From positions 1 to 54,597 of the forward strand of contig JABDCI010000008.1 of NCBI GenBank assembly GCA_013288215.1: a DNA stretch of 54,597 nt, read 5' to 3'. Shown here one piece after another: positions 1-54,597 of this stretch; the first letter of the stretch is position 1, and every line of letters begins with the position of its first letter. A program made the translations under genes and the position numbers. The notes below the pieces were generated by a model. It had not been told where the DNA came from. It did no database searches and worked only from the letters and a program-made list of their open reading frames with translations. The DNA comes from Verrucomicrobiota bacterium. GTDB lineage: Bacteria; Verrucomicrobiota; Verrucomicrobiia; JABWAM01.

Positions 1-1321
1 AAACTTCGAATTCGGCGTGTTGCAATCGCTTGACACCGATCTGCACCACCTGGCGTCCCGTTGTACGCAACACAATAAACTCGTGTCCTTCGGCGACGCG
101 CGACTCACCGGTCTGTGGCACGTGTCCAAATTCCTTCACCAGATATCCGCCAATCGTGGTCACATCCTCCGCGCTGAGATGAATGCCCAGCAGTTCCTCG
201 AGATCGTGAAGCGGGAGCTCGCCATGCAGGCGGAATTCGCCATTCGGAAGTTTTTGAAACATCAACGCCTCCTGATCGAACTCGTCTTGAATGTCTCCCA
301 CGATTTCTTCGAGAATATTTTCCAATGTGACCATTCCCACAACAGTGCCATATTCATCCACGAGAACCGCCAAATGCACGCGTCGCTTGAGAAACATGCT
401 TAAGAGGCGCTCGAGCGGCATGGTTTCCGGGACAAAGAGAACGTCACGCTTGATAGAAGCCAGATTGGCCTGCTCTCCCTGATCATGAACGAGCCACATC
501 ATATCTTTCAAATGCACCATGCCTACAATCTGGTCGATGTTGCCATCGCATAATGGATACCGGCTGTGATTGGACTGACGCGCGATTTTAAGGTTCTCGG
601 CGATCGTTCTGCGGGTGGAAAGAAAAATGATCTTTGTGCGGTGGAGCATCACCTGGCGCGCTTTGCGGCGACGAAGATCCAGCGCGTTCAGAAGCAAGGA
701 ACCTGCCACAGGCGTCAGTTGGCTTGTTTTACTCGATTGCTGCAGAAGAGAGCGCAACTCTTCTGCGCTATGGGCAACTTCCTGTCCACCCGCAGGCTGA
801 AGTCCAAGAAGTTTCAACACTCCTAGCGACGAGGTGTTGAGAATCCAAATCGCGGGATAAATCAACATATGGAAAATGCGAAGCGGCCACGCGATCCATA
901 CGCTCGTTGCCTCGGCCATCTGAATGGCAAGCACTTTAGGAGCTTGCTCGCCAATGACGATATGAAGAAAAGTGATCAGCGCGAACACGAGAGTCGCCGA
1001 AGCAATATGAACAAAGACAGGAGTCAGGTCGAACGGATGGAACAAAAATAAAAATATATGCGCCAGTGCCTGCTCACCGAGCCAGCCGAGACCAAGACTT
1101 GTCATCGTAACGCCTAACTGCGCCGCCGACAAATAGGCATTCATATCGTCCATCAGCTGCAACGTCAGGCGTGCACCAAATCGACCTTCGTCCGCCCACT
1201 GGCGAATGCGTGTGCGCCGTGCTTTAACCAGCGCGAATTCGGAAGCAACGAAAAAAGCGTTGAGCAAGACAAGCACCGCGACGCTCAGCAACTTAAGGAT
1301 GGTCCAAAAGGTGTCGCCCAT
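1..1321 (-). CDS. Hemolysin-family CNNM/DUF21-CBS-CorC_HlyC membrane protein (3' end runs off the window)
   Basis: Not in the ORF track. Manual translation from ATG at 1321 gives MGDTFWTILKLLSVAVLVLLNAFFVASEFALVKARRTRI...YLSAAQLGVTMTSLGLGWLGEQALA, the DUF21 signature. The same frame reads GRQVVQIGVKRL near base 1, as expected for the end of CorC_HlyC. Confidence 0.9.
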   Translation of the reverse strand, partial: MGDTFWTILKLLSVAVLVLLNAFFVASEFALVKARRTRIRQWADEGRFGARLTLQLMDDMNAYLSAAQLGVTMTSLGLGWLGEQALAHIFLFLFHPFDLTPVFVHIASATLVFALITFLHIVIGEQAPKVLAIQMAEATSVWIAWPLRIFHMLIYPAIWILNTSSLGVLKLLGLQPAGGQEVAHSAEELRSLLQQSSKTSQLTPVAGSLLLNALDLRRRKARQVMLHRTKIIFLSTRRTIAENLKIARQSNHSRYPLCDGNIDQIVGMVHLKDMMWLVHDQGEQANLASIKRDVLFVPETMPLERLLSMFLKRRVHLAVLVDEYGTVVGMVTLENILEEIVGDIQDEFDQEALMFQKLPNGEFRLHGELPLHDLEELLGIHLSAEDVTTIGGYLVKEFGHVPQTGESRVAEGHEFIVLRTTGRQVVQIGVKRLQHAEFEV

Positions 1322-1445
1322 CCGCAAATCAAAAGAGTTCGCAGTTTAAAGTTCAAGGTTCAAAGTAAGAGAATGCCCCGGTAGAAAATTCGGGACGTTT
1401 CCGGCAACCTGCCAGTCGAGTCAAATTTGACCCTTGAACTAAAAG

Positions 1446-1542
1446 AAAGCCGAGCAACCGCGGCAGATGAAAGTCAGACTACCGTTGCTGTCTTCCGACT
1501 CTGGCGGGGTTCGTCAGCCATCATTCCACGGCGCTCGGCAAA
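1446..1542 (-). ncRNA. ffs: Signal recognition particle RNA (small bacterial SRP / 4.5S RNA)
   Basis: Minus strand reads GCCGAGC...GAACCCCGCCAGAGTCGGAAGACAGCAACGGTAG...GCTCGGC. This gives paired termini and a helix-8 GGAA tetraloop flanked by CAG/AGCA. A U-rich tail (TTTCTTTT) follows, and a TACACT -10 box lies upstream at 1548-1553. Ends are approximate. Confidence 0.9.
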
Positions 1543-1564
1543 TCAAAAGTGTAGCACAAACCCA

Positions 1565-3115
1565 TTATATGTCATCTGAAACCGGACTCGGGCCTGGGTG
1601 CAGGAACCGCCAGAGGCTCTCCGCGCTTCGTTTTCCGAATCCCTCAACACTCTGAAGCTCTTCCATGCTCGCGGCTCGGATCTGTTCGAGCGACCCAAAG
1701 CGTTGCAGCAGCACCTTTTTACGTTTTGACCCAAGGCCGGGTAGTTCATCCAGGATTGAAAAGCGGATTTGTTTTCTGCGCCATCCTTCGTGCAGGGTGT
1801 TCGCGAATCGATGAGCCTCGTCGCGGATGCGTTGAAGCAATTGCAACGCCGGTGAGGAGGCAGGCAATTTGATAGGCTCCTGACGATCCGGTAAATAAAT
1901 TTCTTCCTCGTCCTTCGCTAACCCCGCCACGGGAAGCTCGATTTGAACAGCCTTCAACGCAAGGAGCGCCGCATTGAGTTGGCCGCGACCGCCATCGATC
2001 AGAACAAGATCGGGCAAGGCTCTCCCTTCGTCGCTCAGACGTCGATAACGTCGTCCCACAATCTCACGCATCGACGCAAAGTCGTCGTTCTGCACAAAGA
2101 TTTCGGGCACCTTCGTCGAACGGATCACCTTGGCTGTTTCGGCATCCTTCATTTCAACTGTGGCGCCCTTGATTTTGAAGTGCCGATAATTCGCTTTCAG
2201 GGGACGCCCCTGCACAAAATGCACCATCGAACCCACCGTGTGCTGTCCATAAATGTGCGAGATATCGAAACCTTCGACAATGCGGGGCGGCTGCGCGAGC
2301 CCTAGAACTTGGCCAAGCGCGGCGAGTTCGGAGTCCGGATTTTGCGCGCGAGGCATGTCGCGCGCAAACTTGCGCGCGCTTTGTTTGACGGTGGTCGTCA
2401 AATCATGCAGTGCATCGCGCAGGCTTGCAGCCCGCTCGTAATCCTTCCGTTCCGAGGCCGTCTGCATCGCCTTCTCCATTTCTTCCAGAGCAACCTCGTC
2501 TTTTCCCTCTAGAAATTGACAGGCGCGCTCCACCCAGCGCTGATATTCTTCGCTCGTGATCCGATTCACGCATGGCGCGGAGCAATGCTTCAAGATATCG
2601 TTCATGCAATGCTTGTAGTCGCGTTCATCCGGATCGGTGGGCAGGCATGCGCGGATATGAAAATTCTTGCGAAGATACTCGAGCGTGTTGCGCAGCGCCG
2701 ACGAATGGCTGAACGGACCGAAGTAACGGCAACCATCCGGTTTTTGCAGGCGAGTCAGGACAAATCTTGGAAAACGGTCGCGCGTCAATTTTACCAGGAG
2801 GAATCGCTTGTCGTCACGGAAGGAAATATTGTATTTGGGACGATATTGCTTGATCAGTTTGCCTTCGAGAAGAATGGCCTCCGCCTCGTTTTTCACTTCG
2901 AAAGCCTCGATGTCGGCCACCATGGCAACCAGCGCGCGTGTTTTCGGATCAAGCACGTGGTATCGGCCCGCCTGGAAATATGACCGCACCCTTTTATTGA
3001 GCGCCTTCGCCTTGCCGACGTAGATCACCTTTCCCAAACGATCCCGCATTAAATAGACGCCGGGACGTCCGGAGAGTCGTGAAAGTTTCTCGCGAATGAC
3101 CGTCGAAAATTCCAT
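1565..3115 (-). CDS. uvrC: Excinuclease ABC subunit C
   Basis: GIY-YIG N-terminus (PGVYLM...IYVGKAK), UVR domain, RNase H-like FDISH and LIDGG motifs, RDEAHRFA, C-terminal HhH. Confidence 0.97.
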   Translation of the reverse strand: MEFSTVIREKLSRLSGRPGVYLMRDRLGKVIYVGKAKALNKRVRSYFQAGRYHVLDPKTRALVAMVADIEAFEVKNEAEAILLEGKLIKQYRPKYNISFRDDKRFLLVKLTRDRFPRFVLTRLQKPDGCRYFGPFSHSSALRNTLEYLRKNFHIRACLPTDPDERDYKHCMNDILKHCSAPCVNRITSEEYQRWVERACQFLEGKDEVALEEMEKAMQTASERKDYERAASLRDALHDLTTTVKQSARKFARDMPRAQNPDSELAALGQVLGLAQPPRIVEGFDISHIYGQHTVGSMVHFVQGRPLKANYRHFKIKGATVEMKDAETAKVIRSTKVPEIFVQNDDFASMREIVGRRYRRLSDEGRALPDLVLIDGGRGQLNAALLALKAVQIELPVAGLAKDEEEIYLPDRQEPIKLPASSPALQLLQRIRDEAHRFANTLHEGWRRKQIRFSILDELPGLGSKRKKVLLQRFGSLEQIRAASMEELQSVEGFGKRSAESLWRFLHPGPSPVSDDI

Positions 3116-3149
3116 ACGAGCGTCAGCCCAGCAGGGCGATAGATTCCAG

Positions 3150-4757
3150 CTAATTTTGTTCGGAGGCGCGATTCCACCCCAATTTCCTCAAAAGGGAACG
3201 CTCCACCTCCAAAACTTCGTCCAATTTCAACCAGCGCGCCATCCCTGTATAGACCAGACCACCGGTCCCAACTCCCACCATAACTCGGCTGAGATCACCC
3301 AAAAAAGAATCGTTCACCCCAAACCAAACATGGAGAAACAACGTGACATAAACGACGCCGCTCATCACCAGCGCGGAAACGATCATTTTCCCGAAGGCTT
3401 TCCATGTCTCGATGCTCATGCCGCCGAGAAACCGGGAAAGCACGGCCAGCAGGATACCCGATCCCAGCAACGCGGTAAGCGACGTGGTAAGCGCAAGACC
3501 TGCGGCGCCCAAATCCGTTTTCGTGATGAAAAACAAGTTCAGGCAAATCGTCAGCACAATGGAACCGAGTGAAACGCACATCGGCGTCATCGTCCGATCG
3601 AGCGCATAAAACGCCGGAGCGAGCACCTTGGTCGAGGCATATCCAATCAAACCGAGCGCGTACGCGATCAGAACGCTCGCGGTGTGCTCCGTCGCGTAGG
3701 CATTAAATCGGCGGTGCTGAAAGAGCACGGCGATCAGGGGGGTGCTCAACAAGGCAAGGCCGAAAGCCGATGGAATGCAAAACGCGGCATTCAGCCGAAG
3801 CGCCCGCTCAAGGCGCTCGCGAAACGCAACGCGATCGAACAACGACGCGTCCACGGCAAGACCTGGAAGGGACACTGTGCTGATCGCCACGCCGAACATG
3901 CCAATGGGAAGCTGGATCAGCCGGAACGCATAAGCCAGCCACACCATGCTTCCCGTTTGCAAATATGATGCGAACACGGTGTTGATGAACACATTCACCT
4001 GCACGGCGGAAACACCAATGATGGCCGGCGCCATCAAACGTCCAATATCACGAACACCGGGATCGCGCAGATCCCATTTAGGCCGATAGGCAAAGCCAAG
4101 CCGCCGCAGGGTGGGCACCTGAACAAGCCATTGGAGCGCGCCGCCGGCAACAGAACCAATCGCCATGCAAATCATGGCCACTTCGCCAAAATTCCTGTCA
4201 TAAATCAGCGCCAAGCCGAGTCCCACCACAATGGAACCGACATTGAAAAAGGAAGATGCGGATGCGGGGAGTCCAAAACGGCCGTACGTATTTAGAATGC
4301 CCATCGCCAACGCAGCCATCCCCACCAGCAAAATAAATGGGAATAGGATGCGCGTCAGCAGCACGGTCAGTTCGAATTTCTCCGGCTGGTCCACATATCC
4401 GTGTGCGATCAACGCGACGAGCGGCCGAGCGAAAAGAACCCCCAGAATCACAAGCGCACCGAGCACCACGTATTGAATCGTGATCATGAGTCGCGCGAGG
4501 GCCCAGGCGCTTTCGTTCCCCTCGCGTGCTTTTTTGCGCGTGAACACCGTGACGAATGCCGAGGAAAGGGCGCCTTCCGCAAAGAGATCTCGCAACATGT
4601 TGGGAATGCGAAACGCGACCTGAAACGCGTCATTGAGCTGGCTTGCGCCGAAACAAAACGCGAACACCTGGTCGCGCACCAATCCGAGGACGCGGCTCAC
4701 CAACACCGCGAGGCTCACCTTGCCGGCCGACCGCATCATTTTGGAATGTTGTGTCAC
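3150..4757 (-). CDS. murJ: Lipid II flippase MurJ (MviN)
   Basis: SRVLGLVRD, AFRIPNMLRDLFAEGALSSAF, RLIQLPIG and multiple TM helices. Confidence 0.95.
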   Translation of the reverse strand: MTQHSKMMRSAGKVSLAVLVSRVLGLVRDQVFAFCFGASQLNDAFQVAFRIPNMLRDLFAEGALSSAFVTVFTRKKAREGNESAWALARLMITIQYVVLGALVILGVLFARPLVALIAHGYVDQPEKFELTVLLTRILFPFILLVGMAALAMGILNTYGRFGLPASASSFFNVGSIVVGLGLALIYDRNFGEVAMICMAIGSVAGGALQWLVQVPTLRRLGFAYRPKWDLRDPGVRDIGRLMAPAIIGVSAVQVNVFINTVFASYLQTGSMVWLAYAFRLIQLPIGMFGVAISTVSLPGLAVDASLFDRVAFRERLERALRLNAAFCIPSAFGLALLSTPLIAVLFQHRRFNAYATEHTASVLIAYALGLIGYASTKVLAPAFYALDRTMTPMCVSLGSIVLTICLNLFFITKTDLGAAGLALTTSLTALLGSGILLAVLSRFLGGMSIETWKAFGKMIVSALVMSGVVYVTLFLHVWFGVNDSFLGDLSRVMVGVGTGGLVYTGMARWLKLDEVLEVERSLLRKLGWNRASEQN

Positions 4758-4842
4758 CCCGCCACGATATCACACCCCCTGAATGAGGTGAAAGACCCAT
4801 CCACAACAGCGTGCTTGATCCCCATCCCGCTTTCGCGCCATC

Positions 4843-6559
4843 ATGAATTCCGAAAAGTTGTTCTTTAATGAAATGAGTTCCACTCCTTCGTCTGTCTTCC
4901 GCCCCAAGCTTCTCGATTCACTCAAGGATTATTCTCCGCAGAAGTTGTTCGCGGATCTCACCGCAGGCCTCACGGTCGGAATCGTCGCCCTTCCTCTGGC
5001 GATGGCTTTCGCGATTGCTTCAGGCGTCAAACCCGAAGCCGGCATTTTTACCGCTGTCATTGCCGGCTTCCTCATCTCGGCGCTGGGCGGCTCGCGTGTT
5101 CAAATCGGCGGCCCCACAGGCGCATTCGTCACTATCATCTACGGAACCATCACCACCTACGGCCTCGGCAACCTGGCGATCTGCACGGTGATGGCTGGCA
5201 TCATCCTCGTGGCAATGGGCGCGACGCGCCTGGGATCCATGATCAAATACATTCCCTACCCGGTCACCAGTGGATTTACGACAGGCATCGCGATCTTAAT
5301 CGCGTCAACGCAAATCAAGGATTTTTTCGGCTTAAAGATTGATTATCAGCCGGCCGAGTTCTTCGACAAGATAGGCGTGCTCGCCCAGCATTTCAAGACG
5401 GCTGACCTCGACACGTTTCTTCTCGGGCTTGGGTCGTTGCTGGTCATCGTGTTTTGGCCCAAGAACTGGCAGCGTCGCATTCCGGGCTCCATCATCGCCA
5501 TGATTATTGGAACAGCACTGGTCCGCTTCGGCGTGTTTTCCAGTCATCCGGTCGAAACGATCGGCAGCAAATTTGGAGGGATCCCGCAGCAGTTTCCTCA
5601 TTTTCAAATGCCGGATCTCTCCTGGTACAACATTCAGCATCTCTTTGTTCCCGCCACAACAATCGCGCTGCTCGCCGCCATCGAATCTCTTCTTTCCGCA
5701 GTGGTGGCGGACGGCATGATCGATGACCGTCACGATTCCAATCAGGAGCTCATGGCGCAGGGCATCGCCAACATCGTCTGCCCCTTCTTTGGCGGAATCC
5801 CCGCCACGGGAGCCATCGCCCGCACCGCCACGAATATCAAGAACGGCGCCGTCTCGCCCATTGCGGGAATCATCCACTCCCTCACCTTGCTCGTGATCAT
5901 TCTTGTGGCGGCCCCCCCTTGCAAAATACATCCCCCTCGCCACATTGAGCGCAGTGCTTCTTGTCGTCGCCTACAACATGGGCGAGTGGCATGAATTGAA
6001 GCGCCTCCGCAAGCTTCCGAAAGGCGACGGCCTGGTTCTGCTCACCGTCTTCGCGCTCACCGTGGCCATCGATCTCTCCCGTGCCGTTGGCATCGGAATG
6101 ATTCTAGCTTCGATGCTTTTCATTAAACGTGTTTCGGAAACGACTCAGATCACCGCGGTGGACGGAAGTCCCGATTCCGAGGGTCCCCAATACACAACGA
6201 CCGGAAAGGACGTGCCGCCTGGGGTGATTGTCTATCGCATCTTCGGCGCGTTCCTTTTTGGCGCGGCCGAAAAGCTTGAAACCTCGTTGAAGCGCGCCGG
6301 CCAGGAACCCAAGATCCTGATCCTCGAAGTGCACAAGGTGATCGCGATGGACGCCACAGGTTTAAACGCGCTTGAAAGCTTGTACGAACGATTGAAGCGC
6401 CGCCACAAGCATCTGATCCTGGTCGGACCGCACACTCAACCTTACATGGTGATGATCAACTCCGGATTCATCGACCGGCTTGGGCCAAACAATGTGGCCG
6501 CCGAGATGGACGCGGGCCTCTCCCGGGCACGCGAACTCCTCGAGGCCGCTTCGAAGTGA
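4843..6559 (+). pseudogene. SulP family anion transporter with C-terminal STAS domain, split by a +1 frameshift at a C7 run (5912-5918)
   Basis: ORF 4843-5994 (AGLTVGIVALPLAMAFAIASG, GPTGAF, ATGAIART) continues in another frame as LAKYIPLATLSAVLLVVAYNM...STAS (5903-6559). Removing one C from GCCCCCCCTT restores AAPLAKYIP. Could be a sequencing error. Confidence 0.85.
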
Positions 6560-6566
6560 AAATCTT

Positions 6567-8957
6567 ATGCCTGCTGAAACTTCCGATGCAGCGGATTTGT
6601 GGTCTGAAGCGCTGAAGCATTGGCAACTGAAAGACGCCATCTCGACGCGTTCATGTTGCGAGCAAATCCTCGTCGTCGAGAATCGCCACGGCGGCGCCCT
6701 GCACTTGCTCGCACTCATCGCGTATGGCGAAGGCAATCTGCGCGATGCTCTCGAAAAATCGCGCGCGGCGGTTGAGGGAGGACCCCATGTCGCAGTCTTT
6801 CACAACACCCTCGGTGCCGTGCTCCTCGCTTCGGAACAGCCCGACCTGGCCGAAGCGGCGTTTCGCACCGCGATCCAAATCGATCCCAAACATGCCGAGG
6901 CGCATGGCAATCTTGGGAACATGCTCAAGAACAGGCGGCGCTACGTCGACGCCATCGCGCAATATGAAGAGGCGATCTCCATCAAGCCCGAATATCAGGA
7001 AGCATGGCAGCAGCTCGGCCTCACCTTTTTCTTGGAACGAAAATGGAAGGAAGCGATCCGTTGTCTTCGAAAAGCCTTGGAGCTCAAACCTGATGAGCCG
7101 AGCGTTTTCGCCTTTCTGGGAGCAAGCCTGCGGGAGGATGGCCAGCTCATCGAAGCGGAAACCTGCTTTCGAAAAGAAATTTCCATGCGTCCGACGCCCG
7201 AGGTTCTCCAGGAGCTGGCGCTTGTCCTTCAGCAGCAAAACCGGATGGATGAAGCGATTGGATTTTATCTCGAAGTGCTTCGTCTGTGCCCCAACAACTT
7301 TGGCGCATACAACAATCTCGGACTGGCATTCGCCACAATGGGAAAGCTGGAAGAAGCAGTCCAGGCTTATGAGAAAGCCATCTCACTGAATCCCGATTTC
7401 CCCCCGACTTATTTGAACGTCGGCAATCTTCACAAAAATCAAAATCGTTGGGAGCAGGCCATCTTCTGGTACGAAAAAGCGATCCAACTCAAACCCGATT
7501 ATGCCGAAGCCCACAACAATTTGGGACTGATTTTCCAAGTGCAGGGATATTTATTCAAAGCGATCGCATCCTATGAAACGGCATTGAAGCATGATCCTTC
7601 CTTCCATGGCGCCTCCATGAATCGCAGCAATGCGTTTTTGGATCTTGGAAAAATCCAGGAAGCAATCTCCTCTTTTCGCGCCTTGCTTTCTCTACGCCCG
7701 GATTACCATTCAGTGCACAGCAACCTGCTCTTCACGTTGCATCATCAGCCGAACATCCGGCAGGAAGATATCTTTGAGGAGCATTTGCAATGGGCTCGCC
7801 AGCACGCGCGGCAATTGTCGCCGCGTTACAACAACTACTCGAACTCACGGGAACCCGAACGCCGGTTGCGGATCGGTTATCTCTCGCCCGACTTCTGCGG
7901 CCATGTCGTGGCATTGAATCTTTTACCGATCTTTCAGCATCATGACCGTTCACAATTCGAGATAATCTGTTATTCCAACACGCCGCGGGAAGACATGATC
8001 ACAGACCGGTTGAAGGCGCATGTGGAGCAATGGCGATACATCCGCCACCATGGGGACGAAGCGCTCTGCGAACAAATTCGCGAAGACCAGATCGACATTC
8101 TGATCGAGCTCGCAGGACATACGGCAAACAATCGGCTCCTGGTCACCGCACGACGTCCTGCGCCCATTCAAATAAACTATCTAGGCTACATCCACACGAC
8201 AGGCCTTGCCGAAGTGGACTATCGCCTCACCGACCTGCATGGCGATCCAGAAGGTGTTACCGAACGATTCTACACCGAAAAAATCATTCGGCTGCCGCAA
8301 TCCGCCATCTGCTACGATTCCATCCAGGGCTCTCCCGAAGTTCAGCCTCCTCCCTTCCTTAAAACAGGCCGAATTACGTTCGGATCCTTCAATAATCTCA
8401 CGAAGTTCAACGACCACGTCGCGGAACTTTGGGCCAAAGTGCTGCTCGAAGTCCCGCAATCCATGCTTCTCATGAAAGCACGGCCGCTCCTCGAACCCGA
8501 AGCATGCGCATGGGTTCGCCAACGGTTCGAAAAGTTCGGTGTTTCCCCAGAGCGCATTGAGTTTCTGGGATGGATTTCGTCGAACATGCAGCATCTCGAA
8601 TTGTACCATCGCATCGACATCGCCCTCGATCCGTTTCCTTTCAATGGCGGCATCACCTCCTTTGACGCGCTTTGGATGGGCGTGCCGATCATCACGCTGG
8701 CGGGCAACAGCTTTGCATCACGCATGGGCGTTCGACTCCTGGAGGAGATCGGCCTCTCCGACCTCATCTCCCTCTCGAAGCCAGAATATGTGCGTCTCGC
8801 TACTCAGCTCGCACGTGAACCGGAGCGTCTCCGCTCGCTTCGATCCGCGTTACGGGGCCTTCTCCAACATTCACCGCTCATGAATGGCGCCCAAACGACG
8901 CAAAAAATCGAAGCTGCGCTTCGCCTTGCCTGGAAGACGTGGTGCCAATCAGCGTAA
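6567..8957 (+). CDS. TPR-repeat SPINDLY-like O-GlcNAc/O-fucose transferase (GT41), copy 1
   Basis: Many TPRs (AEAHNNLG), then RLRIGYLSPDF, IDILIELAGHT, RPAPIQINYLGY, TFGSFNN, DIALDPFPFNGGITSFDALWMGVP. Start taken as the ATG just after the SulP stop. Confidence 0.9.
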   Translation: MPAETSDAADLWSEALKHWQLKDAISTRSCCEQILVVENRHGGALHLLALIAYGEGNLRDALEKSRAAVEGGPHVAVFHNTLGAVLLASEQPDLAEAAFRTAIQIDPKHAEAHGNLGNMLKNRRRYVDAIAQYEEAISIKPEYQEAWQQLGLTFFLERKWKEAIRCLRKALELKPDEPSVFAFLGASLREDGQLIEAETCFRKEISMRPTPEVLQELALVLQQQNRMDEAIGFYLEVLRLCPNNFGAYNNLGLAFATMGKLEEAVQAYEKAISLNPDFPPTYLNVGNLHKNQNRWEQAIFWYEKAIQLKPDYAEAHNNLGLIFQVQGYLFKAIASYETALKHDPSFHGASMNRSNAFLDLGKIQEAISSFRALLSLRPDYHSVHSNLLFTLHHQPNIRQEDIFEEHLQWARQHARQLSPRYNNYSNSREPERRLRIGYLSPDFCGHVVALNLLPIFQHHDRSQFEIICYSNTPREDMITDRLKAHVEQWRYIRHHGDEALCEQIREDQIDILIELAGHTANNRLLVTARRPAPIQINYLGYIHTTGLAEVDYRLTDLHGDPEGVTERFYTEKIIRLPQSAICYDSIQGSPEVQPPPFLKTGRITFGSFNNLTKFNDHVAELWAKVLLEVPQSMLLMKARPLLEPEACAWVRQRFEKFGVSPERIEFLGWISSNMQHLELYHRIDIALDPFPFNGGITSFDALWMGVPIITLAGNSFASRMGVRLLEEIGLSDLISLSKPEYVRLATQLAREPERLRSLRSALRGLLQHSPLMNGAQTTQKIEAALRLAWKTWCQSA

Positions 8958-9018
8958 AAACCCTCGGCCGGGAGGCTGCGAGTTTGCATTCTCTTTCTGC
9001 CTCGTGTAGTTCGATATC

Positions 9019-9873
9019 GTGACAAGTAGGGATCCTTTCTACTATTGCAATGGCGGATTCGTGCCGGCTGGCAAGGCCGTTTTGAATGTGCGCGACATGG
9101 GCATCATTCGCGGTTTTGGTCTTTTTGAATCTCTTCGAACCTATCATGGCGTGCCATTCCTCCTCAGCGAGCATCTTGATCGATTGCTTGACGCAGCCAA
9201 ACGCATCCAGCTTCGCCTGCCCTTGTCGAAGCATGGCTTTTATCAGATCGTTATGAAGCTGATCCGCAAAAATCAGTTTCCTGACGCGCTGATTCGTATC
9301 ATTGTCACGGGCGGCATCGCCCCCTCCCTCGTTCCGCAGGGGAAGACGTCCGTCATCATCCTCCTCGATCCCTTCCATGCCTTTCCTCCCGCGCAATATG
9401 AAAAAGGAATCGCCTTAAAAACGACGCCCTTCATGCGAATTCATCCCGAGGTGAAATCGACCGTCTACTTCGGCGCTGTTCTTGGTCATCGTGAGGCCCT
9501 GAAAAACGGATTCACCGAAGCGGTCTATGTCGATGAAAAGGGTGCAATCCTCGAAGGAACAACCTACAGCGTCTGCGCGGTGCTTCCCGGTCCAAGGCTG
9601 GTCATTCCCAAGATCCGCGTTCTCCATAGCATCACCGCGGATTGTGTCATCCGAATCGCAAAGAAAAAACGCATCCCCGTGGAGCGTCGATCGATCACCC
9701 GGGCGGTGCGTCAACGCGCGCTGGAAATGTTCATCACCTCAAGCAACCGGGAATTGATTCCTGTTGTGCGTGTCGATCGCCAGCGCATCGGCAAGGGGCG
9801 TCCTGGGATAGTCACGAGAGAATTGCATCGCGCGTACCGTTCGATGGTCATGGCAATCTCCGGCAACTTCTGA
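9019..9873 (+). CDS. PLP-dependent aminotransferase class IV (D-amino-acid/branched-chain aminotransferase or ADC lyase-like)
   Basis: RGFGLFESLR, EHLDRL, catalytic Lys in EVKS, EGTT, EMFITSS. Confidence 0.88.
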   Translation: MTSRDPFYYCNGGFVPAGKAVLNVRDMGIIRGFGLFESLRTYHGVPFLLSEHLDRLLDAAKRIQLRLPLSKHGFYQIVMKLIRKNQFPDALIRIIVTGGIAPSLVPQGKTSVIILLDPFHAFPPAQYEKGIALKTTPFMRIHPEVKSTVYFGAVLGHREALKNGFTEAVYVDEKGAILEGTTYSVCAVLPGPRLVIPKIRVLHSITADCVIRIAKKKRIPVERRSITRAVRQRALEMFITSSNRELIPVVRVDRQRIGKGRPGIVTRELHRAYRSMVMAISGNF

Positions 9874-11978
9874 TGGGTATGGATTCAGCCGCACTGAACG
9901 TGGCTCAAGCCCTTGAAATCGCGCTCGAACACCACCGCAACGACCGGCTGAATGAAGCGGAGAAAATGTACCGCGAAATCCTGCAGGTTCAACCCAAACA
10001 TCCCGATGCCCTTCATCTGCTCGGAGTGATCCGCTATCAGCGTAACGAATACGAGACCGCCATCGATTTTTTTAAGCAAGCTATCGCGGTTAACGCCACC
10101 ATTCCGGACTTCCACCGACATTGCGGTCTGGCATGGCATGGACTTCGGAATTTTGAGCGCGCCATAGAATGCTATCGAAAAGCTCTCAAGCTAAATCCGA
10201 AATATGCCGAGACGCATAACAACCTTGGACACACCTATCGCGATTTGGGAAAACTCGACGAAGCCCGAGCTTGCTATGAAAAAGCCATTCGGTTGAAACC
10301 GGATTCTTATCAGGCCATCAATAATCTCGGAAATATTCATCAGTTTCAGGGGCGGCTTGAAAAAGCGGCGGAGTGCTACCAAAAGGCTCTCCTGATCGAA
10401 CCGAACTTCGCGGAGGGTTACAACAATCTCGGAAACATTCTTCTTTATCAGGGAAAGCCCAATGAAGCGCTGGAGCACTATCAAAAGGCGCTGAAGATCC
10501 ATCCGAACTATCCGGAAGCTCTCCTTAATATCGGGACTCGCTACAAGGACCGTGGCCAGCTTGCCGAAGCCATCCACTATTACAAAAAATCGTTAGAGCT
10601 CCACCCGAGGTTTGTCGGCGCTCACAGTAATCTCGGTGAGATTTTCAAAGAACAGGGACGTCTTCCAGAAGCCATCGAAAGTTTTGAACGCGCCATGGAA
10701 TGCGATCCTTCGTTTCATCAAGCTCATAGCAATCTGCTCTTCGTTCTCGGACATCATCCCGGAGTTCCACCGGAAGCGCTTTTAAAAGAACATATCGGCT
10801 GGGCACGACAACATGCAGACAAGTTCACGACATCCATTCCGCCTCATCGCAATGACGCTCATCCCAACCGTTGTCTTCGCATCGGTTACATTTCCGCCGA
10901 TTTCCGCAAACATGTCGTTGCCAGCAACCTTGAACCCATCCTAGCGGCCCACAACCATCAGGATTTCAAGATTTATTGTTATTCCAATGTTTTAAATCCG
11001 GATGATGTCACTGCGAGCATGCAAAAACTCGCGGATCGCTGGCGTTCCATTGTAGGGATGAGCGATGACAAGGTCGCGGCGCTCATTCGGGAGGACAAGA
11101 TCGACATCCTCATCGAACTCGCCGGCCATACTGCCAACAATCGGCTTCTTGTTTTCGCCCGCAAACCCGCTCCCGTGCAAGTGAGCTACCTCGGATATAC
11201 TGCCACGACAGGGCTTTCGACCATCGACTATCGGCTTACGGATGAATTCGGCGATCCATCTGGAATAACCGAGTGCTTTTACACTGAGAAAATGAAGCGC
11301 GTTCCGGGAAGTGCCATCTGTTATCAACCTCTCACCGAGAGCCCACCCGTTTCCGAATTGCCCGCTCTTGCCAACAACCATGTCACCTTCGGATCATTCA
11401 ATAATCTCACAAAGATCACCCCCGACGTCGTAGCGCTCTGGGCGCAGGTCCTTCAAATCGTGCCAACCGCGAAACTCCTGATGAAAAGCAAGGGATTGAA
11501 CGATGAGATGACACGTCGGATTTTCCTAGCGATGTTCGAACATCACGGGATCGATCCCTCGCGCCTCACGCTGATAGGATGGGAGGCATCTCTTCGCCAG
11601 CACGTGGAAGTTTACCATCGCGTCGACGTGGCACTCGATCCCTTCCCGTTCAATGGCGGCATTACGAGCTTCGAAGCGCTCTGGATGGGCGTCCCTGTTG
11701 TCACGTTGGAGGGAAAGACTTTCGTTTCAAGAATGGGTGTTCGCCTGCTGGAAGGAGTGAAATTCGGGGACCTGATCGCAAAAACTTCGGCCGATTATGT
11801 GCGGATCGCCTCTGAACTGGCGAAGAACCTGTCCCGGTTGCAGCAATTGAGGTTGGAGCTGCGCGACCGGATGCAGCATTCTCCGCTCATGGATGGCGCT
11901 CAGATCACTCGAAATATTGAAATGGTCTACCGCGACATTTGGACTCAATGGTGTGGGAGCCCATCGAGATCGACATAA
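9873..11978 (+). CDS. TPR-repeat SPINDLY-like GT41 glycosyltransferase, copy 2
   Basis: Same architecture and motifs as copy 1 (LRIGYISADF, ELAGHTANNRL, TFGSFNN, LDPFPFNGGITSFEALWMGVP). The ATG overlaps the upstream TGA. Confidence 0.9.
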   Translation: MGMDSAALNVAQALEIALEHHRNDRLNEAEKMYREILQVQPKHPDALHLLGVIRYQRNEYETAIDFFKQAIAVNATIPDFHRHCGLAWHGLRNFERAIECYRKALKLNPKYAETHNNLGHTYRDLGKLDEARACYEKAIRLKPDSYQAINNLGNIHQFQGRLEKAAECYQKALLIEPNFAEGYNNLGNILLYQGKPNEALEHYQKALKIHPNYPEALLNIGTRYKDRGQLAEAIHYYKKSLELHPRFVGAHSNLGEIFKEQGRLPEAIESFERAMECDPSFHQAHSNLLFVLGHHPGVPPEALLKEHIGWARQHADKFTTSIPPHRNDAHPNRCLRIGYISADFRKHVVASNLEPILAAHNHQDFKIYCYSNVLNPDDVTASMQKLADRWRSIVGMSDDKVAALIREDKIDILIELAGHTANNRLLVFARKPAPVQVSYLGYTATTGLSTIDYRLTDEFGDPSGITECFYTEKMKRVPGSAICYQPLTESPPVSELPALANNHVTFGSFNNLTKITPDVVALWAQVLQIVPTAKLLMKSKGLNDEMTRRIFLAMFEHHGIDPSRLTLIGWEASLRQHVEVYHRVDVALDPFPFNGGITSFEALWMGVPVVTLEGKTFVSRMGVRLLEGVKFGDLIAKTSADYVRIASELAKNLSRLQQLRLELRDRMQHSPLMDGAQITRNIEMVYRDIWTQWCGSPSRST

Positions 11979-12043
11979 AGGACGAAAGATATGCCATATT
12001 TCGGAAAACTCGGGCGCAACGTTCGCCCTCTCCTTGTCATGCT

Positions 12044-12538
12044 CTACAAGGTTTTCCCATTTGAACTCCGCGCATTCGCATGTGTCATCGCAATAGCCAA
12101 GGCGTCCGCCGCGTCCGGTTCCGGTGTTTGACTGAGGCTCAGGAGAGCTCGCACCATGAATCCAATTTGTGATTTTTTTGCTCCGCCAAGACCGACAACG
12201 CTTTGTTTGACGCGGCGCGGGGCGTATTCGTAAATCTCAAGGCCGGCCTCCGCCGCTGCAAGGATTGCCGCACCTCGGGCCTGCCCCATGGTAATGGCCG
12301 TCTTCACGTTTTGCGCATAGATCAAGCCCTCGATGGCAACCACGGTGGGGGCGTAAGTTCGAATCAAACTGGCGATCTGCTCCCGGATCATGACAAGGCA
12401 TGCCGAAGGCAGCACGGAAGGCTTGTTGCGGATCACTCCAAACGCGGATGCGCGAAGCTGACTTCCTTCTGTCAGAAGAATGCCCCATCCCGTTCCTCTT
12501 AAGGAAGGATCGATGCCGAGAATAATCTGGCCGGGCAT
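12044..12538 (-). CDS. ruvC: Crossover junction endodeoxyribonuclease RuvC
   Basis: IILGIDPSLRGTGWG, AIEGL, GQARGA, EYAPRRVKQSVVG, DAADALAIA. Start set at MPGQIILG. Confidence 0.95.
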   Translation of the reverse strand: MPGQIILGIDPSLRGTGWGILLTEGSQLRASAFGVIRNKPSVLPSACLVMIREQIASLIRTYAPTVVAIEGLIYAQNVKTAITMGQARGAAILAAAEAGLEIYEYAPRRVKQSVVGLGGAKKSQIGFMVRALLSLSQTPEPDAADALAIAMTHANARSSNGKTL

Positions 12539-12546
12539 GGAAACCT

Positions 12547-13116
12547 CTATCGCTTCAACTGCAGAAAATTCTTCAGGATCGTTTTTCCGTGCTGCGTCAG
12601 GATCGACTCCGGATGAAACTGAACCCCCCAAATAGGATGTTCTTTGTGACGCAATCCCATAATTTCCTTTTCATCGGTTTCCGCGGTGATCTTGAGACAA
12701 TCAGGAAACGTTTCGCGCTTCACAACAAGCGAATGATAGCGCGTGGCTTCAAACGGATTGGGCAATCCCTGAAACAAATCCTGGGAATCGTGCTGAATGA
12801 ACGACGTCTTTCCATGCATCATACGATAGTTCTGGATCACATTTCCGCCGAAAACATGGCCAATGCATTGATGGCCCAGGCAGACACCCAGGAGCGGGAC
12901 AGTGGGGCCGAAGGTCCGAATGATGTCATTGGAAAGGCCGGCTTCATTGGGCGAGCAAGGTCCTGGTGAAATCACAATACGCTCGGGTTTCATGGCATGG
13001 ATCTCATCGAGGGTAAGCTGATCGTTGCGTTTGACAGCCATTTCGCATCCCATTTCACCAAAATATTGGACCAAATTATAAGTAAAACTGTCGTAATTAT
13101 CGATGATGAGGAGCAT
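12547..13116 (-). CDS. Anthranilate/aminodeoxychorismate synthase component II (glutamine amidotransferase, TrpG/PabA)
   Basis: [40 protein letters not shown]. Confidence 0.95.
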
Positions 13117-13227
13117 GGAAAATTAAATCGGTCGTGAAGCCCAGTTTAATTCAAGCAATCCTTTGATTCAAAAGGATAATGAGGGCTTTATCGAGCAGAC
13201 ACGACATGTTAGAACGAAGGCTGTCGC

Positions 13228-14310
13228 ATGCAACTGCACGAAAATCGCTTTTTCAAGTGTTTCAGCGACACCGGAGTCCAACGACTGCTCGCGCACGTTC
13301 ATGAAACATCGTTTCTTCATCCTACCATCCTGTTCGAAGAAGGACAGCCTTCAGACGGCGTCTTTCTCGTCCTCGAGGGAATTGTCCGCTTGAGCAAAAA
13401 CGCGGAAGGCCGTGGCCTCGTTGATATTGCAACGGTGCATGCGGGAGATTACTTCGGCGAATTAGGTGTGATCGATAGTTCGCCACGCAACGCACGCGCG
13501 GCATGTTATGGTCCGACGCGCCTCGCAGTGATCTCCAATACGCTCGTATTGGATACGCTCAATCAGGAACCCGTTAAGGCTTCGCTCAAGCTTTTCGGGA
13601 ATGTGCTGCAGCATTTACGGTCTGCGAATGAGCGCTTCATCACGGAAATTGCCAAGAAGGAAAAAATGCAGACGGTGGGGGAGATGGCCAGCAAGATCAT
13701 CCACGATTTCAAGACTCCCGTCGCCACGATCCAGCTCGCCACCACCTTGATTCTCAAAACAACACCCGATCCGGCCGTGCATGCGAAGTGCGACACCATC
13801 CAGCAGGAAACGTTTCAGATCGTCGCGATGGTTCAGGAATTGCTCGAATTCGCAAAGGGAGAATCGGCGTGCAAGCTGGAAGCCATTCCGGTAAGCCGCC
13901 TTTTCGAGAATTTTCGAACTTTGAACGAAGATCTCCTTGTGCAAAAGAAGGTGAAACTCACCATGCGGCCGATCGATGCTTCCATTCGAATCGATTTGCA
14001 CGCAATGCTTCGGGTCCTTCGAAACCTGATGAGCAATGCGCTAGAAGTCGTTCCTAAAGATGCCGGAGAGTTGTGGCTGGAAGCCTTTGACCGAGGATCT
14101 TTCATCGAAATTTCGTTCCGCGACAATGGACCTGGCATACCTGCAGCCATCCAGCACACCCTCTTCGATCCATTTGTTACCGTCGGGAAGAAGAATGGAA
14201 TTGGCCTCGGGTTGGCGATTGTCAAATCTGTGATCGAATCGCACCAAGGAGAAGTTTCTTTCGAGTCCAGCGGAAAGGGCGCATCCTTCCACATCCGCCT
14301 CAAGAAATAG
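13228..14310 (+). CDS. Cyclic-nucleotide-binding sensor histidine kinase
   Basis: cNMP domain (LFEEG, GDYFGELG, PRNARA), H-box IIHDFKTP, and N/G boxes (NLMSNA, DNGPGI, GLGLAI). Confidence 0.9.
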   Translation: MQLHENRFFKCFSDTGVQRLLAHVHETSFLHPTILFEEGQPSDGVFLVLEGIVRLSKNAEGRGLVDIATVHAGDYFGELGVIDSSPRNARAACYGPTRLAVISNTLVLDTLNQEPVKASLKLFGNVLQHLRSANERFITEIAKKEKMQTVGEMASKIIHDFKTPVATIQLATTLILKTTPDPAVHAKCDTIQQETFQIVAMVQELLEFAKGESACKLEAIPVSRLFENFRTLNEDLLVQKKVKLTMRPIDASIRIDLHAMLRVLRNLMSNALEVVPKDAGELWLEAFDRGSFIEISFRDNGPGIPAAIQHTLFDPFVTVGKKNGIGLGLAIVKSVIESHQGEVSFESSGKGASFHIRLKK

Positions 14311-14463
14311 CACGCGTCTTGCGGAAATGGACCCATTTTTTGAAAAACACCCCCTCATCGTCCCGACATGCTCCCTTGGGAAGGCATCCACGAATGCTAT
14401 TGACGAAAGCTCCCACTCGACGCATGTTAGAAGGGCATTGTTGACATCAACGAGGTTCATTTG

Positions 14464-14718
14464 ATGGATCCCGATCCTGTAACGCCTAAAAGCAAAGATT
14501 CGGGTAAGTGGGAAGAAAATCTTTTGCAGAAATCCGCCCTTTACAAGGAATTCCAGGCTGAACGCGAGGAAATCCTCAGGCATAAGTGGATCGAGAGCGA
14601 AAAAGCGGGGTATGACATCGGTTTTGAGCGTGCTCTGCTGGATTGGATCGTCCGTTTTCGCACCAACTGGCGTAAAAGCCGAAAAGGCCAAACCTCAACA
14701 CCCTCTTCACGTTCCTGA
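14464..14718 (+). CDS. DUF4032-like small protein
   Basis: SALYKEFQAEREEILRHKWIESEKAGYDIGFERALLDW matches the recalled family pattern. Confidence 0.75.
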   Translation: MDPDPVTPKSKDSGKWEENLLQKSALYKEFQAEREEILRHKWIESEKAGYDIGFERALLDWIVRFRTNWRKSRKGQTSTPSSRS

Positions 14719-14729
14719 CAATTTTTTCC

Positions 14730-14764
14730 AACCTTGAATTTGGTCCTGCGAGGCCAGAAAGGTT
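14730..14764 (+). promoter_or_regulatory. PyrR-binding stem-loop overlapping the pyrR Shine-Dalgarno sequence
   Basis: AACCTT-GAATT-TGGTC-CTGCGA-GGCCA-GA-AAGGTT. The lower stem is AACCTT/AAGGTT and the upper stem is closed by a CNGNGA hexaloop, matching the PyrR consensus UCCNGNGAGGY. It ends immediately before the pyrR ATG at 14765. Confidence 0.8.
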
Positions 14765-15319
14765 ATGACTGTTATCCTTAATTCCGAAGCCATGCAGCGC
14801 GCCCTCTCGCGCATGGCCCATGAAATCCTCGAGCATCACGACTCGATCGACCAGCTGGTCCTGATTGGTCTCCAAACCCGCGGCGTCTTTCTGGCGCGCC
14901 GCCTCGCCTGCAAGATCTTCGAAATCACGAATCGCGAGATTGCCGTGGGCACACTCGACATTTCCATGTACCGGGATGATCTGGATCTTCGTGGAAATCC
15001 CCCCATGGTCAAAAACACGGACATCTCGTTCGATCTCAACGCAAAACAGGTGGTGCTTGTCGACGATGTCCTTTTCACCGGCCGCTCGGCACGCGCCGCG
15101 ATGGACGCCATCTCCGACCTCGGGCGCCCCCAACGCATCCAGTTGGCCGTTCTCATCGACCGGGGGCACCGCGAGTTGCCAATCCGCGCCGACTACGTGG
15201 GGAAAAATGTGCCGACTTCGCGCAAAGAACGCATTCACGTGCGTTTGAAAGAAGAAGATGGCGAAGACCTCGTCACGCTTCAAAAAGAAGGATTTAAGCC
15301 AACAGCCGAGGATTCCTAA
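14765..15319 (+). CDS. pyrR: Bifunctional pyr operon regulator / uracil phosphoribosyltransferase
   Basis: [51 protein letters not shown]. Confidence 0.97.
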
Positions 15320-15334
15320 CCGACATTTTTTTCT

Positions 15335-16273
15335 ATGCTCTGGACACGCAAACATCTACTCACGATCGAGGAGCTCAGTCCTGAGGAAATCACGCATATC
15401 ATCGATACCGCCGCCTCATTTAAGGAGGTCTCCACGCGCACGATCAAGAAAGTCCCGGCCCTTCGTGGCAAGACCGTCGTCAGCCTCTTCATGGAACCGA
15501 GTACGCGCACACGCGTCTCCTTCGAGCTCGCCGCCAAGCGGCTCTCTGCAGACACACTCAGTATTACCGCCCAGGCTTCGAGCATCACGAAGGGTGAGAC
15601 GCTGAAAGATACTGCGCGTAATATCGAGGCGATGAACGCGGACTTTGTCGTGTTGCGACATTCTGCTGCGGGGTCGCCGCGTTTCCTTGCAGAACGGCTC
15701 AATGCAAGCATCGTCAATGCCGGGGACGGCGCGCACGAACATCCCACGCAAGCCCTGCTCGATATCTTTACGATCCGTGAAAAACTTGGCAGAATTTCCG
15801 GCCTCAATGTCCTGATTCTCGGGGATATCCTCTTCAGCCGCGTGGCGCGATCGAATATCTGGGCTCTCACCAAGCTTGGCGCGAATGTCACGCTTTGCGG
15901 CCCAACCACGCTTGTCCCTGATATCTTCAAAGAACTCGGAGTCAAAATCACAACCAATCTTGATGATGCTTTAAGGGAAGCGGATGTGATCAATCTCCTG
16001 CGGATCCAACATGAACGCCAACGCAAAAGCTTCTTCCCTAACATCGGCGAATACAAACTGATGTTCGGCCTCAGCAACGAGCGATTCCTCATGACAAGAC
16101 CCGAAGTGCTTATCATGCATCCTGGACCGATCAACCGCGGCGTGGAAATCGCCAGTGAAGTGGCCGACTGCCCTCGCAGCGTCATTCTGGAGCAGGTCAC
16201 CAATGGTCTTGCGGTGCGCATGGCGGTCCTCTTTCTGCTCAACGGGGTTCAACCCGTCGCCACCGAGACTTGA
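15335..16273 (+). CDS. pyrB: Aspartate carbamoyltransferase catalytic subunit
   Basis: EPSTRTR, KGETL, NAGDGAHEHPTQ, RIQHER, MHPGP. Confidence 0.97.
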   Translation: MLWTRKHLLTIEELSPEEITHIIDTAASFKEVSTRTIKKVPALRGKTVVSLFMEPSTRTRVSFELAAKRLSADTLSITAQASSITKGETLKDTARNIEAMNADFVVLRHSAAGSPRFLAERLNASIVNAGDGAHEHPTQALLDIFTIREKLGRISGLNVLILGDILFSRVARSNIWALTKLGANVTLCGPTTLVPDIFKELGVKITTNLDDALREADVINLLRIQHERQRKSFFPNIGEYKLMFGLSNERFLMTRPEVLIMHPGPINRGVEIASEVADCPRSVILEQVTNGLAVRMAVLFLLNGVQPVATET

Positions 16274-16354
16274 ACCATGACGTCCGTCTGGTTTTGAGGT
16301 TCGATCCAGCATTGACCGGAGACCAAAACCGGAGTTAGATGGAACAACGCTCGC

Positions 16355-17386
16355 ATGACCGTTCCCGCTTCGCCTTCCACTTCTTCCGTATTCTGTAATT
16401 CCGGGCTGAATGACCTCCTTCAGGCTGTTTCTGCACATTTTGACGAAACCGCTTCAGCAGACACCTTCGTCGGCGAATGGACGTGGCAAAAAATTAATCA
16501 TGGCGGATCGGATCGCGAATTTTACCGCGTCACGCATGATCAAGAAAAATGGATCGTGATGCACTACTCTCCCGTCCGCGAGGAGAATAGTTTGTACGCG
16601 GATATCGCGCAGTTTCTCCGCAAATCGCGCATCAATGTGCCAAAGCTCGTCCATCATGATGCCTCGAAAAATTTAATCATCCTCGAGGATCTGGGGGATC
16701 TCAGTCTTCACGCGGTCTTTCACCAGAACCCAACATCGCCCGGTATCGAAACGCTTTATTCAAAGGCGCTGGATCAAATCCATCTCCTTCACGCGCAATC
16801 TCAATCCCCGGTTAAAATGATGCCAGGGTTCGACGAGAAATTATACCGTTGGGAGCGCACCTATTTCCTCGATAATCTCGTGGAGCGCTTCGCCGGCATT
16901 ACCCTTTTGCCTGATGAACGCGCAGAGATCGAACTCGAATGCGAACAATTTGCCCGCGAACTTCTTAAGGAGCCTCTCTGTCTCATCCATCGTGACTTTC
17001 AATCGCAAAACCTCATGGTCCGAAATGACGAAATCTGGCTGATCGATTTTCAAGGCATGCGCTTCGGACATGCGGCCTATGACGTGGCTTCCCTCCTATA
17101 CGATCCCTATGTTGCGCTCTCTCCCCAGCAACGGCGCAATCTTTTGAAGCACTCTATCTCGATCGGCCAGCGCAACGACCGTTTCGAAGAAATATTTTAC
17201 CGCGCCGCAGCTCAACGCCTGATGCAGGCGCTAGGCGCCTACGGATTTCTCGGCCTCGTCAAAGGCAAACGGGCCTTTCTTCAGCATATCCCTCAAGGAC
17301 TTCACAACCTGATGGAAGCCTTCGCACAATTGGGGTCTTGTCCCCACACAGCACGTCTGCTCCGGCGAATCGAAAGCGGTAAATAA
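16355..17386 (+). CDS. Aminoglycoside-phosphotransferase-family kinase (AmgK-like anomeric sugar kinase)
   Basis: GGSDREFYR, LEDLGD, HRDFQSQNLM, IDFQG, YDVASLLYDPY, QRLMQALGAYGFL. Confidence 0.8.
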   Translation: MTVPASPSTSSVFCNSGLNDLLQAVSAHFDETASADTFVGEWTWQKINHGGSDREFYRVTHDQEKWIVMHYSPVREENSLYADIAQFLRKSRINVPKLVHHDASKNLIILEDLGDLSLHAVFHQNPTSPGIETLYSKALDQIHLLHAQSQSPVKMMPGFDEKLYRWERTYFLDNLVERFAGITLLPDERAEIELECEQFARELLKEPLCLIHRDFQSQNLMVRNDEIWLIDFQGMRFGHAAYDVASLLYDPYVALSPQQRRNLLKHSISIGQRNDRFEEIFYRAAAQRLMQALGAYGFLGLVKGKRAFLQHIPQGLHNLMEAFAQLGSCPHTARLLRRIESGK

Positions 17387-17408
17387 TCCTTTCCTCTGAC
17401 GGCCACGT

Positions 17409-17597
17409 ATGGAACGTAGGACCTTTCAACTCGGAGATTGGATCATGAAGCAGGGAGAGCTCGGCTGCACGGCGGGCGTGATCGATGACAAACCGCGTTC
17501 TGCGTCGGTGCGCGCTTTAGAGACCACAGAAGTCGATTTGCGATTGGGCGCGGATAAGAGCCTCTATCAGTTTCAGGTAAAACTGAACACATGTTGA
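17409..17597 (+). pseudogene. Internally deleted cNMP-binding domain remnant
   Basis: RTFQLGDWIMKQGELG is joined directly to GVIDDKPRSASVRALETTEV. Both ends of a cNMP beta-barrel are present and the middle is missing. Confidence 0.6.
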
Positions 17598-17641
17598 AAC
17601 GTTTTTGCCTTCTCCTCGCCTTTGGGCAACATTAATTCGCT

Positions 17642-18484
17642 ATGATCAAGACCATTCTACTCTGCATTGACGGATCGAAATATTCCGAGACAGCAACTCA
17701 CACAGCCATCTGGCTCGCGAAAACATTGAAAGTCCAGCTCCACGTCCTCAGTGTCGCGGATTCCCGCATGCTCGAAGGTCCCTGGCTCGCCGATCTTTCC
17801 GGCCTCACAGGCGTGCAGCCTTTCCAGGCGTTCGTTCCACAAATGCGGGAGATTTACGAAAAAAAAGCTCGTTCCGTGGTCGAAATCGCTGCCGCCCTCG
17901 CGCGCAAAGAAGACGTTTCATGCGAAACAGAGGTGCGGCAAGGCATTCTCGTCGATGAAATTTTGGATGCGGAGCGCAATGCGGAACTCGTCGTGATGGG
18001 CCAACGCGGCGAAGGATTTGAGGCTACGGGTGAATGGCTTGGTTCCAACGTGGAGCGTGTGGTTCGCAAATCGATCAAACCCTGTCTGGTGACCCCCTCG
18101 GAATTTCGTCCCATCAAAGGGATCCTTGCCGCTTATGACGGAAGCGAACATGCGAACCATGCCCTTTACATCGGCACCGAATTGGCCAAGGCATTGAAGT
18201 CAAAACTAGCCATCCTCGCCGTCGAGAGTTCCACCAACGAAGAAGAAAAGTCATGGGCGCTGAAAGAAGGCGTTGAAATCGCCTCGAAGCAGGGCGTCAA
18301 CGCCCTCCCCATGGCACTCCATGGTTCGCCCGAAGAAAAAATCCTCGAGGTCGCCGCGGCGCAACATTATGACCTGATCGTGATGGGCGCCTACGGCCAC
18401 ACGCGCCTGCGCGAGCTAGTCCTCGGCAGTGTGACAAGTCACGTCATCCGCAAAAGCTCTGTCGCCGTGCTCTTGGCAAGATGA
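17642..18484 (+). CDS. Tandem-domain universal stress protein
   Basis: ILLCIDGS...LVVMGQRG...LGSNVERVVR, then ILAAYDGS...DLIVMGAYGH...LGSVTSHVIR. Confidence 0.93.
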   Translation: MIKTILLCIDGSKYSETATHTAIWLAKTLKVQLHVLSVADSRMLEGPWLADLSGLTGVQPFQAFVPQMREIYEKKARSVVEIAAALARKEDVSCETEVRQGILVDEILDAERNAELVVMGQRGEGFEATGEWLGSNVERVVRKSIKPCLVTPSEFRPIKGILAAYDGSEHANHALYIGTELAKALKSKLAILAVESSTNEEEKSWALKEGVEIASKQGVNALPMALHGSPEEKILEVAAAQHYDLIVMGAYGHTRLRELVLGSVTSHVIRKSSVAVLLAR

Positions 18485-18499
18485 CGAAGATGCCCGTTG

Positions 18500-18595
18500 C
18501 TACTTTTTCTTCTTCGTTTTGGAAGCTTGCTTCCTGCGCTTGAGGTAAGCTTTGCGGCGCTGACGTTTGATGCCCTTGTTGTATTGCTTGCTCAT
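18500..18595 (-). CDS. 31-aa highly basic small protein
   Basis: MSKQYNKGIKRQRRKAYLKRRKQASKTKKKK, the C-terminal part of the 108-aa track ORF, lying in an otherwise free intergenic gap. Confidence 0.65.
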   Translation of the reverse strand: MSKQYNKGIKRQRRKAYLKRRKQASKTKKKK

Positions 18596-18605
18596 ATGGG
18601 GAGAA

Positions 18606-18640
18606 AGAAGACAGAAGTCGGAGGGAAGAAGCCAGAAGAT
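18606..18640. repeat. Short degenerate heptamer tandem repeat
   Basis: AGAAGAC AGAAGTC GGAGGGA AGAAGCC AGAAGAT (5 x 7 nt), just upstream of the small basic ORF. Confidence 0.55.
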
Positions 18641-18680
18641 TTTGCTCTTATACTCCAAGGGGCGTGCCGTCGCCGCCAAG

Positions 18681-19919
18681 CTAGGCAAATGGATGGAACG
18701 CCGACAGTGGAAGCGGCGGAGCCACGTCTCCCGCGGAAATCTCGCGAACGATCTGCAGCCCCAGCAGAAGGATGGAAAGAATCGGGATCGCCAGAAACAT
18801 CCCCCACGCGCCCGCAACGCTTTCACCTACGAGCACGGCGGCGATGACGAGCACCGCGTGCAGATGGTGGCTGCGTCCGTAAATCGTCGGAATAAACACA
18901 AAATCATCACACAACCGGCTCACCACGCAAATTCCAAAGTAGCCAAGAGCGACGTGCGAGGACTTGTCGACATCCATCGTGCCAATCGTAATGATGAGCC
19001 CGAGCGCCGTATACAGAGCGGGACCAAGCAGCGGCATGCTGTTGAGGATGAAAGCAGCCAGTCCAAGCACTACCGGATAAGGCACTCCCAAAAAATGACT
19101 TCCCAACCCCACCATGGTTCCGACAAGCGTGCAATCCAGGAGCATGTTTTGAAGATATGACTGCATGCGCCGATTCAACTCATAGAAAAATTTAAGGGCG
19201 GGTTCGAAATAACGATTGGGAATCCACTCGATCAGGTTCTTTTTGAAAGTCCTCCCATCCTTCAAAAAGAAAAAGGTGAAATAGGAGATCAATAGAAAAT
19301 TGGCAAAAAGGCTCGCGACCTTCTTCGCCATGTCGAACGCCCTGGACATGATTTGCTGCCGCACAAAACTCTCGATATCCTGAGTAAGTTTGCGTTTCGA
19401 AGGCGCGGAAGTCGGCGCAGGCAGAGGCTTTGCATGACTCTCATTTTTTTCGGACTTCGCCGAATGTTCAAGAAGATGAGGATCACCGTCAACAAGACGC
19501 TGGATGAGCGGAATTTGCTCCTCCGCAAAAACAATCACCTTCTCCACCGTCTGCACGATGTTTTTCTGGAACATGTCGAGGTCCACCTCCTCGCGAATGG
19601 ACGAGCTGAAACTCATGATGCGAAGCCAGACCAAATAAAACAGAAAAAAGAGGCTTAACAGCACAAGTGCCGTGCCAGCGCTCCGCCGGATGGAATGTGT
19701 TTCCAGAAAATCGACGACCGGATTCAGAAGATAATAAAGACCGACGGAAACAATCAACGAACTGAAAAGAATCGGGACGGCGTGATACAAAAACCAGAGG
19801 ACAGCGAGACATAAGACGGGCAGACCGAGCTTCACCCATTTGCTGAAACGCCGACCTTGAAAGACGATCTGGTGCGGATGATTGTCCGCTCTTAACATCT
19901 TAAGATGACTGATCGGCAT
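18681..19919 (-). CDS. AI-2E family transporter
   Basis: YYLLNPVVDFLE, TFFFLKDG, MPLLGP, LHAVLVIAAVLVGESVAGAWGMFLAIP. Confidence 0.9.
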   Translation of the reverse strand: MPISHLKMLRADNHPHQIVFQGRRFSKWVKLGLPVLCLAVLWFLYHAVPILFSSLIVSVGLYYLLNPVVDFLETHSIRRSAGTALVLLSLFFLFYLVWLRIMSFSSSIREEVDLDMFQKNIVQTVEKVIVFAEEQIPLIQRLVDGDPHLLEHSAKSEKNESHAKPLPAPTSAPSKRKLTQDIESFVRQQIMSRAFDMAKKVASLFANFLLISYFTFFFLKDGRTFKKNLIEWIPNRYFEPALKFFYELNRRMQSYLQNMLLDCTLVGTMVGLGSHFLGVPYPVVLGLAAFILNSMPLLGPALYTALGLIITIGTMDVDKSSHVALGYFGICVVSRLCDDFVFIPTIYGRSHHLHAVLVIAAVLVGESVAGAWGMFLAIPILSILLLGLQIVREISAGDVAPPLPLSAFHPFA

Positions 19920-19932
19920 GAGATCCCAACCT

Positions 19933-20457
19933 TCAATTTTGAATGAGCTGCAGCATCGCGCGCATCCGCATGCCCATCTGTTTTGCGAGCGCGAGCAGGA
20001 TCTTCGACGCGAGCACCGGATTATGTTTCATCAAATCGAAAAGCTCTGTGTGATAAAAGCCCAACAGCTCCGTTTTTTCGCTCGCGGTCGCCGTTGCGGA
20101 ACGGCCACTCCCGTCGATGAAGCTCACTTCCCCAAATGCTTCACCCGGCGGAAGTTTCGCCACCTTGCCCTTGCCGGAATGATCAAGCTTGCCTATGACC
20201 ACTTCGCCGCGCAGGACGACGTAAAGGCCAAATCCTGGCTCTCCTTCGTTAAAAATCGTTTCACCAGCCGCAAAGGTCCGTTCGTGAAGAAGATGAAGCA
20301 AATGAACAAGTTCTTGGTCCGTCAACTCACCAAAAATAAAAGTTTTTTTGAGAAGCTGGATGACGTCTTTCTGATGCGGATCCAGTCTCCGGAAGATCAG
20401 CGAGACAATAGGCAAATGTCGTACCTTGGCCAGGATGCTTGTACCAGGAAGCGACAT
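19933..20457 (-). CDS. Stand-alone cyclic-nucleotide-binding domain protein
   Basis: IFNEGEPG, LYVVLRGEV, GEAFGEVSF, RSATATA. No HTH domain follows. Confidence 0.88.
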   Translation of the reverse strand: MSLPGTSILAKVRHLPIVSLIFRRLDPHQKDVIQLLKKTFIFGELTDQELVHLLHLLHERTFAAGETIFNEGEPGFGLYVVLRGEVVIGKLDHSGKGKVAKLPPGEAFGEVSFIDGSGRSATATASEKTELLGFYHTELFDLMKHNPVLASKILLALAKQMGMRMRAMLQLIQN

Positions 20458-20733
20458 CCTTCTATACGACAGGATTCCAAGAATGAGTCAAGTTCTGGCT
20501 GATCCTGCCGATGGAGACGGGAAGGATAATTGTGCCTTTTTCCGATCATTTGGACGATCCAACAACACCGCCTCCTAGCCTCGGATTCAAAATCATGAAT
20601 GGAAATACCGTCACTTTGGCCGCGAACAACGTTCCTAAGACCCTGGATATCGGCCAATCGGGCCATCCCTATTCCCCCATTGCATCGCAAGGTTTGAATC
20701 GCAGCATTCCTTTTTTCGTGCCTATATTCCTTT

Positions 20734-21273
20734 ATGCGATGCTTTGTCGCAGTTGAATTGCCGGATTCTCTCAGGACTGAAATCCTCGCATTTCAGTCCG
20801 AGCTTCACATGCTCATGCCGCGTCTGCGGCTGATCCCGGCAGAAAATCTGCATCTTACACTCGTCTTTCTTGGCAACCTGGAGGCCAACCGCGTGTCTCA
20901 GGTCCAATCCCTCACAGCACAAATTGAAATCTCCCGATTCGAAATCGCTCCAGCAGGACTCAGCGCCTTTCCGACTCTCAGCCGTCCGCACGTAATCTGG
21001 ATTGGACTGCAAGGTCAGGTGCAGCAGCTCACCGCACTTTTTCAGCAACTTGCGTCCAAGTTCTCCACGCTCGGACTCACTCTTGAGGATCGCGACTACA
21101 TCCCACATATCACCATCGCCAAACTCGACCGAGTGAAACGGATCGAACCCATTCCTCCCGTGCCGCCGTGGAGTTTTTCGCCCTTTCCAGTCGAACGCAT
21201 CCATCTGTTCGAATCCATCCCGCCGCGTCCCTATCGCAAGCTCGCCTCAAGCTGCAGCACGCCATCTCCTTGA
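20734..21273 (+). CDS. thpR: RNA 2',3'-cyclic phosphodiesterase (2H family)
   Basis: MRCFVAVEL, two HxT motifs (HLTLVFLG, PHITIAK), LFES. Confidence 0.9.
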   Translation: MRCFVAVELPDSLRTEILAFQSELHMLMPRLRLIPAENLHLTLVFLGNLEANRVSQVQSLTAQIEISRFEIAPAGLSAFPTLSRPHVIWIGLQGQVQQLTALFQQLASKFSTLGLTLEDRDYIPHITIAKLDRVKRIEPIPPVPPWSFSPFPVERIHLFESIPPRPYRKLASSCSTPSP

Positions 21274-21423
21274 AGATTTTACGCTTGCCGATATGTTTTC
21301 CCATGAAGAAACTTATCGGCATTGCCATTGCGCGCCCCGAGATGGTGCTCGTTGGCCAAGGCTACACCAAGGCCCTTCGAAGTTGATTTTTCCATCGAAC
21401 CTTTCTATGCATGGAACTGTCCG

Positions 21424-23091
21424 ATGCCTGTGAAAAAGCCAGCGCCCACGCGCAAATCTTCAGACTCTGTCGCTCCACAGAACAGATCCACGTCTAGGAA
21501 GAAAGATTTGGCTCCCGCACTTTCCCTTCCTGCTAAACCTGAAACGTTGACTGAAGCCGACCGCATCGCGGCAAAGCAAAGGGATATTTCCGTTTCGGAA
21601 TTTTTCCTTAAAAATCGACACCTCCTTGGCTTTGATAACCCCAAGAAAGCGCTCCTGACCACCATCAAGGAAGCTGTTGACAACAGCCTGGATGCCTGTG
21701 AAGAGGCGCATCTCCTTCCCGAAATCCTGATCGAAGTGAAACAAATTCAAGAGGATCGCTTCATTGTCATTGTGGAGGACAATGGGCCCGGAGTCGTGAA
21801 AGAACAGATTCCAAAAATCTTTGGAAAATTGCTTTATGGATCCAAGTTTCACTCGATGAAGCAGAGCCGGGGGCAGCAGGGCATCGGCATCTCCGCTGCC
21901 GGCATGTATGGTCAGCTCACCACGGGTACGCCCACTAAAATCACCTCGCGCATCTCGTCCAGAAAACCTGCCCACTATTTTGAAATTCACATCGACACCG
22001 CCAAAAACCTGCCGACGATCGTGAAGGATGAAGTTGTCGATTGGAAACCGCCTCATGGAACGCGTGTGGAAATCGAGCTCGAAGGCAAATATCAGAAGGG
22101 CCGTCACTCGGTGGAGGATTACGTCCGGCAAACCGTCATCGCCAATCCCCACGCAACCATCACCTATCTCCTTCCCACAGGAGAAAGAGAAGCATACAAA
22201 GCGGCAAGCCGCCAATTTCCCATCACGCCACGCGAAATCAAACCCCACCCTCACGGCATCGAACTGGGCATTTTGATGAAGATGTTGAAATCGACGACCT
22301 CACGGAGAGTGAAAGCATTTCTGAGCACCGACTTCGCGCGGGTCTCCAGCGCCGTCGCCACGAACATTCTGAAAACGGCCGGCATTTCCGATGCAGCGAG
22401 GCCGAAGGACATCGCTCACAATGAAGCCGACAAACTTTATCGCGCCATCAATGCCACAAAATTGATGAAACCGCCGACAGACTGCCTGTCCCCCATCGGA
22501 GAAAATGCTCTCCTGCAGGGGATCAAAAAAAACGTCGAAGCCGATTTTTACACGGCGATCACCCGACCTCCAGCTGTCTACCGAGGAAATCCATTCCAAA
22601 TCGAAGTCGCCATCGCCTATGGCGGTAAACTTCCCGCAGAGGAGTTCGTGGATCTGATGCGTTTTGCTAATCGCGTGCCCCTCCTTTACCAGCAAAGCGC
22701 TTGCGCGATTTCCAAGAGCGTCCTGCAAACAAGCTGGCGCAACTATGGCATCGATCAATCCAAGGGCGCTCTTCCCTCGGGTCCGATTCTCATGGCGGTT
22801 CACATGGCGAGCGTTTGGGTGCCATTCACTTCCGAATCGAAAGAAGCGGTGGCGTCCTACCCCGAAATCATCCACGAAATCAAACTTGCTTTGCAGGAAT
22901 GCGGGCGCCGGCTGGACGCCTTTATTCGCAAAGGGCGCCGCGAAGCTGAAGCTCGTAGGAAGAAAGACTACATCAAGTCCTATTTGCCTCACATCGGCAT
23001 CGGCCTGCGTGAAATTCTTTCATTCAAAGAAAAGGATGAAAAAAAAATCCTGGATCTGCTCACCGACATCTTGGAAAGGTCCAGAGAATGA
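21424..23091 (+). CDS. top6B: DNA topoisomerase VI subunit B
   Basis: ISVSEFFLKN, GHKL motifs (KEAVDNSLDACEE, EDNGPG, SRGQQGIGISAA, HGTRV), KPHPHG, RFANRVPLLY, VPFTSESKEA. Confidence 0.95.
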   Translation: MPVKKPAPTRKSSDSVAPQNRSTSRKKDLAPALSLPAKPETLTEADRIAAKQRDISVSEFFLKNRHLLGFDNPKKALLTTIKEAVDNSLDACEEAHLLPEILIEVKQIQEDRFIVIVEDNGPGVVKEQIPKIFGKLLYGSKFHSMKQSRGQQGIGISAAGMYGQLTTGTPTKITSRISSRKPAHYFEIHIDTAKNLPTIVKDEVVDWKPPHGTRVEIELEGKYQKGRHSVEDYVRQTVIANPHATITYLLPTGEREAYKAASRQFPITPREIKPHPHGIELGILMKMLKSTTSRRVKAFLSTDFARVSSAVATNILKTAGISDAARPKDIAHNEADKLYRAINATKLMKPPTDCLSPIGENALLQGIKKNVEADFYTAITRPPAVYRGNPFQIEVAIAYGGKLPAEEFVDLMRFANRVPLLYQQSACAISKSVLQTSWRNYGIDQSKGALPSGPILMAVHMASVWVPFTSESKEAVASYPEIIHEIKLALQECGRRLDAFIRKGRREAEARRKKDYIKSYLPHIGIGLREILSFKEKDEKKILDLLTDILERSRE

Positions 23092-23224
23092 ATGTCCTCC
23101 CAAAGATGCGAACACGGGTTATTGAATCAGAGACTGTTTTAACAGCAAATGACGGAAACAGCCCATGAGATGAGTCCTTCTTCGAGGCTCTTTCCCGTCC
23201 CTCCGCACCTTCTTCATAAATTTT

Positions 23225-24316
23225 ATGGACAAGAAAACCGAAAAAATGATCCGCGATACCGCCGATCTTCTCTACCAGACGATCTTGAAGAAGCATGTCC
23301 CGTCACTCGACTTCCCATTGCGTAGCCTTGATAACGTGATATACGACAAGAAAAAGGGCTTCTTCGAAATCGGCGACAAAGTCAAAGAGCGCACGCTCAG
23401 CTACAATACGGTCAAAACATTCGCACAGGTGATGCGCATGATGGCACTTTCCCACGAAATTGTGCGCAAAGACGACATGGCGACAAAACGCGAAGCTTAT
23501 TATGTTTCCAAAAACTGGGGCGAGGCACGCTTTCTCGAACAACCCGAGTCCGACGCGATCATGGATGACATGGAGGCTCATTTCCGAGTCAACCGTGAAC
23601 GACTTGGATTTATTCCGGAGGAAAAAGGCGGCGATGTCGCCGGCAAACTCATCGTCCTGGACAAGGACCCTGACACCGGAAAGAAAATTGAAATCGACTG
23701 CACAAAATTTGGCACCGGTTCTTATTCGATCCCAACAGCCTGCGAAGAACTGGAATTCAAAACCGACGCAAAATTCATCCTGGCCATCGAAACTGCCGGC
23801 ATGTTCCAGCGCCTCGTAAAACATAATTTTTACACCACTGCCAATTGCATCCTGATTTCGCTCGGAGGCGTGCCGACGCGTGCGTGCCGGCGGTTTATCC
23901 GCCGTCTTGCAGATGAGAAAAAACTCACCGTGTACGCGTTCGTCGACGGCGACCCCTATGGGATGACGAACATCTATCGCACCCTTAAAGTCGGTTCGGG
24001 TAATAACGCGCACCTCAACCGTTTTTTTTGCGTGCCTCAGGCGAGCTATCTCGGCGTCACGCCTCAGGACATCATTGACTTCAAGCTCCAGGACGCCACC
24101 CATCCGCTGCAAGAAGTCGATGTGAAGCGCGCCAAGGACGCGCTCAAGAACGATCCATTTATCAAATTCCACAAGCCATGGCGAGACGCGATCGAGCAGA
24201 TGCTGCGGATGGGCGTACGTGTGGAACAACAGGCGTTCGCAAAACATGGGCTCAATCACGTCATCGAAAAATATCTTCCGACAAAACTGAAAAATCCACA
24301 GAAGTTCCTGCCTTGA
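23225..24316 (+). CDS. top6A: DNA topoisomerase VI subunit A (Spo11-like)
   Basis: TKREAYY (catalytic Tyr region), QPESD, AIETAGMF, GVPTRACRRF, TOPRIM DGDPYG, EQQA. Confidence 0.95.
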   Translation: MDKKTEKMIRDTADLLYQTILKKHVPSLDFPLRSLDNVIYDKKKGFFEIGDKVKERTLSYNTVKTFAQVMRMMALSHEIVRKDDMATKREAYYVSKNWGEARFLEQPESDAIMDDMEAHFRVNRERLGFIPEEKGGDVAGKLIVLDKDPDTGKKIEIDCTKFGTGSYSIPTACEELEFKTDAKFILAIETAGMFQRLVKHNFYTTANCILISLGGVPTRACRRFIRRLADEKKLTVYAFVDGDPYGMTNIYRTLKVGSGNNAHLNRFFCVPQASYLGVTPQDIIDFKLQDATHPLQEVDVKRAKDALKNDPFIKFHKPWRDAIEQMLRMGVRVEQQAFAKHGLNHVIEKYLPTKLKNPQKFLP

Positions 24317-24490
24317 TGTTGGATTTCTGCCTCTGCTGCACGGCTTTCGTACTCACAATGACTCGAGCCATCAGGCCGAGTGGCAGAGCCGATCAAATGC
24401 CATATCTTGAACCCATGAATCGTGGATATTCCCACTCACAAGCATGCAGGATAAGATCGCGTTTTGGGAACTCACGTATAAAATGAATTC

Positions 24491-25297
24491 ATGAAGTTCT
24501 CAAAGCTCTTCCAGGTCAAATACGGTAAAAAAGTACGTTTCTCGCACTACGATCCCAGTTTCACGGCCGGATTCAAAAAAGACCAAGTGGAGAAAATTCT
24601 GGTCAAGGATATCGCGAGCATCGTGGATCTGGAATACCGTCTTTATGCTGAAGGAGAAAGATCCCTTCTCATCGTCTTGCAAGCAATGGATAGCGCCGGC
24701 AAAGACGGCGTCATCCGACATGTCATGTCGGGTTTTAATCCCCAGAGCTGTAAAGTCACTGCTTTCAAGGTTCCATCCGCAGAGGAAGCTGCTCATGATT
24801 TTCTCTGGCGCGTTCATAAAGCCATTCCCTCCAAGGGAGAGATCGGCATTTTCAATCGTTCCCATTATGAGGAAGTCCTTGTGGTGCGCGTCCACAGTCT
24901 GCAGCCGAAAAAAGTTTGGTCGCGGCGTTATGATGAAATCAACGCCTTCGAAGAATTTCTCGCAAAGAACGGCGTGACCATTCTCAAATTCTTTCTTCAC
25001 ATCAGCAAAGATGAACAGAAGAAACGGTTGCAGGCACGACTGGATGATACTAAGAAAAATTGGAAGCTCGATCCGCACGACCTCAAGGAGCGCAAATATT
25101 GGACCGATTACATGCTTGCATACGAGGAAGTGTTGAGCCGCTGCAGCACCAAGCGCGCTCCCTGGTTCATCATTCCAGCGAATCGAAAGTGGTTTCGCAA
25201 CCTCGCCATTTCGCGCATCATCATCGAGCATCTTCAAGCCATGGAGATCAAGACACCCAAACCGAAATTCGACTTGTCGAATATCGTTGTGAAGTGA
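24491..25297 (+). CDS. ppk2: Polyphosphate kinase 2 family protein (class III-like)
   Basis: LQAMDSAGKDG, HDFLWR, FNRSHYEEVL, KFFLHISKDEQ, PWFIIPANRKWFR. Confidence 0.92.
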   Translation: MKFSKLFQVKYGKKVRFSHYDPSFTAGFKKDQVEKILVKDIASIVDLEYRLYAEGERSLLIVLQAMDSAGKDGVIRHVMSGFNPQSCKVTAFKVPSAEEAAHDFLWRVHKAIPSKGEIGIFNRSHYEEVLVVRVHSLQPKKVWSRRYDEINAFEEFLAKNGVTILKFFLHISKDEQKKRLQARLDDTKKNWKLDPHDLKERKYWTDYMLAYEEVLSRCSTKRAPWFIIPANRKWFRNLAISRIIIEHLQAMEIKTPKPKFDLSNIVVK

Positions 25298-25324
25298 GCT
25301 CCTCGTCAAGCCGCGCGCTTTTCT

Positions 25325-25396
25325 TCAGCTTTTTGCGGCCGGCAATTGAATCCAAAACTTGCTGCCGGTCACGCCGTCCGATTCAACTCCGATTTT
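25325..25396 (-). pseudogene. C-terminal remnant of a histidine kinase (end of HATPase_c)
   Basis: The minus strand encodes KIGVESDGVTGSKFWIQLPAAKS*, typical of the last strands of HATPase_c. No upstream kinase sequence remains. Confidence 0.6.
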
Positions 25397-25514
25397 TCGA
25401 CGGCGCAATTTCAAAATGCATCATCCTTTGGATCTCAATGGACATTTGTTAAGCTCTTACTTCTAATCCAAATCTCTCAAAAAAACCGGGACACTCTCTT
25501 ATTTTAAAGTTTCC

Positions 25515-26429
25515 ATGCCCCACAACCGTCATATCGCATCCTTCATTGCCCTGGTTTTTCTCACAATCGGCTTCCTAATTTTTTTCGATATCTGCAGGGC
25601 TCAAACAACGAAAGAATTCCGCACTGCTGGCAGTTCATCAACGGCTCTGGCCCCGGCCTCCTCTTCTCAGCAAACAGACTCAAAAGTTGGAATGACAGAC
25701 GCCGTGTCAAATGAGACAAACGGCGTTTCCTCTACTTGCGGTGTCATTGTTCTTGGATATCATCAGTTCACAGGTCCCAGTAAAAAGTCGAAAAATATTT
25801 ATGTCATGAGCCAGGATGTCTTTGAAACTGAAATGCAGTTTCTCAAGGAAAATGGCTACCATGTTGTCTCGCTGGAAGACCTTCTTCACTTTCTCAAACA
25901 TGAAATCAGTCTGCCAACCCAGTCTGTGGCGATCACCATCGACGATGGCTACAAAAGTGTTGTCACTTACGCCGCACCTGTCTTAAAAAATCATGGCTAT
26001 CCGTGGACCTTTTTTGTTTATACCGATTTTATTGGAACTTCTTCCCAATCCGCAAGCTGGCAGGATTTGTTAAATCTTCAAGCCGATGGCGTGGACATCG
26101 AATGTCACTCTAAGGATCATCCCTTTCTTAACCATAAGAATGGAAAGACTCCTGAGCAATATGACCAATGGCTGACAGATGAAATCGTCGTTTCCAAATC
26201 CATTTTGGAACAGAAGTTGGGGAAGCCAATCCATTTTTTTGCGTATCCTTACGGGGCATACAATCAAGAGGTTCAGACAAAAATCATCGATGCGGGTTAT
26301 GATGGCATCTTCACTGTCGCAAATAATCCGGTCTATTCCACGACTTCGCCCTTCAGCATAGGCCGTTATGTCATCACCAAAGGCGAAGAAAAACTTTTTG
26401 CTGCATTTTTACGTGAAGGCGTGCATTGA
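25515..26429 (+). CDS. Polysaccharide deacetylase (CE4/NodB, exported)
   Basis: N-terminal hydrophobic segment, VLGYHQF, ITIDDGY, CHSKDH, FAYPYG. Confidence 0.9.
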   Translation: MPHNRHIASFIALVFLTIGFLIFFDICRAQTTKEFRTAGSSSTALAPASSSQQTDSKVGMTDAVSNETNGVSSTCGVIVLGYHQFTGPSKKSKNIYVMSQDVFETEMQFLKENGYHVVSLEDLLHFLKHEISLPTQSVAITIDDGYKSVVTYAAPVLKNHGYPWTFFVYTDFIGTSSQSASWQDLLNLQADGVDIECHSKDHPFLNHKNGKTPEQYDQWLTDEIVVSKSILEQKLGKPIHFFAYPYGAYNQEVQTKIIDAGYDGIFTVANNPVYSTTSPFSIGRYVITKGEEKLFAAFLREGVH

Positions 26430-26477
26430 CGATGATCCCCAAAATGATCTATTGAAGTGGGATTTCATTCACTCGGC

Positions 26478-27014
26478 ATGAAACCAAAATATTACCGGGA
26501 CGGTGGAACTGAAGAGTTGATCCGTTTTGCCATTGGCGAATGCTCGCTCGGTTTGATCCTTGTTGCCATGTCGGGAAAAGGGATTTGTGCCATCCTGATG
26601 GGCGAGGACCCCAACCTCATCACCCAAGACCTTCAAGACCGCTTTCCAAACGCCAATCTGATCGGCGGCGACCGCGACTTCGAAAAGATGGTGGCCAAAA
26701 TTGTCGCGTTCGTCGAGGGGCCGAAAGTCGGTTTGGATTTACCCCTCGATGTGCGAGGCACGGTTTTCCAACAAAAAGTGTGGCAGGCCCTTCGTAAGAT
26801 TCCGGTCGGCTCGACCGCAAGCTATACCGATATTGCACAACGTATCAGCGCGCCGAAAGCGGTCCGGGCCGTTGCCCAAGCATGTGCCTCAAACCCCATC
26901 GCGGTCGCCATTCCCTGCCACCGGGTCTTGCGCAACGACGGCAAGCTTTCGGGCTACCGGTGGGGTGTCCAGCGAAAGAGAATGCTGCTTGAGCGGGAGA
27001 TGACCTGCCAATAA
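26478..27014 (+). CDS. Methylated-DNA-protein-cysteine methyltransferase (C-terminal half of Ada)
   Basis: GTVFQQKVWQAL, AVRAVAQACASN, active site IPCHRV, GYRWG. Confidence 0.88.
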   Translation: MKPKYYRDGGTEELIRFAIGECSLGLILVAMSGKGICAILMGEDPNLITQDLQDRFPNANLIGGDRDFEKMVAKIVAFVEGPKVGLDLPLDVRGTVFQQKVWQALRKIPVGSTASYTDIAQRISAPKAVRAVAQACASNPIAVAIPCHRVLRNDGKLSGYRWGVQRKRMLLEREMTCQ

Positions 27015-27299
27015 AAAGTCCTTAGGACTTCCGAAAAAACATTTGGGGGGGTCGCTTTGGGGTAAAAACGCCGACAAAGGGCTCCTTCCATTGCGAGAAT
27101 CGCCATGGACGAGGGTTTTCCGGAACGACCGACACATCGTCCAATTTGGAGTTTCTTTATCCACTCACTCGAGATGAGTCACAATGTAACCAGTACTGGC
27201 CGGTTTCTGCCGATTTGATGCTTGAACATCGGCCAAAAGCGCGAAAAATGCATTGTTTCGATGCGTCTTGATCAAAATGAGGGGGATCCATGGGACTCC

Positions 27300-27800
27300 A
27301 TGGATGAGAACGAGGATTTTTCCGGTATTCTTGTCGGAGAACATGAAGGCACTGTCGTTTTTCTCATTCGAGGCAAGGGAACGCAGCTGAACAGCCATTT
27401 GCTGAAACAATATCTGCTGGAATGTTTGGAACAGAACAAGACACTCTTCCAGATCGATCTGACTTCGTGCACCTACATGGACAGCACCTTCCTCGGCACC
27501 CTGGCGGGCCTCTCATCCAAGGTTCGGGCACGCGCATCCACTCTCATCCAGATTCTCAATCCCACGGACCGCATCATGGTCATGCTGGAAAATCTCGGGA
27601 TCGAGTCGTTGTTTCAAATCACGCGTCAGACCGTTCAACCTGGAAACATGCTGGAACTCGAGGCCGGACAGGTTTCGAAGGAAGCCAAGTCCCAGGAAAT
27701 GCTTGAAGCGCACGAAAAACTTTCTGAAATCTCTCCCGCGAACGCAGCGAAATTTCGCGACATCGTCACGCTTCTGCGCAAAAGAGGTAACAGACCTTGA
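27300..27800 (+). CDS. STAS-domain anti-sigma factor antagonist
   Basis: IDLTSCTYMDSTFLGTL, and C-terminal MLEAHEKL...NAAKFRDIV. Confidence 0.85.
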   Translation: MDENEDFSGILVGEHEGTVVFLIRGKGTQLNSHLLKQYLLECLEQNKTLFQIDLTSCTYMDSTFLGTLAGLSSKVRARASTLIQILNPTDRIMVMLENLGIESLFQITRQTVQPGNMLELEAGQVSKEAKSQEMLEAHEKLSEISPANAAKFRDIVTLLRKRGNRP

Positions 27801-27917
27801 ACGATTGACGATCGGCTGTTTGATTGTCAGGATGCCCCGGTGCAAGCGCTTCTTTCGGGGAGCGAGTCGTGCTATTTCCAGGAGTCTTTGTTGGTTTTGC
27901 GTTGATGGTTCAGCGCT

Positions 27918-29171
27918 TCAAGCCTTGAGCTTCACCCATACCAGCAGGCCGGCCATGGCAGCCAACGTCACCGGCACGCCCAAGCGGGCGAAATCACGGA
28001 AGGAAATGTTGATCCCCAGTTCGCGCGCTTGTTGGACGACGATGATGTTGGACACGCTGCCGAGGATGATGAGGCTGCCGCCAAAGCTGTTGGCCAAGGC
28101 CAACACATAGGCCGTCGGCAGATGAGCCACGTTAACCACCTTCACGAGCAGCAGCACCGCAGCGGAGTTATTGACCAGATTGGAAAGCACGGCCGTCACC
28201 AGGGCCAGCATGGAGAGCGATTGGAGGTTCAAGCCTCCGCGCGCGAGCCAGTGCACGGCTTGTTCGCCGCAACCTGTGGCCTGGAAGACGCCGGTTACCA
28301 CGAACAATCCCATAAACAAGACCAGAATGGGCCAGTCCACCAGCCCTAGCAAATCTTCGGTGCGGAATTTCGTGCTAGCGAGATGAATTCCAGCGGCGGT
28401 CAAGGCAATGATTTCCTTGGGCACCGACGAAAAAAAGAACGCAATGACCAATCCCAGGATGACCAAACCTTTTATCGTGTGCGGGCGGTTGAACGGAGTG
28501 GGAGATGGCTTTACGCTGGCCGGCACCGACGCAGTGGACGCGAGATCATAGCGGGACATCGTCCAAATGAGCGCATAAGCACAACTGAGTGCAAACAACA
28601 CCGGCAAGATACACCAAAATGCGTAGCGCCCGAAATCCAGCCCGGCAATCTGGGCAATCATCATATCTTGCGGATTGCCGACCAGTGTGGCGGCCGCACC
28701 GATGTTGCTGGCAATCGCCAACGCGATGAGGAATGGGACGGGATTGAGTTGCCGGCGGAGCAAGGCGGTCGCCACGACCGGCGTGAAGACAAAACAGACA
28801 ATGTCATGGTTCAGAAACGCCGACAACCCCGCTGTCACCAGCATCAGGGTCAGCAAAAACCGCGCGGGATTTTCGAGCTGTGCCGAAATGTTGTTGGCGA
28901 CCTGATCGAAAAAACCAGACAGGCGCAACTGTGCCGACAGGACAAAAAAACCGAACAAGAGAAGGACCGTTGGCCAGTTGATGAAACCGATCACAGTCGT
29001 CGTCGGCAGACCGGAAAAGATCAGGATCGCAATCGCACCCAGCAACGCGATGCCGGTACGGTTCAATTTCAAGCCCGGCACATGACCCAACGCGATGCCG
29101 AAATAGGTGAGCGCGAAAATTGCCAACACCGCCGGCGTTGCGGGAGAAGGGTTGACGGTGGGGACACTCAT
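27918..29171 (-). CDS. ArsB/NhaD (SLC13-like) anion transporter
   Basis: LNRTGIALLGA, SAFLNHD, ASNIGAAATLVGNPQ, SNLVNNSAA, GSVSNIIV. Confidence 0.88.
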   Translation of the reverse strand: MSVPTVNPSPATPAVLAIFALTYFGIALGHVPGLKLNRTGIALLGAIAILIFSGLPTTTVIGFINWPTVLLLFGFFVLSAQLRLSGFFDQVANNISAQLENPARFLLTLMLVTAGLSAFLNHDIVCFVFTPVVATALLRRQLNPVPFLIALAIASNIGAAATLVGNPQDMMIAQIAGLDFGRYAFWCILPVLFALSCAYALIWTMSRYDLASTASVPASVKPSPTPFNRPHTIKGLVILGLVIAFFFSSVPKEIIALTAAGIHLASTKFRTEDLLGLVDWPILVLFMGLFVVTGVFQATGCGEQAVHWLARGGLNLQSLSMLALVTAVLSNLVNNSAAVLLLVKVVNVAHLPTAYVLALANSFGGSLIILGSVSNIIVVQQARELGINISFRDFARLGVPVTLAAMAGLLVWVKLKA

Positions 29172-29413
29172 ACCGGGCCTTTGGCGCAGGTCTGCAACTG
29201 AGTTGCGATTGTGGTCCGGCTCTATGCTATCCCGTCATGAATGGACGTCAAACCTCGATTTTAACAGGAATGCGAGCTTGAATGCTTTATCGGTGCCGGT
29301 TCGAAAAAGGGTTATTCAAACACTTGATTGGAAAAGCATGCTTTTGTCGCATCCACTGGAACCTCCCCGTTCTTACGGCCGAAGGATTTATTCGCGCTGA
29401 CCAATGCAGATTA

Positions 29414-30322
29414 TTATTTACAAAACCAGCCGAGCGACATCCAGTTTTGGAACCAGCGTTGAACGCGTTCTATTTTTTTTCCCATGTCGGCGTTGTTTGG
29501 TGAAAAGGCGGCGGCGCAGGCTGCTTTCAAGGTCACGCCCTTTTTAAGGGCAAGCAGGATGCGGTAGGCTTCCGGCTCGAGGTTTTTGAAATAGATGACA
29601 TGGTTCATCCGATGGACGGCTACAAAGGTTTTTTGAGGCTTTGGGAGGGGCGTTTTTTTGCGTCGCGTCGTTTTTCGCTCCGCATTCATGGCGTTACTTG
29701 CCTCGGAACGAAGAGAGGATTCACGTTTTTTGATGGCGATGAGGAAATCATCAACTGGATATTCAAACTCGAGCAGTTGGAGATAAGGCTGGAGTTTTAA
29801 GCGCAGGCGCGAAGGGTCTTTTCCCTCAAGATCTTCCTTGGTCAGGATAGGGCGAGCTTCACCATCGAATGCCTCGATTTGCGCCCATTCGAACCGGACG
29901 GTGTCGAGCGCCAGCTGGTGGTTGTGGGATGCGGTCCATCGCGATTCCTCGCCCAGGAATGTTTCAAGACGGCTGCCGAGATTGCGCAACGTGAAACTCT
30001 GTGAGGGATAACGCTCGATATAGCTCTCGGCCAGCTTCATGAATTTGCGCTCTCCAATGACCGCGCGCAGACCTGGAAAATCCTCGTAAAAACAATCGAG
30101 AAGGCGGAACCAATATTGCCGGTTGTAGATCTCGAGCCGCTCGAATGACGTGAGCCGGTCATTCGGTTTGATGAAGGTTGCCGCGACGTCGGAAGTCCGT
30201 CGTCCATCCTTCCAACGGAGTTGCATCCGGTTTTGCGGTGTCAGCGGATGCATGATCGCTCCGGCCATCAGCCGCTGGAGGTCTCTCAATTGTGATAGGG
30301 TGCTTGCATCAGGTCGCGACAT
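29414..30322 (-). CDS. DUF2063 (BufC/HvfC-like) MNIO partner protein
   Basis: ERLEIYNRQYWFRLLDCFYEDFPGLRAVIG, YIERYPS, RFEWAQIEAFDG, WMSLGWF. Overlaps the end of the DUF692 gene. Confidence 0.85.
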   Translation of the reverse strand: MSRPDASTLSQLRDLQRLMAGAIMHPLTPQNRMQLRWKDGRRTSDVAATFIKPNDRLTSFERLEIYNRQYWFRLLDCFYEDFPGLRAVIGERKFMKLAESYIERYPSQSFTLRNLGSRLETFLGEESRWTASHNHQLALDTVRFEWAQIEAFDGEARPILTKEDLEGKDPSRLRLKLQPYLQLLEFEYPVDDFLIAIKKRESSLRSEASNAMNAERKTTRRKKTPLPKPQKTFVAVHRMNHVIYFKNLEPEAYRILLALKKGVTLKAACAAAFSPNNADMGKKIERVQRWFQNWMSLGWFCK

Positions 30323-31163
30323 ATTCGTGATGGAGTGTCTTTCGAAATTGGTTGGCTTTGAGGGCTTCACGGTGGACCTCCTGGAATGAAGGGATGCGGT
30401 CGTCCCATTCCAGAAGCGTGGCGGTGTCACCCACCAGACGGACAGCATGCGCGTAAAGTTTCCACACGTTGTTCAGCACGGGATGATCATGGGTGTCGAG
30501 GATGTATTTTTCGTACTTCGAATGGCCAGCGATATGGATTTGCGCCACGCGATTGTGAGGGACGCTGTCAAGATAGTCGTAGGGATTGAAGGAATGGTTT
30601 TTTGAGGATACGTAAATATTGTTCACGTCGAGCAAAATGCCGCAATCCGCCAGTTCGACCACCTCGGAAAGAAACTCCCACTCGGTCATCTCCGAGGCAT
30701 GGAATTCCGCGTAACTGCTCACATTTTCCACAGCGATGGGAACTTCGAGAAAATCGCGCGTCTCTCGGATCTTTTGGGCGGTGAAGCGCGCCGCCGCGAA
30801 CGTATACGGCATGGGCAGCAGATCGTGGGTATAGGTGCCATCCACGCTTCCCCAGCACAGATGGTCGGAAAGCCAGGGGGTCTGTGTGCGCTTGACGAGG
30901 GTTTTCAGACGTTTCAGATGCATGCGGTTCAGGGGTTCAGCGGAACCGAAATACATCGAAACCCCATGCTGGACCACACGGTATTGTTCTAGGATGCGTT
31001 CGAGGATTTGAAGAGGCCTTCCTCCATCGACCATGAAGTTCTCGGAGATGATTTCAAACCAGTCGACTGCAGGCTTGCGTGTCAAAATGTGGTCGTAATG
31101 GGGGATGCGCAGGCCAATGCCCACTCCAAGATTGGTGAAACCGTTGAATCGGTTTGCCGGCAT
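30309..31163 (-). CDS. DUF692 multinuclear non-heme iron oxidative enzyme (MNIO)
   Basis: GIGLR, FEIISENF, HGVS, WLSDHLCW, HDLLP, AVENVSSY, LLDVNNIY, HIAGH, DTHD, LLEWD. Confidence 0.95.
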   Translation of the reverse strand: MPANRFNGFTNLGVGIGLRIPHYDHILTRKPAVDWFEIISENFMVDGGRPLQILERILEQYRVVQHGVSMYFGSAEPLNRMHLKRLKTLVKRTQTPWLSDHLCWGSVDGTYTHDLLPMPYTFAAARFTAQKIRETRDFLEVPIAVENVSSYAEFHASEMTEWEFLSEVVELADCGILLDVNNIYVSSKNHSFNPYDYLDSVPHNRVAQIHIAGHSKYEKYILDTHDHPVLNNVWKLYAHAVRLVGDTATLLEWDDRIPSFQEVHREALKANQFRKTLHHEYVAT

Positions 31164-31223
31164 GGGGGAAGGTTCCACCAGGGACCGGAAGTCAATCCGA
31201 TCCCTGGAGAATGATCCGGAATT

Positions 31224-31529
31224 TTACTTTTCGCTCTGGGTTTTGCAACCACCCTTGCCTTTGCAGGTGTTTTTGCCTTTGCAACCGTTGTCTCCGGCTT
31301 TGCAGCCACCCTGGCCCTTGCAATCGTTCTGGCCCTTGCAATCATGTTTTCCCTTGCATCCATCTTTGCCGCTGCACCCGTCTTTGCCGCTGCATCCCAT
31401 TTTTTCGACGCTCAGAGACGAGATGCCAGCCTTGCCGCTGTCCAATGTGCCAGCATAGGCGGAAGTTGTGCCGGCAATCAAACCGGCGATGGCTGCGCTT
31501 GCGATCAGTGCTTTCGTTTTTTTGTTCAT
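31224..31529 (-). CDS. Secreted Cys-rich MNIO precursor peptide (bufferin-like RiPP precursor)
   Basis: Sec signal (MNKKTKALIASAAIAGLIAGTTSAYA), then 9 Cys in CxGxxx repeats. First gene of the DUF692-DUF2063 operon, with SD AGGAA upstream. Confidence 0.88.
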   Translation of the reverse strand: MNKKTKALIASAAIAGLIAGTTSAYAGTLDSGKAGISSLSVEKMGCSGKDGCSGKDGCKGKHDCKGQNDCKGQGGCKAGDNGCKGKNTCKGKGGCKTQSEK

Positions 31530-31910
31530 GAGTTCCTGGTTTCTTCTTTAGTTGGATTTGGGTCCGACCGTTTTTCCTAAGAGCATCTACCGTCACGAAC
31601 ACGATCAAAAAAGTCAATGTCTCTCATTTGTCTGAAAGCAGGATGCATTGGGATTGGGAGCTACGAATTCCTTGCAAGGAATTGCTATGTCCTTCTGCGT
31701 TTGCGCAAACCAGAAGTTGCGGAAGACCTTGTTTAAGAAATTTTACTTTAATGATCATCCCGCAATCACTCATGCACGGCATGACGGCTTGGGCTACTTT
31801 GGGATGGCGAGCGGCCACTCCGTTGCAGCCTGGGTGCTTAGCATAGATTGACCGAGTTCAAAGGCCAAGGCCCTGCCTGCTATTGTAGATGACGATCTTC
31901 TTGGATGGGG

Positions 31911-31953
31911 TCATTTCTCCCACTCTTCACCCGCGGTCAAGGTCAAAGCAAAA
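31911..31953. repeat. ~43-bp dispersed repeat type 2, copy 1 (copy 2 at 43148-43190)
   Basis: TCATTTCTCCCACTCTTCACCCGCGGTCAAGGTCAAAGCAAAA vs TCATTCCTCCCACTCTTTGCTGCGGTCAAGGTCAAAGCCAAAA. Confidence 0.75.
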
Positions 31954-32049
31954 CAAAGTGGCATCCGCAGTGCTCCTCTATATCTGCGAAAGAGTGACCC
32001 ACCGAAAGAGCGGCATTCTTGGATAAGAAAAAATTTATCAGGATAAAGC

Positions 32050-32529
32050 ATGCCTTTTCTCAGTGATGATAATCTTATCAATTGGCATACTAAAGGGTTG
32101 GCATGGACTTTGATTCTGGGATGCCTGGTAGGAGTTGGCTGTGGGAGAAATCCCACTCAGAATGTGCGTAGTTGGGTTCGTGAAACCAACATTGTGGTGG
32201 TTGGCCAAATCTATACTTATCGATTAAAACTGCCTTCGGAAACGAAGGGTGCTCGGTATTTCTGGGATGCCAATCTTGCCATCGATAATGTTCTCCAAGG
32301 CGACCTCCCTATGAATACGCTGCATGTGAACTGGGATGAAGCCGAATGGGAAAATATTCCAGAATATGATCTTGGCAATAAAGGGATTTGGTTTTTAAGT
32401 CTCAAAGTAAGATCTCGTGAAGAAAAAACCTATGTGGTATTGGCCTATCTTCCGATAAGTTATCTTCCCGAAGTTAAAAAGTATGTCAGCATAACTCCGC
32501 CTGACGCCCTGGTTCGTCGTCTCCATTAG
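32050..32529 (+). CDS. Hypothetical protein, possible lipoprotein
   Basis: Hydrophobic stretch ending in the lipobox-like LVGVGC. The true start may lie downstream. Confidence 0.55.
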   Translation: MPFLSDDNLINWHTKGLAWTLILGCLVGVGCGRNPTQNVRSWVRETNIVVVGQIYTYRLKLPSETKGARYFWDANLAIDNVLQGDLPMNTLHVNWDEAEWENIPEYDLGNKGIWFLSLKVRSREEKTYVVLAYLPISYLPEVKKYVSITPPDALVRRLH

Positions 32530-32541
32530 TCAAACCTGAAA

Positions 32542-32571
32542 ATGGCACTCCAAACGGTTGCTGGATCGAAT
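32542..32571 (+). repeat. att-like repeat copy A (partial)
   Basis: ATGGCACTCCAAACGGTTGCTGGATCGAA matches the consensus ATGGTAGCCCTTACGGTTGCGAGATCGAA at 22/29 positions. Confidence 0.6.
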
Positions 32572-32879
32572 TGCTTCAAAAATGGAGGCTTTGTGCGTTA
32601 TCCATTAATCACCATATTGTTTCTGTTAGTCATTGATTCGTTTCATTGGGGTTATACGTTTGGGTGGTGAATTTTTACGATCCCAACGTTCAAAAGGTGC
32701 TATCTGAACCATTTGTTTTCCCGATTCCTCTCAATGAAAAGAAAAACTTTCGGAAGGCGCATGAAAACGATTCGGTGGCGATACTTTTTGAGAAGGAAGA
32801 CGCTCAAATCAACGGGGTCGACGCAAAATTAAGGCAGGAGTGCAAAAATCAAGCAACTGCAAGCCATGTGACTAGTCCC

Positions 32880-32905
32880 TGAACCAAAGTGAATTTACTT
32901 AGGGA
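32880..32905 (+). repeat. att-like repeat copy B (strongly degenerate, internally deleted)
   Basis: TGAACCAAA is fused directly to GTGAATTTACTTAGG, the two conserved blocks without the ~20 nt between them. Confidence 0.4.
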
Positions 32906-32939
32906 GGGACAAGTGTCACCATCGGTTTGATTTACCTCC

Positions 32940-33542
32940 ATGAACCCAGAATTCAAACGTGCCACTGACGAGCCTGTTTTCTGGGACGAGCGGTATCGTA
33001 CAGGCAAGACGCCTTGGGACTTCGGCACTATTCCCGAGGGTCTCCGGAATTTCCTTGTTCAAGAGAAAGAGCGTGGGCGGGTGCTCATTCCAGGTTGCGG
33101 GTCTGGCTATGAAGTTGAAGCTTTTTGTCGCGCTGGATGGGATGTTCTTGGTGTGGATTTTAGCGAAGCCGCCGTCACACGGGCTCGCAAGCTACTTGGA
33201 CAATATTCGTCGTGTGTCATCCAAGCCAATTTTTTTGATCCCGCAGTCATTTCCAATTCCTATGACGTCATCTACGAGTGCACTTTTCTTTGCGCTTTAC
33301 CACCACAACGATGGCAATCTTGCGTTCAGCGCATCTTAGAACTTCTTCGACCCTCAGGAAGATGGCTTGGATTCTTTTTTTATGGCCAGGAAGCAGATTC
33401 TCCGCCATATCCACTATCGCCGGAATGGGCCAAGAAATTGCTCTCAGGAAACTTCAGAGCCATAGAAGACCTCCCAGTTCGTGATTCGCTCCCTCTTTTT
33501 GCCGGAAGAGAACGATGGCAAATTTGGCAAAGAGCTGCATAA
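32940..33542 (+). CDS. Thiopurine-S-methyltransferase-family SAM-dependent methyltransferase
   Basis: FWDERYRTGKTPWD, VLIPGCGSGYE, YECTFLCALPP. Confidence 0.9.
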   Translation: MNPEFKRATDEPVFWDERYRTGKTPWDFGTIPEGLRNFLVQEKERGRVLIPGCGSGYEVEAFCRAGWDVLGVDFSEAAVTRARKLLGQYSSCVIQANFFDPAVISNSYDVIYECTFLCALPPQRWQSCVQRILELLRPSGRWLGFFFYGQEADSPPYPLSPEWAKKLLSGNFRAIEDLPVRDSLPLFAGRERWQIWQRAA

Positions 33543-33604
33543 ACGGTTGCGGTTGCAAGATTGAACCAAATCATCTCTTGGTTGAGGGAAGTGAAGTTGT
33601 TGAA
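33543..33604 (+). repeat. att-like repeat copy C
   Basis: ACGGTTGCGGTTGCAAGATTGAACCAAATCATCTCTTGGTTGAGGGAAGTGAAGTTGTTGAA. Fills the whole gap between two convergent genes. Confidence 0.88.
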
Positions 33605-34375
33605 TCACCTCACTTGACGGAGGTGCCTCCCTGCTCGTTGGGGTAAAGCGAAAAGACACACGAGAATGAACGCTGCGATCGCTGCCGAAGCGAGTGGGCG
33701 GCTCATATTAAGGCCGCCGTGGTCCACCGGCTTATCGAGGAAATCGCCGACAGTAGCACCGAGGGGTCTTGTAAGGATGAAGGCCGCCCAAAATAGCAGG
33801 ACGGGGGAAATTTTCGTCCAGAAATAAAGAGCCGCAATCACCGCCAGGCCAGCGGCAAAAACAAACGCGCCGCGCTCGTAGCCGAGTCCTCCGGTATCGG
33901 CCATCCAGTCACCCAGCGCGGTGCCAAGAGTCTGCGAGAAGGTAATGGCCGCCCAGTAAAAGCCTTCCACTTTCGGGGTAGTGACGCTGTTCACCGAAAT
34001 GGTTCTCTCCGACCAATACCAAAGGCCCAGAACGGCCATCAGGCAGACAAATAAAAGTGTCGAGCCACCCGTATAACCGAGGCCGAGAGACCGGTCGGCA
34101 AGATCAGCCATCGTTGTTCCAAAGGTGGTAGAGGCAACGATGGTCGCCCAATAAAGAAAAGGATGGAATTTCTTTGCCAAGATCTGAGCGATCACAAACA
34201 CGATAAGCAGCCCCAGGAAGAGCGCCGTGCCGACAAAATAACCCCAGTTAAGCGTCATCGTGATAGAATCGCCGCCGGTTTCGCCCAGTGTCGTTGCGGC
34301 GATCTTGATGACCCAGAACGCAAGGGTAACTTCCGGGACCTTGCTCAGTGTTTCCTGTTTGTCTGCTCTATCCAT
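33605..34375 (-). CDS. COG4705 / DUF347 repeat membrane protein
   Basis: SKVPEVTLAFWVIKIAATTLGETGGD, SQTLGTALGD, FILTRPLGATVGD. Confidence 0.9.
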   Translation of the reverse strand: MDRADKQETLSKVPEVTLAFWVIKIAATTLGETGGDSITMTLNWGYFVGTALFLGLLIVFVIAQILAKKFHPFLYWATIVASTTFGTTMADLADRSLGLGYTGGSTLLFVCLMAVLGLWYWSERTISVNSVTTPKVEGFYWAAITFSQTLGTALGDWMADTGGLGYERGAFVFAAGLAVIAALYFWTKISPVLLFWAAFILTRPLGATVGDFLDKPVDHGGLNMSRPLASAAIAAFILVCLFALPQRAGRHLRQVR

Positions 34376-34565
34376 GATGTTGTGTCTTGTCCTCTTGTGT
34401 CCAGATCGACAGCGTAGCTGATGGCGTGAAGATAATCGAACCCTCAATCTGACGCCAGTCACGTTTTGAGAGGGGCAATTGGTCCTGTCCGTGTAGCCCA
34501 ACTTTAAGGCAAGTCGTTCTTGTACGATGGGTACAAGAATTCGCGTTGGGCTGCTTCAATTTTAT

Positions 34566-34610
34566 TTGGAACCAGATCACCTCTTAGCTGCATGAGTGAA
34601 TCTGCTCAAA
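34566..34610 (+). repeat. att-like repeat copy D (3' half)
   Basis: TTGGAACCAGATCACCTCTTAGCTGCATGAGTGAATCTGCTCAAA. Confidence 0.7.
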
Positions 34611-34664
34611 GACGGGGTTCTTTTTAACCAACGAAAGCACCGACAACGGAGGAATGATGGCCTG

Positions 34665-35087
34665 TCAGTAAAACCCCATTTTTGCCAGCCATTTTTTCAG
34701 GGGGGGCGGCTCTTCAAAAACCTTCCAGACTGTCTCCACCAGAGGGGAAAAATCCGAAGATTTTTCGACAAAATGGATCGGCCGACCGTCAATGCCATCA
34801 TCCAGTCTGCGTTTATAGCTCGAAATAAAGATCACTTTGATTCGTGGGGCTATCCCCCGGATGCGCTCCACCAATTGTACGCCATCCATGCGAGGCATAA
34901 TGATATCCGTCAAAACCATGTCGATGACGGAAGAATTTTGACGAAAGATCTCCAACGCTGCTTCCCCACCTTCCGCCTCCAACACATGGCAGCCGCTTTC
35001 CTTCAACGCCATGGAGATCAACCTCCGGTCCCCAGGATTGTCATCCACCACCAAAACGGTTTTCTCCTTTGGAGGTAAAATGGTCAT
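34665..35087 (-). CDS. Single-domain response regulator
   Basis: VLVVDDN, LTDIIMPRMDG, FVEK. Confidence 0.88.
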   Translation of the reverse strand: MTILPPKEKTVLVVDDNPGDRRLISMALKESGCHVLEAEGGEAALEIFRQNSSVIDMVLTDIIMPRMDGVQLVERIRGIAPRIKVIFISSYKRRLDDGIDGRPIHFVEKSSDFSPLVETVWKVFEEPPPLKKWLAKMGFY

Positions 35088-36661
35088 GAATGGGGGCTTC
35101 CCTCAAGCGCAACTTGAATATTACCGCTCAGATCGGCAAGCCGAAAAGGTTTTTGGATAAAACCATTGGGAACTTCCTCCTCAAAAAGATTCGCACAGAC
35201 CTCCTTCGGATAACCGCTCATCAAAACAACACGCGCATGAGGATTGATTTGGCGGATCTTTTTCAACGTCTGCTCCCCATTCAAATGAGGCATGGTCATA
35301 TCGAGCAAAACCAAATCGATGTTCTTCTGGTAGTTGCGGTAACTCTCCACCCCTTCCATTCCATCACTGGCGTACAACACCTTGAATCCCAGGCTCTCGA
35401 TGCTTTCTCCCAGCAACTCCTGAATGCTTTTCTCATCATCCACCACCAAAATGATCCCCTGTCCGGACGGGGCACGCAGCGAAACTTCCCTGCCAGCCCG
35501 ATTTTTTTCCTTCCTCGGAGGCGCCGCCGAAACCGGAAATAAAATCGTGAAGGTCGAGCCTTTGCCACGTTCACTGACCACCTGCAGAGCCCCGTGGCAG
35601 GCCCGGACAATACCCTGGACTGCCGACAGACCAAGCCCACGCCCAAAATATTTCGTGGAAAAGAAAGGATCAAAAATACGCGTTCGGATGGCCGAATCAA
35701 TGCCACAACCCGTATCCGAAACTTCCAGACAGACATAGTCGCCTTCCGCAAGGCCCAACCCCCAAAGCGTTTTTCCCAAATAGTTGTCGTCGGCATGAAT
35801 CAGCCGAGTGCCAATCGTAATGATCCCCTGTTTAGAGCCGATGGCTTCCGCGGCATTTTGAACGAGATTCCTCACCAATTGGCGAAGTTGCGTGATGTCC
35901 GCCCGGATCAGCGGCATGGAATTTTCCAGTTGATGCTTCAATTGCACATCCCCCGCCACCGACTGCTGAAGAAAAGGCGACATCTCCTCAACCACCACAC
36001 TTAAATCATAGAGCAATTGCACACAATTGCCCTTTCCCGAATACGCGAGAAGCTGCTTGCAAAGCTCCGCCGCCCGGTCGCCAGCATCCCGGATCTGTGT
36101 GAATGCTTCCTTCATCACGCAGACCGGTGTCCCCTCGGCGCGAGCCAATTCCGCCCTGCCCAAAATCACCGTCAAAAGATTGTTGAAGTCATGGGCAATC
36201 CCTCCCGCCAGGGAAGCCAGACTTTCCAGTTTCTGATTCTCGATCAGCTTCGTGTGAAGCCGGTGGCGTTCAATGGCATGACAAACAGAATGGACCAGCA
36301 GATCGCCATCCACCATGCCTTTCACCAGATAATCCTGAGCGCCATGCTCAAGGGCCTGCATGGACAAACTCTCATCATTAATTCCGGTCAGTACCACGAT
36401 GGGTAATCCGGCGGCAGCCCCCCTCATCTTGAGAAGCGTGTCGAGCCCCTTGGAATCGGGAAGCCCCAGATCCAGAACCACCACATCCACCTCGGCTCCG
36501 GCCAAATATTCCAGCGCTTCGGACGAACGCAGGACATGCCGCACTTCAAATTCCACCTTGCTCTGCTCCAAATAGCCCCTCACCAGTGCGGCATCGCCCA
36601 CACTGTCCTCTACAAGCAATACTTGGACGGGCTGGTCATTCCATGCAAGGAAGGCAAACAT
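35084..36661 (-). CDS. Hybrid sensor kinase (REC-HisKA-HATPase-REC)
   Basis: N-terminal REC (LLVEDS, LDLGLPD), AGGIAHDFNNLL, FDPFFSTK, GRGLGL, C-terminal REC. Confidence 0.92.
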   Translation of the reverse strand: MFAFLAWNDQPVQVLLVEDSVGDAALVRGYLEQSKVEFEVRHVLRSSEALEYLAGAEVDVVVLDLGLPDSKGLDTLLKMRGAAAGLPIVVLTGINDESLSMQALEHGAQDYLVKGMVDGDLLVHSVCHAIERHRLHTKLIENQKLESLASLAGGIAHDFNNLLTVILGRAELARAEGTPVCVMKEAFTQIRDAGDRAAELCKQLLAYSGKGNCVQLLYDLSVVVEEMSPFLQQSVAGDVQLKHQLENSMPLIRADITQLRQLVRNLVQNAAEAIGSKQGIITIGTRLIHADDNYLGKTLWGLGLAEGDYVCLEVSDTGCGIDSAIRTRIFDPFFSTKYFGRGLGLSAVQGIVRACHGALQVVSERGKGSTFTILFPVSAAPPRKEKNRAGREVSLRAPSGQGIILVVDDEKSIQELLGESIESLGFKVLYASDGMEGVESYRNYQKNIDLVLLDMTMPHLNGEQTLKKIRQINPHARVVLMSGYPKEVCANLFEEEVPNGFIQKPFRLADLSGNIQVALEGSPHS

Positions 36662-36908
36662 CGGATTCTCCTCCCACTGGGTGCCTAATTAAAGGTAATC
36701 CAAAAAAAACTTAACTCAATCTTTAGACGGAAATTGTTTATTTCATACTGAATTTTGACAAGCCTAAAGTGCTTGGTTTTCTCAACATTTCCAGCTGTCC
36801 ACAATTATAAGAGCATCAATCCTAATTCAGTAGACGAGAAATTATTCTTAATCAAAAATGTTCATACGCTGGAACGAGACAGAAAGTTGCGCACAGAAAC
36901 CCTATTGG

Positions 36909-38951
36909 TCAGGCATCTTTTCCGTCGACATTCGGTATTGTGAAATAAAAAACAGATCCCATGCCAGATTGAGACTCGACCCAGATGCGTCCTCCATGGT
37001 GTTCCACGATTTTTTTGCAAATCGCCAGGCCGATGCCGGTTCCGGGATATTCCTTTTGCGCATGCAGTCTTTGAAAGATCACGAAAATCCGATCGATGTA
37101 TTGCGGATCAATGCCAATGCCGTTGTCCCGGAAGGAAAACAGCCATCCCTCCTGGCGCTTGACCGCAGTAATATGGATACAAGGCTTTCCCTTGCTGCAA
37201 AACTTGATGGCGTTGCTCAGCAAATTCTGAAAAAGCTGCAACATTTCCGTAGGATTGGCCCTGAGGGAGGGAAGAGGATCATGGGTAATCACCGCATGAC
37301 TTTCTTCAATGGCGGAACGCAGATTCCCCAGTGCCTTTCTGAAAACCACCTCGAAATCCAGCGACTCTGAAAAAGGAGCCCCTTTTCCCACGCGGGAGTA
37401 GGCCAGAAGATCGTTAATGAGCTGCTGCATGCGCGTCACGCCGTCGACGATAAACTCGACAAACTCAGTCGCCTCCTTGTCGAGCTTATCCCCGTAACGC
37501 TTCGCCAACAATTGAGTGAAACTTTTCACGATCCGCAAGGGTTCCTGAAGATCGTGCGACGCCACATAGGCAAACTGCTCCAAATCGGCATTGGAACGGA
37601 CCAATTCCTGCGCCTTCCGTTCCAGCGCCTCCGCGGCCTGTTTTTGCATGGTGAGATCGCGCGTCACTTTCGAGAAGCCGAGCAACTGCCCCTTGTCGTC
37701 CTTGATCGCGGTGATGACCACCCCAGCCCAGAACCGCGAACCATCCTTGCGCACCATCCATCCCTCCTCCTCAAAGCGGCCTGTTTCCGAGGCAGTTTTC
37801 AGCTTCTGTTCCAACCGAAACTGCATCGTTTCTTCAGGAAGATAAAAACGGGAAAAATGTTGTCCCAAGATTTCATGGGCCCGATAACCTTGGATACGTT
37901 CTGCACCCGGATTCCAACTGACCACCCGTCCCGTGGGATCCAACATTAAAATGGCATAGTCTTTGATGCTATCCACCAGCAAACGAAACCGTTCTTCGCT
38001 TACCTTGAGTGCCTCCAATGTCTTAACAACCTCTGAAGTCCGTTCCTGGATCCGCGTTTCCAGTTCGGCATAAGCCTTCCGCAACAGCTCATCCGCCCGC
38101 TTTCGTTCAGCCACAGACGCAGAAAGCACCAAAGCTGTCACGGCAATAAAGCTCATAGACGCCTGCAGCAATAAAAGCGTCTCGTTCGGAGAGGGCGTTG
38201 CATAGGGACCAAGTCCATGGCAGGTATTCCAAATAGCCACCACCGCGAGCACAAAAACCGCCATCGCCGTTTCACGCTGACTGAACCGAAACGCTACCCA
38301 GATGAGGAGCGGCACATACCCAAACTCCAAAGGAAACGATCCACTGAAAACAATCTGGCTCACCGTAAACAAGCACAGCAAAAAAAGCATCACTTCAAAC
38401 ACCTGCGCGTAACTCCATCGCCAATGGCGCTTCACTACCCAAAGAATCAACACGGGGGCTACCACCAGATCGCCATTGAGATCGCCCAGCCACCACGTCA
38501 GCCAGATGGAGTAATAATCGTCCCATGGCGCAAAACCACTCAATGCGAGACTGGAAACCCCACAAATAGGACTCACCAGGGTGCTGAGCATTCCGGCCAA
38601 AAAGACAAATTTGAAAACATCTTCGGTCCGGTCAAACGCGTTACGCCCGTTGGCAAACCGGTTCATCAAATACGCGCCCACCACCCCTTCGAGCGTGTTT
38701 CCCGCTGCAATCCCAACCGAACTGACAACCGATCCCGCCGTCGAAATATTCACTAAAAAAGCACCCAGAAAAATGGCTGGCCAGACCCGATAGCCCATCA
38801 ATAGCAAAGCCGTGAGGGCAATTCCTGTAGGCGGCCACACCGGACTTGCGCTGGGGTGGATCACGGCCAGCATCAACCCCATTTTGCCAGCAACAAAGTA
38901 AACGGCCGTCAAGAGTGCAATTGACGGCAAAGTTTTAAACTTTTTACGCAT
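36909..38951 (-). CDS. MASE1-PAS sensor histidine kinase
   Basis: MASE1 (SPVWPPTG, WWLGD), PAS (SWNPGAERI, RKDGSRFWA), YVASHDLQEPLR, GTGIGLAICKKI. Start set at MRKKFK. Confidence 0.92.
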   Translation of the reverse strand: MRKKFKTLPSIALLTAVYFVAGKMGLMLAVIHPSASPVWPPTGIALTALLLMGYRVWPAIFLGAFLVNISTAGSVVSSVGIAAGNTLEGVVGAYLMNRFANGRNAFDRTEDVFKFVFLAGMLSTLVSPICGVSSLALSGFAPWDDYYSIWLTWWLGDLNGDLVVAPVLILWVVKRHWRWSYAQVFEVMLFLLCLFTVSQIVFSGSFPLEFGYVPLLIWVAFRFSQRETAMAVFVLAVVAIWNTCHGLGPYATPSPNETLLLLQASMSFIAVTALVLSASVAERKRADELLRKAYAELETRIQERTSEVVKTLEALKVSEERFRLLVDSIKDYAILMLDPTGRVVSWNPGAERIQGYRAHEILGQHFSRFYLPEETMQFRLEQKLKTASETGRFEEEGWMVRKDGSRFWAGVVITAIKDDKGQLLGFSKVTRDLTMQKQAAEALERKAQELVRSNADLEQFAYVASHDLQEPLRIVKSFTQLLAKRYGDKLDKEATEFVEFIVDGVTRMQQLINDLLAYSRVGKGAPFSESLDFEVVFRKALGNLRSAIEESHAVITHDPLPSLRANPTEMLQLFQNLLSNAIKFCSKGKPCIHITAVKRQEGWLFSFRDNGIGIDPQYIDRIFVIFQRLHAQKEYPGTGIGLAICKKIVEHHGGRIWVESQSGMGSVFYFTIPNVDGKDA

Positions 38952-39313
38952 GAGATTTTCTAGCAAAGAGGATTTCCATATCCCACTCCCTTCCACCCGC
39001 ACAACCCTCCTCGCGAGATAGAATACATCAAGGAAAAAGGCAACCTCCCTTATATACAATTTACAGGATGTTGAAAAAAATACCAATGGCCGCGCGAAAA
39101 ACAGCCCTGACAAAAAATGATTCTTTGTGATCCTTGCTGCTATCCCTTTTTTAAATAATCTGCTAGGTGTTTTTACACACATTGTTTTTCCAAAAAGTAA
39201 AGGACGGCCGATAAATTTTTTGTAAAAATCGCCATTCGTCACGGTGGACACATCTGGGTCGAATCCACTCTCGGAAAAGGTTCCACATTCTTTTTCTCTT
39301 TACCTATCAAACC

Positions 39314-39760
39314 ATGAATCGAACTCCTCCTCACACTCCCAGCGAAATCCTTCTGATTGAAGACAATCCCGGCGATGTACGTTTGACCCTTGAAGGATTA
39401 AAGAGCGACAAAATCAATATCAATGTCGTGAATGACGGAGCAGAGGCTCTGGTCTACCTCCGAAAAAAAGGAAGTTTTTCCTCCTCACCCCGCCCCGATC
39501 TGATTCTACTCGATCTCAATCTGCCAAAGAAAAACGGCCACGAAGTTCTGACTGAAATCAAAAATGACCCGGATTTGAAACGAATTCCAGTCGTCATCAT
39601 GACCGGCTCCCAAGCACAGGAAGACATCATCAAAAGTTATAAACTTCACGCAAACTGCTATGTCACCAAGCCTGTGGATGTGGACCAGTTTCTAAAGGTG
39701 GTCAAAACCATCCAGGAATTTTGGTTTACCATTGTGAAATTGCCACAAAATGAATCTTGA
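39314..39760 (+). CDS. Rcp1-type single-domain response regulator
   Basis: [41 protein letters not shown]. Confidence 0.92.
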
Positions 39761-39787
39761 ATAAGAAACCTCGAGAAAATGTCGAAA

Positions 39788-39856
39788 TTGGCAACCCAAA
39801 TGACTCCGAATCGGAACCAAATCGTCTTCTGGTTTCAACAAGTGAATTTGTTGAAG
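39788..39856 (+). repeat. att-like repeat copy E
   Basis: TTGGCAACCCAAATGACTCCGAATCGGAACCAAATCGTCTTCTGGTTTCAACAAGTGAATTTGTTGAAG. Confidence 0.72.
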
Positions 39857-39892
39857 ACGGCAATATGCTAGCTTCGCAGAAGCTGCTCACCA

Positions 39893-40297
39893 TCAGCCAG
39901 TTTTAGTTTGAAAATGCTCTTTCAGAATCCTCTGGATTATCTCGGTGGTTAGGGGTTTAAGTTCGAAACCATTGACGGAGGCTTCTTGCGCTTTTTTTCT
40001 GTCTGCAGGGTTCAATGAAGTTGTGAGCATGATAATAACCGTTTGCGCTTTTTTATTGGGACTTAACTTGGTGTATTTTTCCAAGAATTCCCAACCGCTC
40101 ATGGTGGGCATGTTGATATCCAAAAATATCAGCTCTGTCGTTTGGTTTTCCCGATTTAGATAGTCCAAGGCTTCAGAACCACTTTCGGCAACATGAATAT
40201 GGTGCGCAATGTCCGCTTCCTTGAGTACGATCATGTGATAATAATTGTCATTCTCATTATCATCGATCAGCAGCACGCAATTTAATTTTTCAGGCAT
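39893..40297 (-). CDS. Single-domain response regulator
   Basis: LLIDDN, IFLDINMP, MLTTS, KPLT. Confidence 0.9.
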   Translation of the reverse strand: MPEKLNCVLLIDDNENDNYYHMIVLKEADIAHHIHVAESGSEALDYLNRENQTTELIFLDINMPTMSGWEFLEKYTKLSPNKKAQTVIIMLTTSLNPADRKKAQEASVNGFELKPLTTEIIQRILKEHFQTKTG

Positions 40298-41831
40298 TTG
40301 CAGCAGTTATTGGAATTGTGAAATAAAATGTACTGCCGTGTCCCAGTTGAGATTCCACCCAGATTTTTCCTCCATGAAAATCGATAATTTTTTTACAGTG
40401 AGCCAGACCTATCCCTGTGCCTTCATAAAGCTTCCTGGAGTGCAGTTTTCTGAAGATTGCAAAAATCCGTTCGTGATAAGCATCCTCAATTCCAATTCCA
40501 TTATCTTTTATTGAGAAAAGCCATTCTTTTTCGCTCGCTCGCGCTGAAACGGTAATGATCACAGGTGTGTCTGGCTTTCGAAATTTAATGGCATTGCTGA
40601 TAAGGTTTTGAAAAACCATTTTTAATTCCGAGAAGCCATTTAGGACCGGCAACGGTTTTATGCGAATTTCAGCCGAACTTTCCTTGATGGACGTGCTCAT
40701 GTTCTCCAAAACTTCTTGCATGAGCGCGTTGCAGTCCATCACGGCAATCCTTTTATCATGCCCCAGAACGGAGTAATCTAGCACTTCCTTGATGAGCGTG
40801 CGCATTCGATCCGCAGCACTGCTGATAATATCAAGATAGTTGTCCCCATCTTGATCCAACTTCCCTTTGTATTGCTTTTGAAGCAACCCCGTGAAATTGG
40901 AGATGGTTCTCAATGGCTCTTGCAAATCGTGTGAAGCAATATAGGCGTATTGCCCCAGCTCCTTGTTGGAGCGAATCAATTGTTCTGTCATTTGATTCAT
41001 GGCAACTGCGACACCTCCGATCTCATCGTCTGAAAACACGGTTGCCCGATCACCGAGGCTTCCTTTTGTAATGTTTTTTGCGGCTCGGCTGATCTCCTTC
41101 AGGCCTCTGGTAATGCTCCGGCTGACGATGATACTCAATGAAAGTCCGGTAATTTCAACCGTCAATGCAACAATGAATAACAGATCTAAAATAAGATGTT
41201 CTAGCCAACGCGATCCCTCCCCCAATGTGTAAGAAAAATTATCTTCAAGCGTTGTAAGATTCTCATTTATAGGATCTATCTCTGCAGTAAAGAGATCCAA
41301 TTTAACTTTAGATGTGGATGCCGACGTGATCTCCTCGTGTAATTTTTCACTAATTGGAATCAATTTTTCTAACAAGGCGTCCCCATCCCCCCAAAAGGCA
41401 AGCGCTTTTTTTAGATAATAAATTTCATGAAATCTTCGTATCAACCTTGTAATTCCGTCAATATCATCAGAGTGGATGCGTCCTTCCAAAAATCCATTGC
41501 GTATGATCTCAAGATTGGGATTTTTTTTTAACAATTCTAATCGGGCTTGATGATCGCCCCACGGCACTCTCATGAATCTATGAAATGCTTGATAAGCAGT
41601 TTCATTATGCGTCCGAGAATATTTCTCCAACTCAAAGACGGCATCCTTTTGTGCTTTGGACCACAAACCTTCGCCTCCCACAAGAGCTCTGAGAGAAGAA
41701 AGAGTATGAATGGAAAACCAAAGCGTGAGTAGCTCCAGAACAACCAATATAGCCATCGCGCCGACGATAAAATAGAGTTTCTTGCTAATGGAGATATCTC
41801 TTAGCCTTGAAAATCCCAGAAAATGGTCCAT
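40290..41831 (-). CDS. HAMP-domain sensor histidine kinase
   Basis: Two TM segments, GEGLWSKAQK sensor region, HAMP (DEIG), YIASHDLQEPLR, GTGIGLAHCKKI. Confidence 0.9.
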   Translation of the reverse strand: MDHFLGFSRLRDISISKKLYFIVGAMAILVVLELLTLWFSIHTLSSLRALVGGEGLWSKAQKDAVFELEKYSRTHNETAYQAFHRFMRVPWGDHQARLELLKKNPNLEIIRNGFLEGRIHSDDIDGITRLIRRFHEIYYLKKALAFWGDGDALLEKLIPISEKLHEEITSASTSKVKLDLFTAEIDPINENLTTLEDNFSYTLGEGSRWLEHLILDLLFIVALTVEITGLSLSIIVSRSITRGLKEISRAAKNITKGSLGDRATVFSDDEIGGVAVAMNQMTEQLIRSNKELGQYAYIASHDLQEPLRTISNFTGLLQKQYKGKLDQDGDNYLDIISSAADRMRTLIKEVLDYSVLGHDKRIAVMDCNALMQEVLENMSTSIKESSAEIRIKPLPVLNGFSELKMVFQNLISNAIKFRKPDTPVIITVSARASEKEWLFSIKDNGIGIEDAYHERIFAIFRKLHSRKLYEGTGIGLAHCKKIIDFHGGKIWVESQLGHGSTFYFTIPITAANA

Positions 41832-41851
41832 ATGCAAATGTGCTAATTTTA

Positions 41852-41960
41852 GCTTTGCCCCTGTTTATGGTAAAGAGCCGAAGCGCCCCTGGTAACCCTA
41901 ACAAGTGCGAGTTGGAACCAAATCATTTCTTGATTGAGAGAGTTACACTCGCTTAGGGAA
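41852..41960 (+). repeat. att-like repeat copy F (long form)
   Basis: GCTTTGCCCCTGTTTATGGTAAAGAGCCGAAGCGCCCCTGGTAACCCTAACAAGTGCGAGTTGGAACCAAATCATTTCTTGATTGAGAGAG. Confidence 0.9.
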
Positions 41961-42007
41961 TCGCCGAAATAATATGTGCCCCTTCAATGGAGAACTTCCC
42001 TAACGGT

Positions 42008-43138
42008 CTACCGGCCCAAAAAAGGCGGACCGCCCTCATGCGTCGACGTAATGGATTGGGCCACTTCGGGATGGTCCTTTGTGATAGCGAGCAGCCGCTC
42101 TGTTGCCGCTTTCGTGGGCACACGCTTCCCCATGGAGCGAAGGACCGCCCGGTAGCAATCCGCAGCTGTGGCGTATTGATCGGCTTTCTCGAGATTTTGA
42201 CCTGCGACGAAGGCACTGATGCCTGCGAATTCCGAATCCGCATATCCTAACACGATCCCATAATTCCCGGCGTAGCCTCGCGCTACACCCAGAGCCTTAA
42301 GGTACTCGAGCGTCTTTGCCCATTCACCCCGCTCGGCCGCGGCATCGGCCAACCCTTCGAGCTTTGCGACGACGGTTTCGCCCTTAGCGGTCGAAAACTC
42401 TGGCAGATCAAATCGCGTCACCAGACTCGTCGCAAGGATCTGCTCTCGAATCGGCGCAAGTTTGTCCTGCCATGGGCTAGAAGAGATGGCACCGCGGAAA
42501 AGCGTGACGCTGGATGGATCTCCAGCGCGCATCGCTACTTCCATAGAGTTTAACTCTGCGACAAGATTGAAGATCGATTGTTGGGAAGATCCCAAAGATG
42601 AAACAACTCGGCTAAGACGCTCGATCTTCATACGTGCATCCGTGATATCGGAGGGCGACTTGATCGAGGCCACAATCTGGTCAACCTGTTTGATGATTGG
42701 GTCGTCGATCTCCTCGTTGGAAACCAATTTCTGCAACAAAGCCTGCCGTTTCGTTTTTACCAGGTCCGCCGGGAGCCAGGACAGATCCTGATTGAAGGAG
42801 TCACGCTCCATTTCCTGCAACCGTTGCAGCGCTGCTGAAACAGAACCCTGCTCCTCTAGCACCAATATTTGGGACCAGCGCTGAGCGGTTCTGCGAAAGG
42901 CTTGGATGCGCTCGTTCTGAAGGTTCTGGTTTTCGGCGTTCCCTTTTCTGAGTTCGGACATGAGGCCATTGAGGGCGTCGGTGGCTTCACGAACCTCGGC
43001 GCTGGTGTGTGCGGACGCGATCTTCTGTCCGAGATCTTTGAGGCGCTGCTCCGGATCATCCTTCTTTTCGATTTCCTGGGCCGACACGGTCAACGCACAG
43101 AGCAACACCAGTGCAAACAGGAAACGAGGAATCTTCAT
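42008..43138 (-). CDS. Hypothetical secreted alpha-helical protein
   Basis: Signal peptide MKIPRFLFALVLLCALTVSAQ and a long open frame. No family recognised. Confidence 0.7.
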   Translation of the reverse strand: MKIPRFLFALVLLCALTVSAQEIEKKDDPEQRLKDLGQKIASAHTSAEVREATDALNGLMSELRKGNAENQNLQNERIQAFRRTAQRWSQILVLEEQGSVSAALQRLQEMERDSFNQDLSWLPADLVKTKRQALLQKLVSNEEIDDPIIKQVDQIVASIKSPSDITDARMKIERLSRVVSSLGSSQQSIFNLVAELNSMEVAMRAGDPSSVTLFRGAISSSPWQDKLAPIREQILATSLVTRFDLPEFSTAKGETVVAKLEGLADAAAERGEWAKTLEYLKALGVARGYAGNYGIVLGYADSEFAGISAFVAGQNLEKADQYATAADCYRAVLRSMGKRVPTKAATERLLAITKDHPEVAQSITSTHEGGPPFLGR

Positions 43139-43147
43139 AGGCGAGAT

Positions 43148-43190
43148 CATTCCTCCCACTCTTTGCTGCGGTCAAGGTCAAAGCCAAAAG
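43148..43190. repeat. ~43-bp dispersed repeat type 2, copy 2; promoter-like for the 42008-43138 gene
   Basis: See 31911-31953. The minus strand reads TTGACCTTGACC...AATGAT, 7 nt before the ATG. Confidence 0.7.
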
Positions 43191-43242
43191 GTTGAAATTT
43201 GGTCCTTTGATGTTCATGAGCGACAGCTCTGAGCGTTCCACT

Positions 43243-43304
43243 TAACCCTTACGGTTGCGAGACTGAACCAGATCATTTCTTGGTTGTGGGAAGTGAACTG
43301 TTGA
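43243..43304 (+). repeat. att-like repeat copy G
   Basis: TAACCCTTACGGTTGCGAGACTGAACCAGATCATTTCTTGGTTGTGGGAAGTGAACTGTTGA. Confidence 0.9.
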
Positions 43305-43439
43305 GTTGCGGATTTTCAGACCGGACGCGGTCAGCGAAAAAACGACGGGCCATCTTTAGGAATCTGATCTTGTTTCCTGAAAATGTTTCCGTTCACATAG
43401 CCGAGCCGCCGGCATCATCATCCGTTTCGCTTTTTTACC

Positions 43440-44840
43440 ATGCTGTTCAACACGGGCGCATTCATCTTTCTTTTTCTTCCGGCGATCCTGCTTATTTTCC
43501 GCTTTCTTGCTTCGCGCCGGTGGATTCGGATGAGCCTCTCGGCTTTGCTTCTGGCTTCGTGCATCTTTTATGCTTGGGCAAATCCGGTCTTTGTCTGGAT
43601 TCCCCTCGTGAGCGGCGCGTTCAATTTTTTTTGGGGCCGAAGGCTCAGAATGTCACCTATCCGGACAAATCTTTACATTGGGCTCGCCTTCAATCTGGGA
43701 CTGCTCGGCTATTGGAAATACGCGAATTTCATCGGCGCCACGCTCCTGCAGGCCGGAGTGATCCACGCGACCTGGGCGAAAGTCATCCTTCCGATCGGGA
43801 TTTCCTTTTACACTTTCAAGGGCATCGCCTATCTGCTGGACACTTACCGTGGGTCAGAGGTTGTGGCGGGATCGGATTCGTTTCTTCATTTCCTCCTCTA
43901 TTTTCTTTTTTTCCCGGACGCGATTGCGGGGCCGATCGTCCGGCACTATCAGTTCCTGCCGCAGCTTTCGTCAGACATCTTTCGTTTTGACAATGAGCAT
44001 TTTTCGCGGGGTTTCGTCCTTTTCAATATTGGCCTATTCAAGAAGCTGGTGATCGCGGACCGGCTCGCCCGATGGGTTCACGATCCTTTTGTGCAGGTGC
44101 ATCAGCTCGCCTTTTTTTCGTCGTGGACGGCGGCCGTGACCTTCGGCCTTCAGCTCTACTTCGACTTTTCCGCTTATTCCGACATGGCGATCGGAATCGC
44201 CCGGATGTTCAACATCGAGCTCCCGATCAATTTCGATTCTCCCTACAAATCGAAAAGCATCATTGAATTCTGGCGGCGCTGGCACATCACGCTCTCCTTT
44301 TTCCTGCGCGACTATCTCTACATCCCCCTTGGCGGAAACCGCCGCGGCACCTCACGACAGGTGATCAACCTATGGACCACCATGCTGATCGGCGGCCTCT
44401 GGCATGGCGCAAACTGGACCTACGTCCTGTGGGGCGCGTGGCATGGGTTGATGATTTCCCTGAATCACCTCTGGGGTCTGCGGGGAAGAGCCTTGCCGGG
44501 ATGGCTGGGTCAAACAGTGACGCTCGCGGGAGTTGTCTTCGGATGGGCGATCTTTCGTTCTGCCTCCCTCACGGACATCGCAAGTTTCGCGCAAGACATG
44601 ACGGGTCTCAAAGGGCTTTACTGCACGTCGACTTCATCCGGCGATCCCTTCCTTCCCCATTTCACGCAGAAAGCATGGCTCATCACCACGGGATCCTTCG
44701 CGCTCTGGGCACCCAACTCCCAGCAAATCACGGCGCGATTCCGGCCGGTCCCCTGGATGATCGCGCTTGTCATCCTGCTCTTCCTGAAAAACTGCCTTTC
44801 CCTCAACTCCATCACGGAATTTCTTTATTACAAATTTTAA
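43440..44840 (+). CDS. MBOAT family O-acyltransferase (AlgI/PatA/DltB-like)
   Basis: LPIGISFYTF, AGPIVR, GLFKKLVIAD, QLYFDFSAYSDMAIG, EFWRRWHITLS, GLWHGA. Confidence 0.95.
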   Translation: MLFNTGAFIFLFLPAILLIFRFLASRRWIRMSLSALLLASCIFYAWANPVFVWIPLVSGAFNFFWGRRLRMSPIRTNLYIGLAFNLGLLGYWKYANFIGATLLQAGVIHATWAKVILPIGISFYTFKGIAYLLDTYRGSEVVAGSDSFLHFLLYFLFFPDAIAGPIVRHYQFLPQLSSDIFRFDNEHFSRGFVLFNIGLFKKLVIADRLARWVHDPFVQVHQLAFFSSWTAAVTFGLQLYFDFSAYSDMAIGIARMFNIELPINFDSPYKSKSIIEFWRRWHITLSFFLRDYLYIPLGGNRRGTSRQVINLWTTMLIGGLWHGANWTYVLWGAWHGLMISLNHLWGLRGRALPGWLGQTVTLAGVVFGWAIFRSASLTDIASFAQDMTGLKGLYCTSTSSGDPFLPHFTQKAWLITTGSFALWAPNSQQITARFRPVPWMIALVILLFLKNCLSLNSITEFLYYKF

Positions 44841-44844
44841 CTCT

Positions 44845-45927
44845 ATGAGTTCCGATCCAGGCTGGCGAAGGGCTTCGATTATTTTTTCAACAAGCCTCCT
44901 TGCGATGGGGATTTTCCACCTCAGCATGTGGTTCGCCTTCACTCGTCACCTGCTGCGGCCTGAAGTTGGAGATCTGAAAAGGATGGGCTATTTGGTGGGC
45001 CTTGAAGATCACAAACCTAAATTCAACGAGGCGTCCACGGGAGCGGAAGCCGTTTTTGACGCCAGGAGTTTCGAGCCTGATCAGAACTATCCCATTATGA
45101 TGTGGGGTGATTCCTTTATGGGACCCATCGCCTCGACAATCGGCTCACAAACGGGCGCAAGAATTCTCATCTTCAATGCCACAGGCAGCGGCCAGAGCCT
45201 CACGGCACAAATCCGCCGCCTGGCGGATGAAGGCGTATTTCGAAAACACCAAACCAGGATTGTGATGATTGAGCTCGTCGAATTCAATATTCTCGAGGCT
45301 CTTTCCTCAGACAGGACGGCGTGGCCCGACGTGACCTTCGCTGAATATCTCCGTCAGCAAACGATGGGCGATCCGCGCAACAATGTAGAGGAAAAACCCG
45401 TGACCTTCGCCAACAACGGAAACTTCAAAATCCTCACGTACAACTTTTGCTATTTATTTTCACCCAATGCCTTCGGCATGTCCGCCACTTATCGCGTTCC
45501 CATGACGCGCAAATTGTTTTCCTGTTCTTACGGGGATGAGTTGTTGTTTTATAACCTGGACCTTCTGAATGGACTCAATCCCTCCAACCGTCTTCTCGAG
45601 CCCCTGGTCCAAAATTGTCTCGCGCTTGCGGAACGCCTTCGAAAGGAGGGTGTGGCCCTTTATCTTTTACCGTGCCCGGACAAGGCCGACCTTTATTATC
45701 CCTATATCCGAAACCCATTCTATGCAGAAAACAGGCTTCTGGATATTTTATCGGAGCGATTCGACAGAACCGCGGTCAAATTCATTCCAACCAAGAAATT
45801 TTTAAGGACTGTTCTCACAAATGGTCAGGTTGATTTGTATTATGCGGATGACATTCACTGGTCGCCAATCACGCCTCCCCTGGTGATCGAAAAGATTCGC
45901 GGAACCCTTCTTAAAGACCTTAGGTGA
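44845..45927 (+). CDS. AlgJ/AlgX-like SGNH O-acetyltransferase partner
   Basis: N-terminal TM, WGDSF, PDK motif, C-terminal DDIHWS. Lies 4 bp after the MBOAT gene. Confidence 0.78.
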   Translation: MSSDPGWRRASIIFSTSLLAMGIFHLSMWFAFTRHLLRPEVGDLKRMGYLVGLEDHKPKFNEASTGAEAVFDARSFEPDQNYPIMMWGDSFMGPIASTIGSQTGARILIFNATGSGQSLTAQIRRLADEGVFRKHQTRIVMIELVEFNILEALSSDRTAWPDVTFAEYLRQQTMGDPRNNVEEKPVTFANNGNFKILTYNFCYLFSPNAFGMSATYRVPMTRKLFSCSYGDELLFYNLDLLNGLNPSNRLLEPLVQNCLALAERLRKEGVALYLLPCPDKADLYYPYIRNPFYAENRLLDILSERFDRTAVKFIPTKKFLRTVLTNGQVDLYYADDIHWSPITPPLVIEKIRGTLLKDLR

Positions 45928-45960
45928 CAGGCTGCCCAGTAGTTGCTGAGGTTTTAAACG

Positions 45961-46060
45961 GCTTTGCCCCTGTTTATGATGAAGAGCTGAAGAGCCCTGG
46001 TAGCCCTTACGGTTGCGAGATTGAACTAAATCGCCTCTTTGCTGAGGGAAGTCGATTTAA
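45961..46060 (+). repeat. att-like repeat copy H (long form)
   Basis: GCTTTGCCCCTGTTTATGATGAAGAGCTGAAGAGCCCTGGTAGCCCTTACGGTTGCGAGATTGAACTAAATCGCCTCTTTGCTGAGGGAAGTCG. Confidence 0.92.
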
Positions 46061-46172
46061 TCAAAGAGGCTGTTTAGAACATCCAGAGCTCAGACACGCG
46101 GGACCAAAAAATGTTGTAAACCGCGAAACGGAACTTGAGACGCCATCCCGCGTTACCTGCAGCGATTAGGCA

Positions 46173-46625
46173 TCATGGTGGTGGAATCTCCGGCGTCTCC
46201 GCGTGCTCTGACCAGAAAATGCCAAGCAGCTTGATACGCTCTCTAAATGTCTCCCAATCTACCGGCTTGGTGATGTACGAATTCACGCCGAGAGCGTAGG
46301 CTCTCTTAACGTCCTGTTGCAACGAGGAGGACGACATGACCACGACCGGAATCAAACGCTCGTCGCCGGGAGACTCGGAATGCAACCACTCCAGGAAATC
46401 GAAGCCAGAGAATCCGGGCATCTTCAAGTCCAAGAGAATGACGTCGGGCAGCGGATGCTTGTGGCGGTCTGCGTACTCTCCCTCGCCAATCAAATAGCGG
46501 ACAGCCTTTCTGCCATCACCGACATGGACAAGGCGCAAATGTGGGGCACGCTTGAACTCTCGCTCGACCAAGAACACGTCGTTCGGGTTATCTTCCACCA
46601 GTAGAAATGTCGTTGTCGTTGTCAT
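46173..46625 (-). CDS. Rcp1-type single-domain response regulator
   Basis: LLVEDNPND, PDVILLDLKMP, GVNSYITKPVD, FW. Confidence 0.9.
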   Translation of the reverse strand: MTTTTTFLLVEDNPNDVFLVEREFKRAPHLRLVHVGDGRKAVRYLIGEGEYADRHKHPLPDVILLDLKMPGFSGFDFLEWLHSESPGDERLIPVVVMSSSSLQQDVKRAYALGVNSYITKPVDWETFRERIKLLGIFWSEHAETPEIPPP

Positions 46626-46930
46626 ACGCGTGAATGATGCCTAACATTGTTGAGGCAGAAATTTTTCCGAGCGGGCAAGCCGGCTTTCGCGCATTTTTTC
46701 AACAATTCGACACCTGATAGCGTCCCTTAAATTGAGCTTAAGGGATTACCTGATTTTATCGTTTACACTTGCAGTAAAAATTCCCCTTTAAATAATGATC
46801 GAGCATGAATTTTTCTGGCGCAAGGAATATTTCATAGGTGGCAATGGAAAAACTGCAACTTACAAGCAGGTTAAACCAAATTATATGAACCTTTACCTAG
46901 GACCTGCGCAAGTCCTGATGCGCCCTGGAC

Positions 46931-47368
46931 ATGCCCTTTCAACAAAGAACTTTCGTCATCGTTGACGATAATCTCTCAGACGCTTTCCTGTTAAAAAATG
47001 CGATTTGCGAGAGACAAGAAGGCGCCAATTGCACAGTCGTGACCAGTTGGACAGAATTAAGCCAAGTCATTAAAATACAGGAGGATTTTGTCCCTGACAT
47101 CTTCATTATCGACTTCTATCTTCCCAAAGAAAATGGACTCATGATCGTCCAATTGCTGCGAAAAATGTCTCAATTCACCACGACTCCGATTTGTGTTTTC
47201 TCGGGTTCCTTCTCTCCCACCCTCTCTGATGAACTGCGTACAGTCGGCGCTACTGCTTGCATCCTGAAGCCGTATGCAATCAAAGGATTTAAGTCTGTTG
47301 CCGAACAAGTATTGAACATTGTTTCTCTGCACAACTCTGACCTGGCATCAAGCGGCTCGAAATCCTAG
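46931..47368 (+). CDS. Single-domain response regulator
   Basis: VIVDDN, IIDFYLPKENG, ILKP. Confidence 0.82.
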   Translation: MPFQQRTFVIVDDNLSDAFLLKNAICERQEGANCTVVTSWTELSQVIKIQEDFVPDIFIIDFYLPKENGLMIVQLLRKMSQFTTTPICVFSGSFSPTLSDELRTVGATACILKPYAIKGFKSVAEQVLNIVSLHNSDLASSGSKS

Positions 47369-47436
47369 ATTCACATCCATTGGAGTCCCGTCAAATCTGT
47401 CGTTCAAGGGATGAAGATTTTTTTCAGGAAATCAAA

Positions 47437-47505
47437 ATGGTAGCCCTAACGAGTCCGAGTTGAAACCAGATCGCCTCTTGGTTAAGGGAAATGAGTCTGC
47501 TTAAG
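47437..47505 (+). repeat. att-like repeat copy I
   Basis: ATGGTAGCCCTAACGAGTCCGAGTTGAAACCAGATCGCCTCTTGGTTAAGGGAAATGAGTCTGCTTAAG. Confidence 0.9.
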
Positions 47506-47669
47506 GAGGAACAATAGACGCTTTCTTTCTAAATAACATTTTCGCGACCATAGAGCAATCGCCCGGAGCAGCCATTCAATGGTTGCTCTCAAAAATTGTA
47601 TCCACCGAATAAGGACCTCTTTAAATTTACTTGCAAATCTTTTGCGTTTAAGTTAAGAGTCTATCAGAG

Positions 47670-48044
47670 ATGAAAGGTGCTTCTTTCTGTAAAGTATTTA
47701 TTGCGCTTTTTTGCCTCCTCGTGACAGGAGCACAGACTACCTTTCCCTCCCTTCATCAATGGCAAGAAACTAGAGAAGACGATGCTCTTTCGATATCGGC
47801 CACCATTCAGTGGGAAAGCCTTTCAAATTCTTCAGCTCCTAAAGAACACCATCACGATCCCGATCACTGTTTGATTTGCCAGACCATTGCCCATCACCTT
47901 TCTTATGCAACGGTCTCCGTTTTCACTTCTTCAATTTGCTACGAACCCACGTTTGAAGTTTCAGTCCTAAAAGAGCAACATCGTCACTCGTTCCTCAGAG
48001 ATCAGCTTTCTCTAGCCCGCGCTCCTCCGCACCTCGCCGTTTAA
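47670..48044 (+). CDS. DUF2946/CruR-like leader protein (TM, His-rich CxxC, C-terminal RAPP)
   Basis: Hydrophobic N-terminus, HHHDPDHCLICQ, ends ARAPPHLAV. Lies 67 bp upstream of a TonB-dependent receptor. Confidence 0.8.
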   Translation: MKGASFCKVFIALFCLLVTGAQTTFPSLHQWQETREDDALSISATIQWESLSNSSAPKEHHHDPDHCLICQTIAHHLSYATVSVFTSSICYEPTFEVSVLKEQHRHSFLRDQLSLARAPPHLAV

Positions 48045-48111
48045 TTGCAAGGTGCCTTTTGTCCGTCGTCGCGTCGGACAAATGTGAATTCGTTAACTTG
48101 GAGGAGGAGAT

Positions 48112-50319
48112 ATGCCGTATAACCGTATTTTACCATCATGTATTTTTTTATTTGGTTTTAGCCTTTTATTTTTTTCACAAAGGAGTGTTGCCCAAACAAC
48201 CCAGAAACCGGCTGATGTTCCAGCCGATCCAGCTTCGGAAGAATTAAAAAAACCGATTCTTGAATCGGATTCAGATGCGACCCGCCTCAACACCATTGTT
48301 GTCGTGGGGAAATTAAATGAAGCCCGAAGCCACATTGCGCCGTCGTTGGGAGCCACTGTCTATAGCGTCAACTCCAATGACATTCTCTCCCAATCTCAAG
48401 GAGACAACGCTCCTCTCAATCATGTTCTTCTGCGGCTGCCCGGAGTCAGCCAAGATTCCGCAGCTTCGGGACTCATGCACGTTCGGGACGAACACGCCAA
48501 CGTTCAATATCGGATTAATGATGTGCTGATTCCAGAAGGCATCACGGGTTTCAGCACGGAACTGGACTCCCGTCTCATTGATAAAATGGACCTCATTACA
48601 GGAGCACTGCCTGCACAATATGGCTTTCGCACGGCAGGGATCGTCGACATCCATACCAAGGAGGGAGCTTTCAATGAAGGAGGGGACGCGAGCATGTACG
48701 GAGGGAGTTACGACACGTTACGGCCCAGCTTCGAATATGGCGGTCACCAAGGTAAGCTCAATTATTTTTACTCCGGAAGCTACCTTCAAAACAGTCTCGG
48801 GATAGAGAACCCCACAAGCCAGCCAGACGCCATTCACGATAACAGCAATCAATATCGAGGATTTAGTTATCTTTCTTATCTGATCGACGACACCAGTCGC
48901 GTCAGCCTGATTTTGAGCGGCGCCTATAATCACTTTCAGATTCCAAACAACCCTGGGCAAACAGAAGGAGCGGATCCAGCGGGAAATACGCTGGTGATCA
49001 ATGGTGTCCCTTCGTTCGATTCGAGTCAGCTCGACGAAAGGCAAAATGAACAAAATTATTATGCAGTTTTGGCATACCAGAAATCAGTCGGTGATCTTGA
49101 TTTCCAGGCCTCTCTGTTTTCCCACTATAGCGATGTTCTGTTTATGCCTGATGTGAATGGGGACTTATTTTTCAATGGGCTGGCAGGGAGGACCGAACGG
49201 AGTCTTCTTTCCAATGGAGCGCAACTTGATTCAAGCTATAAGCTGACCGAAAGCCATACTCTTCGGGGCGGCATTCTCTTGGATGCCGAGAACTCTCATG
49301 AACGAGACACCACGTGGGTGTTTCAGACGGACGCTGCCGGCGATCAAACGGGTTTCAATCCATTTAAAATTGAAGACTCCAGTTCTCATTCCGCTTATTT
49401 TTACGGGTTCTATCTTCAGGACGAATGGAAAATCACAGAGGCTTGGACCGTCAATGCTGGAGGCCGTCTGGATCTCTATCAAGGCATCGTTTCCCAAAGC
49501 CAGCTGAGTCCGCGGCTCAATAGCACCTATGAAATCGATAAAAACACGGCGATTCACGCCGGTTACGCCCGCTATTTTACACCCCCCCCGCTGGAAGCTG
49601 TTTCGGCAGGGAGCGTGCAAAAATTTGCCAACACCACCGGTGCTCCTGCTGGGACATTTCAAGATGATCCCGTCGTCTCCGAGCGAGCGCATTACTTTGA
49701 TGCAGGAATCTCTCACAAATTCCTTCCCGAATTTCAAACTGGGATTGATGCCTTCTATAAGACAGCTCGCAATCAGCTTGATGACGGCCAATTTGGGACA
49801 GCTCCAATCTTGACGGCCTTCAACTACCGGACTGGCGAGATTTATGGAAGTGAGGTTTCGGCGAACTATAGCAAGGACAAGTTCCAGGCTTTCGCCAACT
49901 TTGCATGGGATCATGCGACAGGCAGAGACATCAGTTCCGCTCAGTTTCGATTTGCTCAGGATGAACTTGATTTTATCCGAAGCAATGATGTGCATCTAGA
50001 TCACGACCAACGTTTCACGGGTTCATTTGGAACGTCTTATCAACTGAATGAAACCCGCCCCTATGCGGATTTGATTTATGGCAGTGGTCTGCGAAACGGT
50101 TTTGCGAATACTGGCCATCTTCCCGATTACAACACTCTTAACGTGGGTGTAGAACAGGGGTTCAAGTGGGCAGAACTCAAAAACCTCAAACTACGCTTTG
50201 ATATTATCAATGTTTGCGACAATATTTATGAACTTCGGGACGGCACTGGAATTGGAGTGGGAGCACCTCAATTTGGAGCTCGTAGAAGTTTTTATGGCGG
50301 CCTCACTTATTCGTTTTGA
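48112..50319 (+). CDS. TonB-dependent outer membrane receptor
   Basis: Signal peptide, TonB box TIVVVG, plug (LPGVSQDS, GALPAQYG), C-terminal YGGLTYSF. Confidence 0.92.
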   Translation: MPYNRILPSCIFLFGFSLLFFSQRSVAQTTQKPADVPADPASEELKKPILESDSDATRLNTIVVVGKLNEARSHIAPSLGATVYSVNSNDILSQSQGDNAPLNHVLLRLPGVSQDSAASGLMHVRDEHANVQYRINDVLIPEGITGFSTELDSRLIDKMDLITGALPAQYGFRTAGIVDIHTKEGAFNEGGDASMYGGSYDTLRPSFEYGGHQGKLNYFYSGSYLQNSLGIENPTSQPDAIHDNSNQYRGFSYLSYLIDDTSRVSLILSGAYNHFQIPNNPGQTEGADPAGNTLVINGVPSFDSSQLDERQNEQNYYAVLAYQKSVGDLDFQASLFSHYSDVLFMPDVNGDLFFNGLAGRTERSLLSNGAQLDSSYKLTESHTLRGGILLDAENSHERDTTWVFQTDAAGDQTGFNPFKIEDSSSHSAYFYGFYLQDEWKITEAWTVNAGGRLDLYQGIVSQSQLSPRLNSTYEIDKNTAIHAGYARYFTPPPLEAVSAGSVQKFANTTGAPAGTFQDDPVVSERAHYFDAGISHKFLPEFQTGIDAFYKTARNQLDDGQFGTAPILTAFNYRTGEIYGSEVSANYSKDKFQAFANFAWDHATGRDISSAQFRFAQDELDFIRSNDVHLDHDQRFTGSFGTSYQLNETRPYADLIYGSGLRNGFANTGHLPDYNTLNVGVEQGFKWAELKNLKLRFDIINVCDNIYELRDGTGIGVGAPQFGARRSFYGGLTYSF

Positions 50320-50331
50320 CAAAGGAACAAC

Positions 50332-50934
50332 ATGTTTCAGCTTTTTTTAAAAGGTGGCCCTATCATGTGGCCAATCCTTGTGCTGTCGATCGTGACGCTG
50401 GGGGTGGTTATTGAGCGGGCCCTTTTTCTTGTTCAGGAAATGCGATGCCAGGACCATGCAACCGTTCATCATATTTTTGAACTTGTCGAACACGGTAAAA
50501 TTGAGGACGCGGCTCAAGCAGGAAAAGGTTCGAAAGACAGGGTGGCGCGTATCCTGATACAGGGTTTGGAGCATCGACATAGCTCCCTCAATGATGCTCT
50601 CTTGGAAGCTTCGAGTCAGGAGTTAGAACGTCACAATCGCGGTCTCGTCACACTGGATACCGCGGTCACATTGGGGCCGCTCCTTGGGCTATTGGGAACC
50701 GTGACGGGCATGATTCGAGCCTTTGGTGTCATTGGAGGAAACGCGATCGCAGACAAGCAGCAAGCGATCACAGGCGGAGTGGCTGAAGCGTTGATTGCAG
50801 TAAGCTTTGGATTGGGTGTGGCGATCCTGGCGATTATCCCACTCAACTTTTTCACAGCCAGGCTTGAGAAGGTGCGCCGCCAACTTGAAGGCGCCATGAA
50901 CCGGCTCACCATTCTCCTGTCGAAAGGAGATTGA
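50332..50934 (+). CDS. exbB: MotA/TolQ/ExbB proton channel
   Basis: GGPIMWPI, GPLLGLLGTVTGMI, GGVAEALIA. Confidence 0.9.
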   Translation: MFQLFLKGGPIMWPILVLSIVTLGVVIERALFLVQEMRCQDHATVHHIFELVEHGKIEDAAQAGKGSKDRVARILIQGLEHRHSSLNDALLEASSQELERHNRGLVTLDTAVTLGPLLGLLGTVTGMIRAFGVIGGNAIADKQQAITGGVAEALIAVSFGLGVAILAIIPLNFFTARLEKVRRQLEGAMNRLTILLSKGD

Positions 50935-50936
50935 CC

Positions 50937-51347
50937 ATGCCATCACTCCCTTTGCCTCAATCACGGCGGCGGCCTCGTTTAGAAATCATTCCTTTTATCG
51001 ACATCATGTTTTTCCTCTTAGCCACTTTCATGATGGTTTCCCTTTCCATGGTGCGAAACGAAGGAGTTCCTGTCAGACTGCCGACCGCTACCACGAGTTC
51101 TCCCCAGGATCGGACTGAAATCGTGTCCATTACAGTCACTTCAACGGGGGATTTGTTTTACGATCAAGAGCCGGTGAACAGGGACATGTTAGCGTCGCGG
51201 TTGCGTTCATTGAAGGCATCCAAATCTGATCCTAAGATCTTTATCAACGGAGATGCCAAATCGTCTTTCGAAAATATTGTTTCGGTCCTCGATGAGGTTC
51301 GAAAAGCAGGGATCTCAAAAATCGCAATCGAAACAAAAAAGAAATAG
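50937..51347 (+). CDS. exbD: Biopolymer transport protein ExbD
   Basis: EIIPFIDIMFFLLATFM, INGD, VLDEVRKAG. SD AAGGAGA. Confidence 0.9.
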   Translation: MPSLPLPQSRRRPRLEIIPFIDIMFFLLATFMMVSLSMVRNEGVPVRLPTATTSSPQDRTEIVSITVTSTGDLFYDQEPVNRDMLASRLRSLKASKSDPKIFINGDAKSSFENIVSVLDEVRKAGISKIAIETKKK

Positions 51348-51355
51348 CGAGGCCC

Positions 51356-51943
51356 ATGAAGAGACAGGTTACAGGCCTTCTTCTTTCCATGTCGGTGCAT
51401 GCCGCCCTTTTTTGTTTCGCGGCTGCGTTCATCAAAAATTCGGAATACGGAGTTCAGGCCGGTTCGCCTCAAATCGAGGTGGATCTCGTTGCTGCTCCAG
51501 AACCCGCCGTCCAGGCCCTGCCGTCACCGGAGCCTCCGAAACCTGAAGAAATGCCCGCTCCCGAGCAGCCACCTGCTCCCCAGCCGCCGCCCATCCCGGT
51601 GCGTCATGAGGAAAGTACCTCTTCGAAGGGCAAAGACCAAGTGACGATGCAATCCCATGTGGGGGGAGCTATCGCCGCAAAACCGGATTATCTGCATAAT
51701 CCGGCTCCTGTCTATCCAGAGATTGCCCGTCAACATAGACAAGAAGGATTGGTTTTACTTGAGGTTGCAGTTACCGCAGAGGGGAAGCCGTCAGAAATTT
51801 CAATCAAGAAGAGTTCAGGCTATCGATTGCTGGATCAGGCCGCCCTCAATGCTGTTCGACGATGGAGCTTTCGGCCAGCAGAGATGGCTTCTATTCCCAT
51901 CAGCTCCAAAGTAGAAGTACCCATAGAGTTTCGATTGCAATAG
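51356..51943 (+). CDS. tonB: Energy transducer TonB
   Basis: TM with SxxxH, Pro-rich linker, PVYPEIAR, SSGYRLLDQAA, WSFRPA. Confidence 0.92.
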   Translation: MKRQVTGLLLSMSVHAALFCFAAAFIKNSEYGVQAGSPQIEVDLVAAPEPAVQALPSPEPPKPEEMPAPEQPPAPQPPPIPVRHEESTSSKGKDQVTMQSHVGGAIAAKPDYLHNPAPVYPEIARQHRQEGLVLLEVAVTAEGKPSEISIKKSSGYRLLDQAALNAVRRWSFRPAEMASIPISSKVEVPIEFRLQ

Positions 51944-52099
51944 AGGTTGAAAGCGACGTGCAAAATACAATTTGAAGATGACTCAAAACTCATAAAGTCT
52001 CACCCAAAAGAGCCTCGTTCGATGGAACAAGTGTTTGAGTTGTTGCGTAACGCGAAACTGAGACGTACGAAGCCGCGTGAAATGGTTCTTCAACTCCTC

Positions 52100-52210
52100 T
52101 TTTGCCCCTGTTTATGATGAAGAGTCCAGAGCCCTCGCTCGCTCGCTGGTAGCCCTTACGGTTGCGAGATCGAACCAAATCGCCTCCTGGTTAAGGGACG
52201 TGGACTCACT
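52100..52210 (+). repeat. att-like repeat copy J (long form, best conserved)
   Basis: TTTGCCCCTGTTTATGATGAAGAGTCCAGAGCCCTCGCTCGCTCGCTGGTAGCCCTTACGGTTGCGAGATCGAACCAAATCGCCTCCTGGTTAAGGGACGTGG. Confidence 0.92.
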
Positions 52211-52333
52211 CATACAGGCTCAAGTTGCAGTTTAATACCGCAAAGCTGCTACCCAAGAGGCAGTTTGATTCCATTTAAAAATTCCTGGACGCGCTACACG
52301 ATTCGTCGCGGCGGCACGAAGAGCTAAAAGCAG

Positions 52334-53440
52334 CTACGTCAGGCGTTTTTTGAATCTCGATACGCTCAACGTCATCACAGCCACCGCAATGAGAATCAGT
52401 GGAACCATCTGATCCCACAGGTCAAACGGCCCCAGACCTTTTAGGACAATGCCCCGAATGATTTTCAAAAAATAGGTCAGCGGAATCAACTGGCCGAGAT
52501 AGTAAATAGGCCATGGCATCGTCTCGCGCGGAAAGATAAAACCTGAAAGCAAAATCGATGGAGGCGCCAGCATCATGACGATCTGAGCCGCCTGCTGCTG
52601 GTTCTCGGCAATCGTGGATGCCAGCAAACCGATGCCGAGACAGACCAGCAGAAAGATGAAGGTCGCTATCATCAGGAACACAAAACTTCCCCGGATCGGA
52701 ACATGAAACAAACCCCAGGCCCCGGCAATGATCAGCACCGCGATGAAAAGCCCAATCAGAACATAAGGGACCATCTTCCCAAAGATCAGCTCGTAGGGAC
52801 GGATCGGGGTCACCAGAAGTTGTTCAACATTTCCACGCTCCTTTTCCCTCACGAGCGCCGTGGAGGTGATCATGGGAACGAGCAACTGCAGCAACAATCC
52901 CACCAGGCCCGGGATCATGAAAAACGAACTCTTCAGATCGGGGTTGTACCAAAGACGCGGACGGAAATCGATCGGCGAGACCACCAACTCTGCCAGGCGC
53001 TGGCTCTGGATGAACGATGCAACAATCGACTGGCTGGTGTTGAGCGCCGTATTGGCCGGGTTGGAATCGGTCCCATCGATCAGCATCTGCACTTTTGAAC
53101 CGCGATTGCCAAGGGCGTCCTTCGCAAAACCAGGGGGGATATGCAAGGCGGCTTTCACCCGGCCAAGATCAAGAGCTGCGCGAAGTTCCTTTTCAGAATG
53201 GACATTCAGGGTGACGTCGAAATAGGCCGATTGCACAAAGCTTTCCACGAGCTGGCGGCTGAGCGGCGACTGATCCTCGTCATAAACCGCCATACTGAGA
53301 TGCTTCACATCAGTATTGATGCCATAACCATAGAGGATCAGCTGAATCACTGGCATCAGGATGATCAGCGCGAGAGTCCGCCTGTCGCGCCGGACATGGA
53401 TGAACTCTTTCTGAACGACGGCTCTAAATCGATCGTTCAT
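52334..53440 (-). CDS. ABC-2 type exporter permease (YbhR/S-like)
   Basis: KEFIHVRRDRR, WYNPDL, REKERGNVEQLLVTP, LSGFIFP. Confidence 0.92.
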   Translation of the reverse strand: MNDRFRAVVQKEFIHVRRDRRTLALIILMPVIQLILYGYGINTDVKHLSMAVYDEDQSPLSRQLVESFVQSAYFDVTLNVHSEKELRAALDLGRVKAALHIPPGFAKDALGNRGSKVQMLIDGTDSNPANTALNTSQSIVASFIQSQRLAELVVSPIDFRPRLWYNPDLKSSFFMIPGLVGLLLQLLVPMITSTALVREKERGNVEQLLVTPIRPYELIFGKMVPYVLIGLFIAVLIIAGAWGLFHVPIRGSFVFLMIATFIFLLVCLGIGLLASTIAENQQQAAQIVMMLAPPSILLSGFIFPRETMPWPIYYLGQLIPLTYFLKIIRGIVLKGLGPFDLWDQMVPLILIAVAVMTLSVSRFKKRLT

Positions 53441-54356
53441 GGTCCTCCGTCAACGATGAAAAGACGTCCTCGAGCGACGCGCTGATGGGCTGCACCGAGA
53501 AAAGCGTGATGCCATGGGTTCGCGCGGCTTGCTCCAGGGAGGCCCGGGCGCGTTGCTCGTCATGAACATGGATGTGAAGCGCGGTGCCGTACGCGGTGAT
53601 CCCCCCCATCCCGGGAAGTCCACTGAAGACACGGGAGGCTTTCATCAAAGGCGCACATTGGACTTCCAGGAGCCGCCCGCTGAGTTGATCTTTAAGTTCC
53701 TTAGGATTGCCGATGGTGAGGAGTTTCCCCTGACTGATGACGGCGATCTGGTTGCAGCGTTCCGCTTCCTCCATGTAATGCGTGGTGACAAAGAGAGCGA
53801 CTCCTTCCTCCGCCGTCATGTACAGGAGCTCCCAGAGCGAACGCCGCGCCAGCGGATCGATGCCGGCCGTGGGTTCATCCAGGAAAAGAATGCGTGGCCG
53901 ATGAAGAATGGCGCTGGCCAGCGCCAGCCGTTGTTTGAGACCGCCTGAGAGTTCTCCAGCCAATCTACCGCGCCATGATTCAAGTCCCGTCAGATCCAAA
54001 ACCTCGGAAATCCGTTTGCGCAACTCAGCCCCAAGACGATAAATGCGGCCGTAGAAGGAAAGGTTCTCCTCAACCGTCAAATCCAGATAGAGGCTGAAGC
54101 GCTGGGACATGTAGCCGATCGATTCCTTGACTTTCTCAGCATCCTTGTTGATATCAAAACTCGCCACGCGCGCGCCACCATCAGTCGGCGCCAGAATGCC
54201 GGTGAGCATGCGAATGGTCGTGCTTTTGCCGGCGCCATTCGGTCCCAAAAAACCGAAGATTTCCCCGTAACAAAGTTTGAAACTGATATGATCGACCGCC
54301 AAGAGCTTGTCGAAGCTTCGCGTCAAACCCTGCGCTTCGATGGCGATCCGGTCCAT
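53424..54356 (-). CDS. ABC transporter ATP-binding protein (YbhF-like)
   Basis: GPNGAGKST, LSGGLKQR, LFLDEPTAGIDP, TTHYMEEAE. Confidence 0.95.
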   Translation of the reverse strand: MDRIAIEAQGLTRSFDKLLAVDHISFKLCYGEIFGFLGPNGAGKSTTIRMLTGILAPTDGGARVASFDINKDAEKVKESIGYMSQRFSLYLDLTVEENLSFYGRIYRLGAELRKRISEVLDLTGLESWRGRLAGELSGGLKQRLALASAILHRPRILFLDEPTAGIDPLARRSLWELLYMTAEEGVALFVTTHYMEEAERCNQIAVISQGKLLTIGNPKELKDQLSGRLLEVQCAPLMKASRVFSGLPGMGGITAYGTALHIHVHDEQRARASLEQAARTHGITLFSVQPISASLEDVFSSLTEDHERSI

Positions 54357-54357
54357 T

Positions 54358-54597
54358 TTATTTACTGTCAAAAGTGAGCGTCACATCCGCCGACACGCCG
54401 GGACGCAGATACGCCGGGGGGTCCTGGAGCCGCACTTTGACGGCGAAGGTCTGGGTCATCCGTTCCTCCGGCGTCTGGACATTACGCGGGGTGAACTCGG
54501 CCTTGACCGCAATGAAACTTACGCGTCCTTTGAAGGACTGGGGCAAACCATCAAAATGGACGAGCGCTGGTTGATCCATGTGGACTCGATTGATCAA
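54358..54597 (-). CDS. HlyD-family membrane fusion protein (YbhG-like), 5' part outside the window
   Basis: GRVSFIAVKAEFTPRNVQTPEER...LRPGVSADV. Confidence 0.88.
   Translation of the reverse strand: MINRVHMDQPALVHFDGLPQSFKGRVSFIAVKAEFTPRNVQTPEERMTQTFAVKVRLQDPPAYLRPGVSADVTLTFDSK

Follow-up and report, generated by a model that had tools for sequence, protein, structure and literature searches.

A predicted bufABC cluster of the bufferin-2 (Cys-Lys captophorin) family with a nine-cysteine precursor in a verrucomicrobium

Three published studies (PMC11626156, PMC12452194, PMC13097082) describe the systems closest to the cluster reported below. In Caulobacter vibrioides, the copper-induced Buf2 carries four central cysteines that each lose 4.03 Da together with a CysI-CysVI disulfide, and it shows absorbance near 305 nm (PMC11626156). 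Its ring structure was deduced from mass and UV absorbance, and that of Buf1 was fixed by labelling. The Buf2 family has since been defined as BUF_6/12Cys and its members listed (PMC12452194). Across the clusters that pair an MNIO with a PME type 1 protein, every characterised product is a 5-thiooxazole, and such products generally bind copper, with many-site captophorins aggregating in its presence (PMC13097082). Oxazolin has been reassigned to the same heterocycle (PMC13097082), which renders outdated the oxazolone option entertained in the initial annotation of this DNA; an oxazolone-thioamide was likewise rejected as the default product. With respect to specificity, FonBC left C-K motifs such as HNDCK and NACKG unprocessed, and enzymes of the Cys-Lys type carry Asp at the position of FonB Phe250, beside the catalytic Asp249, and have lost the second N-terminal Arg (PMC13097082).

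The window, by which we mean the entire stretch of 54,597 nucleotides that was analysed, contains an operon of three minus-strand genes, the precursor first, then DUF692, then DUF2063. An open reading frame check within the window found all three genes in the arrangement first proposed, and the peptide had been read exactly, with nine cysteines in a precursor of 101 residues. The features are as follows.

31224..31529, minus strand: bufA, precursor, 101 aa with 9 Cys, of predicted Buf2 / Cys-Lys captophorin type
31452..31529, minus strand: predicted Sec signal peptide, residues 1-26, with cleavage after AYA as judged by eye
31341..31394, minus strand: variable extension, hexads CSGKDG CSGKDG CKGKHD (Cys46, Cys52, Cys58), the first two being near-identical DNA copies
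31245..31340, minus strand: compact core assigned to Buf2, Cys64-Cys95, spacing 6,6,7,6,6, two 19-aa three-Cys units
30309..31163, minus strand: bufB, putative MNIO (DUF692) maturase, 284 aa from ATG 31163, with E252-W-D254-D255
29414..30322, minus strand: bufC, DUF2063 plus RRE-like partner (predicted PME type 1), 302 aa

Homologue alignments of the MNIO begin at ATG 31163, which is probably its start in preference to the longest-ORF start at 31178. The partner probably begins at ATG 30322 rather than at the longest-ORF start at 30448, and from that codon bufC overlaps the end of bufB by 14 nt. A search of the assembly, which is 52.6% complete, found no second precursor, MNIO or partner elsewhere. 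The host is a verrucomicrobium, in keeping with the non-proteobacterial source suspected earlier, as all 11 of the organism-named UvrC homologues among the best 120 belong to Verrucomicrobiota.

The predicted signal peptide was judged by eye from a basic N-terminus, the segment ALIASAAIAGLIAG, the AYA cleavage site, and the lack of a twin Arg or lipobox Cys. Its residues A13, G16 and G20 are invariant across 32 aligned sequences, as are all six cysteines of the core. Cleavage would leave a mature peptide of 75 aa with a calculated unmodified monoisotopic mass of 7385.34 Da. The nine cysteines lie at residues 46, 52, 58, 64, 70, 76, 83, 89 and 95 (spacing 6,6,6,6,6,7,6,6), seven of them followed by Lys. 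The initial annotation had described a hexapeptide repeat, and this holds for the CxGK[DH] hexads at the N-terminal side, a variable stretch, but not for the conserved core, which consists of two 19-residue three-Cys units; a pure hexad repeat was consequently rejected as a description of the precursor, given the conserved six-Cys core behind the extra hexads. The two CSGKDG copies are identical at 16 of 18 nt, which fits a recent short duplication. Structure models of the precursor are of low confidence, both with AlphaFold2 (pLDDT 46.6 from 32 sequences) and in the ESM Atlas (0.26). When the 1.6-Mb assembly was scanned in six frames for at least five cysteines spaced 6-7 residues apart, only the precursor and one unrelated five-Cys stretch were recovered.

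A homologue search with the precursor returned 3273 hits among 3421 candidates. The pattern C-x5-C-x5-C-x6-C-x5-C-x5-C is present in 119 of the best 120 of these 3273, and twice in 19 of them, so the conserved unit is one of six cysteines to which the window's peptide adds three hexads. Among the 100 single-core homologues within the best 120, 67 carry between one and four additional Cys motifs ahead of the core, as counted by a regular expression biased towards the query's own form, and 33 have no extension. Against the NCBIfam BufA2 model (NF050166) the window's precursor scores 43.9 bits, below the cutoff of 60, and published Buf2 members of the same type also fall under it (34.8 and 43.3 bits); five proteobacterial BufA2 peptides and a 12-Cys planctomycete Buf2 member pass. 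The NCBIfam model misses a large share of the published Buf2 family. For comparison with canonical peptides, six loci were fetched from the 507 plasmid records matched by the window's MNIO (the precursor itself matched no plasmid sequence). Upstream of the enzyme, five of the six encode a peptide scoring 88.5-104.4 bits on NF050166, above the cutoff, with the spacing 6,6,7,6,13, and the sixth a longer Cys-rich ORF. The first five core cysteines and the CKG motifs are invariant in the alignment with these canonical BufA2 peptides. Absent from the window-type core are the VHCYG strand that carries CysI and the 13-residue loop and helix that precede CysVI, the canonical spacing of 13 being replaced by one of 6. 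With strand, loop and helix all missing, the peptide may not adopt the fold of Buf2.

Set beside the named systems, the locus most resembles bufA2B2C2 of C. vibrioides, with which it shares the A-B-C order without doxX, a precursor predicted to be of Sec type, a BufB-class MNIO and a DUF2063-RRE partner. To Buf2 more broadly it is tied by the six-Cys unit, the spacing 6,6,7,6 and the CKG motifs, in a comparison that used the plasmid-borne BufA2 members in place of the C. vibrioides sequence. It departs from Buf2 in the last spacing, the lost strand and C-terminal helix and the score below the BufA2 cutoff, as well as in its verrucomicrobial host and its three extra N-terminal hexads, which bring the total to nine cysteines where PMC12452194 reports 6 or 12. 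The Cys-Lys captophorins of PMC13097082 share the MNIO-PME1 pair, the Cys-Lys motifs and an Asp after the catalytic Asp, whereas the captophorins characterised in that paper (fontiphorin, gonophorin and oxazolin) have Lys-Cys EGKCG repeats. The window's peptide would resemble HvfA/oxazolin in being a repetitive MNIO substrate rich in Cys that is exported and offers more than one site for copper, yet HvfA/oxazolin places Lys before Cys (E-G-K-C-G), and the HvfB-like structure 3BWW reads D-F where the window's enzyme reads D-D. Bufferin 1 (DUF2282/BufA1) follows the same cluster logic and presumably the same 5-thiooxazole chemistry, but has four cysteines on a folded disulfide scaffold. Membership in HvfA was rejected because the EGKCG motif is lacking and the HvfB and HvfC models failed, and membership in BufA1 because PF10048 (DUF2282) gave no hit at E <= 0.1.

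As judged from the sequences of its three genes, the cluster is a new bufABC member of the bufferin-2 family (BUF_6/12Cys, Cys-Lys captophorin). Ten relatives of the precursor were looked up, and six of the accessions obtained were compared with the list of PMC12452194. Four of these stand in its Buf2 column (PTY03863.1, MBI3884516.1, MBL9145852.1 and MBV9268262.1), and 26-30 of the 32 residues in their cores are the same as in the window's; PTY03863.1 has nine mature cysteines and a CSGKDG extension, and MBI3884516.1 has eight. The other two were not found in the Buf2 file, perhaps because redundancy had been reduced at 90% for that study. Of six more accessions, five are also in the Buf2 column, among them the canonical Sphingomonas WP_121151840.1; the other four of these five, from Opitutaceae and Acidobacteriaceae, come from the genome table published in PMC12452194. 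Some taxa in the later rows of this table seem to be misassigned, and the accession lists were relied upon instead. By proxy of these listed relatives, the window's peptide is assigned to the published Buf2 cluster. Its core supplies the six conserved cysteines that define Buf2, the window adds three, and listed members with 8-9 mature cysteines exist. Precursors with core plus extension, with hexads alone and with two Cys likewise appear in Data Set S2 of PMC13097082, several under a CK-style label. The initial annotation had correctly recognised a bufferin-type MNIO RiPP with CKG-rich kin, as the enzyme passes the BufB model and the CKG motifs align with BufA2. Profile comparison sustained it for the MNIO but left the precursor short of the BufA2 cutoff and without a BufA1 hit; the MNIO and the partner lie below the HvfB and HvfC cutoffs. 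The annotation's further suggestion of an uncharacterised subfamily is not supported, since extended 8- and 9-Cys relatives already sit in the published Buf2 cluster and precursors of this kind fall within a described family, in both the Buf2 list and the captophorin data set.

The MNIO scores 344.1 bits against the NCBIfam BufB model (NF050167, cutoff 310), 352.3 bits against PF05114, and matches the structure 3BWW at E 6.7e-48. It lies below the cutoffs of the HvfB, ApyH, ChrH and MbnB models, with 250 bits against a cutoff of 360 for HvfB (NF003818). Thirteen positions (R19, E41, H66, H101, E146, D179, N182, H210, H214, D223, H225, E252 and D254) never vary across the alignment's 125 non-plasmid rows, in which the window and three duplicates are included. 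We take these positions to include the MNIO iron ligands and the catalytic base. Where 3BWW reads LLERDF and GYRRD, the window's enzyme reads LLEWDD and GLRIP (R19-I20). With D254-D255 and R19-I20 it displays the Cys-Lys pattern, the correspondence of FonB D249/F250 to D254/D255 having been drawn through 3BWW and not from FonB's own sequence. Asp255 is found in 104 of the 125 non-plasmid rows, with Ala often in its place elsewhere. Residue 255 does not follow the type of precursor and shows no evident relation to the amino acid next to Cys, because Ala255 enzymes adjoin ordinary Cys-Lys cores and Asp255 enzymes adjoin CxxC peptides without Cys-Lys.

The partner passes PF09836 (DUF2063) with 53.3 bits (cutoff 27.2), reaches PF22106 weakly (18.1 bits, cutoff 27) and falls below the HvfC model NF050145 (42.8 bits, cutoff 142). 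Searched by sequence, the PDB returned no match, and its relatives emerged from fold comparison. With a structure model of pLDDT 92.4, Foldseek gave three matches in all at E <= 0.001, namely TglI twice (8hci_A and 8hi7_A) and NGO1945 (3dee), the reference protein for PME type 1, each at E <= 6.5e-5. On the modelled fold, then, the partner is of PME type 1, resembling NGO1945 and TglI.

Taken together, we consider it likely that this is a bufABC cluster of the bufferin-2 family in which BufBC oxidise cysteines to 5-thiooxazoles on a peptide that serves, after Sec export, as a multi-site periplasmic copper buffer; in plainer terms, an iron enzyme probably turns the cysteines of an exported peptide into copper-binding rings. 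BufB and BufC would assemble in the cytoplasm into a complex to which BufA binds while unfolded. A multi-iron centre would then use O2 in a four-electron oxidation of Cys to 5-thiooxazole, at a cost of 4.03 Da for each residue, with Asp254 acting as the base and Asp255 reading the Lys that follows Cys. Sec export and signal peptidase would release the 75-aa product into the periplasm, where Cu(I)/Cu(II) may be bound by thiooxazole thiols and ring nitrogens, so that copper in excess is buffered. The most likely effect of the extra hexads is to supply further sites for modification and metal binding, and their number would shift by short duplications. Because the disulfide scaffold is missing, it is plausible both that seven cysteines are modified beside one disulfide (-30.2 Da) and that all nine are (-36.3 Da).

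A pattern scan of genomes gave at least 605 matches, of which 575 were confirmed among the matches listed, and 79 loci were kept, mostly from Verrucomicrobiota and Acidobacteriota with some from Planctomycetota. Of the 79, 70 contain an MNIO and 68 a partner; among the nine that lack an MNIO, six stop at a contig edge, and three have full flanks and a precursor with no MNIO adjacent to it. Searching instead with the enzyme, we obtained matches at E <= 1e-50 from 57 of the 251 host-class genomes, and for each of these 57 the peptide encoded upstream was inspected. In our own classification, 29 have the core only, nine the core with extra Cys hexads, six hexads without a core, 11 two core cysteines with a poly-Lys tail (all one family, f8), and two are of other kinds. 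Hexad-only precursors upstream of an intact MNIO occur in G001, a genome of the host's own genus, and in G007, whose MNIO is 83% identical to that of the window. Beside closely related enzymes, precursors range from 2 to 11 cysteines, with or without a core. An MNIO tree of 77 of the 128 non-duplicate rows (LG+G4, SH-aLRT only, with long-branch warnings) groups the window's enzyme with three others in a starred clade of four rows: G004, whose precursor has the core and an extension, G007, with hexads and no core, and a planctomycete locus with the core alone. The label of core versus no core needs five changes on this tree, a count that does not separate gain from loss. Precursor cores turn over fast beside similar enzymes, and hexads alone can fill the precursor gene.

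The best argument that the extension cysteines may themselves be substrates comes from these hexad-only precursors beside related MNIOs. It leads us, tentatively and against our own better odds, to a bolder picture, in which the verrucomicrobial and acidobacterial branch has dropped the disulfide-pinned scaffold and a processive BufBC converts any C-[K/S]-G hexad that follows a conserved signal-leader, yielding a flexible, Lys-rich, nine-thiooxazole copper sponge whose capacity is tuned by the gain and loss of 18-nt hexads. Equally doubtful in our estimation is the more conservative alternative that only the central cysteines of the core are modified, giving four rings and a CysI-CysVI disulfide, and that the extension contributes free thiols or disulfides as a neutral product of slippage. 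This would follow the Caulobacter precedent (PMC11626156), and it accords with the absence of the extension from 33 of the 100 single-core top homologues and from the 29 core-only loci of the 57 in the class, and with the presence of Ser and not Lys after two of the three extension cysteines. It sits poorly, however, with the six of 57 loci, G001 and G007 among them, where hexads are the sole Cys motifs upstream of an intact MNIO and so appear to be substrates, and with the loss of the very strand and helix that carry the canonical BufA2 disulfide.

A copper-buffering role has its own competitor. The main function might lie with another soft metal (Ag, Au, Hg or Zn), with copper storage or with buffering of oxidative stress, which we regard as unlikely. 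A profile search of the scanned neighbouring genes revealed no copper transporter or regulator, PMC12452194 suggests roles beyond copper, and the aggregation of many-site captophorins with copper noted above could also be taken in this direction. Regulation may differ too, in that a promoter-like verrucomicrobial motif, GGAATA-N16-CTC, found upstream of relatives is absent upstream of the window's cluster. The sequences upstream of five loci from the same order gave a poor alignment, and predicted promoters and terminators equalled shuffled sequence in number, with nothing credible for the operon. Against such a shift in function stand the general affinity of characterised 5-thiooxazole products for copper (PMC13097082) and the induction of buf1 and buf2 by Cu and not by Fe, Zn or Mn (PMC11626156).

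That the peptide is an unmodified metallothionein-like or disulfide-rich periplasmic peptide, or that a divergent MNIO clade makes some other Cys product, would suit an enzyme clade well separated in the tree from the fetched proteobacterial BufB2-type enzymes (approximately 46-51% identity) and the three fully flanked loci without an adjacent MNIO, but is improbable given the intact catalytic residues, the conserved gene order, the score above the BufB cutoff and the uniform 5-thiooxazole output of characterised MNIO-PME1 clusters (PMC13097082).

As a discovery the locus is ordinary, for the family, the chemistry class and the sequence type are all in print or in published tables; a new RiPP class was rejected. 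Its value is that of a test case for a branch carried by 57 of the 251 genomes sampled from the host class. Because compact core and extra hexads are joined in one peptide, it could reveal on which cysteines a Cys-Lys enzyme acts and whether it requires the disulfide seen in Buf2. Should a processive BufBC indeed convert every hexad, the cluster would amount to a programmable system for Cys-to-thiooxazole tailoring and, within the literature searched, to the first characterised captophorin outside Proteobacteria. That literature yielded no biochemical study of the compact verrucomicrobial branch, though supplementary alignments or logos of PMC11626156, PMC12452194 and PMC13097082 may show the subtype.

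A CitMHS/ArsB-like transporter gene downstream (29171-27918) was rejected as a part of the cluster because the ORFs collected from the 79 related loci include no homologue of it. No doxX follows the cluster in the window, and DoxX was not found in the 52.6% complete assembly, while doxX does follow in 51 of the 64 relatives with enough flank. The buf2 cluster of C. vibrioides is also without doxX, and DoxX is dispensable for Buf1 (PMC11626156).

Several precursors among the related precursor/MNIO loci depart from the compact six-Cys core and carry the CxGK-type hexads on their own:

L089:1501-1797 (genome G001), hexad-only precursor
L091:974-1273 (genome G007), hexad-only precursor
L150, L090, L139, and L141, further hexad-only precursors

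These precursors keep the same signal peptide as the others and lack the six-Cys core, and each member has 3-9 CxGK[DE]G-like hexads, commonly with a tail rich in Asp, Lys, Glu, and His; the L150 precursor consists of nine near-perfect hexads. The precursors of one family, f8 (L143-L149, L151-L154), are minimal: each has a single Cys motif, either CxxC or CKGKQSC, and then a tail of Lys residues (poly-Lys), with one or two Cys at the end in four of them. The MNIOs encoded downstream of these minimal precursors are intact and keep the D254-D255 pair (numbering of the window MNIO). Two loci, L013 and L022, each contain the precursor twice. At L109 (plasmid NZ_CP022523.1), a long ORF lies upstream of the MNIO with a CKGSNDCKAQGGC motif in its C-terminal part, and this ORF is possibly a protein-sized substrate.

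Upstream of the precursors in L002-L080 and the class-survey loci (e.g., L002, L014, L024, and L140) there is a promoter-like motif, GGAATA-N(15-18)-[C/G]TC, with a spacer of mostly 16 nucleotides, which we take to resemble an ECF sigma promoter. It precedes 24 of the 28 named Verrucomicrobiota precursors, none of the 32 Acidobacteriota precursors, and 10 of the 50 class-survey loci; overall the count is 34/114 against a shuffle mean of 0.75, where kin among the loci are not independent. The full motif was not found in the window or in its four same-order relatives; the window has only GCTCTTA (approximately 31578-31584, minus strand). An ECF sigma factor family is recurrent across the related loci (20/79).

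Near the precursor, MNIO, and partner genes (bufA, bufB, and bufC), the window encodes:

27918-29171, minus, CitMHS/ArsB-NhaD-like transporter (PF03600, 203 bits)
32050-32529, plus, ORF divergent from bufA, no Pfam match, lipobox-like LVGVGC stretch
33605-34501, minus, DUF347 repeat membrane protein (domain match)

The transporter gene has the same orientation as bufC and follows it after 243 nt, and no homologue of it was found among the 79 related loci. Elsewhere in the window are:

6480-8957, plus, TPR and glycosyltransferase-41 (O-GlcNAc transferase-like) gene (domain match)
9642-11978, plus, second such gene (domain match)
21322-24316, plus, topoisomerase VI subunits B and A in adjoining genes (PF09239; PF21180, PF20768, PF04406)
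42008-43159, minus, ORF without Pfam match
48112-50934, plus, TonB-dependent receptor, then an ORF judged ExbB-like by eye

Topoisomerase VI is an archaeal-type enzyme, here encoded in a bacterial window. The two TPR/glycosyltransferase-41 genes flank an ORF (9019-9873) that resembles a class IV aminotransferase.
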